Shown here: piece after piece, positions 1 through 64,000 of the stretch
How the letters are laid out: each line of letters opens with the position of its first letter
Numbering within the stretch: position 1 is the stretch's first letter
Origin: Squalus acanthias
Lineage: Eukaryota
Reading direction: 5' to 3'
Assembly (NCBI GenBank): GCA_030390025.1
Contig: CM059432.1
Span: 72,108,001 to 72,172,000, forward strand
DNA length: 64,000 bases
The notes under the pieces: model-generated
Database searches by the model: none
What the model saw: only the letters and a program-made list of their open reading frames with translations
Told to the model about the DNA's origin: nothing
Program-made: the position numbers and the translations under genes

Positions 1-761
1 TAACTAGTGTTTGCTTTGCTGGTGGGGCAGCTGCACACCCAACAATCCTGAGAAAGGGGTGCTGCAGCATCAATGAACCTCCCCATTAAGTAGTAGAAAA
101 AGCCTGTGGCAATCATGACTTGCAATTAAACTGCCCCCGATATTCATCCAGCTTTTCAGTGTAATGCCAATCAGCTTGAGTTTTTAAACCAGAATCATGA
201 CTGCAATCATGTTAATGAGGCATCAGCATGACTATTGCGTACAGCCTAAATGATTTTCAGGTGGCGCAGCTTAACCTTTTTTAGTCTAAACACTGCCCAT
301 TTGTTGGCTATAACGAATTTCTTGCCCATATATTTTACTGGAAGAACATTGACTACAGAAATTAGGCAATTCTGAATGTGTAACACATTTCTCTTAACTT
401 CAATGATATCGATACCATAAATTGTAAACTGTATAGGCCCGTGAATGCAGTACATTAGGAAAAAATGAATTTCATAACAGCTAACTGGATCTAGCAAAAC
501 AACACTTGTTCAAAACATACCACTGTAAGAGCTTGTACAGATTATTTTCGAATTGTCGCAAAAAAATTTCTCCAGGTACCCCATGACTTAATTGGTAATG
601 CATTATATGGGGTGGTACTGAGGCACATAAATCAGTAGGATCTAGAGTTGCCAACCCTCCTGGATTGTGCAGGAGTCTCCTGGAATGGAAAATTGATCTT
701 CCGGGTACTGTTGCTAGCAACCCAGAAGAAGCATCAGCGATTCGCGCCTGCACAACTGTAT

Positions 762-1292
762 GGGGGAAAAATTGGGTTGGTTTGCACCTCTCGCTAGTGC
801 CCACAGGGGGTGCTAATGGGGCGCAAATCCCCTAGCGCCTGGGCATGGCGTTGCTAACACCTCCTGACAAATTCAGCGGGAGGTTAGCGGCGGCGGTAGC
901 CAGTAGCACCCCGTGCCACTGCGCCGCTGGTGATGACGTCATTGCCATGTGCAGCGCCCCACTCACGCCCCGGCTGCAAACTTCCCTTGCGCCTCCTGAC
1001 CTATCGCCGGACGATATGTGCACCAGGATCAGGGGGCGGTTTGGCAGCAGCAGCGGTGCAAGTTAAAGGGAAGGTGTCAGGCGGCCATTTTTATTTTGGC
1101 CGACTGCCAGCACCTGCCCCCTTTCGCTTTGTATGCGGGGTGCAGACTGCGAGTGCTTTCCAGTAGCGCCCCACCTCCTGCTTGGGGCGCTACTACTGAA
1201 TTTACGGCGGAGGGCTAACTTTGTCAGGGCGCTAAAATTGGCGCCCCGGCGACGTTAGCGCCCCAAAATGGGCACCCCCCAATTTTTCCCCC
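762..1292. mobile_element. Non-autonomous PIF/Harbinger element (MITE)
   Basis: TIRs gggggaaaaattggg / cccaatttttccccc flanked by a 3-bp TSD (TAT 759-761, TAT 1293-1295). The left terminus resembles the reverse complement of the end of the transposase-bearing Harbinger at 46440-46501. Confidence 0.85.
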
Positions 1293-3324
1293 TATATGTC
1301 TTGCATGAGAGCTGCTGCCGCAAATGTTGAACCCCTTCCCGCTTACGCCCCCACCATCATACCTGGAACCTGCCTCCCTGATGCTCGAGGCTCCACCTGC
1401 AACTCTCTGTCTTTGGCTGCCAGATATTCGCTGGCTAACATTTTAATAAAGTCTGGAATTTCCTGGTAGTTCCGCCCCGTCGCCATAACTACATTACAGG
1501 TGAGGTCCAGCCACACATCCAGTGAAGTACCGTGGCGGACAGAGCAGGACAAGCTAACCATGAGGATATTCCTATTCAACTGTGTTCAAAAGTGCGCCCT
1601 GCAATTTCTGCAATTGGTAAGCAAAATTACTGAGAAATGTCTGTGGGCTCATTATCCTCTACATTATGTAAGGTCTGCCGATCATGGATTGTGTACTGCT
1701 CATTCTTGTTTTTAAATGAATACTCTAAGGTACCGAGCAAATGTTTTCAATACTCCATTACCCTCTCCATCCTGAAAAGTTGGAAAACATGCAACTTTGA
1801 TTTACACTACATATTTGCATTTCACAACAGCATTTTAAAAGGTGTGTTGTAAGTTACGGGTATCTGGATATAGGGTTGCCAACCCACCCAAATTGCCTGG
1901 GTGTCTCTCAGAATGGAAGATGACCGGATGACTTTTCTCCTTTGAGTGCTGCCAACCTTTTGGGTACCTACTCTTTATCTATTTTTTATCCTATTCAATT
2001 TCTCTACCACCTCTTCCTTTAGTATGGCATTTCGTCCTTCTCGCTGGATCAGCCTCCACAGTTGCCCAACCCTTCTGTCAGGTAATTGTTGCGAGGACCC
2101 CCCTTTCCTCACCCCTTCACATCACCGTCCTTGGAAGGAGATGGGGAGGCTCCACCCCTTGCATGGCCTATTAGAAACTCCCAGTCCCTGCTCCAACCTG
2201 CTGTATCTGGTTTCCAGCCTACTTTGCTTCCCTTCCAATACACTCCCACCGAAGGCTTTGGTCTGGATCTCTGGTAGTATCAGGACCTGGTGTGCATTCC
2301 TCATTTGGATGGGGGGGGGGGCAGGTGGGGTGGTAGCAGCGGTAAACCATAAATGGGAGCTGGGGGCTGTTTACTGAGTGTGCACTCTACTTATTCCTTT
2401 CTCTGACATTGTTCCCATGGAGATCAATGATCCCGTGTTCTGTTCCCCTCATAGAGAACAGTCAGCAGCAAATCAGCAAACTCATCAATAGATTGTAAAG
2501 GACAGATGATTCAGCAATTCACAGCTCCCCTCTCCCACACATTACTGCAAACAATAACCTATGACCCCAGCATGCTTTGCCCTACCCACAAGTCCTGTCT
2601 ATCTAGTCTGGGATGGAACTGAATAAAGGCCCAATAATTGAATAGTGCGGGGAAACAAATTCTATGTCTCTTTACTTTAATTTCAATCCCTCTGTTATGT
2701 ACCAGTCAGCTAGAAATGTGGTACCATAGCACCGATTTTTCGGCGCTAAGGGTGCCATTTTGTGTCAAAAATGGTGTCCGTGCTGTGTGCGCGCACTTGT
2801 CATGCAGGCCGCGCTGGATGCCATATTGGTGAGGGCGGTAGAGCGGGCGTTAGGAGCGTGCACTGCAAGTATGTAGAGTGGGAAGATTGTAACGTCAATC
2901 AGTGTGCAATTATGATTTGACGCCAGCGCTGCCATTTTCATCCTTAACGCTGGAGCTAATGCCCTGTCTTAACCTTGTACTCCCCTCACCAGCAATATTT
3001 AAAGGCAGCGGCGAGAGGTGTGGACCTGGGATAAAAGGGCGAGAGCGGTGGTGGCGGCGGCGCTATAAAGAGAGAGACAGCACAAGGAACCTTCAAAACA
3101 GAAAAAAAATCAAGGAGTGACATCACAGGGCAGCAAGTAGGTGATTGGTTGGTGAGTATTACAGTTTTTTTAGCCTCTAAGTGGGTTAAACTCAGAGCTA
3201 GGAAACTGTAACTTACTATTACTTTACTTTACTGAATTAGAAATTTAAACTAGATAAACCAATTAATTAATAGAACTAAAATAATTGATTGAAAAAAATA
3301 ATAACTAATCAAATGAATGAAGAG

Positions 3325-4280
3325 ATGGCAGGGCAGGTGGTGTGTCGTAACTGCAGCATGTGGGAGTTTGTGGAGACTAGCGAGATCCTCAGCATCCACA
3401 TCTGCGGTAAGTGTCTGCAGCTTGAGGATTCGGCTCAGAGTTGTTGAGCTGGAGTCCAAGGTGCAGACATTGCGGGGCATCAGGGAGGGGGAGAGTTACC
3501 TGCACACTTTGTTCCAGGAGGCAGTCACACCCCTTAGATTAAGTAGTACTTTAGAGTTCATTAATGGTCAGGGACAGGAGGGTGTGATCGTGAGTCAGGA
3601 AGGTATGGGGACCCAGGATGTAGTGATGGAGAAGCCTCAGCCCTTGATTTTGACCAACAGGTATGAGATACTTGCTTCCTGTGGGGATGAGAACAAGGAC
3701 TGCAGGGTGGATGAGCAAACTGACCATGGCACCATGGTGCAGGACGCCATTCAAGTGAGGGAAGCGAAAAGGAATGTGGTAGTGGTAGGTGATAGTATAG
3801 TCAGAGGGATAGGTACTGTTCTCTGCAGCCGCGACAGGGAGTACCGAAGGCTGTGTTGCCTGCCCGGTACCAGGGTTAAGGATATCTCCTCACGGCTGGA
3901 GAAGAACTTGGAGTGGGAGGGGGAGGATCCAGTTGTCGTGGTCCATGTAGGAACAAACGACATAGGTAGAACTAGGAATGAGGTTCTGCTAAGAGAGTTT
4001 GAGGAGCTAGGGTCGGAATTAAAACGCAGAACCTCACCGGTAATAATCTCTGGATCGTTACCTGAGCCATGCACAAATTGGCATAGGACAAATAGATTAG
4101 AAGGTTAAATGCATGGCTCAAAGAGTGGTGTGGAAGGCAGGGGTTTCAATTCATGGGGCACAGGCACCAGTACTGGGGAAAGAGGGAGTTGTTCCGTGGG
4201 GACAGGCTCCACTTAAACTGAGTTGGGACCAGTTTCCTGGCGAATCGAATAACTAGGGTAGTAGATGGGGCTTTAAACTA
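3325..4280 (+). pseudogene. CR1 ORF1 (C4 zinc finger + SGNH esterase), frameshifted
   Basis: MAGQVVCRNC...ICGKC in one frame; VVVGDSIVRG, CCLPG and VVHVGTNDI (SGNH blocks) in ORF 3317-4108; frameshifts at both ends. Confidence 0.85.
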
Positions 4281-4459
4281 ATGAAGGGGGGGTGGGAGGA
4301 TTCAGGAAAGGGTAAATTCAAAAGCAGTAAGAGAAATGTCAAGGCTGTAGAGCAGAGAAGTGATCAAGATAAGCAGAGTGGGTCAGGAAGGGACAAAAAG
4401 ATTAATAAAGGTAATAGGGCATTCGTGACTAAAGTGACATCAGGGAATAATAGAAAAAA

Positions 4460-7158
4460 GTTAAAGCTACAGGTACTATATCTGAATGCACGAAGCATTC
4501 GCAACAAAATAGATGAATTAATAGCACAGATAGAAATAAATGGGTTTGATTTAATAGCCATTACAGAGACGTGGTTGCAGAGTGACCAAAGTTGGGAACT
4601 AAATATTCCAGGATACTTGATTTTTAGAAGAGACAGGCAGAATGCAAAAGGAGGAGGGGTAGCCCTGATAATAAAGGAGTGAATAAAGACAGTGGAGAGA
4701 AAGGATCTTGGCTCGGAAAAACAAAATGTAGAATCAGTTTGGGTGGAGCTAAGAAACAACAAGGGGCAGAAAACACTAGTCGGAGTACTCTATAAGCCCC
4801 CTAACAGTGGTTGTAGTGTCAGGCAGACTATAAATCAGGAAATTAGAGATGCATGTAACAAGGGTAATATAGTAATCATGGGTGACTTTAACTTTCATAT
4901 AGACTGGGCAAGCCAATTTTGCAGAAATAGTGCAGAGGAAGAGTTCATGGAATGCATTCAAGATAGTTTTCTAGATCAGTATGTCAAGGAACCTACGAGA
5001 GAATTGGTTATTTTAGATCTAGTGCTGTGCAATGAGACAGGGTAAATTAATAACATTGTAGTAAAGGAGCCTCTGGGGAGCAGTGATCATAATATGATAG
5101 AATTTTATGTTGTGTTTGAGAGTGATTTAGTTAAGTACGAAACTAGGGTCTGGAACCTGAACAAAGCAAACTATGTAGGTGTGAGAGGTGAGTTGGCTAA
5201 GGTAGGTTGGAAAACTAGATTAAAAGATATGACAGTAGAAAAACAATGGCAAACACTTAAAGAAATAATTCATAATTCGCAACGAATATACATTCCCTTA
5301 AGGAATAAAAACATCACAGAAAACAAGAGAAATTAAAGATAGTATTAAATTAAAGGAAGAGGCTTATAATATTGCCAAAAAGAGTAGTAAGCCTGAGGAT
5401 TGGGAGGATTTTAAAATTCAGCAAAGGAGGACCAAGAAATTGATAAAGAAACGGAAAATAGAATATGAGAGTAAACTAGCGAGAGACATAAAAACAGACT
5501 GTAAAAGCTTCTATAGGTATGTAAAAAGGAAAAGATTAGCGGAAGAAAACGTGGGTCCCTTACAGGCTGAGACAGGAGAAATTATAATGGGGAATAAGGA
5601 AATGGCTGGAAATTAAACAAATACTTTGTGTCTGTCTTCACAGAAATAGTGGAGAACCAAGGGTCTAGCGAGAATGAGGAACTGAAAGAAATTAGTATTA
5701 GTAAAAAAAAGTACTGGAGAAATTAATGGGACTAAAAGCCGATAAATCCCCTGGACCTGATGGCCTACATCCTAGGGTTTTGAAAGAGGTGGCTATAGAG
5801 ATAGTGGATGCATTGGTTGTCATTTTCCAAAATTCCATAGATTCTAGAATGGTTCCCGCGGATTGGAAGGTAGCAAATGTAACCCCACTATTTAAGAAAG
5901 GAGGGAGAGCAAAAACAGGGAACTACAGACCAGTTGGCCTGACATCAATAGTAGGGAAAATGCTAGAATCTATTATTAAGGACATGGTAACAGGGCACTT
6001 AGAAAATAATAATAGGATTGGGCAGAGTCAACATGGATTTATGAAAGGGAAATCATGTTTGACGAATCTGTTAGAGTTTTTTGAGGTTGTAACTAGCAGA
6101 ATAGATAAGGGGGAACCAGTGGATGTGGTGTATTTGGATTTTCAGAAGGCATTCGATAAGGTGCCACACAAGAGTTTATTAAACAAAATTAGGGCTCATG
6201 GGATGGGGGTAATATACTAGCATTGATTGAGGATTGGTTAATGGACAGAAAACAGAGAGTAGGAATAAACGGGTCATTTTCGGGTTGGTAGGCTGTAACT
6301 AGTGGGGTACCACAAGGATCAGTGCTTGGGCATCAGCTATTCACAATCTATATCAATGATTTGGATGAGGGGACCAAATGTAATATATCCAAGTTTGCTG
6401 ATGATACAAAGCTAGGTGGAAATGTAAGTTGTGAGGAGGATGCAAAGAGCCTTCAAGGGGATATAGACAGGCTAAGTGAGTGGGCAAGAATATGGCAGAT
6501 GGAATATAATGTGGAGGAATGTGAAGTTATCCACTTTGGTAGGAAAAATAGAAAAGCAGAGTATTTTTTAAATGGTGAGAGATTGGGAAATGTTGGTGTT
6601 CAAAGGGACCTGGGTGTCCTTGTACACGAATCACAGAAAGTTAACATGCAGATACAGCAAGCAATTAGGAAAGTAAATGGTATATTGGCCTTATTACAAG
6701 AGGATTTGTTTATAAGAGTAAAGACGTCTTACTGCAATTGTATAGGGCCCTGGTGAGACCACACCTGGAGTATTGTGTACAGTTTTGGTCTCCTTACCTA
6801 AGGAAGGATATACTTGCCATAGAGGGAGTGCAACAAAGGTTCACCAAACTGATTCCTGGGATGGGGGGATTGTCCTATGAGGAGAGATTGAGTAGACTAG
6901 GTCTATCCAAAAGGGAGGATGTTTCCCCTGGCTGGGGAGTCTAGAACCAGGGGTCACAGTCTCAGAATAAGGGGTCAGCCATTTAGGGCTCAGATGAGGA
7001 GAAATTTCTTCACTCAGAGGGTGGTGAATCGTTGGAATTCTCTATCCCAGAGGGCTATGGAGGCTCAGTCGTTGAGTATATTCAAGACAGAGATCGATAG
7101 ATTTTTTGATATTGAGGGAATCAAGGGATATGGGGATAGTGCAGGAAAGTGGAGTTGA
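4460..7158 (+). pseudogene. CR1 ORF2 (APE endonuclease + reverse transcriptase), multiple stops/frameshifts
   Basis: YLNARSI, AITETW, IMGDFN, KSPGPDG, NYRPV, YLDFQKAFDKV, KFADDTK and RPHLEYCVQFWSP are spread over several broken ORFs. Confidence 0.92.
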
Positions 7159-7432
7159 GGACGAAGATCAGCCATGATCTTATTGAATGGCGGAGCAGTC
7201 TCGAGGGGCTGAATGGCCTACTCCTGCTCCTATTTCTTATGTTCTTATGGATCAGTAACCACTCTAAGGTTAGTTGCTGATTAATTTATACTCGCTCTGT
7301 GTAAGTTTGCGGAAATGTTTGGTGCTTTCCAGAGTTGTTTGAAGTTCGTGAGATGATAGGGAGTGGTGCTGCAAGTGGAGAAGACCTTGGTTCTGACTTC
7401 AAAGGTTCTGGTCAGACCACCTGCTCCCAGTC

Positions 7433-8370
7433 ATGGGTGCTCTAGTTGTCATCCCCCTTGGCTTGCAGCATGACAGGGAGATTGAGCAGAGGCAGCAAAG
7501 AAGAGGACAAGTTGCTCGCAGAGGTAGGAGGAGGAGAGGGAGAAGGACTCTCTGCAGGAGGCCTTGGGTCTTCCAAGAGCAATTTTCTTACCTCAGCCTG
7601 AGCCAGGAACAGTGTGTGAGGCATCTGCACTTTACAAAGGAGGTGCTCACAGAACTCTGCCACCTCTTCCAACCAGACCTGCAGCCTCACACCAGGGCAA
7701 GGATGACTTCACAGTGGCTGTGAAGGTGACTGTGGCCCTGAATTTCCTTGCGTCGGGATCCTTCCAGGCTGGAGCAGGCGACATCTGTAACATCTCCCAG
7801 TTCTCTGCCCACTGCTGCATAAGAGAAGTGACAGATGCTCTTTATGCCAGGAGAGAGGACTTCATTGGTGGAGCGTGCACGCAGGATAGCAGGCTTCCTC
7901 ATGGCACAGGGTGCCATCAACTACACGCATGTGGCTTTGTGGGGGCTGCATTAAAATACTGAGATGTATCACAACCACAAAAGTTACCACTCATTATTGA
8001 ATGTGCAGTTGGTGTGCGACCATGCTCAGCACATCATGATGGTGAATGCCCAGTGACGTAAGAAAACTACTAGGCACTTGGTCTCAGCATTAAACAAAGC
8101 TTTAATCAACTGTTTTTCAACATGGAGGTCTAGTTGTGTCCTTATCTAGTTCCTGTTAAAGAATGTCCTGAGCAAGCTGGGCCCATGCCCGAGTATTTAT
8201 ACTCTCCCTGGACAGCGCCACCAGCAGGCCGCCCATTATTATTTCATAAGTCATTTCCACATGAATGACAAGATTCATGTCACCCAGTATCCTGGCAGCA
8301 GTCATGATGCTATTACTCTGCCGTTCCCTCAGTCTTTGAGCCACCACGACAAACCAGAGGGTGGCTCGGT
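7433..8370 (+). pseudogene. Harbinger (HARBI1-like) DDE transposase remnant
   Basis: CVRHLHFTKEVLTELCHLFQPDL and VAVKVTVALNFLASGSFQ are present. [11 protein letters not shown] is split by a 229-bp insert. The frame is truncated after ~8370. Confidence 0.85.
8054..8282 (-). mobile_element. Solo-LTR-like insertion (229 bp)
   Basis: TG...CA ends with short inverted termini (tgacgtaa / ttcatgtca) and a perfect 5-bp TSD CCCAG (8049-8053, 8283-8287). Minus strand has TATAAATA (8194-8201) upstream of ATTAAA (8101-8106). Confidence 0.7.
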
Positions 8371-8384
8371 GTTGAATTTTTTTT

Positions 8385-8460
8385 TGATAACGCTCCTGTG
8401 AAGCACCTTGGAATGTTTTATTATGTTAAAGGCGCTATATAAATATGTTGTTGTTGTTGT
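8385..8460 (+). mobile_element. L2 LINE 3' tail fragment
   Basis: ctcctgtgaagcaccttgg...aaaggcgctatataaat(gtt)n matches the L2 3' end at 60730-60800. Confidence 0.75.
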
Positions 8461-8465
8461 CTAAC

Positions 8466-9356
8466 CTATCCTCTAAAGTACGTGGGTGTCAGTATCTGAG
8501 CTGGTGGCTGCGAGTGTGATATCAAGTGACGGTGCTGTGTCTTCATCATCAGTGTGCCTTGGTGCTTTTCTATTTCATGTTCCTCCACCAGTGCCTGGCC
8601 AGGTGGCAATTCTTGGCTACTGAAAGGAGAAAGGCACAAGGGTAAGGGTTCTTTCAGCCCTGCCACTGGCCAGGGGCTCAACGACGGCCCTCCCAATATC
8701 ACCAGCACCACCTCCTCCATTGGGGTCAGGTTATGCAGGTGCACCTGTACCGCGCCGGTTAGGTCCTGCTGCCTCCGGTTGTGAGCCACTTTGTCCTGTA
8801 AGAGAAAGGGAAGTGTGTCAGTGAGTCTCATGCAATCTGTTTGGGTGATATGCATGTCATGGTTGAATAGCTGACAGTGTGTGAAAGCTGTGAGATTTGG
8901 GTGTGAGGCTTGCACCAGTGGTAAGTGTGTGAGGGTGAGGTGAAGCTATGAATGTGAGGTATGTGTCGTGTTTGGTAGAGATTGTTGATAGTTGAGTGAT
9001 GGGGGTGTGGTGCATTGAGCAGTATGTGAGGCTAGTGGTGCAGATGGTGGGATATGGCATTTGAAGATTAATTCACTGACCTTGACCACTCGTGTGAGGT
9101 CATTAAATTTCTTTTTGCGCTGCATCCAGGTCCTCAGGGTTATACTGCTGGCATTCACCATGACAGCTATCTGCTCCCAATGCCTTTTGCGCATTTGCCT
9201 GGAGGGCCTCCTGGCCCTCTGCGGAAACAGGACCTCTCCCCTCATGTTCACCTCCTGCATCAAGGCACCCAGTGCTGCATCAGAGAACCTTGGAGCATGC
9301 TCTTCCTCTGTTGTGACATCAGTAGATTTTTTGCTGCTCTGACTCAGCCAGTTCAA
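8466..9356 (-). pseudogene. Harbinger Myb/SANT-like (MSANTD-type) gene remnant, spliced
   Basis: APRFSDAALGALMQEV...VLFP...HWEQIA...RTWMQRKKKFNDL, then a donor AAG|gtcagt (~9080) and an acceptor ttacag|GACAAAGTG (~8797; DKVAHNRRQQDLTG). Confidence 0.8.
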
Positions 9357-12300
9357 TCACCTGCTGCAGGCAAAATGCACCTCCCCTTTAAGAGGTGCAG
9401 ACTCCCATTCAAGAAGTGCAGGTTAGCTTTAATTGGTGCTAGCCTCGCACGAACTTGGGCCCCCTGCTGAGCGTTCAGCCACTCAGCAGTGCGTTCAGTG
9501 CTGGGCTGAACGCCACCAATCAAGTTGATCAGCAGGCAGCACAAAGTAAGCGTGCTGCCTGCATTAATTTGAACGGGCGCGGGTTGATCACATATTGCAA
9601 TCCACATGCCTGTTTTCAGGTGCAAACCAGTTTCTAGCCAAGTGTGTTTAACTCTATCCTGATTGTTTCATTAATTAGTCAGTTTCTCTATGGAGCATTT
9701 GTCTCTGCTGTAAAACCAGCAAGCCTTGGGCTGATGAGGCCCGAGACCCGCCCACAGGCAAATCCCTGTACTATTTGTAAGGGAACTGTGTCTATAAATA
9801 AAGTAGCATGGTGATCCAGCGAGGAATTGCATGGAGTGAGGGGCAGGATCTGTGTCTAAGGTCAGGTGTGAGTGTGAGTGTGTGTGTGTGAGAGAGAGTA
9901 TCAGGAGAGTTCACTCCCAGTCACACAGCAGCAGGACCTGCACTGTTTGAAGATGCAGCGATAGTGACAATGGCACCACAGGTTATTGATTTATTTACAA
10001 TGCATAAAATTATAAATTTACAAATCATGTCGACAGAATGATCAGTTTGGTGCTAAGAAGAAGAGGTGGCGAAGGTTGGTGGCCTGTGTGTTTAGTCATC
10101 AGTCTGATGATGGACAGCAGCAGTTCATTATGCAGCTGTTCCACCAGGTGACCCTCCGGGTGGGTTGCACACATTCTGACTGTTGAAGTAAACATGAAAA
10201 GGCCGCTGCGCGTGATTGCAGCTGCTTCTGCGGGTTCTGGAAGAAGTACTCGCAATCCGTGGTGTATGAGGTGATCCGTTTGCGGATGTCTTGAACCAAC
10301 TGCCATGAAAGGTCTCTTAGGAAGCCCATGTAGCTCCTGGCAGGCTCCTCCTCATACTTCTCAATCAACGAGGAAGCCTCGACAGATCCAATAAGTGGGA
10401 AGACCAACCACAGTGTTGAGCTACAAGACCTGGTGACCTCCTCACTCTTTCCATCCAGGTGCAACAACAAGCGCACCAGGTTGGACTGGCAGAAGGTGGG
10501 TCTGGAACCTCCGATTCCGCACTTCGCCAAGTTCCCCAACATGCTGAATGCTTCAGTCTGCACTTTATTACACTCGGTCTCGAAGAGTGGTTGAATCCTG
10601 GCGAGGATTTTGTCTACAAAGGGTTGGATGGTGTTTGCTCTCAACTGAATTAAATGCTTAGAGAGGCACGACAGCACCTCAAATATTAGCACCTCCTTCT
10701 GGTTCTCCTTGTTCTCCAACAGACTAATTATTGGGCACGTCACCTTCCGAGACCATCTTTCAGTCTTGTGATGTGCTCCAATTGTAACATTGCCCAGGCC
10801 CCTGACACACAGCAACTGGAGAACCGCAGAGCAAATATCTTAGCAATCTGCTCACCAGAGTATCTGTGAGCTGCAGCTCTGAAACCAGTGGAGATTTTAA
10901 CAGCTCTGAAAGAAGGAAGCCACGGTGACTGTCTGACAGTCTTGGACGGTAAGGATCTGAGCTGTCAGCTGTTTCACAACGCCAGTCAGACTGGGGCCAG
11001 CATATTTCACCATTGCTCTGGCCAGCAGGACAACCCCCTTGTCAGACTTGCCGAGATCCATCATCTGGTCCCATCGTCCACCTTCCACCATGTCTTAAGC
11101 ATTGCTTTATTATTTGTCCGAGTTAGCAGGTCCTTTAGTGTCTCCGCACAGTTCACACACACACACACATTACTGCTTTCAGATGTTCGAACCTCACCTG
11201 AGAATTCTCTCTGCTGCGACTGACCATCAGGAACAATACCATTGAACAAACATTAACACAAGACTTGAGGTGAATGAGCAGGGCACTGAATAACTGTGGG
11301 AATAATGTAGTCACCGCCTTTGCCAACTCGGGCTTAGTTATCATCTGGTCTAGCCCATAGATGGCAGCCAGGGATTCAAGGGTCGAATACTGTGTTGCGT
11401 TCTCTCTGACGGGACAGGTTCTGCTGATCCCAAATGGTAACTGTTTGTTCAGTGTGTCCAGCAGCTCTGCCATTGTACACATGGCACATTCTGTGCCCTC
11501 GGACAGGGATCTCAGCACATCACTGACGTACTTGTCCAAAGGGACGTGTAGGTGAGGGGATGAGCACAACTGTTGCAGTGTTGGGTGAGGCCAGTATGGC
11601 GATACGCCATAGCACCGTAAGTTTCACCTCCTCGTAAGGAACTGACTGCAACTGAACCCTCAGCACATCAAGTATCTCTGAGACCTGGTCCCGAAGTTCA
11701 ATGCCACGTCTTTTAATGACCGCTTGCATGAGCACAGCGGCTGCACGGGAACAGCTGGGGTGTTGTTCACACAGTCCTTTGAAAACCATGAAGAGCAAAT
11801 TGCCAAGATGGTCATGGGGCAAACACTTGGAAAAGGCCTCTGTGATCTGACAGCATGTTTGAAAGAGGACTGAAGTGTCAGGGTTTACTAACTGTTCTCT
11901 GACTACTTTCAGTACCTCTAACTGCTCCTTTTGCTGATCCAGATTGGTGCCTTCATACAATAATTGAATGAACAGGATTATGTACAAAGTGTCTTGGGCC
12001 ATCTGTCGAGCTGGAAGCGATGGGTCTGCGCAGCGTGGCATCAGTCGGCCAATCAGTGCCTCCGTGTTATTTCCAGGCACTACATTACCAGCATTGAACT
12101 TCACCAAGTAAAATTTCAGAAGCTCTAAGGTCATGTCCATGGCTCTCTCTCATTCATGAGCTTTTGTTGAAATGAGATCCACTCTTCTCCCTGATTGAAA
12201 ATGGCCTCAAGTCTTTCAGGAGCCACATCCTGAAGTAATATTGGCTTCAGAAGCTCCTGCAGGTTTGGGTATAAAGTCTTTTTTATGTTACCATTTGTGT

Positions 12301-12575
12301 CTTTGTCCTTGTCCAGTTCTGAAGGTACCAAGCTGAAAGTACAGATCAGGCAGCTTTGAATCAATTGGCAGGTGTGAGCTTGGTTTGAATCAGTGTGTAG
12401 CTGCATGAGATGCGAGCAGGCATTCATGCATAACTGTCGAACATGGCTCTGCAGCAGCTCTGGTGGCTCAGCCTCGATACAATCCTATATGTATGTCAGC
12501 AGCTCTCTGTTTCTGATAAAGTTGATGGAAACTCTCTGGCGATTTGAATGTAGGGATCTGGCTATCAGTGTCACG

Positions 12576-15500
12576 GGAGGAAAAATTTGTGTGCGCCATG
12601 AGAATTGCCGGTGTCATCGGCAACTCGAGTTAACGGCCGCTGAAAATGGCCGCAGCGCTACCGTTGAAAAATAAATGCTGGGCTTGGCAATATGGAGTGC
12701 AGCGCTAACTTACCATACAACGCCCTCCTGGTGGCGTTGATGGAGGCCTAGAACCCAAAGTTCCCGTCCACAGTCGGCGTTGCATCTTCTTACAGCCTGT
12801 GGGAGCGAGGCTGTGGAGTTCGCAAGGCATTGTGACCAATTAAAGGGGCTCTGAATTAAAGGGGCAATGCATTCAAAACTAATAAAAATTAAAAGCAAGT
12901 GAAAAAATGCATTTTTCAGCCCTTACAGCCTTTCAAAAAAAACGTAAATATTAAAAATAGTTCCCAATTGTCAGTCTTCAGCTCTTAAAGCTGGATTGTC
13001 TTCCACACCTAAAAAAAAAAATGGCTCAGCAAGCCAGGGAAGGGGCACCCAGGGTCTCGCCCACAGTACTCCAGCTTCGTGCAGGGGCTCAACTCTTTGA
13101 GAGAGGTCCTCTACCCACAGGGGGCAGGAGGCCCTCCAGAAAGGATGTGGGACCAGATAACTGTGGCCGTCACTGCCAGCAGTGTCGCCCCCACCACCTG
13201 GCTCCAGTGCCCAAAGAAGATTCATGACCTCAGGCCAATGGTCAAGGTCAGTCATCTTCAAGAGCCATCTCCTACCAACTGCATCACCAGCCTCACACAC
13301 TGCTCAATGCACGACTCCGCCCCCCTGCCCCGTCAACCACTCACACACTGCTCAATGCACGACTCCGCCCCCCCACCCCATCAACCACTCACACACTGCT
13401 CAATGCAAGACTCCACCCCCGGCCCCATCAACCACTCACACACTGCTCAATGCACGACTCCGCCCCCGGCCCCATCAACCACTCACACACTGCTCAATGC
13501 ACGACTCCGCCCCCACCCCATCAACCACTCACACACTGCTCAATGCACGACTCCGCCCCCCCACCCCATCAACCACTCACACACAGCTCAATGCACGACT
13601 CCGCCCCCCACCTCATCAACCACTCACACACTGCTCAATGCACGACTCCGCCCCCCACCCCATCAACCACTCACACAGCTCAATGCACGACTCCGCCCCC
13701 CACCCCATCAACCACTCACACACTGCTCAATGCAAGACTCCACCCCCGGCCCCATCAACCACTCACACACTGCTCAATGCACGACTCCGCCCCCCCACCC
13801 CATCAACCACTCACACACTGCTCAATGCACGACTCCGCCCCCCACCCCATCAACCACTCACACACTGCTCAATGCAAGACTCCACCCCCGGCCCCATCAA
13901 CCACTCACACACAGCTCAATGCACGACTCCGCCCCCCACCTCATCAACCACTCACACACTGCTCAATGCACGACTCTGCCCCCCACCCCATCAACCACTC
14001 ACACACTGCTCAATGCACAACTCCACCCCCGGACCCATCAACCACTCACACACTGCTCAATGCACAACTCCACCCCCGGACCCATCAACCACTCACACAC
14101 TGCTTAATGCATGACTCCGCCACCCCCACCCCGTCAACCACTCACACTGCTCAATTCATGACTCCGCCCCCGCACTGTCAACCACTCACAGACTGCTCAA
14201 TGCATGACTCCGCCCCCGCCCCGTCAACCACTCACACACTGCTCAATGCATGACTCCGCCCCCCCGCCCCGTCAACCACTCACACACTGCTTAATGCATG
14301 ACTCCGCCCCCACCCCGTCAACCACTCACACACTGCTCAATGCACGACATGGCCCCCGCCCTGTCAACCACTCACACACTGCTTAATGCATGACTCCGCC
14401 CCCACCCCGTCAACCACTCACACTGCTCAATGCATGACTCCGCCCCCGCCCCGTCAACCACTCACACACTGCTCAATGCACGACTCCGCCCCCCCGCCCC
14501 GTCAACCACTCACACACTGCTCAATGCATGACTCCGCCCCGCACTGTCAACCACTCACAGACTGCTCAATGCATGACTCCGTCCCCCGCCCCGTCAACCA
14601 CTCACACACTGCTTAATGCATGACTCCGCCCCCACCCCGTCAACCACTCACACTGCTCAATGCATGACTCCGCCCCCCCGCCCCGTCAACCACTCACACA
14701 CTGCTCAATTCATGACTCCGCCCCCGCCCCGTCAACCACTCACACTGCTCAATGCATGACTCCGCCCCCCGCCCCGTCAACCACTCACGCACTGCTCAAT
14801 GCACGACTCCGCCCCGCCCTGTCAACCACTCACACACTGCTTAATGCATGACTCCGCCCCCACCCCGTCAACCACTCACACTGCTCAATGCATGACTCCA
14901 CCCCCCCGCCCCGTCAACCACTCACACACTGCTCAATTCATGACTCCGCCCCCGCCGTCAACCACTCACACTGCTCAATGCACGACACCACCCCCACCCC
15001 GTCAACCACTCACACACTGCTCAATTCATGACTCCGCCCCCGCCCTGTCAACCACTCACACACTGCTTAATGCATGACTCCGCCCCCGCCCTGTCAACCA
15101 CTCACACACTGCTTAATGCATGACGCCGCCCCCGCCCCGTCAACCACTCACACACTGCTCAATGCATGACTCTGCCCCCGACCCGTCAACCACTCACACA
15201 CTGCTCAATGCAAGACACCACCCCCACCCCCCCACAATCACTCACCTACCAACAATCTGTACCAATCTCGAGGCACATCTCCCATTCCTAGCCTCACCTC
15301 ACCCCCTTGGAGGAGACGGTGCAGGTCATTCTTGGCAGGGGCATGGCTGAGCACTTCGCCAGCGGCAGGGCAGAAAGGATACAAGATACAGGTATCCTCA
15401 TATGTTATCCTCCTTCTGGCAAGCAGCTCTTGCTTTTCCGCCCTCCCCTCACCACAACTCCACCCTTGTGCCTTCCTCCTTTCACACACCCAAGGAATCC

Positions 15501-16749
15501 AGGCTGCCCAGCCAGTGGTTGCCCAAAAAGAGGGAGAGGAGAGTAAAGAAAAAGATGAAGGAGAAGAAGAAGGAGAAGAAGATTGATTTGACAATCCCAG
15601 CCACCAGCTCCTCAAGGTCGACCAGCAAGGCCATTTGCAGTGTACCCCACTGGAAGTCAGCAACCTACCACTAGCCATGCTGCAGCCACTGGGATAGCAC
15701 TGCATGACACCAGTAGGATAGGCAAAGGCACACACAGAAGACAGTCACTAACAGAATGCATGAGGATGATGAGTTGATTTCTTGATGTCATATTGGATGA
15801 ATAGAGGTATAAAGTTGGATTGGAAAGTTTGCTTTGAGGTGGCTTTTATTTCAGCATCGTGGCCAAGAGGACACTGTGATGGTCAGTAACAGAGTGAAGG
15901 TCAGGTGTGGGAGAAATGTTGAAAGGGGAATTGGGGTTGTGTTCACTGGTACCACAGGCAGATGATTCCATCCAGGATATCCCGGCCAGAAAGGGGCTGT
16001 CTGGGTTGCATCCTTCCTTCTGCTTCCTCCTCTTCTGCTTCCTCCTCTTCTGTTTCCTCCTCTTTTGCATCTTCCTCTCCTGTGTCTTCCTCTTCTGTGA
16101 CTTCCTCTTCCCTCAGCGTGTGAATGCTGTAAATCTGAAATGACTGCATAAAATGTTGGAAATACTCAGCTGGTCAGGCAGCATCTTGACCTGAGAAGTG
16201 AACTCTGTTTCTCCCTCCATGGATGTTGCCTGACCTGCTGAGTAATTGCAGCATTTTCTGTCTTCTTAAAGGCCTTCCTTTACCATCCAAGGCCTTGCAA
16301 GCATCCAGCAGCACTCCCTACACACTTAAAAAACTTTTAACATGTATTGCAGCAACCCACAACTTCAATAAAATTAAAAATACCCAGTCCAAAAGCTTAA
16401 ATGCAAACTTATGTGAAAGATGTGTGTGTCCCTTTAAGAGGTGCTGACAGTGCCTCTGTGAGTCTGCTTGCTCACTAGATTTACCTGGCGTGCTTAGGAC
16501 CCAGCACTGAACTTAGCGCTAAGGTCAAAGTTCAGGGTGGTGACGTTAAGTCGGCATTGCACGACAACTGGCATCACCACTCTACCATTTTTCTTTCAGG
16601 CCGCTACTTTGGAATGGCAGCGTTACCGGGAGGTTGAAAATGATGGACGCCGCAGGACCCACCGCCAGCTGGCGGAAGAGTGGCCGCTGCCACTTTCTTC
16701 ACTTAACGCCGCGCTAACGACTGGTGCCAAGGTAGGGAATTTTTGCCCC
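12576..16749 (+). mobile_element. Internally deleted Harbinger derivative ('Myb-only' family, copy 1) inserted in the MROH1-like pseudogene
   Basis: Ends ggaggaaaaattt / aatttttgcccc; TSD ACG/ATG. Myb-like exon at 13021-13250 (WDQITVAVTASSVAPTTWLQCPKKIHDL). Acidic transposase C-tail on the minus strand at 15943-16110. Confidence 0.85.
13292..15225. repeat. Minisatellite, ~44-bp unit, roughly 44 copies
   Basis: Unit approximately cactcacacactgctcaatgca(c/t)gactccgccccc(ca/cg)ccc(a/g)tcaac; produces the spurious H/P/T-rich ORFs. Confidence 0.97.
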
Positions 16750-18265
16750 ATGTTTTTATTAGGCTGAGCTTTAATGTGAGATCTCTGGATTGAATCTTTT
16801 TCCCCTGCCCACTTGTAATGAATTGATTAACCACAACTGGCAGAATGTGGGTCTCAATTATGGACAGCATTAGTTCCTCAGGTGTGTAGAATGCCATGTT
16901 CCCATAACACAGAACCAGTGTGCTCTTGGCTTTATCCAAATCCACATCAGGCTTGACCCGAAGAATATTCAAGAAACTTTTAGTTTTCTTAAATCTGTTG
17001 GAGTTAGCAAACTCCTCCAGGCTACTGAGGGTATCATCAAAGTGTGTAATAGCACAGAAACCAATGGCGAGAGCTGCTCCCTCTCTCTCCGCACTCTCAC
17101 TGTGCTGCACACTCAGTAGCATTTGGTGAAGCTCCTCCTTTATATTCTTAGTGCAGGTCTGATGGAAAACTGTCGCAAGAGATTTATAGAGAAAGCCCTT
17201 CTCTTGTGGGGAAAGATGGTTGGTGTCGATCTGTTTCCATATTTCATCAGCGAGCTGACATGTCCATTCCTCGCCATCAATGGTATTCAGAGTTCTGGAC
17301 AAGACCAGCAATAATTTCTCCTCCCATTCCCATTAGGCCAGAGACTCCTCTGAATTCTGCAGTAATTCGTCAACCAATGATGGCAGCTCCTCTTCCCACC
17401 CATCACTGTTGCTGGGTGGATACTGAGGTTTAGGACATTAGCCTCAGTGCCGCAGCTCCTTGGCTTCCTCCTTGATATGGGCAACAAGACACAACGAGGA
17501 GCTGGGTCAGCAGTGCCTGGGCTTTAGGGAGATTGGCATCTTCATTGTAAGTGAGGAAAAACTTTCACTGCCGGCTTGCAGTTTCTTTTTCCCAAGATGT
17601 ACTCAACAATTACAGATTGTTGTTAAAGCCTTGGTGTACTGGGTCAGTGACAAACTCCAGTAAGAATGGCCAAAGACATCCTCCATCTTCACTGCAGTTG
17701 TGATCATACACATCACTGTTTCAAATACTGTGACTATGTCTTCATCTGTTACCTGGTCTGGCTGATGATTGGGTGGTACCAGGGTCCCTGAATCAACGGA
17801 TGCAGCACACTGTTGGATGATGAATTCCACCATCGCCTTTCCTCCCTCTGGCTCAAGGTAACCTTGTTGGGCCATGACACATATTACTTGGGCAATTAGC
17901 TTCTTCTCCTGTTTACAGCTGTTGTCCAGGAGCACTGGTTTTATGGCGGCCACAATCTGAGCCTTCTTCGTCAAAGTGCGAAGAGACCGATATAATGAGG
18001 TGTTCCTACTCTCATTTGTTGGTCAGCATTCTCTAACTGGGATAGAAGGAATTTGACCAATGAGTCTGCGTAAACTGGGGCCAGAACTCTGAAACAGCAA
18101 AGGATCTGATTGTGTTTCTTCACAGAAAGATGGTTATTAGACCCCACCAAAACACACATCTGCTGGTGGAAACTTTTAAGCAGATTGTCCATCTGTGACA
18201 ACATCCAGTACCCGGCATAGACACTCTGATGGAAAAATGCCCTGGTTGTTTCTTGTAGAGAAAGA

Positions 18266-18724
18266 AAAACTTCATTTATATAATGCCTTTCACGACCACC
18301 AAATGTCCCAAAGCGCTTTACAGCCAATTAAGTACTTTTGAAGTGTAGTCACTGTTGCAATGTAGGAAATGCAGCTGCCAATTTGCGCACAGCAAGCTCC
18401 CACAAATAGCAATGTGATAATGACCAGATAATCTGTTTTTGTTATGTTGATTGAGGGGTAAATATTGGCCAGGACACCAGGAATAACTCCCCTGCTCTTC
18501 TTCGAAATAGTGCCATGGGATCTTTATACGTCCACCTGAGAGGGCAGACGGGGCCTCAATTTAACGTCTCATCTGAAAGACAGCACCTCCAACAGTGCAG
18601 CACTCCCTCAGCACTGCATTGGAGTGTCAGCCTAGATTTTTGTGCTCAAGTCTTTGGAGTGGGACTTGAGCCCACAACCTTCTGACTCAGAGGCGAGGGT
18701 GCTACCCACTGATCCACGGCTGAC
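18266..18724 (-). mobile_element. tRNA-derived Deu-domain SINE (SacSINE1-like)
   Basis: tRNA-like head gtcagccgtggatcagtgggtagc...ggctcaagtccc, Deu-type core and L2-like tail. Removing it restores GILS-FYKK in the MROH frame. Confidence 0.85.
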
Positions 18725-20639
18725 AGAAAGACAGGATGCCTGGAACTAACCTGGGCAGCTCTTCCTCCAGTGTGTCCTTGGGCAGCAGGGAGATGATATA
18801 GCCTAGAGCTTCCACTATTGGGATCTTCAATTCAGAGGACTCCTTCTCAAGCCTCACCTTGAACAACAGACTATAGACAGTGTTGATCCCAGTGGAGAAA
18901 GACTCTTTAGTCACTGTAGGGTCTGAAGCTTTCTCCACATTTCCCAGATAGATCAGGATGCTCTTGCTAAAACTTCCCATTGCTGAGGCAAATGCAGACC
19001 TCAGTTCAACCTGTTTAACACCAATGAGAACTGGAATCATGGTCCTTAAGATAGATTTTAGTAAAGGCACCAATGCCATATACATTTTCCATTGACATTT
19101 TTGTTAAGGTCTTCACATGCAGAAGGTGCCGTTGTTTGAAATTCTTTGTTGTCAACTGGACAACTTCATTTCTGAACCTGAAGCTCATGGCAACCAGAAG
19201 ATTGCTGGCAGCTTCCTGGCTGTCAGCTTGTGCTCTTGTTAGCAACGTCATCCACAGTGCAGCCAAAGAGATAACTTTCTCAGCTAGTACTGGGCTAATT
19301 TGATCAAGGGTGTCCTTGATAATCATCGCCATGCTCTCCAATACTTCAACCTCCTGTGGAACTATTCGTATGGTGTGGTGGCACAGATAGTCACGGCAGC
19401 TCATTCACACTATTTCTGGGTGCTGATGCCCCAGTGTGTGGAGGGTCTTTGATATTTTCTTCTGACAACTTTCATCTTCCTCAGCAATCATCTTCACGAG
19501 GGCAACTGAGAATGATTCCACGTTGAAGTACATTTTAGTAGTCTTTCCAGAGCCCACTAGTAATTTAGAATTGCTCACTTCAGTATGTCATTGTTACTGC
19601 CCTCTCACTAAGCTGTCTGATACACTCTCAGCAGCTCCGTCCTGTTTACTCTAAATTCTACTACTCTTCAATCTGAAGAAATGTTTTCACCCAATAATTT
19701 CTGTGAGTAATGATCAATTAAAGACTGTCTTTGTTCACTCACTCACAGTCTGAAATCAGATCTCTGCTTGGATAATTCTTTCCTCTCTGACTTCTTTCTC
19801 TCCAGTAATTAATGTTCCTTCTATTTAGATAGATTTGATGAATGCACTTGTTTTTAAGCTCTCCCTTTGTTGCTCTCTCATGCACAAATGCACAGTTTGT
19901 ACCACTTTGCTGTATTTTGTCCTCCCCTGCGGTTTCTGTGTTTCCATGGTTTTCATTGTGAGGCCAGGTTGCATAACCCCTCAGTTGTGATGTTGACCTG
20001 AGTCATGTGCCCATATAATTCCTGCCAGCTGTTTGTGGCAGTTTCAGGTGGGTGGTGGGGGTTACGGCCCAGACCTGAGATACAGACCATACTGACAAGG
20101 CAACATTCGCAACCCTTGGCAGCCATATTGGATCGAGCAGCTGTTTGTTCCTAATAAAGAACCCACCACACCACACACTCTCAAAGCACACATGACAAAT
20201 GATGTAGAAATGAGAGTGTAGGACAGACATTTCTAGCAAAATTACCCGCAAACTGGGATGTTCATGTGACTCAAATCAATTTTAAATACACCAGAAATAA
20301 AAGATCTGAGCTCACAAGATCATTCCGGGGTTAGAATGGGAAAGCATAATTTCCAGCCCAGGTAATAAGGCTCCTTCACTCCAGTAGGGTAGTTTCAAAT
20401 TATAGGGAACGGGTCAGATACTATTTGCATTTGACTAGAAAGGATGATTTTATAATTCCTGAGTAAACACGGTTGTGGGTTTGTACGTTCATCACCATCT
20501 AAACAAATGATTCCACTTCTTTCATTTGTGCGTTGACAGGAAGTAAACTCCAAAGGGATTGAAGCTGCTTCATGATGTCACGAGAAAGTTGTTGTGACAT
20601 CAGAGCAGTCCATTGTGACATCAGAGCACTTGTTCTACT

Positions 20640-21005
20640 CTTTTCTCCTTTAAAATCCTTGTTCCCTACTGCCTACCACCCCAGGTTTCTCACCCACATA
20701 TCCTCACTACTTTCCTTCTTCAGCCTCTGTACTCACTGACTCCATATCCTCGATCATTTCAATCTCCATCTCAACTCCCCCTGACCTCTCTCCTCTGATT
20801 TTACTGCCCTCCTGTCGTATCTTAAACTCCCCTACCCATATTCATGGCCAACCCCTCAACTTTGCCATCTCCCCTGGCCTCACTACTTCCATGGTCTCAA
20901 TCACTGACAAGGCCACCGCTGGTCAATTCCTTTTATCACCTGCAACCCTGTTCCTCTTTCCAAACCCACATCCTACTGCATCCACCCCTGCAAAACAACT
21001 CTCTC
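20640..21005 (+). mobile_element. Decayed L2 LINE fragment (continues at ~25330-25780)
   Basis: C/T-rich L2-type ORF2 sequence. The 25700-25780 part resembles the L2 at 58920-59010. Confidence 0.55.
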
Positions 21006-23799
21006 TCATAGCAACAGGAGGAGACCATTCAACCCCTTGGGTTTGCTCTGCCATTCACTTAGATCATGGGTGATCTGCACCTCAACTCAATTTACCTGCC
21101 TTTGCTTCATATTCCTTGATACCCTTACCTATTAAGATTCTATCTATCTCAGTCTTGAAAGCTCCAATTGTCCTAGAATCCACAGCCCTTTGGGGGAGAG
21201 AGTTATGGATTTCCACTACCCTTTGTGTGAAAAAGTGTTTCCTGATTTTACCCCTGAATGTCCATGCTCTAATTTTAAGATTATGGGAGAAAAATTTGTG
21301 TACGCCAAGAGAATTGCCGGTGTCACCGGCAACTCGGGTTAATGGCCGCTGAAAATGGCTGCAGCACTACCGGGAAAATATTTGTGCTGGGGGCTGGCGA
21401 TGTGTAGCACAGTGCTAACTTATCCTGCAACGCCCTCCTGGTGGCATTAATGAAGGCCTCCGACTCAAAGTTCCCATCCACAGTCGGCTTTGCAGCTTCT
21501 TACAGCCTCTGGGAGCGAGGCTGTGGAGTTCGCAAGGCATTGTGGGCAATTAAAGGGGCTATGAATTAATCGGCAATGCATTCAAAACTAATCAAAATTA
21601 CAATGCAGTGAAAAAATGCAGCTTTCAGCCCTTACTGCCTTTCAATAAAAAAATTACCATTAAAAAGAAATCCCAATTGGGATTCTCCAGCACTTAAAGT
21701 TGAATTCCCTTCCGAACCTCAAAAAATGGGAAAAGTGCTTCAGCACTAACACGAATAGCTCAGCAAGCCAAGGAAGGGACACCCAGGGTCTCGCACGCAG
21801 TCCTCCAGCTTTGTGCAAGGGGTCAACACTGTAAGCTAGGTCCTCTACCCACAGGGGCCAGGAGGCCCTCCAGAAAGAACGATGTGGGACCACATCACCG
21901 AGTCTGTCATGGCCAGCAGTGTTGCCCCCACCACCTGGCTCCAGTGCCCAAAGAAGCTTCATGACCTCAGACCACTAGTCAAGGTCAGTGAATACATCTT
22001 TAAAAGCCGTCTCCTACCAACTGCATCACTAGCCTCACACACTGCTCAGTGCATGATTCCTCCCCCCCCCAATCACTCATGTACCAACAATCTGTACCAA
22101 TCACAAGGCACACGTCCCATTCATAGCCTCACCTCACCTCACCCCCTTGGAGGAGATGGTGCAGGCCATTCTTGGCAGGGGCATGGCTGAGCCCTTGGCC
22201 AGCAGCGAGGCTGCAAGTATATACGATGTTGGTATCCTCACACGTTCTCCTCCTCCTGGCATGCACCTCTTGATTTCCCGGCTTCCCCTCACCATAACTC
22301 CACCCTTGTGCCTTCATCATTTCACACACCCAAGAAATGCAGCCTGCCCAGCCAGTGGTTGACCAAGAAGAGGGAGAGGAGAGAGAAGAAGAAGATTGAT
22401 TTGACACTCGCAGCCAACAGCTCCTCATGGTCAACCAGTAAGGCCCACTGTGTCCCCCACTGAAAGTTAGCAGCCTTCCACCAGCCATGCTGCAGCCACT
22501 GGGGTAGCACTGCGTGACATCAGTAGGATAGGCAAAGGCTCACTAAGGGAATGCACAAGGGTGATGAGTTGATTTCTTGATGCCATATTGCATGGATAGA
22601 TGTATAAAGTTGGATTGGAAAGTTTGCTTTGTGGTGGCTTTTATTTCAGAATTGTGGCCAAGAGGACAGCTGTGATGGTCAGTAACAGAGTGAAGGTAAG
22701 GTGTGGGACTAATGCTAAAAGAGGAATTAGGGTTGTGGTCACTGGGACCGCAGGCAGATGATTCCATCCCGGATTTCCCAGCCAGAAAGGGACTATCTGG
22801 GATGCATCCTTCCTTCTGCTTCCTCCTCTTCAGCTTCCTCCTCTTTTTTTTCTTCCTCTTCTGTGTCTTCCTCTTCCCTCTTTAAGCGGATGCTGGAAAT
22901 CTGAAATGAAAGCATAAAATGCTGAAAATACTCAGCTGGTCAGGCAGCATCTCGACTTGAGATGTGAACTCTGTTTCTCTCTCCATAAATGTTGCCTGTT
23001 GACTATTTGCAGCTTTTCTGTCTTCTCAGAGGCCTTCCTTTACCATCCAAGGCTTTGCAAGCATCCAGCAGCACTCCCTACACACTTAAAAAAACTTTTA
23101 ACATCTATTGCAGCAACCCACTACTTCAATGAAATAAAAAAAAACAGTCCAAACATTTAAATTCAAACTTACCTGAAAGATGTATAAATAAGGTTGGTGA
23201 GCTGCAGGCGCAAATAGATACATGGAAATATGATGTTGTGGCGATAATGGAGACCTGGCTCAAAAAAAGGACAGTATTGGGTTTTAAATATTCCTGGATA
23301 TAAGGTGTTCAGGAAAGATAGGGAAGGAAGGAAAGAAAGGAGGTGGAATGGCAGTATTGGTTGAGGAGAATGTTACAGTGCTGGAGAGAGAGGATGTTCT
23401 GGAGGGGTCAAGGACAGAATCTATTTGGTTGGAGTTAAGAAATAATAGAGGTGCCATTACACTACTAGGTGTATTCTATATGCCACCAACTAGTGGGAAA
23501 AATATAGAGGAGCAAATTTGCAAGGAAATTACAGAGAGGTGCAAGAACTATAGAGTAGTAATAATGGGGGACTTCAATTATCCTAATATAGACTGGGATA
23601 ATAATAGTGTAAAGGGCAGAGATGGGGAAGAATTTCTGAAGTGTGTTCAGGATAACTTTGTTGATCAGTACGTTTCCGGCCCAATGAGGAAGGGTGCATG
23701 AACAGAGAGACCTGGGGGTATATGTGCACAAATTGTTGAAGGTGGCAGGGCAGGTTGAGAAAGCGGTTGAAAAAGCATTCGGGATACTGGGCTTCATAA

Positions 23800-24285
23800 G
23801 TTCCGCACTCATGAAGACGGTCTCAATCGGGATCTTGGGTTTATGTCACGATACATGACGTGATCCGGACTCGAGTCGTCGTTAGCTTGTTCACAGATGT
23901 GATTCCCAGTAAAAAAGTAAAAATTTTCCCAGTAAAAAAGTAAAAATTTTAAAGCTTTTCGTTTTACATACAGACGGCAGCTTTTGACACGTTAGAACCC
24001 CTGCGACTACACCTCATTGTCTCAGTTGTATCTTGCTATGTCTTTGATGTGGTACCTTCCTGGCTGGCTTAATTAACTTTATCACACCTCGGCAGATAGT
24101 CAGGATGATTTAATTTAGTGGTCTGCAATTGTAAGGTACACATGCTTTGTTTTCTATCTATATATGCTTTGGCGATTCTGTATCTAATTTACTTCACCTG
24201 AGGAAGGAGCAATCGATAGCTCCGAAAGCTTGTGATTTCAAATAAAACTGTTGGACTATAACCTGGTGTTGTGCGACCTCTCAAT
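23800..24285 (+). mobile_element. Penelope-like element 3' end / pseudo-LTR copy
   Basis: Nearly identical to 42440-42928; flanked by a duplicated TTCATAA (23793-23799, 24286-24292). Confidence 0.93.
24194..24235 (+). ncRNA. Minimal type I hammerhead ribozyme motif (copy 2)
   Basis: tcac-CTGAGGA-a-GGAGC-aatcgata-GCTCC-GAAA-gctt-gtga. Confidence 0.75.
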
Positions 24286-26039
24286 TTCATAAATAGAGGC
24301 ATAGAGTACAAAAGCAAGGAAGTTATAATGAACCTTTATAAAACACTGGTTTGGCCTGAACTGGAGTATTGTGTCCAATTCTGGGCACCGCACTTTAGGA
24401 AGGATGTGAAGGCCTTAGAGAGGGTGCAGAGAAGATTTACAAGAATGATTCCAGGGATGAGAGGCTTCAGTTACGTGGGTAGACTAGAGAAGCTGGGCTT
24501 GTTCTCCATAGAGCAGAGAAGGCTGAGAGGAGATTTGATCGAGGTATTCAAAATCATGAGAGGTCTAGACAGAGTAGATAGAGAGAAACTGTTCCCATTG
24601 GCGGAAGGGTCGAGAACCAGAGGACACAGATTCAAGGTGATTGGCAGAAGAACCAAAGGCGACATGAGGAAAAACTTTTTTACGCAGTGATCTGGAATGC
24701 ACTGCCTGAAAGGGTGGTGGAGGCAAACTCAATCACGGATTTCAAAAGGGAATTGGATAAGTACCTGAGGGGAAAAAATGTGCAGGGCTATAGGGAAAGG
24801 GCGGGGGGAGTGGGACTAGCTAAAGTGCTCTTGCAGAGAGCTGGCACGAACTTGATGGGCTGAATGGCCTCCTTCTGCGCTGTAACCATTCTATGATTCT
24901 ATGATTCCCTTTAAGAGGTGCTGACAGCACCTCTGTCATTCTGTTTGTATGCTGGGTTACCCTGGCGTGGTTATGACCCAGCACTGAACTCAGTGCTAGG
25001 GTCGAAGTTGGCCATGGTGATGTTAAGTCGGCGTGACGTCACCACTCCGGCATTTTTCTGTTGCAGGGCACTACTACTTATCGGCAGCACTACAGGGTCA
25101 TCGTGAGACCTGCCACCAGCTGGCGAAAGAGTGGCATCAGCTGCTCTTTCGCCATTGTTTGCCTGTAACGGGTGGCATTAAGCCCCCGAATTTTTAGCCC
25201 CATGTCCCCTTGTTTTTCAATCCACCACCAGAGGAAATAGTTTTTCCTTATCTACTCTATCAAATTCTTTAAACATTTTAAGCAGCTAAATCACATCAGC
25301 CCTCAATCTCTTATATTCAATTCACTTACAAGGACACTTTCAAACTTCTCACTGCCAACCTTTGACCTTCCATTTGCCACGATACTTCTGCAGTTGTCAA
25401 TCGCTCAACCAATGCGTTGATGCCTTGTCTCTAGTAAAATCTTACTCTCTTCCACCCTGGTTATTTTCCCTGGTACCGCCCAAATCCTCAACCCCCGAAA
25501 TCCAAGGGACACAGACTTAAGCATTGCTGATGCACAACTGGTTTAGCCATTCATCATGAGATCTGGCTGGACCACATCAAGCACGATTGGGTCCTGCTCT
25601 CCTCTGCCAAAATGCTCATCCTGGAATGCAAAATTAGTTCCCGGTGTTTCTTCTCCACTACCAACTATCTTCTTAAACCCCTGCCCCCTGCCCCCTCCAC
25701 CCTCTCCACCAACAAGGGCGAGAAGCTCATGGACTTCTTCATCTTTAAGAATGAGACCATCTGTTCAGCTGCCTCTGCCATTGATTTTAAATAAGTTTAA
25801 AAATGAGTTTAAAGCTTAATTTTAAGAGCCTCCTCGAAGGCTCGCAAATGGGCGCAGTTAGCGGAAACTCGCCGTGGTGATTAATTCGATCTGGGTTACT
25901 TTACTTTACAAATTGCAGAAACCCACTTTGTGCTGAACGTAATTTGCGCTTGAAATTTCTCAATCTTTTGCACTAGTTTAACCGATTTGGGGCGAATTGC
26001 GCTGAAAAAAACCAGCACAACCTAACGGAAACTCCAAGC

Positions 26040-26970
26040 AGGGAGTACAATGTCGAAGTTTGCGGATACAAAACTTGGCAAAGCAGTAAATTGTGAGCAG
26101 GATAGTGGCAGACATCGGGAGGACCTAGACAGATTGGTGAAATGGACAGACGTATGGCAGATGCAATTTAATGTGGATAAGTGTAAAGTGATGCACTTTG
26201 GGAGAAACAACATGGAGAGGCAGTATAATCTAAATGGTGCTATTTTGAGTGAGAGTGCAAGAGCAGCGGGACCTGGGGGTGCATATTCACAAAACTTTGA
26301 AGGTGTCAGGACAAGTTGATAAGGCAGTTAAGAAAGCGTATGGGATACTTGGATTTGTAAATGGGGGCATTGAATACAAAAACAAGGAAGTCATGCTCAA
26401 CCTTTACCAATCACTGGTTAGGCCTCAGCTGGAGTATTGTATCCAATTCTGGGCACCACACTTTCAGAAGGATGTCAAGGCCTTGGAGAGGGTACAGAGG
26501 AGGTTTACCAGGATGATACCAGGGATGAGTGACTTCAGTTATGTGGAGAGGCTGGAGAACGCGGGATTGTTCTCCTTAGAGCAGAGAAGGTTAAGGTGAC
26601 ACCTAATAGAGGTATTCAAAATTTGAGGGGTTTTGATGGAGCAAGTAGGAAGAAATTGTTTCCTCTGGCAAGTGGGTCGGTAACCAGAGGTCATAGATTT
26701 AAAATAATTGGCAAAAGAACTAGAGAGCAAATTAAGAGACATTTTTTCACACAGAAGGTTGATATGATTTGGAACGCACTACCTGAAAGGGCAGTGGAAT
26801 TAGATTCTATAGGAGCTTTCAAAAGGCAATTGGACATGTATTTGAAAAGAACTAATTTGCAGGGTTATGGGGAAAAAGCTGGAGTTTGGGACTAAATTGG
26901 GCAGGTCCTTCAAAGAGCCGGCACAGGCACGATGGGCAGAATGGCCCCCTTCTGTGCTGTAAGATTCTAT
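26040..26970 (+). mobile_element. 5'-truncated CR1 LINE
   Basis: SKFADTKLG, WQMQFNVDKCKVMHFG, RPQLEYCIQFWAP and a CR1 3' UTR. Confidence 0.9.
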
Positions 26971-29223
26971 GGGCTAAAGATTCGGGGGCTTTACACCACC
27001 CGTTACCGTCAAAAAACAATGAAAAGAGGGTGGCCGCCGCTCTTTCATCAGCTGGTGGTGTGTCCCGCAGCGTCCTCCATTTTCCCAGGTCCGGCAGCGC
27101 TGCCGGTAAGATCCATCGCCCTACAAAGTAAAATGAGGGAGCGGTGACGTCAGATGTCAGAGTTCAGCACTGGGTCCTAAGCTCGCCAGGTAAACCTAGC
27201 ATGCAAGCAGACTCACAGAAGTGCCGTCAGCACCTCTTAAAGGGGCTCACACATCTTTCAGGTAAGTTTACATTTAAGCTTTTGGACTGGATTTTTTTGA
27301 TTTTACTGAAGTAGTAGCTTGCTGCAATAGATATTAAAAGTTTTTTTTAATGTGTAGGGAGTGCTGCTGGATGCTTGCAAGGCCTCGGATGGTAAAGGAA
27401 GGCCTCTGAGAAGACAGAAAAAGCTGCAAATACTCAGCAGGTCAAGCAACATCCATGGAGAGAGAAACAGAGTTCACATCTCAGGTCAAGATGCTGCTGA
27501 CCTGCTGAGTATTTCCAGCATTTTATGCTGTCATTTCAGATTCACAGCATCCGCTCACAGAGGGAAGAGGAAAACGCAGAACAGGAAGAAACAGAAGAGG
27601 AAGAAGCCGAAGAGGAGGAAACAGAAGAGGAGGAAGCAGAGCAGGAGGAAGCAGAAGGAAGGATGGAACCCAGACAGCTCCTTTCTGGCTGGGATATCCG
27701 GGATGGAATCATCTGCCTGCGGTCCCAGTGACCACAACCCCAATTACCCTTCCAGCATTAGTCCCACACCTTAACTTTCCTCTGTTACTGACCATCAAAG
27801 TGTCCTCTTGGCCACAATGCTGAAATAAAAGCCACCACAAAGCAAACTTTCCAATCCAACTTTATACATCTATCCTTCCAATATGACATCAGGAAATCAA
27901 TTCATCTCCCTTATGCATTCTCTTAGTGACTGTCTTGTGTGTGCCTTTGCCTATCCTACTGATGCCACACAGTGTTACCCCAGTGGCTGCAGCATGGCTG
28001 GTGGAAGGCTGCTGACTTTTAGTGGGGGGGCACTGCAAATGGCCTTGCTGGTTGACCTTGAGCAGCTGGTGGCTGGGAGTGTCAAATTGAGTGACGGTGT
28101 TTCTTCTTCTTCACTCTCCTCTCCCTCTTCTTGGTCAACCACTGGCTGGGCAGGTTACATTTCTTGGGTGTGTGAAATAAGGAAGGCACAAGGGTTGAGT
28201 TGTCATAAGGGGAGGGCGAGAAAGCAAGAGCTCCATGCCAGAAGGAGGATAACGTATGAGGATACCAGCATCTTGTATCCTTTCTGCCCTGCCACTGGCC
28301 AAGGGCTCAGCCATGCCCTGTCAAGAATGGCCTGCACCGTCTCCTCCAAGGGAGTGAGGTGAGGCTAGGAATGAGAGGTGTGCCTAATGATTGGTACAGA
28401 TTGTTGGTAGGTGAGTGATTGGGTGGCGGCGGGGGGGGGGGGGGGGGGGGACAGGGGAGTCATGCATTGAGCAGTGTGTGAGGCTAGTGATGCAGTTGGT
28501 AGGAGACGGCTTGTGAAGATGCGTTCACTGTCCTTGACCAGTGGTCTGAGGTCATGAAACTTCTTTGGGCACTGGAGCCAGGTGGTAGGGGTGACACTGC
28601 TGGCAGTGACAGCCTCGGTGATCTGGTCACACATCCTTCTTTCTGGAGGGCCTCCTGGCCCCTGTGGGTAGAGGACCTCTCTTGCAGTGTTGACCCCCTG
28701 CACAAAGCTGGAGTGCTGCATGCGAGACCCTGGGTGCCCTTTCTCTGGCTTGCTGAGTCATTTGTGTTAGTGCTGAAGCACTTTTCCCATTTTTTGAGGT
28801 TTGGAAGGGAATTCAGCTTTAAGTGCCGCAGACTCCCATTTGGGATTTCTTTTTAATGTTAATTTTTAACGGGAGTATGGGCTGAAAACTGCATTTTTTC
28901 ACTTTATTTTAATTTTTATTAGTTCTGAACACATTGCCCTTTTAATTCATTGCCCTTTTAATTACCCACAATTCCTTGCGAACTACATAACCTCGCTTCC
29001 AGAGCCTGTTAGAAGCTGGAACGCTGCTCCTGGACGGGAACTTCCACTTCCATGCCTCCACTCACATCACCAGGAGGGCGTTACACAGTAAGTTAGCGCT
29101 GGCCTAAAAATCTTTAGCCCCCAGCGCCAATTTTTCCCTGGTAGTGCTTCGTCCATTTTCAGCGGCCTGTTAACCCAAGTTGCCGTTAACCCAACTCTCG
29201 TGGCGGCCACAAATTTTTCCCCC
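26971..29223 (-). mobile_element. 'Myb-only' Harbinger derivative, copy 3 (inverted, uninterrupted ~2.25 kb)
   Basis: Reverse-complement colinear with copies 1 and 2; ends gggctaaagatt / aaatttttccccc; TSD unclear. Confidence 0.85.
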
Positions 29224-29449
29224 AGTCTGATTCTATTATATTCTATGATTTCCCCAGCATTACTGCTAGCAACCTGGGAGAAAAGTAAAGTTTTGCACCT
29301 GTGGTTTTCACCTGCACACTTCCTTCCCTGCTACTCTGACCCATGCTCCCAGTAATGGTTGGGGGGATGGGTGGGGGGGGTGGTGCGCGGGGGAGGCATA
29401 AACACAAACCTGGCCTGACCCTCTCCAAATTCATCAGCAAAAGATGCTG

Positions 29450-30292
29450 GGGGCGATTTTCCCAGCCCTGGGGAGGAGGGTTTGGAGGCGGGACTGCCGG
29501 GAAAATGGCAGTATCTGGGAGCAGGTACCCATCCTGCCCCCAACCCGCCTCCATGCCATCTTCCCAGGAGGCGGGTACCCGACCCGCGCCAGGTCCCGTC
29601 TCCTCGAGGCGGGAAGGGGATTAGTGCCAATTAACTGCCTGTTAACAGGTAGTTAACAGGCAGTTTTTTTGCTAATTCCTATTTTGAGCCCTAAAGTGTA
29701 GGCTTCCCGACAGCTCCGAACCTCGCCAGGGTCAGCGAGGGGAGCCGTGGGTCTGCAGGGGTCGGAGGGGCCGAAAAGTCCGGTGTGCAGGTGAGTGATG
29801 AATGCAAGTGTAGCGAGGTAAGTGTGTGAGGTGAGTCTAAAGTGTTTAATAAGATTACTTACCTTTGCTTCTTCCTCCAGGCTTCATCCCTTTAGGCTGC
29901 GGAGGCTCCTCATCTCCACGGCAGAGATGACAGAATGGCTGCTGCATTCTCTGCTGCAACAGCCATCTGATTTCTGCTCAGGAAAGCTTTCTAAGTGAGT
30001 CTTGAGTACAAGGACTCACCAAACAACAGAGAATGTCACTGTTTGACAGCTTCACAGAGCTGTCAAACGATGACAATTCATCTGTCAAAATTTTTTGACA
30101 GATGAAACGTCATATGCTGACATTCTCTGTCACCGGCTTTCCCTTAATTGGCCGGCTAAGCCCGCTGGGCAGGCTTAACAAGGCCAATCAAGGGAAAATA
30201 GCGTGGGTTGGCCGGACGTCGATGGAGTCAGTGCTAAAACCTGACGAGCAGCTTTCCTGCCTCCATCACATCCCCATTCATAAAATCACCCC
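29450..30292. mobile_element. Harbinger-type MITE (family shared with 38293-39118, inverted)
   Basis: Ends ggggcgatttt / aaaatcacccc; internal segments are reverse-complement homologous to 38293-39118. Confidence 0.8.
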
Positions 30293-31869
30293 TGCTATGT
30301 CACCTAGCCATGACTTAGCCAAAGTGGTGGGTCACTACCTCCACTTCCCTTCAGGGGATTGCAAATCCCCATTGTATGGGGACAGAGAGAGGTCACTGGC
30401 ACTCCACTACCTGATGGATCTTGGGTGCCAGTCTTAGGTGCTTGAGATGCTGATGGCTCCATGCAACTGATGCTGGCTTCTGAATGGATTCTGTTATGTA
30501 CTGCAGGTGGGAATCTCTGATCTGAGCCATAACGCTTATAATTTTACTTATTATGTACTGAAGTTTCATTGTGACATTGTTAATCTTTAAAACTTCCATA
30601 TGTATTGTTTCTATAGACTTTTTAACTTTTTGTGCTCATCAAGGTGAGGAATGTTGTGCTGAGGAATGGAGCACTTTTTATTTAATAGTGTCAGCATCAA
30701 GTACTCTCAGATCAGGTGTCGCATGGTTAAATAAAAAGTAAAGCTCTCTACTCTACTACAGATCAAACCTCAGAAGAGCACATCCAACTGCACCAGTGTA
30801 GATTGTTCTATTTCCCACTCCAACCATCTTGTAGCCTCTCTGAGTGAAGTTGGTGAACTACCACTGAATTAGGATCATCTTCATTCTGCAGGAACTTTCA
30901 TCCCATCAGTTTGGGATACCGTTGAACCCAGAATCTAAAAATGTAAGACTCAGTGCATTATCAGATTCCTAATAGGTTTCTTCTGTATAACACATTCTCG
31001 ATTTTACAGGGCTTTCCCCAAGCGATTAAGTAGATGAGGTAAAATCAATGATAGGGTTGATTACATTTTGTAGCAGGACTTTACTTGGTGGGCCAAATGT
31101 CCTTTCATTCCATGCTCTCTTATCTTTTTTCTATATTTTGGCTGTACAAGGGAGTGAGGAAGTGAGCCTTTGCCTTAGTGGTAGCATTCCTGCCTTTGAG
31201 TCAGAAGGTAAAGGGTATAGTAGCTGTTCCGCAGTGGCACTTCACACAGTTGGTCAGAGAATATCACTGTTTTATAATCACAGGATGCAATTCACAGCGT
31301 ATCGTATTTATTTCATTTAGTTGATCTGCTGTGGTGCTCATGGACAAAAAAAAACTTGTGTTTCTCTTCCATAATCTAGGCCGACACACCAGTGTAGTAC
31401 TTCGGAGAAGACAATAAAGCAAAGTTCTGTCTGCTTCTCCTGGTGGCTCAGACAGACACTAAAGGTTCCTGACACTGTTTGAAGAAGAGCAGAGGGTTCT
31501 CCTAGTCCTGGCCAATATTCTTTCCTCAACCAGAACCACCAAAACAGATGAACTCCTCCTTTGTTGGACATTTCTGGTGTACAATGGCTGCTGTGTTTGC
31601 CTGCATGTCAACAATTGTTGGACTTCAAAGAAAATCATTGTATGTGAAGTTATTTGAGGCATTGTGATGTAGTAGAGCACTGTGGGACCAATGATACATT
31701 CTTCAGTGACCATACTGTTGTTGCACTTCAGGTACCGGTGCCCTGTATTATCGGGCAGTACATAGGCCTAAAGCTTATGGTGTACCCAGTACTCAGTGCA
31801 AATGAAAATGTGACCCAAAAGCACTTTAATGCTTAGAGCCTGTGCACCTGTTGTGCACAAGGCTCATTA

Positions 31870-32637
31870 GATTTTCAAAACTAATTTGCTGTAGCAGGGC
31901 ATCTGAGGGCATCTGCCATTAGTTGACTTACCCTTGCACATTTAGGTTTTTAAATTTTTTGCTGGCAAGTTGTTGAAAGTGTCACAGTGAGGGAAACCGG
32001 GCATCGGGGACCTGAGTGAACAGAGCAACCAACTGTGTATCTCCTTAACCAATCAGATTGAAGGATTGTGAAATTAACAGCGCAAGGACTGAGAAGGAAG
32101 CGTAAATTAGAGTGGGTGAATTCAATGTCAAATCGGGTACAGAAAAAGGAAAAAAAGGGTTGGAAAGAAAGACTGGATTAAGAGAGAGAGAGAAAAAAGA
32201 AACAGAAAGGAATTTTTTTTTTTTAATTAGTTCAAAATTTTACATTTTTTAAATCTTCAGCATCAATTAAAACCTCAAGGAACAAGATTCCACACCTGTA
32301 ATAGTTAATTTTCAGTGCCAGAGAGGTTGACTGACAGTAATTAACACTTATCATGTTGTTAAAAGGGTACTTAGACTGAAATGGACAAGACTTAAATTTC
32401 TGTGGCGAGTTCAGTTTATATACAGCAACTTCACGCCATTCAATGCATTTCAATGGTGAAGCAGACAGCAAGATGCCATTTTCATGAATCTAACGGCAGA
32501 ACAACACAACTTGGACAGCAACATTTGGATATTTGAGTTTAACCGCGTATCTGCCCCTTGTCTTAAGTTGCTGTAGCAGTTGCACATAAATAACGGTGAG
32601 TGCCATTAGCCTCACTTTTAGACAGCAAATTATGACC
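31870..32637. mobile_element. Old non-autonomous element fragment (family shared with ~37490-38105)
   Basis: Shared blocks gggcatc(g/t)gggacct, ccttaaccaat.agatt.aaggatt, GA-rich tract and terminal cagcaaa(t/a)t. The left boundary is uncertain. Confidence 0.6.
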
Positions 32638-32641
32638 TAAT

Positions 32642-33385
32642 GGCCCAGAAATTGATCTCGCTCTGTTCCCGCGGGGGTAAGCCTTTCCCGCGATGTCTCA
32701 CCTCGCTTATGCTTTTTCTGATCCAGCTCGCACGAAATTGATGTTCTGGACAGCTGCTGTGCTGGGCTTGCGTATCCCAGCGGCGTAGTTAATTCGTGCG
32801 AGCTGTGGGATCACGTGACTCAGTTAGAGCCAATGGCAGCACACCATCTTCCATTCATAAGTCTCACAGCATGGCTGAGAGACTTATGAATCTTACACCC
32901 CCCCAAAATAACAGCTAAACCTCAATTAAATTTAAAAAAAAACCCATCACATTAATAAAATAAGTATAGTTAATTAAATTAACCATTTTAAATAAAAAAT
33001 TAAATTTTTGAAAAAATTTAAAATCTTTTAAAAAGTTATAAAAATAAACTTACCTGTCTTTAAAGTCTATAAAAAAGATATACCTGTAAAAAAAAATTCA
33101 AAAAAATACTTAATTCACTACTTACCTTCTTAAAAGCGGGTCTTACTCCTCCTTTTTACATTTCCAAAATCTTCAGTACTTACCTGCGCGTCCAAAGCAT
33201 GAAGTGCACAGCGTGCGCGCAGCCTGTAGCGCGCACGCGATGCACTCCGGCCCCGCCCCCTTTTCGGAAGAGCAATTGCCGGTTTTCAGCGCATGCGCAG
33301 GGCATGCAGAAAACCGGCAATTGGAGTGGGAATACGCGAGAGTATGCAGTGCGTACTCTCGCGTCCGGGGATCAATTTTCGGCCC
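32642..33385. mobile_element. Hairpin-rich Harbinger-type MITE, copy 1
   Basis: TIRs ggcccagaaattgatc / gatcaattttcggccc; perfect AAT TSD (32639-32641, 33386-33388). Confidence 0.88.
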
Positions 33386-34449
33386 AATGTCAATTGGGGC
33401 AGCACCCCATAATGTGCCTGAAGACCGCTCCAGTTGTTGAGCCAAGTATATCCAGTACCCTAGCCATCTGAATCATTCCCATCACTGTTCACAGAATTTC
33501 ATTAGCATCCATGAATGCAACCGCATTTCTGCACATATTCACTACTGTCCCAAATAAACTTTGCAGACACAAAAAAATCCTATTGAGACCAAATTTTGTT
33601 CATCTTACAATTTGTGGCGCAACTGTACTCCGTGTGTTTCCCCCCAGTGATCCTATTTAGTGTCAGTGCATGGTGAGCATCTTCTACTTCCTAAATGTTT
33701 ACTCCTTCTAAGTGTTTTCCCAGTGGGAGGAGAACATGAGGTAGATGGCTGTTGAATGTGTTTGCTTCTAGGAATGGAAGTGCCCTTGGTGCTGGATCAG
33801 AAGATTAGCCCTACAAATGACACAGTTATTGTTGAGAGGTTTTTCTATGTTAAAGATGCAGGTTGTTGCTGTTGTTGCTGCTGCTGCCTGTATCAGTCTG
33901 CCGCCTAACACATCTGTAGTCATTTGAGCAGGGCGGTTGGGTGTTATGGGTGTGGGATCACCCTGAGAGACATCTCCACCAGCAGTGCCAGCTCCTGTCA
34001 TTTCCCCGCTGCTGGGCATTTCAAATGACGACATGAATTGTTGAAAGTTCCACATGAAAGACTATTAATTAAACTCAAAGTCGTGGAGATTCAAGGTAAA
34101 ACCTGGGAATGGATAAGAAACTGATTGAAAGGTAGAAAACAATGAGTACTTGTTAGAGGAGTGGGGGTGGGGGATACACTGAGTGTGGTGCCTCAGGGCT
34201 TGGTATTGGAACCACATAAATGGCTTCATTTCAGAAACTCAATACAAAGTGATCCAACTTGCAGAAATTACCAAATTAGGAATCAGAGGAGGCAGCTCAG
34301 AAATTACAGTTGAGTTGGATAAGCTTTGTAAGCGAGCAGAACAATGACAGATGAAATTTAATGCAGACAAGTGTGAAGTATTACACATAGGAAGGAAAAA
34401 TAGATGGCATACACACTACATGACTGGTGATGAAGCTGAAAGAGACATG

Positions 34450-35119
34450 GGGCTGGATTTTCATTGACCCGTGGAGGCGGGTTTGGAGGTGTGTGGGGGG
34501 TTAAAATTCCGAAAAGTGGTGGGCGGGCACAAGTCCGCCTCCATCCCGCCTCCACGCAATTTTGATGAAATCGTGTCTGTTGGTCCCGCCTGTGTCCCGC
34601 CTTTAAGAGACGGGATAGGCTGTTAAGGCCCTTAACAAGCACTAAATTGGCTCTATAATGCCATTTTGAAAGGCCTTTGTGATTTTAACCCTTGTTCTAT
34701 GTGAAGCACGCCTGGTCTGAAACACGATTGTGAAACCTGGCGGGAGCACATGTGGATAGCTGAATATCAGTGGCTGCGCTGAGTATCAGTGAGTGGCTGG
34801 CTGGCATCTGGGAGTGGTGGAGCAAAAAAAAATCTCTCTCTCTCCCCCCCAGATAGAGCTGCTGCTCATTTTGCATCCAGGTCCTCTCACAGCAAAGGCC
34901 AGGCAGTCTCTGACCTTCAATGCAGCATCAATGATGACATCATCAGAGGCGACTTTCAGACTGAAACCACTAATTGGTTCATGGGTTCACACATGCTGGA
35001 ACTCAATTGCCCAATTAAGTGAAAATTGCATCAATCTCCCACATCCAATTGCAGTCGGGTGGATAACACAAAATGCGGATGACACGACCCCAACCCGCCC
35101 CAGTATCAAAATCCAGCCC
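34450..35119. mobile_element. Harbinger-type MITE inserted in an old CR1 fragment (~34050-35950)
   Basis: TIR gggctggatttt / aaaatccagccc with ATG/ATC flanks. CR1 motifs (MKFNADKCEV; SPHLESCVQFWSP) lie on either side. Confidence 0.8.
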
Positions 35120-35404
35120 ATCGAGTCTTCGTAGTCTCAACACTAAACATATCTAACAATGCAATCAACAAAGCCAACTGGGAGTTGAACACGTAGCCAA
35201 AATAGTAGAATATGTCAGAGGAGGTAATGATCAAACTTTATAGTTTATGATTAGCCCGCACCTTGAGTCCTGTGTCCAGTTCTGGTCACCAAGAAATAGG
35301 AGAGCTATTCAAACGCTGGAGACAGGGAAGATGCACGAGCTCATCCCTAGTGTCAGAGATCTGAGTTATAAGGAAGGACTGATGAAACTTGGGCATTTCA
35401 GCCT

Positions 35405-35873
35405 AAAAGAAAGACTTGCATTTATATAGCACCTTTCACGACCACCGGATGTCTCAAAAGTGCTTTACAGCCAATGAAGTACTTTTTGAAGTGTAGTCAC
35501 TGTTGTAATGTGGGAAACGCGGCAGCCAATTTGCGCACAGCAAGTTCCCACAAACAGCAATGTGATAATGACCAGATAATCTGTTTTTGTTATGTTGATT
35601 GAGGGATAAATATTGGCCAGGACACTGGGGATAACTTCCCTGCTCTTCTTCAAAATAGTGCCATGGGATTTTTTACGTCCACCTGAGAGAGCAGGCAGGG
35701 CCTTGGTTTAATGTCTCATCCGAAAGACGGCACCTCCGACTGTGCAGTGCTCCCTCAGTACTGCACTGGAGTGTCAACCTAGATTTTCGTGCTAAAGTCT
35801 CTGGAGTGAGACTTGGAACCCACAACCTTCTGACTCAGAGGTGAGGGTGATACCAACTGAGCCGCAGCTGACA
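35405..35873 (-). mobile_element. SacSINE1-like Deu SINE
   Basis: Colinear with 18266-18724. Confidence 0.88.
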
Positions 35874-36344
35874 CAGCCGAGAAAGCAGTGTTTGAAAGGT
35901 GATCTTATAGAGGTCTTCAAACTAGAAAAAGGTAATTTTAGGACGGTGAATAAGTAGAACAAGGACATATGTTGGAATCAGTAATCTTAGAGAAGATGTG
36001 CACAGCTGCCAGAAGATGTCTACAGCCCAGGTGCCCGGAGCAGCAACCCATTATGTGAATGTCAGGTATGGCATGTGGGCAGCAGGCTTACTGTTTGTTG
36101 TTTGCCACATTTAATGGGTCACTGAGAAATGCTTTGTACAACCAACAATGCTGAATACTCTGGAAAAAAGAGCATGCCAGCACATTTGGAAAGTGCATGA
36201 GCATTTGGCAGAGTGCTATGCACTGTCCTTCTATGGTGCAGCAACAAGTTTACAGTGAAGTACAATGCAAGGCTACATTTTGAAAGAAGACAAAATGGGA
36301 GGTGCGCTTACTTGGAAACTTTTCTGAGGCCAGCACATTTCTTT

Positions 36345-36500
36345 CTGACCAGGTTCTGTGGAAAGCTGACACAGCGCTGACTCTTTCAGCCACTTCTGTC
36401 CATGCAGTTCTGTCATTAGTCTTCACTGGAGGATGACCCACTGCTTCAAAAAAGACCAGCTTTCATTTTAGGAGGCCTAGTAGTAACACCTCCGAAGTAG
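36345..36500 (-). pseudogene. Old Harbinger Myb/SANT-like exon remnant
   Basis: ...NDRTAWTEVAERVSAVSAFHRTW; possible element end ccaatttcacccc near 37135. Confidence 0.55.
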
Positions 36501-38292
36501 CTTTATTAAATAGCTATGTTACGATATTTTGGAAGAAATAATAAATCGAGGCTCCGTCCGTCCTCTAACGTGAACATAAAAAATCCTATAGCATTATTCA
36601 AAGGAGATCGGAGGAAAGTGCCTTTGCAAACATTTATCCCTCAACCAACACCATCAAAAACAAATTATCTGGTTATTTATCTCATTGCTGTTTGTGGGAC
36701 CTTACTGTGCACCAATTGGGTGCTGTGTTTATGGATAGACGGCGTGAACCTGAATCAAAATTCTTAATAATAGATAAATAGATATAATAGCATAGAAATT
36801 AATTGACAATGCGTCCGTTTTACAGGCATAAAATGAGTGCATAAGCATCCAATTTGGCGGGTGGCAGCACACGCACATTCCGTGTCAGAAGTACGTTGCC
36901 TGCCCTATTGGAAAAGGCTGAAGTTTAAGCATCCAAGGTCCATCCCTGACACAGACATTTATCCCTTTGCATTTGCAAATAGGGAACTTAACAGCTGTTT
37001 GAGAAACCTATCCTGAAATTGGGCTGCTCCAAATGCAGCCGGCGGCAGGCTTGCTGCGTTCAGGATATATCGAGTGTGCCTTGGGCCTACCCATTCTGGT
37101 GCAGGGATCGTTCCCTACACCAAATCCAATTTCACCCCCAATATTTGAGCCAATTGGGGTTTTAAATGTGTTGGGCACATTTTAAGTGTCCTACTTTGAA
37201 GGGTGACAGACACCTTCCAAAAACCCAGGCTACATGCAAGAGACTTAAGGGATGATTCTGTGATCCAGCACCCTCAGCAGAGAGCAGTGTTCACAGGTCA
37301 GTACCTGATTGTGGAATCAGCCTTTTAATTATATAGCCTGTCAAATCCTCTATGCTATTGCTCATGGTGAGTCAGAGGTTATACTGGCCCATGGGAAGGT
37401 ACTGTGGTGTGGGAGTACAACCTTGTACTTCCCACTTTTACAGAGAAGATAACAGTTAAGAATCACTCTCTGATAACGACGCAGCGAGGGCAACAGGGCA
37501 TCTGGGACCTTGGTGAACGATGGGAACAACAGACTTTCTCCTTAACCAATGAGATTTAAGGATTGAGAAAGGAGTAGCGGAATGACGGAGAAGGAAATAG
37601 GGAGAATTGGAGTCAAATCAGGTACACAAAGAGAAATAAAGAAAGGGAAAGAAAGATTGGATTAAGAGAGAGACAGAATAAGGGACAGAAAAGAAAAGCA
37701 AGTACAATAGGTAAAAAAATTAAATTTTAAATATCTCTAACAACAATTTACTACCTATAGGAATGAGACTCCACAATTTACATTGTTCCCTCTCTGGGCT
37801 GGAGAGGTTGAGTGGCATTGCAGGAACATAAATCTCCTCATTAAAAATGTACTTAACGCTGTTAGGTAGCAAGTTTAATTGGCAATCAATGTGCAAATGC
37901 AGCAACTTCATGAAACTCATGGGGAGGTTGAGGGTGAGCTGCCATTTTCACGAGGCTAATGGCGGAGCAGCCCAAATCGTCTGGCAACTTGTGGTGATTC
38001 GCAATTCACGGGGTATCTCTTCCTCGCCACGTTGCTGGACAATTTACACATTAATAACGGCAAGCAACATTAAACTCATCATTATTTTGGCAGCAAAATC
38101 TGGGCTAATGCTCTGAGATCAGTTATCTTTAAACACCTGAGCCTGTTTGATTAGCTCCCAGAGAACCTGATCCTGCTGAATGCTGCCTTTTGCAGATGGT
38201 AAATCGGATAACAACTTCACACACAATTTATCACCAAATCAAAGAGAGCTTAAAAATTGGAATAATTAAATCCTAAAAAAATTGGAAACACA

Positions 38293-39118
38293 GGGCTGGA
38301 TTTTATGAATGGAGACGTGTTGGAGGTGGGACTGCTGCTTGCGCGGTTTCAGTCCCGCCTCCATCAGCTTCTGGCCAACCAGCGGGATTTTCCCCTGATT
38401 GACCTTGTTAAGCCCGCCCAGTGGGCTCAGCAGGCCAATTAGGGGGAAGTCAGTGACAGAGCACGTCAACGTCTGATGTGTCATCTATCAAGAATTTTTG
38501 AAAGAAGAAATGTCATCGTTTGACAGCTCTGTGAAGCTGTCAAACACTGACATTCTGTGTAGTTTGATGAGACCTTGTGTTCAGGACTCATCAAACCTTT
38601 CTACTTTGCAGAAATCAGCTGGCTGTTGGATCGGAGGATGCAACAGCCAGTCTGTGATCTCTACAATGAAGATGTCGGGGACTACGGCTCCACAGCGGCT
38701 GAAAGCTGTAGAGAGAAACAAAGGTAAGTTAACATTTTCTAACACTTTACACTCACCTCACATACTTACCACTCCACACTTGCACCCATCACTCACCTCT
38801 ACATCGCACTTTCAGACCCCCGCAGACCTCCTACTCACCTCCTACACCCCGGCGGGGTTCCCCCAGGTCGGGAAGCCTGCACTTCAGAACGAAAAATGGA
38901 GATAATCCTATTTTCTGCCTGTTAACAGGCAGTTAATAGGCTTTAATCCCTTCCCGCCTCTAAGGAGACGGGACCCGGGGCAGGACGGCTTCCCGCCTCC
39001 TGGCAAGAGGGCACAGAGGCGGGTTGGGGGCGGGTTTGCCACCCGCCCCCAAATTCTGCAACTTTCCCGGCAGTCCCGCCTCCATACCCGCCTCCTCGGG
39101 GCTGAGAAAATCTAGCCC
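38293..39118. mobile_element. Harbinger-type MITE
   Basis: TIR gggctggatttt / aaaatctagccc with a perfect ACA TSD (38290-38292, 39119-39121). Confidence 0.88.
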
Positions 39119-39121
39119 ACA

Positions 39122-39479
<358 letters not shown>

Positions 39480-39589
39480 TAAATTTACGGTGTACATCGC
39501 CGATCTCACCACTGCAGGAAAATCTGAGCTATGATTCAAAATCTGATGCAGGGCTATTACCCACTTTCCATTAAAAGCGTTTAACTTTT

Positions 39590-39731
39590 GCAGGAAACAT
39601 TTGCAGGGCTAAGGGGAAAGAGCAGGGGAGTGGGACTAATTGGATAGTGCTTTCAAAGAGCCTGCACATGCACGACAGGCCGAATGGCCATCTTCTGTGC
39701 TATATGATTCTACGAATCTATTCTATGATTC
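39590..39731 (+). mobile_element. CR1 3' end fragment
   Basis: gggctaaggggaaagagcaggggagtgggactaa...ggccgaatggcc with an attcta-type tail. Confidence 0.75.
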
Positions 39732-39750
39732 CATAAATTTTGTTGCTGAA

Positions 39751-40171
39751 GGACAACACGGTGGCATAGTGGTTAGCACTGGTGCCTCACAGCGCCAGTG
39801 ACCCGGGTTCGAATCTGACCTCGGGTGACTGTCTGTGTGGAGTTTGCACATTCTCCCCGTGTCTGCGTGGGTTTCCTCCGGGTGCTCCGGTTTCCTCCCA
39901 CAGTCCAAAAATGTGTGGGTTAGGTTGATTTGGCTATGATAAATTGACCCTTAGTGTTAGGGGGGATTAAATATGTGGGGTTATGGGGATAGGATGGGAT
40001 ATGTTAGGGGGAATTAAATACGTGGGGTTACGGGGGTAGGGTGGGATATGTGTACTGTGGGGATTAAAGCAGGGACAGGGTACTGGATTTGATGATCAGC
40101 CATGATCGTATTGAATGGCGGAGCAGGCTCGACGGGCCGAATGGCCTACTCCTGCTCCTAGATTCTATGTT
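39751..40171 (+). mobile_element. HE1-like V-SINE
   Basis: A box (tggcatagtgg), B box (ggttcgaatc), V domain (gtgtggagtttgcacattctccccgtg...ggtttcctcccacagtcc) and a 3' tail matching the CR1 end at 7165-7230. Confidence 0.88.
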
Positions 40172-40358
40172 TAAAAGCAATTTTATTTTCTTGCAACACA
40201 CAATACAGTATAATCTAACACATATGAAAGCAAGAAAAATTTGTGTTTAAAGAGAGGAACGCATTTCTGGTATGCTGGTATTACATACTAAGATTTTCCA
40301 GTAGCAACACAAATGATAATAACTATGGGTAGGGCTCAAGTTCTGCCCAACCACCAAA

Positions 40359-42503
40359 ATGGACCCCATCGGTCTCGCGGCAGACACGGAGGAATTCATC
40401 AGGAGAATGAGGCTCCGGGAATACTTCCACAAATCCCAAGATGTCAGCAACAAACCCAATGAGACAATCAATGATCCAGAACAGCAGACAGAGGGACTCG
40501 CAGTGCAGCAACCGAAGAAAAAAGAGTCAAACTGGACCCCTCCGGAGGGTCGCTGCCCCAAGCTTGACATGTATGCTCAAGCTGTCAGGAAATGCATCAA
40601 CGCCAGATTCATCAGCCGCACTCACAAGACAGTCCAGAATGTCACCCGAGCACAACGCAACGCCATCCACGCTCTCAAGACCAACCGCAACATTGTCATC
40701 AAACCAGCGGACAAAGGAGGAGCCATCGTCATACAGAACAGAACGGACTATTGTAAAGAAGCATACCGACAACTGGACAACCAGGAACACTACAGACAGC
40801 TACCCGCAGATCCGACCAAAGAACACACCCGCCAACTCAATAGACTGATCAAGACCTTCGATCCAGACCTTCAAAACATCCTACGCGCTCTCATCCCACG
40901 TACTCCCCGCGTGGGAGACTTCTACTGCCTCCCAAAGATACACAAAGCCAACACACCCGGACGTCCTATCGTATCAGGCAATGGAACCCTGTGTGAGAAC
41001 CTCTCTGGATACGTCGAGGGCATTCTGAAACCCATCGTACAGGGAACCCCCAGCTTCTGTCGCGACACTACAGACTTCTTACAGAAACTCAGCACCCACG
41101 GACCAGTTGAACCAGGAACACTCCTTGCCACGATGGACGTATCGGCACTCTACACCAGTATCCCCCACGATGACGGCATCGCTGCAACAGCCTCAGTACT
41201 CAACATCAACAACAGCCAATCTCCAGACGCCATCCTACAACTCATCCGCTTCATCCTTGACCACAATGTCTTCACCTTCGACAACCATTTTTTTACCCAA
41301 ACACACGGAACAGCCATGGGGACCAAATTCGCACCCCAATACGCCAACATCTTCATGCACAAGTTCGAGCAAGACTTCTTCGCTGCACAGGACCTCCAGC
41401 CAACGCTGTACACCAGATACATCGACGACATTTTCTTCCTTTGGACCCATGGCGAAGGATCACTGAAAAGACTACACGATAACATAAACAAGTTCCATCC
41501 CACCATCAAACTCACCATGGACTACTCCTCAGAATCGGTCTCATTCCTGGACACACGAATCTCCATCAAAGACGGACACCTCAGCACTTCACTCTACCGC
41601 AAGCCCACGGACAACCTCACGATGCTCCACTTCTCCAGCTTCCACCCTAACCATGTTAAAGAAGCCATCCCCTATGGACAAGCCCTGCGAATACACAGGA
41701 TCTGCTCAGACGAGGAGGAACGCGATGGACACCTACAGACGCTGAAAAACGCCCTCATAAGAACGGGATATGACGCTCGACTCATCGATCGACAGTTCCG
41801 ACGGGCCACAGCGAAAAATCGCATAGACCTCCTCAGAAGGCAAACACGGGACACAACCAACAGGGTACCCTACGTCGTCCAGTACTTCCCCGGAGCGGAG
41901 AAACTACGCCATGTTCTTCGCAGCCTTCAACATGTCATCGATGACGACAAACACCTCGCTAAGGCCATCCCCACGCCTCCACTACTTGCCTTCAAACAGC
42001 CGCCTAACCTCAGAAGTACCATCGTTCGCAGCAAATTACCCAGCTTTCAGGATAACTGCGACCACGACACCACACAACCCTGCCATGGCAAACTCTGCAA
42101 GACATGCCAGATCATCAACACAGATACCACCATCACACGTGAGGACACTACCCACCAGGTACATGGTACATACTCATGTGACTCGGCCAACGTTGTCTAC
42201 CTCATACGTTGCAGGAAAGAATGCACCGCGGCATGGTACATCGGCGAGACCATGCAGACACTGAGACAACGTATGAACGAGCACCGCGCAACAATCGCCA
42301 GGCAGGATTGTTACCTCCCAGTCGGGGAACACTTCAGCAGTCAAGGACATTCAGCCTCGGATCTGCGGGTAAGCGTTCTCCAAGGCAACCTTAGAAACAC
42401 ACGACAACGCAAAATCATCGAGCAGAAACTGATAGCCAAGTTCCGCACTCATGAAGACGGTCTCAATCGGGATCTTGGGTTTATGTCACGATACATGACG
42501 TGA
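40359..42503 (+). CDS. Penelope reverse transcriptase + GIY-YIG endonuclease (714 aa open; the Met is probably internal)
   Basis: IKPADKGG, LPKIHK, GRPIVS, TMDVSALYTSI, GTAMG, RYIDD, FLD, LYRKPT, CHGKLCKTC, VVYLIRC...WYIGET, RQRMNEH, GLN. In-frame GLKFCPTTK upstream of the Met suggests a 5' truncation. Confidence 0.93.
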   Translation: MDPIGLAADTEEFIRRMRLREYFHKSQDVSNKPNETINDPEQQTEGLAVQQPKKKESNWTPPEGRCPKLDMYAQAVRKCINARFISRTHKTVQNVTRAQRNAIHALKTNRNIVIKPADKGGAIVIQNRTDYCKEAYRQLDNQEHYRQLPADPTKEHTRQLNRLIKTFDPDLQNILRALIPRTPRVGDFYCLPKIHKANTPGRPIVSGNGTLCENLSGYVEGILKPIVQGTPSFCRDTTDFLQKLSTHGPVEPGTLLATMDVSALYTSIPHDDGIAATASVLNINNSQSPDAILQLIRFILDHNVFTFDNHFFTQTHGTAMGTKFAPQYANIFMHKFEQDFFAAQDLQPTLYTRYIDDIFFLWTHGEGSLKRLHDNINKFHPTIKLTMDYSSESVSFLDTRISIKDGHLSTSLYRKPTDNLTMLHFSSFHPNHVKEAIPYGQALRIHRICSDEEERDGHLQTLKNALIRTGYDARLIDRQFRRATAKNRIDLLRRQTRDTTNRVPYVVQYFPGAEKLRHVLRSLQHVIDDDKHLAKAIPTPPLLAFKQPPNLRSTIVRSKLPSFQDNCDHDTTQPCHGKLCKTCQIINTDTTITREDTTHQVHGTYSCDSANVVYLIRCRKECTAAWYIGETMQTLRQRMNEHRATIARQDCYLPVGEHFSSQGHSASDLRVSVLQGNLRNTRQRKIIEQKLIAKFRTHEDGLNRDLGFMSRYMT

Positions 42504-42836
42504 TCCGGACTCGAGTCGTCGTTAGCTTGTTCACAGATGTGATTCCCAGTAAAAAAGTAAAAATTTTCCCAGTAAAAAAGTAAATTTTTTTTAAAGCTTT
42601 TCGTTTTACATACAGACGGCAGCTTTTGACACGTTAGAACCCCTGCGACTACACCTCATTGTCTCAGTTGTATCTTGCTATGTCTTTTGATGTGGTACCT
42701 TCCTGGCTGACTTAATTAACTTTATCACACCTCGGCAGATAGTCAGGATGATTTAATTTATTGGTCTGCAATTGTAAAGTACACATGCTTTGTTTTCCAT
42801 CTATATATGCTCTGGCGATTCTGTATCCAATTTACT

Positions 42837-42878
42837 TCACCTGAGGAAGGAGCAATCGATAGCTCCGAAAGCTTGTGA
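42837..42878 (+). ncRNA. Minimal type I hammerhead ribozyme motif in the PLE pseudo-LTR
   Basis: Stem I tcac/gtga, core CUGAGGA, stem II GGAGC/GCUCC, GAAA, and a palindromic AAGCUU in place of stem III. Confidence 0.78.
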
Positions 42879-43328
42879 TTTCAAATAAAACTGTTGGACT
42901 ATAACCTGGTGTTGTGCGACCTCTCAATTTTGTCCACCCCAGTCCAACACCGGCATCTCCGCATCTAGATCTTCAGTGACACAGCTAACAAATAGTCTGG
43001 GAGGTAGAGCTTTATTTGTGATATTCCATGACCCCATGGCACCCTAAGCAATACTGCAGCTTCTTCAACACTGTAACTCAGCAAATTTACTAAAGCAAAT
43101 ATTAGTTATAGTACCATTTACCGACCACTTTAGAAAATGTTTTAAAAATGCAAATAACTGTTTATTCTTACCTCCCCAAAATCTCTCACTCTCAGTTATT
43201 TACATTATGCAATAGTAGCCTGTGGTCCAGAGTAGATTTGAATGTATTTGTTTAAGAGGTAAATTATTTATTTGGTGATTCCTCCTCCCTCCCTCTATTT
43301 TTTCTATTATTTACATCTAAAACATTAT

Positions 43329-44121
43329 GGCCCAAAAATTAGTGCCGCTACGCGAGAGTACGCACTGCGTACTCTCGCGTATTCTGTCTCCAATTGCCGG
43401 TTTTCTGCATGCACTGCGCACTCTCGCGTATTCTGTCTCCAATTGCCAGTTTTCTGCATGCACTGCGCATGCGCTGAAAACCGGCACTTGGTGAATGGAA
43501 AAGGGGGCGGGTCCTAGGTGAACCGCGTGCGCGCTACAGGCTGCGCGCACGCTGTGCACTTAGTGGTTTCAACGCGCAGGTAAGTACGGAAGATTCTACA
43601 CATAAAAAAAGGAGGAGTAAGACCCACTTTTAACAAGGTAAGTAGTGAATTAAGTATTATTTTGATTTTTTTTTAACAGGTATATCTTTTTTAGAGACTT
43701 TAAAGACAGGTAAGTTTATTTTTATAACTTTTTAAAAGATTTTAAATTTTTTCAAAAATTTAATTTTTTATTTAAAATGGTTAATTTATTTAACTATACT
43801 TATTTTATTAATGTGATGGGTTTTTTTTTTAATTTAATTGAGGTTTAGCGGTTCTTTTGGGGGGCTATAGTATTCATAACTTTCACAGCACTTATGTGAA
43901 AGTTATGAATGGAAGATGGTGTGCTGCCATTGGCTCTAACTGAGTCACGTGATCCCACAGCTCGCACGAATTAACTACGCTGGTGGGATACGCAAGCCCA
44001 GCACAGCAGCTGTCCAGAACATCAAGTTCGTGCGAGCATGAACTGAAAAAGCCAACGCGCAGTGAGAGATCGCGGGGAGGCCTTACCCTTGCACGAAGGC
44101 TTCCTCACGAATTTTTGGGCC
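43329..44121. mobile_element. Hairpin-rich Harbinger-type MITE, copy 2 (inverted relative to copy 1)
   Basis: TIR ggcccaaaaatt / aatttttgggcc with TAT/AAT flanks; internal ~49-bp tandem duplication at 43373-43470. Confidence 0.88.
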
Positions 44122-44284
44122 AATAAGAATTTTGCTTATAGCATGCACTTCCTCTGACAGTTTGCTTCTAGATTTTCTCTAACGCTTTTCCCATCACACT
44201 TTTCTGTCATGTTTCTCTGCACACTTAAACTCACCGGTTGATTTTCTTTATCTTTGCTTGAATCCTCTAACTTCCGCCTCCAAT

Positions 44285-46501
44285 GTAGGTGGCGCATGAT
44301 GCACCCCAAGCACTGGTACATCCCCACCAATCCCTCCTGCTTCATTGGTGCAGTCTGCAGCCGGGCCCTCCAGGCCCAGAGCTGGTCGAGGGCGTCCTTC
44401 AAGGCCATCTGCAGTCTCTGGATCCAACATTCAGCAGCCTTCCACCAGCCTTGCTGCAGCCACTGGGGCCACATTACAGAGGAGCAGTAGGGTGGAAGTG
44501 CGCAGGGGATGGAGATCACCCTCAAAGGCCAAAAAGTAGAAATTATTAATAAATGGGGGGAATGTTTGTGGGAAAGTTTGATGTTCATCTTAATATATTT
44601 GTTTACTGTTTTGACGCTTATCTCGATGTTGTGAGAACGAGTTTTGTTAGTTTATGAATTGTTGGGTTTGTTTCTAATTGTTTGTCCTGAACAAATAAGA
44701 CAGAGTTTGTAATATAAATAAAAAAAATTATTGTTACTATACATCTTTGCTGATTTGACACATTGGAGCTTTGCCCAGCAATAGGGGCTGCGGGATGCTT
44801 GCGATGATGTGCTTCTTCTTCCCAGAAGCCATCTTCCCTGTAATTCGTTAGAAGCGGTGTCTTATCAGGCATTCACGGACTGCCCTTGCAGTGGCATCAT
44901 TGTGCGCCTCACTCCCATGTTGGTGCTGCTGATCCTCCTCTTCATCCTCCACCTCCTCCTCCTCCTCTCCCTCCTCCTGAGGTGGTGCACCAATCCCTGG
45001 TGGCAATGGCTGGGTCCTCATGCTTGCAATGTTATGAAGCATGCAGCACACAACAATGAAAAGCGAGACTCGCTCGGGAGAGTTACTGCAGGGCTCCTCC
45101 AGAGTGGTCAAGACACCGGAACCGTTGCTTCAAGACACCGATCGTCTGCTCATTGAGGTTCCTGGTGGTGCTCTGGCTATCATTGTATTGCAGCTCAGCA
45201 GGAGTGTTGGGGTTACGAAGTGGTGTCATCAGCCAGGTGCAGAGTGGATAACCCTTGTCCCCGAGAGCCATCCACGAGGTTGATTCGGTGGTTGGAAGAG
45301 GTCTGGGACACCAGTCTGGTGCAGGATAAAAGCATCGTGGCTGCTGCCAGGATAGCGAGCATTGACGGCGAGGAAGCGCTGTCTGTGGTCACACACCAAC
45401 TGGACATCAGAGAGTGGAAGCCCTTGCGGTTTCGGAACACCTCTGTATTCTCATGAGGTGCCCGTAATGCCACATGCGTGCAGTCAATGGCGCCCTGAAC
45501 CATGGGGAAGCCCGCTATCCTAGCAAAGCCACATGCACATTCGCGTGGTTTGTCCTGGGTCATGGGGAAAGAGATGTACTGCCTTCTCCTTTTGTACAGA
45601 GCATTTGTCACCTCCCGGATGCAACAATGGACAGCGAACTGGGAGATTTTCGCTATGCCCCAGTTGAAGCCTGGAAGGAGCCACTGGCATAGAAATTCAG
45701 AGCCACCTTCACCTTCACAGCCACCGACAGACACGTCCTGGTCCTGAGCTGAGGCTGCAGGTATGGTTGCAGGAGGTGGCAGAGCTCAGTGACCACCTCC
45801 TTGCTGAAGTGCAGCCTTCGGAAACACTGCTCCTCAGTCAAATGAATGTAGGAGAATTGCTCCCGGAATACCCTGGGAGGGTAAGGTCTCCTGTGCAGAG
45901 GCCTGTTGGCCCTCCTCCCTCTGGCCACATTTGCCACTCTCTCTCTGCGCCTCTGCTGCCTCCGAAGGTGAAGCTGGAGGATGACGCCCCGAATTAGTAC
46001 AACTCCCATAAAATCTTCTAAATGTGCTAAATATGAAGCTCAGATAAATAGGAACCTCAAAAGTGGTGCAGAGGACCCAAACTCCTTGGGACAGCATTAA
46101 ATCTCTCCAGACATCTCTCTCCCTCTCAACCTGTGTATACCAAAAATTTTGCCAACAAGAAAAGGCAGGAAGCGCCCGCCTTTAAATAGCGCTCCCCCAG
46201 CCCCTTCCCGACTTGAAAACGTTCCCCTCTACCTGTCATACCTAGCGGCAGGCGCTAAGGCAGGGGGCGCGACTCAATTTCCGGTCCGGGGTACTACCGG
46301 GGCATTGCATGCTTGCATGATGTCACGATCTGCGGGCGCAGGAGATCGTGGCGGTAGTGTTTAGCGCCACCGCAAAACGACAGGTCAATTTTGCGAGTGG
46401 GGCTAAAATCGTCATGCTCGGGCGCTAAGTTGCGAGCGCCCCATTAGCACCCCACCCCGGGGGCGCTAACGGGAGGTGCTAACCAACCAAATTTTTCCCC
46501 C
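44285..46501 (-). mobile_element. One-ended PIF/Harbinger transposon with transposase
   Basis: Right TIR ccaaatttttccccc at 46487-46501. The left part holds only the Myb-gene tail (cf. 15600-15700) and no left TIR is seen. Confidence 0.8.
44848..46009 (-). pseudogene. Harbinger (HARBI1-like) transposase, full length but frameshifted
   Basis: [77 protein letters not shown] and CCMLHNIA plus an acidic tail, in four frames. Confidence 0.9.
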
Positions 46502-47227
46502 TTAATGTATGACATGCTATATTCAAGATCTTTATATGTAGATCTTTGGGTGAAGTGGGAGTATCAAAAATCATCAACACTCCACTGGATTTTGTGATGA
46601 TTTTATCCATTGTTTTTGTAGAAAATTCAAGGCCTTGAGAAAGGTTGCAGCAGTTTGGGGAAGTAAAGGATGAAGATGAGATCATGGAGAAAAGCAACAG
46701 CTTTAAGAGGAATTGGAGGCACAAGGACAGAATAGATGTGAGGCAATGTGTCAGGTGATCATTTGGCCCATGTTGCCAGAGACTTGGGTGGCTGGCCACC
46801 ATCAGGAGTGGGGGAGGGGGTGTGTGCGAAATAAGACAGTTGCTAAACCCCTCCTGGAAATCCCATGCAGCTTCCCTACCTGGACGCTCCCAGTGGGGCC
46901 CACTTGCACCTTTCTGGAGGTCGGTCAGCTTCATCTCCCTCCAGTCTATTCCAGGTCTCCGACAGGCCAGAGTCAGAGAAACTCCCAGCCTAGCAGTTCC
47001 CAGTCCCAGAACTGCCCTGGGTCCACCCCCTCGGCAGCCCTGGCCTTGCAAGGGGCAGGGAGAGATTACACCCCTTATAAAGCCCAGCGGGAACTCCCAA
47101 AGTAGGTCAGGACCTGACGTTTCAGTGTCCTGGCTAAATTCTAGGCCCTTCCACCTCACTCCCACCAGAGTTGTAGCAGGAGCACACCAGAAGAGCTAAG
47201 CATGGAGGTCCATGGACTTTTAATTAC

Positions 47228-47385
47228 AGGGTAAATTCATTAATTCCATGCTCCCAGCAGGGAGCTGTGCTTGAAACAAGCGTGGGTCAAAGTTAGAGCT
47301 ACAACACTGTTGCAATGATTCTCTGACCTGTGCACCCTTTGAATTGGGCTCCCTACTGGGAGCACAGGATCAGTGAATATACCCT
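47228..47385. mobile_element. Small 158-bp MITE
   Basis: ~38-bp imperfect TIRs (agggtaaattcattaattccatgctcccagcagggagc / gctccctactgggagcacaggatcagtgaatataccct); TAC TSD. Confidence 0.75.
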
Positions 47386-48276
47386 TACAAGCACTGCACT
47401 GTTTTTATATCCAGATAAGCCAAAAGTCCAATTCTGATGAGTTTGTCTGAACTGTATATCAGAGTGAGAGTCGTGATGACTCAATACAGTAATTGTTAAA
47501 ATAACTGCAGAATTGTAACTTTTTGAATACTCTACTTCCTCTGAATTTGCAACAGGAAAATGTCTCTTTCACAATATAGTAAACTGTGATGCTGAACATT
47601 CCAAAGGGAGAGGAAATGAATATGCCAAGCACAGAGAATTTCTTCTGAAATACTAATTTCTAGAAACAATTAAAATAATAACTTTAAAAAAAATTACACA
47701 ATTATTATTTAGATTAGTTCATTAATTGATATCATTGTTACTCATGATGAGCAAATTGTGTAATTTTATGCAGTGGAGCCTTAAAATTTATTTTTGCTTT
47801 CTAGAGAAAATGTTGTCCTGAAAGGGAACTAAACCTCAGTGGGAAGAATTTCACTTAATTAAATAACTGGCAGTGCTTCTCAGTATTTAAAAAAAAATAT
47901 CTATTTTTGGCTAGTGTTGTTTGGTGCCGATCAGAGAGAGGGATGTCAATATTGCGGAATAGAACATTTTGTATTTTCTAAGCATTGCCAGGTCATCATA
48001 GTTCAAACCAATTGCAGAATATAGCTCCTTGTACTTTGCTTCAACAACGAGCAATCCTTAGTTTACCCAGTGTGAATTTTTTATTTCCAGAACTGTTCAT
48101 TCTTATGTCCTCTTTGACTAGGTTGTCAATTTAGTGCCAATCTATTGTCAAATTATGGGCAATATTGTGTTGTGGACTCATGTTTACTAGAAAGTGGGCT
48201 CAGACAATAACAAAAACTTGCATTTATCGTGCCTTTAATGTAGTAAAACATCCCAAGGCACTTTACAGGAGCGTTA

Positions 48277-49105
48277 ATTTTTTTTTTAATTCGCTTATGG
48301 GATCTGGGCATCGCTGGCAAGGCCAGCATTTATTGCCCATCCCTAATTGCCCTTGAGAAGGTGGTGGTGAGCCGCCTTCTTGAACCGCTGAAGTCCGTGT
48401 GGTGATGGTACTCCCACAGTGCTGTTAGGGAGGGAGTTCCAGGATTTTGACCCAGCGACTACGAAGGATCGGCGATATACTTCTAAGTCAGGATGGTATG
48501 TGACTTGGAGGGGAACTTGGAGGTGGTGGTGTTCCCATGCACCTGCTGCCCTTGTCCTTCTAGGTGGTAGAGGTTGTGGGTTTGGGAGGTGCTGCTGAAG
48601 AAGCCTTGGCGAGTTGCTGCAGTGCATCTTGTAGATGGTACGCACTGCAGCCACAGTACGCCGGTGGTGGAGGGAGTGAATGTTTAAGGTGGTGGATGAA
48701 GTGCCAATCAAACGGGCTGCTTTGTCTTGGATGGTGTCGAGCTTCTTGAGTGTTGTTGGAGCTGCACTCATCCAGGCAAGTGGAGAGTATTCCATCACAC
48801 TCCTTACTTGTGCCTTGTAGATGGTTGAAAGGCTTTGGGGAGTCAGGAGGTGAGACACTCGCCACAGAATACCTAGCCTCTGACCTGCTCTTGTTGCCAC
48901 AGTATTCATGTGGCTGGTCCAGTTAAGTTTCTGGTCAATGGTGACCCCCAGGATGTTGATGGTGGGGGATTTGGTGATTGTAATGCCGTTGAATGTCATG
49001 GGGAGGTGGTTAGACTCTTGCTTGTTGGAGCCATTGCCTGGCACTTCTGTGGCGTGAATGTTATCTGCCACTTATCAGCCCAAGCCTGAACGTCGTCCAG
49101 GTCCT
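48277..49105 (-). mobile_element. 5'-truncated non-LTR retrotransposon (CR1/L2-group) 3' fragment
   Basis: ILGVTIDQKLNWTSH, IYKAQVRSVMEYSPLAW, LDTIQDKAARLI; A-rich tail (poly-T on +) at 48278-48288. A related fragment lies at 57400-57640 (+). Confidence 0.85.
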
Positions 49106-50357
49106 GTAGGGCATATTCATTAATTCCATGCTCCCAGCAGGGAGCTGTGCTTGAAAGAAGTGTGGGTCAGAATTAGAGCTACAACACTGTTGCAATGATT
49201 CGCTGACCTGTGCTCCCTTTGACACTGATCCACATAAAGAAATATTAGGACAGGTGTCCAAAAGCATGGTTAAAGTGGTAGGTAATAAGGAGCGCCTTAA
49301 AGGAGGAGAGTGTGGTAGAGAGGCAGAGAGGTTTAGTGAGGCAATTCCAGAGCTTGGGGCCTAGGCAACTGAAGGCAGGGTCGCCAATGGTGGAGTGATA
49401 AAAATCAGGGATGTGCAAGAGGCCAGAATTGGAGGAGCGCAGAGATCTCAGAGGGTTGTAGGGTTAGAGGAGGTTACAGAGATAGGGAGGGGCAAGGTCA
49501 TAGAAGGATTTGAAAATAAGAATGAGAACCTTAAAATCGAAGCGTTGCAGGACCGGGAGCCAATGCAGGCCAGCGAGCACAGAGGTGATGGGTGAACGGG
49601 ACTTGGTACGAGTTCAAATACAGGCAGTAGGGTTTTGGATGAGCTCAAGTTTACAGAGGGTGCAAGGTGAGAGACCGGCCAGGAGAGAATTGGAATAGTC
49701 AAGTCTAGAGGTAACATGGATGAGGGTTTCAGCAGCAGAGATGAGGCAGGGGCGGAGACAGGCGATGTTACGGAGGTGGAAGTAGGTTGTCTTGGTGATG
49801 GAGAGGATGTGAGATCGGCATCTCAGCTCAGGGTCAAATAGGACAGCAAGTTTGCAAATAGTCTGGTTCAGCCTCAGACAATGGCCAGGGAGAGGGATGG
49901 AGTCGGTGGCTAGGGAATGTAGTTGTGGCGGGGACCGAAGACAATGGCTTCAGTCTTCCCAATATTTAATTGGATGAAATTCCTGCTCATCCAATACTGG
50001 ATATCGGACAAGTAGCGTGACAATTCAGGAGCAGTCGAGGGGTTGAGAGAGTTAGAACTGGGTGTCATCAGCGTACATGTGGAATCTGACATTGTGTTTG
50101 CGGATGACGTTGCCGAGGGGCAGCAAGTAGATGAGAAATAGGAGGGGGGTCAAGGATAGATCCTTGGGGAACACCAGAGGTAACGGTGGGTGAGTGGGAA
50201 GAGAAGCCATTGCAGAAGATTGTCTGGCTATCATTGGATAGTTAGGAATGGAACCAGGTGAAGGCAGTCCCACCCAGCTGGACAACGGAAGAGGCGTTGG
50301 AGGACGATGATGTGGTCAACTGTGTCAAAGGCTGCAGACAGGTCGAGAAGGATGAGG

Positions 50358-50816
50358 AAAGACTTGCATTTATATAGCGCCTTTCACGACCTCAGGACGT
50401 CCAAAGAACTTTACAGCCAATTAAGCACTTTTTGAAGTGTAGTCACTATTGTAATGTAGGAAACACGACAGCCAATTTGTGCACAGCAAGCTTCCACAAA
50501 TAGCAATGTGATCATGACCAGATAATCTGTTTTTGTGATGTCGATTGAGGGATAAATATTGGCCAGGACACCGGGGTTAACTCCCCTGCTCTTCTTCGAA
50601 ATAGTGCCATGGGATCTTTTACGTCCACCTGAGAGAGCAAACAGGGCCTTGGTTTAACGTCTCATCTGAAAGACGGCACCTCAGACAGTGCAGCACTCCC
50701 TCAGTACTGCACTGGAGTGTCAGCCTAGATTTTTGTGCTCAAGTCTCTGGAGTGGGCCTTGAACCCACAACCTTCCAACTCAGAGGCAAGAGTGCTGCCA
50801 ACTGAGCCACAGCTGA
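50358..50816 (-). mobile_element. SacSINE1-like Deu SINE
   Basis: Colinear with 18266-18724 and 35405-35873. Confidence 0.88.
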
Positions 50817-51926
50817 TAGTTCACCACGGTCACAGTCACATTTGTGACGTTGATAAGGCCGTTTCAGTGCTGTGGCAGGAGCAGGAATCTGATTGGAGGG
50901 GTTCAAACATGGAGTTGCGAGAAAGATGGGCACGGATTTGGGAGGCGTCAATACGTTCAAGACTCACACAGTAGGTTCAAGTCAATCCCGTTTGACCTCA
51001 TCTTTTCAGAATGGCGGACCTACCATCTTCCCATTATTGCATCTAGCTGATTCTTAATTGCATGCTCTGTATTGGCCTTAACCACCCATCCTGTAATCTG
51101 TTTCCAGCTGCCAATTGGCCTCTTTGTAAAGAAATACTTCCTAATATCTGTCTAAATTTGCCCTTCACAGTCCTGAACGTGTATCCTGTTGTCCTGCTAC
51201 TCTGGCATATCTGAAAATATTGTTTTAGGTTTATCCTATTGGGCATCCTGTACACCTACTTAACATCACCTCCGAGATATCTCTTTTCAGTCGTCCTAGG
51301 TTATCAATTGATTCCGAATGTCTCAGTCCTCTAAAGCCAGGGATCAGCTTTGTTACTCTCCTCTGCACTGCCTCTCGAGCCTGAATGGGCCCCTTAAGTT
51401 GTGGCAATCAGAGCTATATGCATTACTCCAGGTGTATCCTGACTAGTACGCTACATATGGCTTCAGCATGACCTCTGGGGATTGGAACTCAACTGATTTG
51501 ACAATATAATTCAAATCCTATTTTCTTTGTTTACTACCTTTGTAAATATGTGTATGTATTAAACTTAATCTGCAAGTGATCAGCTCTTTTTGTAACATCT
51601 TAGCTGCCTCCTCTAAGTCCATAGTCCTAGCTTGGTGTCATCCAACTACCTTGCGACTGTGATTCCATGTTATTTATGTAAACAGGATCATTAGGAGTCC
51701 TACTACAAACCTCTGGGGCAAGCCAACCACTACCTTCCTCCAATGCAAACTAGCTCTTATGACTGATTTCTGCATCCTTCTCTTTAACCAGTAACTAATT
51801 TACCCTTGATACCCACTGACCTAAGTTTGTGATGGAGTCTCTTATGTGGTACTTTATCAAAGGTCTTTTCGCTGTCTAGATGCACTAAATCATATTGTAT
51901 GGCTGGGTTTGTTCCCCTTTAATACT

Positions 51927-52664
51927 GGGCCAGAAATTCAGCTCTCCAGCTTCCCACGGGTGCAAGAATCGCGCGCGTACTTACCTAGCGCGCCTGCCGT
52001 TGTGCTTCGGTCCCGCGTGGAATTCGGCTCCTGGGCCTCCTGCAGCTGCCGGCGCGCAGTGCTTGCGTATCCCAGGGGCGCAGTTAGTTCGAAGCGTCCC
52101 CTGGGATCACGTGGGCCATGGAGAGCCAATCGGAGCAGGGAATCTTCATTCATAGATTTTGACAGGAAGACCTGTCAAATCTATGAATAGAGATCGGCCC
52201 CAAAACCTCACTAAAACTTCAAATAAATAAAAAAAAAATCACATAAATTAACTACCTTAAACAAAAATTTAAATTTTTGAAAAAATTAATTACACTTTTT
52301 AACGGTGCTAAAAATAAACTTACCTTTCTTTAAAGTATGTTAAAAAGATAAACCTGTTGAAAAAATGTTTAAATTGTACTTAATTCACCACTTACCTTGT
52401 TAAAAGCAGGCCTTACGCCTCCTTTTTTCCTGCGCAGCTTCTCCGTACTTACCCTCACGGAGAATCCTAAAAAAAAACCGAAGTTTGCTGCGTGCGCGCT
52501 GCCTCTCCAGCGCACGCGTTCGACCTCTGAACCCCTTCCTTCAGGGGAACGGAAGTTCCGGTTTCCAGCACATGCACAGTGCATGCACGAAACCGGCACT
52601 TTCGTTGGGTCTACGGGTGAGTACACAGCGCGTACTCACCCGTGGAGACCCGAATTTCTGGCCC
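51927..52664. mobile_element. Hairpin-rich Harbinger-type MITE, copy 3 (diverged subfamily)
   Basis: TIR gggccagaaattc / gaatttctggccc with ACT/AAT flanks; same order of motifs as copy 1. Confidence 0.85.
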
Positions 52665-54702
52665 AATGTTTATTGAGTTCAACTCTTTATTTAGAATGTC
52701 CTTGTTTAGAGTTTCACAGTACATTGTATTAATGTTACAGTATAGAGTAGTTAAGGCTGGAACAGTACATTCTTGTCAATGTTGGCTTGTTTTGAAACAA
52801 TGTTATGGAGCATGCAGAGCTGAGTATGCATCACAGAGTAATCCCTTTCCTCTCCCTTATGAAGGGTGGTGCTACTAAACAGGCTCTAAACAATAGGCTG
52901 CAGACCAGGACAGTGGAATTGTTTCATTGGCTCAGACTGTCAGTGAGGGAGGATATGCTGATCCCTCTCCTGCAATTGCAGTGACCCCTAGTAGGAGTGA
53001 GACAGAGGGGTTTAAACCCCCATCCCCTAGGTGTTTAGGTGTGAAACCTACCTGCTTTGTTTATCTTGCACACAGAAGCAAGTCTGTATGGCCGCTTGAT
53101 AACTGAAGGAGAAGCCTTTACCCACTCCCTCCTAAAGCTCAGGATGAGTTACAGTCTTGCCTAAATCTGGACTGAAGGACATTAGGGAAGAAACTACCTT
53201 ATGTTGTTGCCGTTGTAAGTATCAGTTGCTTTAAAAAATATCCAGAACTGACTGCTGCTATTTGCATTACACCATTTTAATTTGGAACCTTGGGTGAAGT
53301 TACCCCTTACTATGTCGCAAATACTTAGACCTCCTCGGCTAACAGCTTTTCCTTTAAATCAGCAGGATGGTGCATATTTAACAGCTTTTGGCACAGTGGA
53401 ATTTTGGTGAATACTCAATAAAAAGAGGAGCAGTAAAGGCCAGTGAATGGATATCTAGACAGGCTTCGATCAGAGTGGACTAAAACACAGCATCTAGCAC
53501 AGACCAGCAAGAAAGTACTTTGGGAAAAGTCATGACTATTGAAGAGGAAAGACAGAACGAAGAGGAGCAGATGATGGTTCCAGGAATGCTTTCTTGTGCT
53601 ATTCCTGGAATGTATAAAACAAGTTTAGGGTATTTTAGTGATCTATTCTCTCTTTTAGCAGCTTCTCTGTGCTTCATGTAGTGGACTCCATGTCCGCATG
53701 GTGCAGAAGCTGCAGCCCCATCAATTTATGTCCTGACAGAGATCAGACTGACGATCTCAGTTTCAAATTGAATGTTCCACAGAATGGCATTATTCACACC
53801 TCCCAAACAAGGTTTTCCTAGCTGAATTAGCACATGAAACCAGTTTGAATGTCAAGAATAAAAAACACCTCTGGTAGCTTAATGAATGGGTGCCAGTCGG
53901 CCATCTTAAGATTGAAACTGCCTTACTTTTTAATTTATAAAGAGAACATTTATATATATATTTATATATATGTCGTCCTATTTCTAGCTACCTTTAAACA
54001 GTGACATGACTGCAGAAGCTGTCACAAAATGTTATGGATCCAAAAACTCTATGGGCCACATCACAGCCTCGGTGAACCCATCCTAGAGGAATGAATTACT
54101 TGGATGAGGAACATGCTGAAACTTTATTGGGTACCCCAGGTGTTGCAAATAGAAGTAGCAATTGCTTGCCTGGAAGGAGAGACTCAGAGGGGATATTTAT
54201 GATGTCCGAGACCAACAGCAGAAAATGAACGTTGTCTTTGACAACTCTCACACTTTACGGAAATAAAATGCCCCCTTACAAGTTTTGTGCCACCTTTGTT
54301 AAGGGTGACAAGAGACCATCTGAGCATTTGAACTGACCCTGAAGGAATTGTGAGGTTGTCATAACCAGAGGCCCAGCAGAGATGAAAATGGATAAAGGGG
54401 CAGCTGTAGACCAGAACCTATCCCAAATACTGAAAAATCAAGCACATGTTGATAACACACTTACCTTTGTGGAAACTAAAAAGGAGGCCATGCACAGAAC
54501 AACAAAGAAGGTGGGAACTATGAAGAATAGACAGCTTACTATTAACAGGTTTCAGCAGTCCAGCCTTCAGGCTAAAATGTGGCAGATGTACTCCATTCCT
54601 AACGGCAGCATCAAGTCCAGGAGGCCATGAAGAAAGTACAGTGGGAGTTGAAGGAGAGCTTACAGAAGGTACGGACATATGAGGGTTAAACTTAAATTTC
54701 AG

Positions 54703-55115
54703 CATAGCTCAGTTGGTAGTACCCTAGCCTCTGAGTTAGAAGGTACAAGGTCCACTTAAGGATTTCAGCACAACAGTGCAGTACTGAGGGAGTGCTGCAC
54801 TGTAGGAGGTGCCATCTTTCAGATGAGACGTTAGCATTAGGCCCATTTACTTGTTCGGGTGGATGTAAAAGATCTCATGGCACTAATCGAAGAAGAGCAG
54901 GAAGTTCTCTCCTGGCAAGCATTTATTCCTCAAAAAATGCCACAAAAACAAATTAACTCGTCACAGCTATTTTGCTGTGTGTGGGATTTTGCTGTGTGGA
55001 AAACTAACTGCTACATTTGCATATATAAAAGGAATTACACTTGAAAAGTAATTCATTGGCTCTGAAGAAATTTGGACATCCTGAGGAAGTAAGTGGTGCT
55101 ATACAAATACAAATC
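54703..55115 (+). mobile_element. Decayed Deu SINE
   Basis: agctcagttggtagtaccctagcctctgagttagaagg...agtgcagtactgagggagtgctgcac...gaagaagagcagg. Confidence 0.75.
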
Positions 55116-55548
55116 CTTTTTTATTTTAGAGGAAAAAGGTGGAGACTAGTGAGAATGGCAACTTATCAGCAACAAGTTTCAGCAGTACTCCACACGTGAG
55201 GATGCAAATGTAGCCCATTACTCAGTGCAGTGTCAGGTTCAGAGGGCCATAGGAGACACCTGGAGATGGAAGAGGACTTCGAGGAGTTCTACAAGGAGAT
55301 GATGGAGATCGTGGCTGTGCTGGCAATAGGAGCACAGGGTAGGGGATTAGCCGTCGAATAGTCCGGAAATTGATGGACCAGTTTTTGCAAGCTCATTCTT
55401 GTAAGTGGTTCCCATATCTCTTGCATTTAGGAGTGCGCCTGCACCACCTAATATCTAATTATGGAATAGCGTAACCTGGGGGGGGGGGGGGGGGGGGGGG
55501 GGCGGTGGCGGGGAAGGGTGTAACAATTGTAATTTGACCTAGATATAG

Positions 55549-55800
55549 GTGTCAGCCGTGGCTCAGTGGTAGCACTCTCGTCTCTGAGTCAGAAGGTTCA
55601 AGCCCCACTCCAGAAACTAAAGCACATAATCAGGCTGATATTTCAGTGCAGTATTGAGTGAGTGCTTATTTTCAGAGGTGCTATCTTTCAGATGAGACGT
55701 TAAACAGAGGTGCTGTCTGCTCTCTCAGATGGATGTAAAAGATCCCATGGCACTATTTGAAGAAGAGCAGAAGAGTTCCCCCAGTGTCCTGGCCAATATT
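55549..55800 (+). mobile_element. 3'-truncated Deu SINE
   Basis: gtcagccgtggctcagtggtagcactctcg...cctggccaatatt, directly followed by a CR1 fragment. Confidence 0.8.
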
Positions 55801-55804
55801 GTTG

Positions 55805-57205
55805 CTGAGGGAAGCTAGGATGGGGATAGCAGAAGCTCGGACCACAATCTTTCAATCCTCCTTGGATACTGGAGTGGTGCCAGAGGACTGGAGGATTGCA
55901 AATGTTACATCCCTGTTCAAAAAATGAGAGTGGGATAAACCTGGTAACTACAGGCCAATTAGTCTAACGTCAGTGGTAGGAAAACTACTAGAGATCATTT
56001 GTCAAGGACAAAATTAATTCTCACTTGGAGAAGCTTGGGTTAATAAGGGATAGCCAGCACAGATTTGTTAAAAGGAAAATCATGTCTGACTAAGCTAATT
56101 GAGTTCTTTGCTGAAGTAACAGAGAGTGTTGATGAAGGTAGTGCAGTTGATGTTGTATATATGGACTTTCAAAAGGCATTTGATAAAGTACCTCATAACA
56201 GACTTATTCGGAAAATAGAAGCACATGGTATTAAAGGGACAGTGGTAACGGGATAGGAGGCAGAAAGTAGTGGTGAACAGATGTTTTTCTGACTGGAGAG
56301 AAGTCAGGCGATGGTCGTAGGACAATTGCTTTTTTTGTTGTATATAAATGACCTGGACTTGGGTATAGGGAGTACAATTTTGAACTTTGTGGACGATACA
56401 AAACTTGGCAACGTAGTAAATAGTGAGCATGATAGTAGCAGACGTCAGGAGGATATAGACAGACTGATGAAATGGGTAGGCACATGGCAGATGCAATTTG
56501 CAGATAAGTGTGAAGTGATGCACTTTGGGAGAAACACCATGGAGAGGCAGTACTATTTTGAGGGGGGTGCAAGAACAAAAGGACTTGAGGATACATATAC
56601 ACAAAACTTTGAAGGTGGCAGGGCAAGTTGATAAGACAGTTAAGAAAGTGTATGGAATACTTGGCTTTGTAAATGGGGCCATTGAAAACAAAAACAAGGA
56701 AGTCATGCTAAACCTTTACAAATCTCTGGTAGGCTGAAGTATTGTGTACAATTCTGGGCACCACACTTTAGGAAGGATGTCAAGCCCCTGGAGAGGATAC
56801 AGAGGAGGTTTACCGAGATGATACCAGGGATGAGGGATTTCAGTTATGTGGAAAGATTGGAGAATCTGAGATTGTTCTCCTTAGAGCAGAGAAGGTTAAG
56901 GGGAGACCTAATAGGGGTATTCAAAATTATGAGGGGTTTTGATAGAGCAAGTCGGGAGAAACAATTTCCTCTGGCAAGTGGGTTGGTAACCAGAGAACAT
57001 AGTTTTAAAATAATTGGCAAAAGAAATAGAGAGGAAATGAGGATAGATTTCTTCACACAGAGAGTTGTTAAGATCTGGAATGCACTACCTGAAAGGGTGG
57101 TGGAATCAGATTCCATAGGAACTTTATAAAGGCAATTGGACATGTACTTGAAGAGGTCTAATTTGCAGGGTTATGGGGAAAAAGCTGGGGTGTGGGACTA
57201 AATTG
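55805..57205 (+). mobile_element. 5'-truncated CR1 LINE (RT region, decayed)
   Basis: KGKSCLTKLIEFF, VYMDFQKAFDKVPH, FVDDTKLG, FSLEQRRLRGDL. Confidence 0.9.
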
Positions 57206-58904
57206 GAGGTGAATGGGATATAGTGGGGGGAAGTCGGACATCGCGGGGAGGTAGGGGGAGTTGAACATCGGGGGTGGTCGGCTGATCGCGGGGGTCTGAT
57301 CACGGAGGATAAACAGGTTTGCTTGGTGGGCTGGGGGTTGCACACCTGCTCCTCCTGGAAGTGGGTGAGTTGGGGTTGGCTGTCCCGTTTTTTTATTTTA
57401 AGGACAGCAGGTGCGTGGAACACCATAACCTCCATGTTTCCCTCCAAGTCATATACCATCCTGACTTGGACATATATCAACGTTCCTTCATCTGTGCTGG
57501 GTCAAAATCCTGGAACTCCCTACCTAACAGCATTGTAGAAGCACCTTCACCACATGGACTGCAGCAGTTGAAGAAGGCCCACCTCCACACTCTTAGGGTT
57601 CACATTGCCAGCAACGCCCACATCCCGAGAATAAATTAGAAAATGTTGAAAGAACTGTCCCGTGTGTTCACTTAGCTAGAGCTGTATGGATTGAAACTTT
57701 GGCAACTTTTGCAGACAAAGGTCAGTTATTTGGAACATGTGAGGGCTGATTTTTCTCTAAAAGGTTAAGAATTGGTGCTAATCCCACCTGTGTAGTAATG
57801 TACTAATAGCACTTAAAAATGAGTAAGCTCATTTGCATCATTAGGTGCAGATTGGATTCAGTGTAAGGAGCACACGAATGGTGGGGGAGTAACATTGCAC
57901 GTAAGTGAAATTTAAAGTGGTAGATTTTAACTTTCACCACGGGTGTTAAACTCTGTGTTGCAGATTGGCCACCGCTATACAACCTGTCTGATTTTCCTTG
58001 GCAGTAGAATGGGGATAATTAAAGGGGGGTGTCACAAAGGTGGGGCAACATTTTGTAAAGGCTTTAGAAAAGCTCAAAAGCTATCTCAACCCATTAGCAG
58101 GCTGAAAGGCCAAGGAGTTATGAAGTGACGGCCAAAAAGGAAGCCTTTTGTGCAGGCTTGAAGCCGCAGCTGGCTCTGCCAGCTATATATTGCATGTTAA
58201 CAGCAGATGTCCTTACACTAGATGGTATAGCTCGGCATCTGGCTCTTCTGACCTGGACCCTGTGAAGACCCATGACCATTTCAAGGTAGGTGCAACAATA
58301 CCTGCAAATGTGATTGGTAGCATCCTGGTGGGCATTGCTTTGCTAGCTGAAAGTCACCCTAGTGTGCCTTCTATCATGCAGTACCACGTAAACCATGACA
58401 TTCTCTGACTTGGGCGCTCCTGAAGAGCCATCCAGCAAAATAATTAGTCAAGCCTTCACCCTTATCTGTACTATTGTGCCTGCTGCCACAACCCACCTAA
58501 AGAGTTGGAGGTTCCACATCCACTAATTGTTTTTCAAAGTGAGATCTGGTGACCTCTGTCTGAAGATATGGGTGTGCGGTTCCTGGAAAGTGGGCACAGC
58601 GCATCTCTCGTGCAACCTGACCAACTTGCATCCCTCCTCAGCACCTCACATTAGGGAATTCCCATTGAGAAAACATTAATGCCTGTAATTGCAGGAAATA
58701 AACAAATAAATAAAACAATTGCTACAAATGCTGATGAAAATTTATGCGTCAGGATAAAAAAAAATGAAAAACTAATCAGAAATTGCCTCAAAAATATATA
58801 AACAAGTTTCTGTTTGGCCCTTTATAATTACTGACCAGAGTTGCTCAGCATCTAGCATCCCTGGATGCCCAGTTATATGGTGGCAAAAGTGGCAGTGAAA
58901 CAGC

Positions 58905-60800
58905 ACTCGTGTGTCCTCTCCCCTCCACCTTTACCTCTGACAACAAGTGTGAGGAGCTCATGGACTTCTTTGTCTCTAAGATTGAGACCATCCGATCAGC
59001 TGCCTCTGCTACTGCCCTTCCTTCCCCTAGCCCACTGGGCCAAACTTACTCTAAGTTTCCCCCCTGCCCTAGCCCTGAACTCACATCTTTCTCCAGTTTC
59101 TCTCCGATCTCCGCTCATGACCTCTCCACGCTCATCTTGTCCATGAGACCCACTTACTGCTCCCTCGACCCTATTCCCACCAAACTGCTGACCACCCAAC
59201 TTCCTTTTCTGGCTCCCATGTTAGCTGACATTGTTAACGGTTCCCTCTCCTCAGGTTCTGTCCCCCACTCCCTCAAATCTGCCGTCGTCATCCCTCTCCT
59301 CAAAAAACCAACCCATAACCCCTCCGTCCTTGCAAACTACCGCCCCATCTCCAACCTCCCTTTCCTCTCCAAAGTCCTTGAACATGTTGTCACCTCCCAA
59401 ATCCGTGCCCATCTTTCCCACAACTCCGTGTCCATCTTTCCCACAACTCCATGTTTGAATCCCTCCAATCAGGTTGTTCCGCCCTTGCCACAGTCACGAA
59501 ACGGCTCTCATCAAGGTCACAAATGACATCCTTTGTGACTGTGACAAAGGTAAACTATCACTCCTCATCCTTCTTGACTAGTCTGCAGTCTTTGACACGG
59601 TTGACCGCTCCATCCTCCTCCAATGCTTCTCCACCGTCGTCCAGCTGGGTGGGACTGCACCCGCCTGGTTCCATTCTTTTCTATCTAATCGTAACCAGAG
59701 AATCACCTGCAACGGCTTCTCTTCCTGCTCCTGCATCGTTACCTCTGGTGTCCCTCCTTGGCCCCCTCCTATTTCTCAGCTACATGCTGCCCTTTGGCGA
59801 CATCATCCCAAAACACAGCGTCACTTTCCACATGTACGCTGACGACACCCAGCTCTACCTCACTACCAATTCTCTTGACCCCTCCACGGTCTCTAAATAG
59901 TCAGACTGCTTGTCCGACATCCAGTTCTGGATGAGCAGAAATTTTCTCCAATTAAATATTGGGGAGACCGAAGCCATTGTTTTCAGTCCCCGCCACAAAC
60001 TCCGTTCCCTAGCCACTGACTCCATCCCTCTCCCTAACATCTGTCTGAGGCTGAACCACACTGTTCGCAACCTTGGTGTCATATTCGACCCTGAAATGAG
60101 CTTCCAACCACATATCTGTGGCATAACTAAGACCGCCTATTTCCACCTCCATAACATCGCCCGTCTCCGTCCTTGCCTCAGCTCATCCGCTGCTGAAACC
60201 CTCATCCACGCCTTTGTTATCTCTAGACTTGACTATTCCAACGCACTCCTGGCTGGCCTCCCACATTCTACCCTACGTAAACTTGAGGTGATCCAAAACT
60301 CGGCTGCCCGTGTCCTAACTCGCACCAAGTCCCGTTCACCCATCACCCCCGTGCTCGCTGACCTACACTGGCTCCTGGTTAAGCAACGCCTCAATTTCAA
60401 AATTCTCATCCTTGTTTTCAAATCCCTCCAATGCCTCGCCCCTCCCTATCTCTGTAATCTCCTTCAGCCCCACAACCCCCCCCGAGATATCTGCGCTCCT
60501 CTAATTCTGCCCTCTTGAGCATCCCTGATTATAATTGCTCAACCATTGGTGGCCGTGCCTTCTGTTGCCTAGGACCTAAGCTCAGGAATTCCCTGCCTAA
60601 ACCTCTCTGCCTCGCTACCTCTCTTTCCTCCTTTAAGACACTCCTTAAAACCTACCTCTTTGGCCAAGCTTTTGGTCACCTGCCCTAATTTCTCCTTATG
60701 TGGCTCGGTGTCAAATCTTTTGTCTTTTAATACTCCTGTGAAGCGCCTTGGGCGTTTTACTACGTTAAAGGCGCTATATAAATACAAGTTGTTGTTGTTG
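58905..60800 (+). mobile_element. 5'-truncated L2 LINE (RT region, disabled)
   Basis: [53 protein letters not shown]; 3' end aaaggcgctatataaatacaa(gtt)n. Confidence 0.92.
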
Positions 60801-62065
60801 TCATTTAAATATTCTAATTAAAGTCCCACTTGTTTCAAGCAGGAGCTTCCTTTGCCCATCCCATAGGGAGCGCTTGCCATACATAAATAGGGCAGAGATC
60901 TGGCGTTACAGGCCTCCTCCACATCCCAACACCCTGAAAACTGGCATACATGGGTGATTGGGATGAGGAAAATGGGCCCCATATCCTCCAAAGAAGGGAC
61001 GCAGTAGCCTGGAGAAGGTGAAAATGGTTCATTAATGGAAAACATCCGCAGATATGAAGGCAGTGTTGTCCTTTCTGGGATCTGAAGGATACTATGGCCA
61101 TATCATTCTGAACTTTCTCCAAGATTGCCAACTCATTGTACCAGCAGTGATCATTCACCTAAGGGCATTGAAACCTTTTTTGTGGACTTGGACACCTGAA
61201 TGTGAAACTATGCCCCAAGTTACAAATGGTGCAACTTGAGGAACTGCCCTGCGCCATACATCAGTTTGTTTAAAAAAAAAAAAATTCCACAACTGACTGC
61301 TGCCATTTGCTTTTTACTATTTTAATTGAAAACTTTGGGTGAAGTTGGACTTAATTAATAAATAGACCTCTTTAACTAATAATATGCCTTGGCCCCCTCC
61401 TCCCTCCCATCAATTTGGGGGACCTCTTCCTCAAATAATTCCTTGAAGTTGATCAGACAATATGTCCAGTTCATTTCATTTTGGACGTTTACAGCTGAGA
61501 GAGAGAGTAGACTTTTGTCCATTCGGCTGGACTGGTTTCAAGGTCAGATCCCAAATATGATAAAACTGTGTGCTAACCCAATACATCAAACTCTTTCCTC
61601 AGGTGTTTCTAGGGATTGGTTTACACACAGGAAATGCAATCCCATCATGTCATAATTTACCATAATAAGTCTTAGGAGAAGAAAAGATGTCATGACAACC
61701 CAAGTGAATAAATGAACACAGCATGATGTCTAGAGGAATACAGAATAGCTGATAAATATTCACAGTAATTCAACGGAGAGAGAAGTGAGTATAAACTGTA
61801 ATGAAGTGATTGACTTAAACACTGGGTTTGTTTCTTGTATAACAGGACTTTATTTTTTTGCTAGAATGAAAATTAATAAAGTTTGCGCTGCTTCATACAC
61901 GAATAATAAATTTTACATAGCATACCTTTTTCAAATTGTAAAACATCTAGTAGCAAAAGGTGCTGCACCTACTTTGTAAAGTCAAATTGGACGAGGGCAT
62001 TTGATTTTCAACAGTATCTTACCTAAATTAAACAACGCAGAATGACAATGTCGGACTCAGTTGCT

Positions 62066-62743
62066 AAGGTGGCAGGACAAGTTGAGAAGGCTGTTAAAAA
62101 GGCATACAGGATCCTTGGCTTTATAAATAGAAGCATAGAGTACAAAAGCAAGGAAGTTATGATAAACCTTTACCAAGCGCTGGTTAGGCCCCAGCTGGAG
62201 TATTTTGGCTAATTCTGGCCACTACACTAAAGGAAGGATGTCAAGGCCTTAGAGAGGGTGCAGAGGAGATTTACTAGGATGGTACTAGGAATGAAAGACT
62301 TCAGTTATGTGGAGAAACTAGAGAAACTGGAATTGTTCTCCTTAGAACAGAGAAGGTTAAGGGGAGATTTGATAGAGGTGTTCAAAATCTTGAAGGGTTT
62401 TGATAGAGTAAATAAGGAGAAACTGTTTCCAGTGGCAGAAGGTCAGTAACCAAAGGACACAGATTTAAGGTAATTGGTCAAAGAACCAGAGGCAACATGA
62501 GGGAAAAAATTATGCAGTGAATTATGATGATCCGGAATGTACTGCCTTAAAGGGTGGTGGAAGCAGATTCAGTAACAACTTTCAAAAGGGAATTGGCTAA
62601 ATACCTGAAAATGAAAAAAATTGTAGGGCTATGAAGAAAGAGCAGGGAAGTGGGACTAAATGGTTAGCTCTTTCAAAGAGCCGGCACAGGCAAGATGGGC
62701 CGAATGGCCCCCTTCTGTGCTATATCATTCTATGTTTCTGTGA
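62066..62743 (+). mobile_element. CR1 3' fragment
   Basis: QRRFTRM, LFSLEQRRLRGDLIEVFKI and a CR1 3' UTR. Confidence 0.88.
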
Positions 62744-63389
62744 TAAGGAATCCTCCTTCCATTTCAGTCATTCCTTTTCCAAAGTTCAGGGGCACAGTTC
62801 TATTAGATATGCTTTGTGGTCTCCTCAAGGCAAAACACAGATTAATTTGAGTGTGACATCACACCCCAATAAATAATGCATACTTTCCAACTGGAATCAT
62901 TGGTTAGCGATTAAGAGTGGGAACTCTGAGTGGACAATTTTTTTCTCTTTACCGTCCTGTTTGCACTCAAAAATGAGGTGGTAAATGAAACCGCTATTCG
63001 TCCTAGCCACTGACCGCTGCTTTTACAGCTGGTCAGATTTCCGGGGGCACATTAAATCTGACAGCCAGAGTCCCCAGAATCTGAAACAGGTCTTGTGCAT
63101 AAATTCAAATTGGGCTCAAGTGACGTCATTATAATATCAATGCCATTTTCCGACCTTACCGCCTGACTAATTAAACTTTCTTCTCTTGCCCACCAACCAT
63201 GGCTAGTGCAAGTCTTAAAGAGGCATTTCAAATGCTATTTGAAGGGATTCTCAGCTGCTCTCAGGTGAAGTTGTATAGAACTTTGAGACATTTTTGTAGT
63301 TTTTTTTTAACCTTAAAGAACTTGAAAGTGCTTGTAGTTACTATTGTTAAGGAATTGTTAAGGAACTTCTGGCATTGCAGATATTTCTT

Positions 63390-63760
63390 GATGGGAGTCC
63401 GTCTAGAAATCCTACTCTGGAGGAGGAGGAGGAGCAGGAGGCAGAAGCAAATAGCTGCAGCTGGAAGGAGAGAAATAGAGAAGGCGTGCTCGAAGGACAC
63501 AACAGAGTTTATATGCCCAGGACAACATACCTGCAGATCTATGGGAAGCAGTGCATAAGAAAGCTTTGATTCTCTCGGGAGGCAGTGACAGAGTTGTGTC
63601 GCATCCTCCAAAAAGAGCTGCAGCCAACTGCTGCAGCTAGCAGAAAATTGCCTGTTACAGTCACTGCAACCTTGAACTTCTTTGCCTCCGCTCCTTCCAG
63701 GCTGCCACAGGGGATATCGGCAACATCAGTCAGCCTTCCATTGCACAGGGACACTGAAGC
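63390..63760 (+). pseudogene. Decayed Harbinger transposase N-terminal remnant
   Basis: SREAVTELCRILQKELQP...VTATLNFFAS parallels 7600-7760 and 45700-45850. Confidence 0.65.
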
Positions 63761-64000
63761 TAGTTGTAGTGCCTCCATTCTTACACTGGATGAAATGAGC
63801 TAGCTCAGCACGAACAAGCATTGTACCTTCCTGGTCTCTTTGACTCAGTTCCACACTGCGCCATGAGGTAAGCCTTTGACCCTAAAAATCTACTGCTATT
63901 CTGGCGTACTCCTGCTGTAACTTCAGCAGATGTATGCCAGTACGGATAGAAACTCGGCCAGGACCCAGTTACGCTGGATCTAAGCCTAGCGCTGAAGCTT

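Follow-up and report, generated by a model that had tools for sequence, protein, structure and literature searches.

A broken intronless MROH1-like gene in Squalus acanthias, probably a dispersed copy of a chondrichthyan single-exon family

Multigene families founded by a retrogene start from one intronless founder, which is later duplicated at the DNA level, its copies undergoing birth and death. The shark MROH family described here resembles them in all three respects, and differs from the usual case in its 4.9-kb coding sequence, in the retention of a spliced parent, and in ray/shark groups that evolve at approximately the parent's rate.

MROH1 (HEATR7A), C. elegans HPO-27 and Dictyostelium Mroh1 are factors of lysosomal membrane fission with a link to WASH and actin, as far as the available text of the reports describes them (PMC13587356, PMC5450189). 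The single-exon genes equal MROH1 in length, contain the four maestro Pfam domains in the same order and descend from it by phylogeny. Unlike MROH1 they are multi-copy, intronless in their coding sequence, 34–45% identical to it, altered at the C-terminus in subfamilies A, B, C, D and G, and known from sequence alone. For the tree sparrow, whose MROH families are expanded, testis-biased expression is reported for 6 of 8 expanded families; the accessible part of that report describes dozens of copies made by segmental duplication, many of them pseudogenes, as in the shark, and does not describe them as intronless or as MROH1 retrocopies (10.1101/2023.02.19.529176). Unlike these bird families, the single-exon clade is restricted to chondrichthyans in our trees and is far older. 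A survey of multicopy Pack-TIR elements reports, in its available text, four multicopy cases in reference genomes, with one example of 291 bp, and that text does not contain the word 'shark' (PMC8277862). Literature searches combining MROH1 or maestro with shark, elasmobranch, chondrichthyan and retrogene found, among the papers listed, no publication on a chondrichthyan single-exon MROH family, the sparrow paper alone being relevant. Supplements of PMC8455134 (12 of 24 files) and PMC7677710 (3 files) gave no match; the catshark expression supplement of PMC11979771 lay outside this search.

The relic gene in the window

We analyzed 64,000 nucleotides of S. acanthias CM059432.1 (72,108,001 to 72,172,000; the window). 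The minus strand carries a colinear, intronless MROH-type coding sequence which, once a Harbinger element and a SINE are removed, runs from an ATG at 19533 to a TGA at 10101–10099 (Table 1). An initial annotation had proposed a full-length intronless MROH1-like relic reaching 10025; its start and its intronless, MROH-type character are borne out, and its end lies instead at the homologous stop, shortly before an AATAAA (9995–9990), as that annotation had also noted. The spliced sequence measures 4799 nt (∼1600 codons) and not ∼4.87 kb (∼1620 codons), 91 nt less than the intact 4890. Compared with intact paralogues of 1627–1629 amino acids, the relic is colinear from codon 1 to the stop, and the two insertions are its only intron-sized gaps. 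The maestro/MROH2B domains PF23221, PF23210, PF21047 and PF23227 follow in the expected order along the relic (7 of 9 pieces match). Intact paralogues L033, L043 and L073 (∼1640 amino acids) contain the same four in order, which places them in the MROH family.

Both interruptions had been recognized correctly. The 4.2-kb Harbinger-type insert ends in short terminal inverted repeats and is accompanied by a degenerate duplication of 3 bp. It includes a Myb-like frame (13013–13300, plus strand) resembling a PF13873-positive neighbor, and ∼2 kb of it (∼13290–15290) is a minisatellite with a 46–48-bp unit. The 0.46-kb SINE has two further copies in the window (35406–35873 and 50357–50819, 89%). Against L033, the closest intact paralogue (1574/1630 codons aligned), the relic shows 20 frameshifting indels and 5 in-frame stops, neither the sparse damage nor the recent death that had been suggested, and no full protein is made from it.

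Table 1. Features of the relic locus, in window coordinates
Feature	Position	Strand	Evidence
Relic coding, codons 1 to ∼270	18725..19533	-	Stop at codon 43, frameshift near codon 157, PF23221
tRNA-headed SINE within coding sequence	18266..18724	-	7-bp duplication TCTTTCT; missing from intact paralogues
Relic coding, codons ∼271–793	16753..18265	-	Paralogue alignment; PF23210 matches
Harbinger-type DNA transposon relic in coding sequence	12576..16752	.	Terminal inverted repeats, Myb-like frame, minisatellite
Relic coding, codons ∼794–1629, TGA 10101–10099	10099..12575	-	Paralogue alignment; PF21047, PF23227 matches
3′ flank common to paralogues	9737..10098	-	AATAAA 9995–9990, CA-rich tract, ∼240 further shared bases, poly(A) absent
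5′ flank common to paralogues	19534..21285	-	Presumed promoter and 5′ UTR; fragments of old L2 and CR1 elements
Later Harbinger insertion, containing nested repeats, that interrupts the common 5′ flank	21284..25200	.	3-bp duplication CAT
Upstream rest of duplicated block: L2 fragment, MITE, CR1 fragment	25202..26973	-	Common to copies on C2595, C22, C26, C3297, C2

Single-exon genes beside spliced MROH1

Each of three probes located at least ∼150 matches in the S. acanthias genome. Most of the matches listed have stops or short frames, and at least 29 loci among those listed for two probes have open frames of 1600 codons or more; 17 of the 29 belong to unplaced contigs, and haplotype duplicates may be among them. 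All 26 of these frames that we fetched are single ATG-to-stop ORFs of 1607–1657 amino acids. The same genome keeps a spliced MROH1 (C4:177.21–177.22 Mb), represented by its last 8 exons (amino acids 1314–1644) with GT donors, the acceptor of the second exon not being displayed. These exons are 61–91% identical to P0028, our reference for spliced MROH1 of the whale/zebra-shark type; in a separate comparison, exon coordinates set by hand are a few bases off at five exons, and the splice sites are taken from the alignment. An N-terminal probe found no high-identity 5′ exon of this gene among the 150 matches listed, and the 86 kb upstream contain three gaps. A spliced parent, seen through its last 8 exons, and intronless members are found in one genome, as in a functional retrogene family.

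The C4 gene is the MROH1 orthologue proper, and the relic, which belongs to a sister clade, is not. The relic is 42% and an intact paralogue 44.5% identical to P0028, and the two are 81% identical to each other, which places the divergence from MROH1 before the death of the gene, in support of the earlier view that it exceeds what the lesions explain. The counter-case named by the initial annotation, more than 90% identity to spliced MROH1 and no intact intronless paralogues, does not hold because such paralogues exist.

In our trees the derived single-exon genes form one clade (SH-aLRT 100; FastTree agrees), sister to shark/ray MROH1, and the relic lies deep within it; MROH2/7 entered the phylogenetic analysis as two marsupial rows. 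Callorhinchus P0313 and P0266 nest within the clade, as do ray members. It comprises about ten subfamilies, in six of which sharks and rays are both represented, and the rate of the ray/shark orthologue groups is read from branch lengths. Beyond the S. acanthias genome, the intron state is given by one protein, catshark P0021 (1650 amino acids), whose 5,608-bp contig leaves no room for normal introns.

The intact frames are under purifying selection, as proposed for a functional chondrichthyan lineage. By simple counting and not with a codon model, intact pairs mostly have dN/dS of 0.3–0.57 (0.37–0.50 in 11 of the 14 pairs of a first set), compared with 0.69–0.83 in neutral simulations. The full-length groups give 0.15–0.53 (D), 0.37–0.40 (A) and 0.31–0.57 (H); the youngest B pairs, with few changes, give 0.57 and 0.71. 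The relic branch (0.62–0.65) borders on the neutral range at its low end, and it is mainly the number of stops, 5 where ∼10 are expected had the gene been dead along the whole branch, that argues for constraint during part of it.

Harbinger-bounded blocks and the use of intact copies

Subfamily G is a sister branch in which codons 1–287 are missing. Its copies lie in blocks of 17–22 kb with unrelated flanks, bounded by the outer ends of two Harbinger elements that encode Harbinger transposase (DDE_Tnp_4) and Myb/SANT domains. Outer terminal inverted repeats were located at the left end in 4, and at the right end in 5, of 12 G loci (30–40 kb read for each), and all three complete loci have 3-bp target duplications outside both ends (ATA, TTG and the weaker TTT). 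Candidate composite blocks lie at C2:105,600,513–105,618,376, C7:89,113,559–89,130,698 and C8:113,337,633–113,359,945. The G branch was thus apparently carried between paired transposons. As in multicopy Pack-TIRs, at least as the available text presents them, host sequence enclosed by the ends of TIR elements has reached other chromosomes, where the copies have distinct target duplications; unlike them, G has as its cargo a reading frame of 4 kb, within 17–22 kb between two separate Harbingers, a composite form (PMC8277862). A splice origin of the G 5′ loss was rejected, the junction having no GT-AG ends. An RNA route with an L2 tail is disfavored, as the 5′ flank is kept in 10 of 10 dispersed copies picked by a mid-gene probe.

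The numerous, dispersed G copies, flanked by Harbinger and L2 sequence and near neutral (dN/dS 0.45–1.11), together with the stops and short frames of most matches listed, would fit a family that is mainly passive repeat cargo, its copy number driven by transposons and repeats and its host relevance confined to a few old single-copy members. For the whole family we consider this unlikely, since the recently expanded full-length groups D, A and H are also constrained. It probably holds for G, and is partly compatible with our preferred reading of a retrogene family multiplied by DNA duplication.

For the intact relatives we predict HEAT solenoids that act on endolysosomal membranes, like MROH1 and HPO-27. 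A PDB sequence search returned 0 matches, and an ESM Atlas search MROH clusters only. As to why intact copies multiplied, germline or testis use is our best guess, just short of an even chance, based on bird and mammal MROH genes. Immune or phagocyte use, with phagolysosomal or pathogen-facing copies multiplying under pathogen pressure, seems doubtful: the clusters evolve by birth and death, and amino acids 301–450 of H have 21 amino-acid-changing differences versus 1 silent between cluster types, but this segment is 1 of 40 windows inspected and one copy is mosaic, so conversion could explain the excess, no pair in the full-length groups has a pair-wide dN/dS above 1, and in other animals MROH paralogues have been linked with testis and sperm. 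Other tissues or drift would account for the remainder. A sequence-run search listed no RNA record for an intact paralogue; four runs guessed to be RNA have short contigs (depth ∼2–20) on A and H genes, and DNA carry-over is possible because these contigs also cover non-coding flank.

Origin of the window copy and proposed history

Flanks and old repeat fragments shared with its paralogues, together with the absence of a poly(A) tail, show that the relic arose by DNA-level duplication of a gene that had already lost its introns. With later insertions removed, homology reaches upstream across old L2/CR1 pieces to at least 2.3 kb from the ATG, the ATG-proximal 0.7–0.9 kb aligning also to subfamilies B and C, and continues 240 bp past the AATAAA, where a processed pseudogene should stop. 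The retro-derived origin that had been ascribed to this copy therefore applies to its single-exon lineage and not to the duplication that produced it. We found no unit bounded by LTRs or TIRs that contains the window copy, and no paired outer Harbinger ends with target duplication around it in the window plus 10 kb; the adjoining Harbingers look like separate later insertions. A circular intermediate was also considered, as the CR1 and MITE piece found upstream at this locus recurs downstream in the C11 copies; a window-like locus duplicated in tandem is the simpler account.

The relic is solitary on C8, with no near neighbor among the matches listed, and LINEs are plentiful in the window, which would suit a LINE-made copy of a long transcript from an intact single-exon paralogue. 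Such a second round of retrocopying is improbable given the extended flanking homology on both sides, and related copies show internal deletions instead of 5′ truncation. A dead-on-arrival processed pseudogene made directly from spliced MROH1 mRNA, to which the lacking introns, the surviving spliced parent and the many lesions would be suited, is hardly tenable, since the relic is nested deep in the derived clade, nearer to intact single-exon genes (81%) than to spliced shark MROH1 (42%), and has paralogue flanks with no poly(A).

We thus consider it highly probable that the relic is a broken intronless MROH1-like gene, a dispersed copy of a single-exon family derived from likely one MROH1 retrocopy and then duplicated at the DNA level. 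An MROH1 mRNA would have been reverse-transcribed and inserted into the genome of an ancestor of cartilaginous fishes, before the divergence of chimaeras from sharks and rays. As tree and dN/dS show, the retrogene remained coding and divided into about ten subfamilies. Copies are duplicated with their flanks, in tandem arrays and between chromosomes, with G in its Harbinger-bounded blocks. The window copy may have been constrained for part of its branch; its loss of function would date back tens of millions of years, and its frameshifts, stops, SINE and Harbinger would have been gathered thereafter. The broadest reading, tentative and somewhat below even, is a 400-million-year-old, retrogene-born chondrichthyan family of the lysosome-fission type, still expanding under selection, likely in the germline, in which Harbingers, acting as composite transposons, have carried whole gene-bearing blocks of 17–22 kb from one chromosome to another.

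Taken by itself, the relic is an ordinary pseudogene; its value lies in the gene family it exposes. The uniform 'MROH1' database label hides about ten paralogue groups, and shark orthology calls are therefore wrong. Among families founded by a retrogene, the single-exon family would be unusual in its age and size, and it would offer natural variants of a membrane-fission factor whose description is recent; the G blocks would clearly exemplify, in a vertebrate, the relocation of a host reading frame of kilobase scale by composite DNA transposons.

The relic and its flanks

Read on the minus strand from position 19533 of the window (C8:72,108,001–72,172,000), the relic translates into pieces of a maestro HEAT protein and is colinear with intact paralogues of the same genome, from the ATG at 19533 to a TGA at 10101–10099. 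By comparison with these paralogues, its coding sequence is interrupted only by one SINE and one Harbinger-type element. The nearest intact paralogue, locus L033 on contig C11 (69.05 Mb, 1629 aa), shares 89% DNA and 80% protein identity with the relic over 1574 of 1630 codons, across which we count 20 indels that break the reading frame as well as 5 in-frame stops. Thus the intronless anatomy with two insertions described in the initial annotation is right, but its 3′ end at 10025 overshoots by 74 nt and the lesions cannot be called sparse. No full protein can be made from the relic, and the locus by itself is an ordinary pseudogene; its family is the notable part.

The relic shares 1.7 kb of upstream flank with its paralogues, and beyond a later Harbinger the homology resumes to 25780, or to 26973 with contig C3297. 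Old fragments of L2, CR1, and MITE elements, with identical junctions, are part of this shared upstream sequence. About 240 bp more are in common 3′ of the AATAAA, and no poly(A) follows this signal in the 3′ flank. Because flanks and old repeat junctions are common to the paralogues and poly(A) is missing, we take the relic block to be a DNA duplication. Copies of subfamily H on C4, C16, C2339, and C3806 have 8–10 kb in common (95–99% identity). The H genes L073, L074, L079, and L101–L105 are near-identical on several chromosomes and lie within long tandem-repeat tracts. Upstream of the gene, subfamilies A, B, and C all retain a GTGAGT (19750 in the window), and together with an AG at 19550, immediately ahead of the start codon, it could delimit a putative short 5′ UTR intron.

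Features of the window (plain positions) and of other contigs of the genome (prefixed C)
Feature	Location	Remarks
SINE	18266–18724	inserted in relic coding sequence; absent from intact paralogues
Harbinger-type element	12576–16752	inserted in relic coding sequence; absent from intact paralogues
Harbinger-type elements	2710–9640; 21284–25200; 27000–29223; 44368–46500	several more surround the relic
PF13873 Myb frame	8949–9356	in one Harbinger-type element near the relic
Young 490-bp repeat	23798–24287; 42438–42930	98% identical mutually and to copies at other loci
726-codon open frame	40323–42500	+ strand; probably retroelement reverse transcriptase gene, from appearance
Arrays among matches listed	C9:25.6–25.8 Mb; C1:91–99 Mb; C6:67–68 Mb; C11:61–69 Mb; C24; C28; C3806	
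Array of dead G units (L099–L100)	C9:25.61–25.63 Mb	head-to-tail, joined via L2
G block, 17–22 kb class (L123, L124, L147)	C2:105,600,513–105,618,376	duplication ATA
G block, 17–22 kb class (L151, L050, L152)	C7:89,113,559–89,130,698	duplication TTG
G block, 17–22 kb class	C8:113,337,633–113,359,945	duplication TTT

A single-exon family beside spliced MROH1

In the genome search, each of three probes returned at least ∼150 matches, out of 375, 402, and 238 candidates; those listed place copies on 26 of contigs C1–C28 and on many unplaced contigs. Open frames of at least 1600 codons occur at no fewer than 29 distinct loci (14 from one probe, 15 more from a second), 12 on chromosome-scale contigs and 17 on others that may include haplotype duplicates. 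All 26 of these loci that were fetched are single ATG-to-stop frames of 1607–1657 aa, and the remaining matches listed are mostly broken. At L118 (C19:49.89 Mb), an MROH-like fragment runs into a low-complexity tandem-repeat frame of >1800 codons.

Spliced MROH1, signaled by one match (82% over 74 aa), is found on C4:177.210–177.225 Mb, where 8 exons correspond to aa 1314–1644 of P0028, our shark/ray MROH1 reference of the spliced type; the donor sites read GT and the acceptors, so far as displayed, AG. Its upstream exons were found neither in 86 kb searched (with three gaps) nor among the matches listed for an N-terminal probe.

In trees of 68 proteins (FastTree) and 25 proteins (IQ-TREE, mixture model), the derived genes group in a single clade, with support of 100. 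In both, shark/ray MROH1 (P0028, P0030) is sister to this clade, which includes the relic, and bony-vertebrate MROH1 falls outside. We distinguish subfamilies A (relic, L031–33, and a sawshark protein), B, C, D, E, F, H, I, and J, along with G, which is a 5′-deleted offshoot of A, and one more broken type (L112). Shark and ray proteins are both present in each of B, C, E, F, I, and J, at distances near MROH1's own. Searching 1.84 billion representative sequences with a profile, followed by two look-ups that named 20 of 143 new matches, yielded Callorhinchus milii P0313 (1569 aa) and the fragment P0266, both placed inside the derived clade in a FastTree analysis; the chimaera-shark split dates to roughly 400 Ma. 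Among the proteins included, none from bony fish or tetrapods falls inside the clade. The sole datum on intron state outside Squalus acanthias is P0021, with 1650 aa encoded on a 5,608-bp contig.

Selection and time of death

Because protein identity to P0028 is 42% for the relic and still just 44.5% for intact L033, divergence from MROH1 is read as having accumulated during coding life, beyond what lesions explain, as the initial annotation held. By a counting method, dN/dS is 0.37–0.50 in 11 of 14 intact pairs (the remaining near-identical pairs give 0.57, 0.71, and an undefined value), and a larger pair set gives 0.37–0.40 for A, 0.15–0.53 for D, and 0.31–0.57 for H. Apart from the 0.71, the defined values lie below the means of 0.69–0.83 in neutral simulations, whose transition bias was chosen to bracket flank values and which produce 9–10 stops at the relic's branch length. 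The functional single-exon lineage proposed earlier is borne out to this extent.

The relic branch has a dN/dS of 0.62–0.65 and 5 stops, which suggests that the relic was dead for about half its separate history. The shark-ray split dates to 250–300 Ma; with the A–B dS of 0.36 spread over at least this time, death would fall, as a rough estimate, 40 million years ago or earlier. Together with the lesion count, this does not fit a recent death.

G copies appear to evolve near neutrality (dN/dS 0.45–1.11). In G copies including L041:2509–6555, loss of codons 1–287 makes a new ATG at the junction, and four fetched copies retain a 1325–1326 aa open frame with near-neutral dN/dS. In H (L073, L075, L078), 1 of 40 windows, aa 301–450, has 21 amino acid-changing differences and 1 silent difference between cluster types, and L078 itself mixes the two types as a mosaic.

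Dispersal of G and predicted function

All 10 dispersed loci sampled among the weaker matches of one probe are of G type (88–95% alike). G units are flanked by L2 pieces in the same direction, and since the L2 tail of a unit in the C9 array continues into the next one, unequal crossover fits this array. Among 12 G loci examined over 30–40 kb each, a Harbinger terminal repeat marks the start of the shared block in four (C2, C4, C7 twice) and its end in five (C2, C7 twice, C8, C10); outer flanks are unrelated, barring one common repeat at 73–80%. Both ends are kept at three loci, each with a matching outside trinucleotide; the C8 case is weaker, since the left element there belongs to a different type and the left flank recurs at a C5 copy. 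The flanking elements encode DDE_Tnp_4 and Myb/SANT domains. As at least one end is missing, or the boundaries are different, at the remaining loci, this Harbinger-bounded route appears to account for part of G only; no paired Harbinger ends were found around the relic in the window plus 10 kb. Pack-TIRs are an already known kind of element (PMC8277862).

Public databases list proteins of the family as MROH1, and we found no paper on a single-exon MROH family in the literature searched, which covered supplements in part. Retrogenes and MROH expansions are kinds already known. SPIF is presumably MROH2B. SPIF is reported to bind sperm PKA (PMC6930163). Spermatocytes are reported to induce MROH2B, a gene that the naked mole-rat has lost (10.1101/2024.11.26.625329), and expanded families of the tree sparrow, including MROH, to be mostly testis-biased or silent (10.1101/2023.02.19.529176). 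Our guess, held at slightly less than even confidence, is that intact members may be used in testis. MROH1/HPO-27 acts in lysosomal fission with WASH-actin (PMC13587356, PMC5450189, PMC12934144), and by descent a similar function is predicted for the intact members of the family.

Follow-up and report, generated by a model that had tools for sequence, protein, structure and literature searches.

A Harbinger-type MITE family in Squalus acanthias with jointly changing inverted-repeat arms, possibly kept matched by DNA-level homogenisation

The window analysed here is a 64-kb stretch of repeat-rich vertebrate DNA that carries CR1- and L2-like fragments and Harbinger-type remnants. An uninterrupted 726-aa frame at 40323–42503, with a reverse transcriptase domain (RVT_1) and, by eye, a GIY-YIG-like C-terminus, reads as a young Penelope-like element. 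A long decayed copy of a Maestro HEAT-repeat (MROH-like) gene, apparently intronless and interrupted by transposons, lies on the minus strand at 10099–19404 (HEAT_Maestro E 8.6e-49). Our subject is a family of MITEs, family 1, of which a BLAST search found three full copies in the window and no other.

Copy 1 (32642–33385, plus strand, 744 bp) is flanked by an exact 3-bp target site duplication, AAT, at 32639–32641 and 33386–33388 on the plus strand. Its left terminal inverted repeat (TIR; 32642–32657, plus strand) matches the right TIR (33370–33385, minus strand) at 13 of 16 positions, and positions 13–16 are copy-specific and match at both ends. Copy 2 (43329–44121, 793 bp, flanks TAT/AAT) lies on the minus strand, inverted relative to copies 1 and 3, an orientation that the initial annotation of this DNA did not give; it contains a 49-nt tandem duplication at 43362–43469, between the centres of the stems termed A and B below. 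Copy 3 (51927–52664, plus strand, 738 bp, flanks ACT/AAT) is about 31% diverged, and its TIR is extended to 22 nt (20/22 matching). The three copies are collinear end to end. Copies 1 and 2 differ at 96 of 744 aligned sites, and copy 3 differs from copies 1 and 2 at 224 and 229 of 715 sites, respectively. All comparisons in this report rest on the copies inside the window, three of family 1 and two of a second family.

Family 1 is a non-autonomous Harbinger-type (PHIS) MITE built from two transposon ends, with TIRs, a 3-bp duplication and no recognisable coding frame; the feature set used for this classing comes from PMC4482050 and PMC9710019. The TIRs, 12–22 nt long and starting with GG in all three copies, are of the short PHIS kind, given in PMC4482050 as less than 60 bp and starting with A or G. 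The 3-bp duplication is exact in copy 1 and is retained at two of three bases in copies 2 and 3. Compared with a previously proposed target motif, the flanks of every family 1 copy agree at 3 of 4 positions, and those of three other MITEs agree at 3, 4 and 4 of 4. The triplets are not the TWA of strict PIF/Harbinger elements: AAT, TAT/AAT and ACT/AAT fit A-N-T, which the same source describes as the Pangu/IS5-type triplet (PMC4482050). We therefore place the family at the PHIS level and not in one PHIS group. Two frames of at least 120 aa overlap copies 1 and 3 and have no Pfam match, and transposase or Myb-like coding capacity is absent. By BLAST, family 1 matches none of the Harbinger-type elements in the window that could be its autonomous parent, and pattern scans for further copies in metagenome, viral and prokaryote genome contigs returned no matches.

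Several other Harbinger-type elements share the window. A broken transposase gene with a TIR end lies at 44860–46501 on the minus strand (DDE_Tnp_4 E 2.9e-10 and 2.3e-05), and a Myb/SANT-like gene remnant lies at 8949–9356, also on the minus strand (Myb_DNA-bind_5 E 2.3e-11); no homologues of the latter were found among longer proteins. Both remnants show a TIR pattern similar to that of family 1, though family 1 matches neither, and the transposase-bearing element is not its direct parent. At 7528–9356, a transposase-like fragment on the plus strand and the Myb-like remnant on the minus strand point towards each other, the layout that promoters at the two element ends would give. A 531-bp MITE at 762–1292, with a perfect 14-bp TIR and a TAT duplication, matches at its left end the TIR end of the transposase remnant (46317–46501) over 181 nt at 70%, so that such MITEs are end derivatives in this window. 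A further Harbinger-type MITE of 670 bp lies at 34450–35119 (TIR 13/14). A Harbinger family bearing a Myb-like gene is present in three copies (12570–16500, 21285–23150 and 27160–29225), one of which has a 46–47 bp tandem array in its apparent first intron (about 13250–15290); two of the three copies have a dyad with a 1-nt centre about 30 bp inside the TIR.

The second MITE family, family 2, is unrelated to family 1 and consists of copy a (29450–30292, plus strand) and copy b (38293–39118, minus strand, target site duplication ACA/ACA), which are 76% identical and mutually inverted. It has its own dyads, at least eight in number, with compensated changes, two CCAAT-like boxes in inverted arrangement and a run of donor-like words similar to that of family 1. 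In copy a, one palindrome arm has been duplicated and extended (29632–29666); at 14 of 15 positions its sequence is that of the left arm in reverse complement.

In copy 1 of family 1 the order is left TIR, stem E, E-box- and CCAAT-like words, stem D, an AT-rich core, stem C, a GC-box-like word, stem B with an inner dyad, stem A and right TIR. All of the stems quoted in the initial annotation were recovered in the three copies, with A and D located and B and C in the same order throughout; stem E was not listed there. Stem E (32774–32811) has a core of 6–7 bp that becomes 10 bp and perfect in copy 3. It is followed on the plus strand by a putative promoter-like block at 32812–32834 (52108–52130 in copy 3), composed of what we take to be an E-box-like hexamer and a CCAAT-like box; the spacing between the two words is 12 nt in every copy, even in copy 3, where the spacer sequence itself has been replaced. 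Stem D (32853–32891, 43872–43910 and 52148–52188) is the most variable stem. The AT-rich core (32915–33185) holds on the minus strand three conserved putative 5' splice-donor-like words, at 33049, 33121 and 33179 in plus coordinates, and a putative acceptor-like T-tract-AG at about 33084–33098. These donor- and acceptor-like features occupy one strand in each copy (32915–33185, 43580–43720 and 52315–52455), and the donor-like words number 4, 3 and 5 per copy against 0.35 per kb per strand elsewhere. Stem C (33203–33246) has a 10-bp core that is unchanged in copies 1 and 2; copy 3 shows a 2-nt loss and new inner pairs. Stem B (33273–33323) encloses a dyad with a 1-nt centre, which in copies 1 and 2 is presumably an NRF1-like word. 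The subterminal stem A (33334–33364, 43349–43381 and 52613–52643) is likewise a dyad with a 1-nt centre, and in copy 3 it carries two compensated transversion pairs.

Conservation along the element is patchy. Between copies 1 and 2 the divergence is 3% in the promoter-like block, 4% in the core, 11% in the stems and 30% in the other spacers, and between copies 1 and 3 it is 27% in the stems versus 49% in the spacers. A recombinational mosaic was considered and rejected because conserved and diverged blocks alternate every 20–50 nt, and purifying selection on the blocks in the source lineage would fit this pattern better than recombination does. A specialist would still find it surprising that a non-coding lineage conserves promoter-like words, donors and pairing block by block. 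CpG is undepleted inside the elements, with an observed/expected ratio of 1.1 as compared to 0.41 in the window.

The stems exceed what base composition would give. Perfect stems of at least 9 bp number 6, 5 and 5 in copies 1–3, and in each copy AT-rich palindromes in the core account for one or two of them. Forty local dinucleotide shuffles of each copy gave means of 0.70, 0.85 and 0.45, with a maximum of 3, and each of four control regions has none. Five short inverted repeats are kept in order across the three copies. With hand-registered arms, Watson–Crick changes on both arms affect 2, 9 and 7 of 73 pairs in the comparisons 1/2, 1/3 and 2/3, against null means of 0.33, 1.75 and 1.26 (P 0.029, 1e-5 and 1e-5), where the pairwise comparisons are not independent, the stems were picked after inspection and the samples are three and two copies. 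When the structure was taken from copy 1 alone and the copies were aligned with MAFFT, 9 of 73 pairs had changed on both sides, compared to 3.7 in shuffles (0/500 reached this value) and 0–3 in slid registers, a control that ignores relatedness and uses three sequences only. Stem D contributes 2–5 compensated pairs per comparison, counted after one bulged base was dropped from copy 3, and an alternative alignment with an inserted G-C pair and a deletion lowers its count by one or two. One stem D pair has three different Watson–Crick states in the three copies. In family 2, 4 of 98 pairs are compensated (null 0.90, P 0.007). The joint change of both arms claimed at the outset is thus above chance and recurs in a second MITE family, and the accompanying proposal that pairing is either selected or actively regenerated is supported by the same excess.

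The stronger wording of that proposal, that pairing rather than sequence is maintained, holds only in part. Double changes do exceed chance, but 64, 55 and 57 of the 73 pairs are unchanged in the three comparisons and the stems diverge less than the spacers, so the wording is overstated. With 7 pairs per comparison changed on one side only, the unchanged pairs indicate that sequence and pairing are both kept. Constancy of this kind would be expected if the stems were symmetric binding sites for a dimeric protein, either the Myb-like partner or a host factor, with subfamilies co-evolving with proteins of differing specificity. The word TGACA, which occurs 9 and 6 times in family 2 and also in stem D of copy 3, is in line with such sites, as is a stem B flank word that recurs in the dyad of the Myb-bearing family; there is also a precedent in the Harbinger3_DR Myb-like protein, which binds a 9-bp subterminal motif (PMC9710019). 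We nevertheless regard binding sites as an unlikely full explanation. The three-state pair in stem D behaves as a position that is not read by a protein, no single motif is common to the five stems, and new paired extensions appear in free spacers.

A structured RNA, suggested by the initial annotation, finds little in its favour. If the element were transcribed, the stems could act in a structured non-coding RNA, a small-RNA precursor or the leader of a spliced transcript that uses the donor cassette. The strong folding (z from −4 to −8), the promoter-like words at fixed spacing, the donor-like words on one strand and a G.U-containing extension of stem E on the plus strand would all suit such a transcript. 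Folding is, however, alike on the two strands, with z of −6.2/−6.4, −4.2/−4.3, −6.6/−8.3 and −7.4/−8.3, and mismatches show no G.U bias: of 219 core stem cells, 203 are Watson–Crick, 3 are G.T on the plus strand, 2 are G.T on the minus strand and 11 are other. All compensated changes run from Watson–Crick to Watson–Crick, and 5 of 9 (copies 1/3) and 5 of 7 (copies 2/3) are transversion pairs that have no path through G.U. The dyad centres are 1 nt in stem A and in the core of stem B, 0 and 2 nt in family 2, and again 1 nt in the dyad near the TIR of the Myb-bearing family; several dyads are complementary right up to the axis. A strand-specific structure that tolerates G.U was seen in one place only, the stem E extension, whose G.U-only pairing on the plus strand persists in every copy, one U-A pair having become U.G; its bases overlap the E-box-like word, and the donor-like words lie on the opposite, minus strand. 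No Rfam family matches the window at gathering score, and the best matches are generic hairpins far below threshold (25.2 bits versus 80).

A miRNA precursor was rejected, as the stems are short, only 16–18 bp. Sequencing runs that contain words of the stretch fill 20 rows among the matches listed, from nine studies, with half of the words or more in five rows, and runs containing parts of the stretch come from at least four coded organisms. Eight runs guessed to be RNA contain 0.29–0.34 of the sampled words and two recorded as RNA contain 0.05–0.07, and we give such small shares no weight as evidence; intronic read-through would explain RNA matches in any case, and a non-autonomous DNA element needs no RNA to move. 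Given also that the TIRs co-change, we consider a role of the stems in RNA very unlikely.

The same strand symmetry and Watson–Crick-only pairing fit a DNA structure as well as they fit repair. Hairpins may be selected as DNA structures if cruciforms or single-strand hairpins aid transpososome assembly, exclude nucleosomes or help to complete gap-repair copying, such that the lineages that pair amplify best. The five stems keep their position and order over 31% divergence as the spacers reach 30–50%, compensation exceeds chance in two families, and the spacers show no template-switch footprints. Moreover, copy 3 has lost the innermost pairs of stem A, which are those unable to form in a hairpin. 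Against selection for hairpins, the Harbinger-type MITE at 34450–35119 has no perfect stem of at least 9 bp, which indicates that the stems are not general, one family 2 stem decays, and TIR extensions and a left-end 9-mer co-change outside any local hairpin. We consider selection of the hairpins as such less likely than not. A broader form of the idea is no more probable: non-autonomous Harbinger lineages of cartilaginous fish may have been selected for a structure-level array of cis-elements, namely several hairpins or cruciforms of which some positions are read by their pairing and not by their sequence, along with a conserved promoter-like block and donor cassette, and amplification of these MITEs might then depend on an intermediate that is folded as a single strand or transcribed.

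The co-change outside hairpins bears directly on repair. The two TIR ends are about 700 bp apart and co-change like the internal stems: at TIR positions 13–22, the ends match within a copy at 5, 4 and 8 of 10 positions versus 1–5 (mean 3.2) between copies, and 3 of 16 TIR pairs are compensated between copies 2 and 3 (P 0.0085). A 9-mer specific to copy 3 occurs at the left end as well as in each arm of stem A (P about 0.01), and in copy 3 stem A has gained 6 bp on its outer side (P 0.003). Several compensated changes within one stem, as in stem D, and stem extension, the two features looked for in template switching, were both found. Over all 15 stem flanks, 49 pairs were counted versus 40.3 expected (P 0.003). 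The differences between copies 1 and 2 are clustered (37 adjacent versus 15.2), with a transition/transversion ratio of 0.50, where 8 pairs of background repeats give 1.45 (P 6e-5), a clustering and low ratio that saturation of free spacers between selected blocks would explain equally well.

Other expected marks of repair were scarce. None of the family 1 mutation clusters (0/16, 0/16, 0/33 and 0/33) is explained by a nearby reverse-complement template in a search that is blind to changes present in both arms. The same search in family 2 explained 3 of 37 and 1 of 36 clusters, about the chance rate and including one clear case, with none in four controls. Inversion of the stem D loop was rejected, with 9 differences in either orientation. 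About half of the compensated changes in both families are transition pairs (3 of 4 in family 2), which is not distinguishable from the 61% given for rRNA in PMC8794818. Stem G7 of family 2 has decayed in one copy, with 4 of 14 pairs broken, which indicates that repair is not constant.

Our preferred explanation, to which we give about an even chance, is that the stems are symmetric cis-motifs of transposon ends that are kept matched by DNA-level homogenisation, through template switching in replication or in donor-gap repair. The stems would be symmetric arrangements of conserved end motifs, putative sites for the Myb-like protein, the transposase or host factors, and purifying selection in the source lineages would maintain them. 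A mutation at a free position in one arm would then be copied into the other arm, most probably by template switching while the element is single-stranded during replication or repair of the excision gap, and the same process may match the TIR extensions. Pairing would on this account be a by-product regenerated in DNA and not the mark of a functional RNA. The extension of stem A, the 22-nt TIR, the family 2 arm duplication, the 49-nt slippage duplication and the clustered transversions are counted as repair footprints and suggest such a process. We arrive at this weighting, an even chance for homogenisation, a smaller one for selected DNA hairpins, a low one for binding sites and the lowest for RNA, by setting the footprints seen against those sought but absent and by allowing for spacer saturation.

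Cut-and-paste elements amplify through such repair, and their source lineages therefore meet gap repair repeatedly. Several earlier reports supply the individual steps. Template switching turns imperfect inverted repeats into perfect ones (PMC5941160), and it can both give rise to stems and preserve them, with several compensatory changes, an extended stem or an inverted loop as the outcome (PMC8794818). In yeast it is characteristic of break-repair synthesis (PMC12891019), and it has been proposed to act between the ends of MITEs while the donor gap is repaired (PMC3814204, PMC4168063). The wording 'not expected' for a cut-and-paste MITE was for this reason too strong, since it is already described that template switching corrects short inverted repeats (PMC5941160, PMC8794818), is tied to break-repair synthesis (PMC12891019) and takes place between MITE ends in gap repair (PMC3814204). 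A partial literature search, which took in PMC2836001, PMC8437027 and bioRxiv 10.64898/2026.05.26.728016, turned up no account of Harbinger MITEs whose internal dyads co-change.

If homogenisation is correct, DNA repair in transposon lineages can produce covariation, which is usually taken as proof of RNA structure, and family 1 would be a clean warning case; abundant MITE families would then offer thousands of replicates for measuring repair-written covariation. Should the structural reading be true instead, MITE amplification would have an identified cis-requirement that is testable in existing Harbinger transposition assays and that bears on the long-open question of why some deletion derivatives reach high copy number.

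Family 1 is an element of known type, and the likely mechanism is already known as well. Helitrons and Helentrons, which move by rolling circle, leave no target site duplication and have asymmetric ends, carry 3' hairpins whose pairing outlasts their sequence. Family 1 resembles them in its subterminal DNA hairpin, and a Helitron or Helentron assignment was rejected because TIRs and a 3-bp duplication are present. The closest systems are the Tourist-like/PIF/Harbinger (PHIS) non-autonomous elements, among them rice mPing, zebrafish Harbinger3N_DR and short Harbinger-Snek derivatives. They are alike in their short GG-start TIRs, 3-bp duplication, lack of a coding frame, repeated subterminal motifs and two-gene (DDE and Myb-like) relatives in the same genome, as described in PMC4482050, PMC9710019, PMC2836001 and PMC8437027. 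Family 1 differs from them in its A-N-T rather than TWA triplet, its five co-changing internal dyads, and its conserved donor cassette and promoter-like blocks. Template-switch correction of quasi-palindromes to palindromes likewise yields perfect Watson–Crick double changes, several per stem, with stem extension and arm duplication (PMC8794818, PMC5941160). It is known from rRNA, microRNA and bacterial inverted repeats, and we infer it here for a vertebrate MITE lineage, in which neither loop inversion nor a cluster footprint was found. In the origin of Goblin from Ozma in Aedes aegypti, as reported in PMC3814204, MITE ends were rewritten by template switching in abortive gap repair, and if the two inverted ends of family 1 were likewise copied from one another while the donor site was repaired, the copy-specific extension of its TIRs would be accounted for. 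Goblin differs from family 1 in being a Tc1/mariner derivative and in recording a one-off origin event rather than the continued upkeep of internal dyads.
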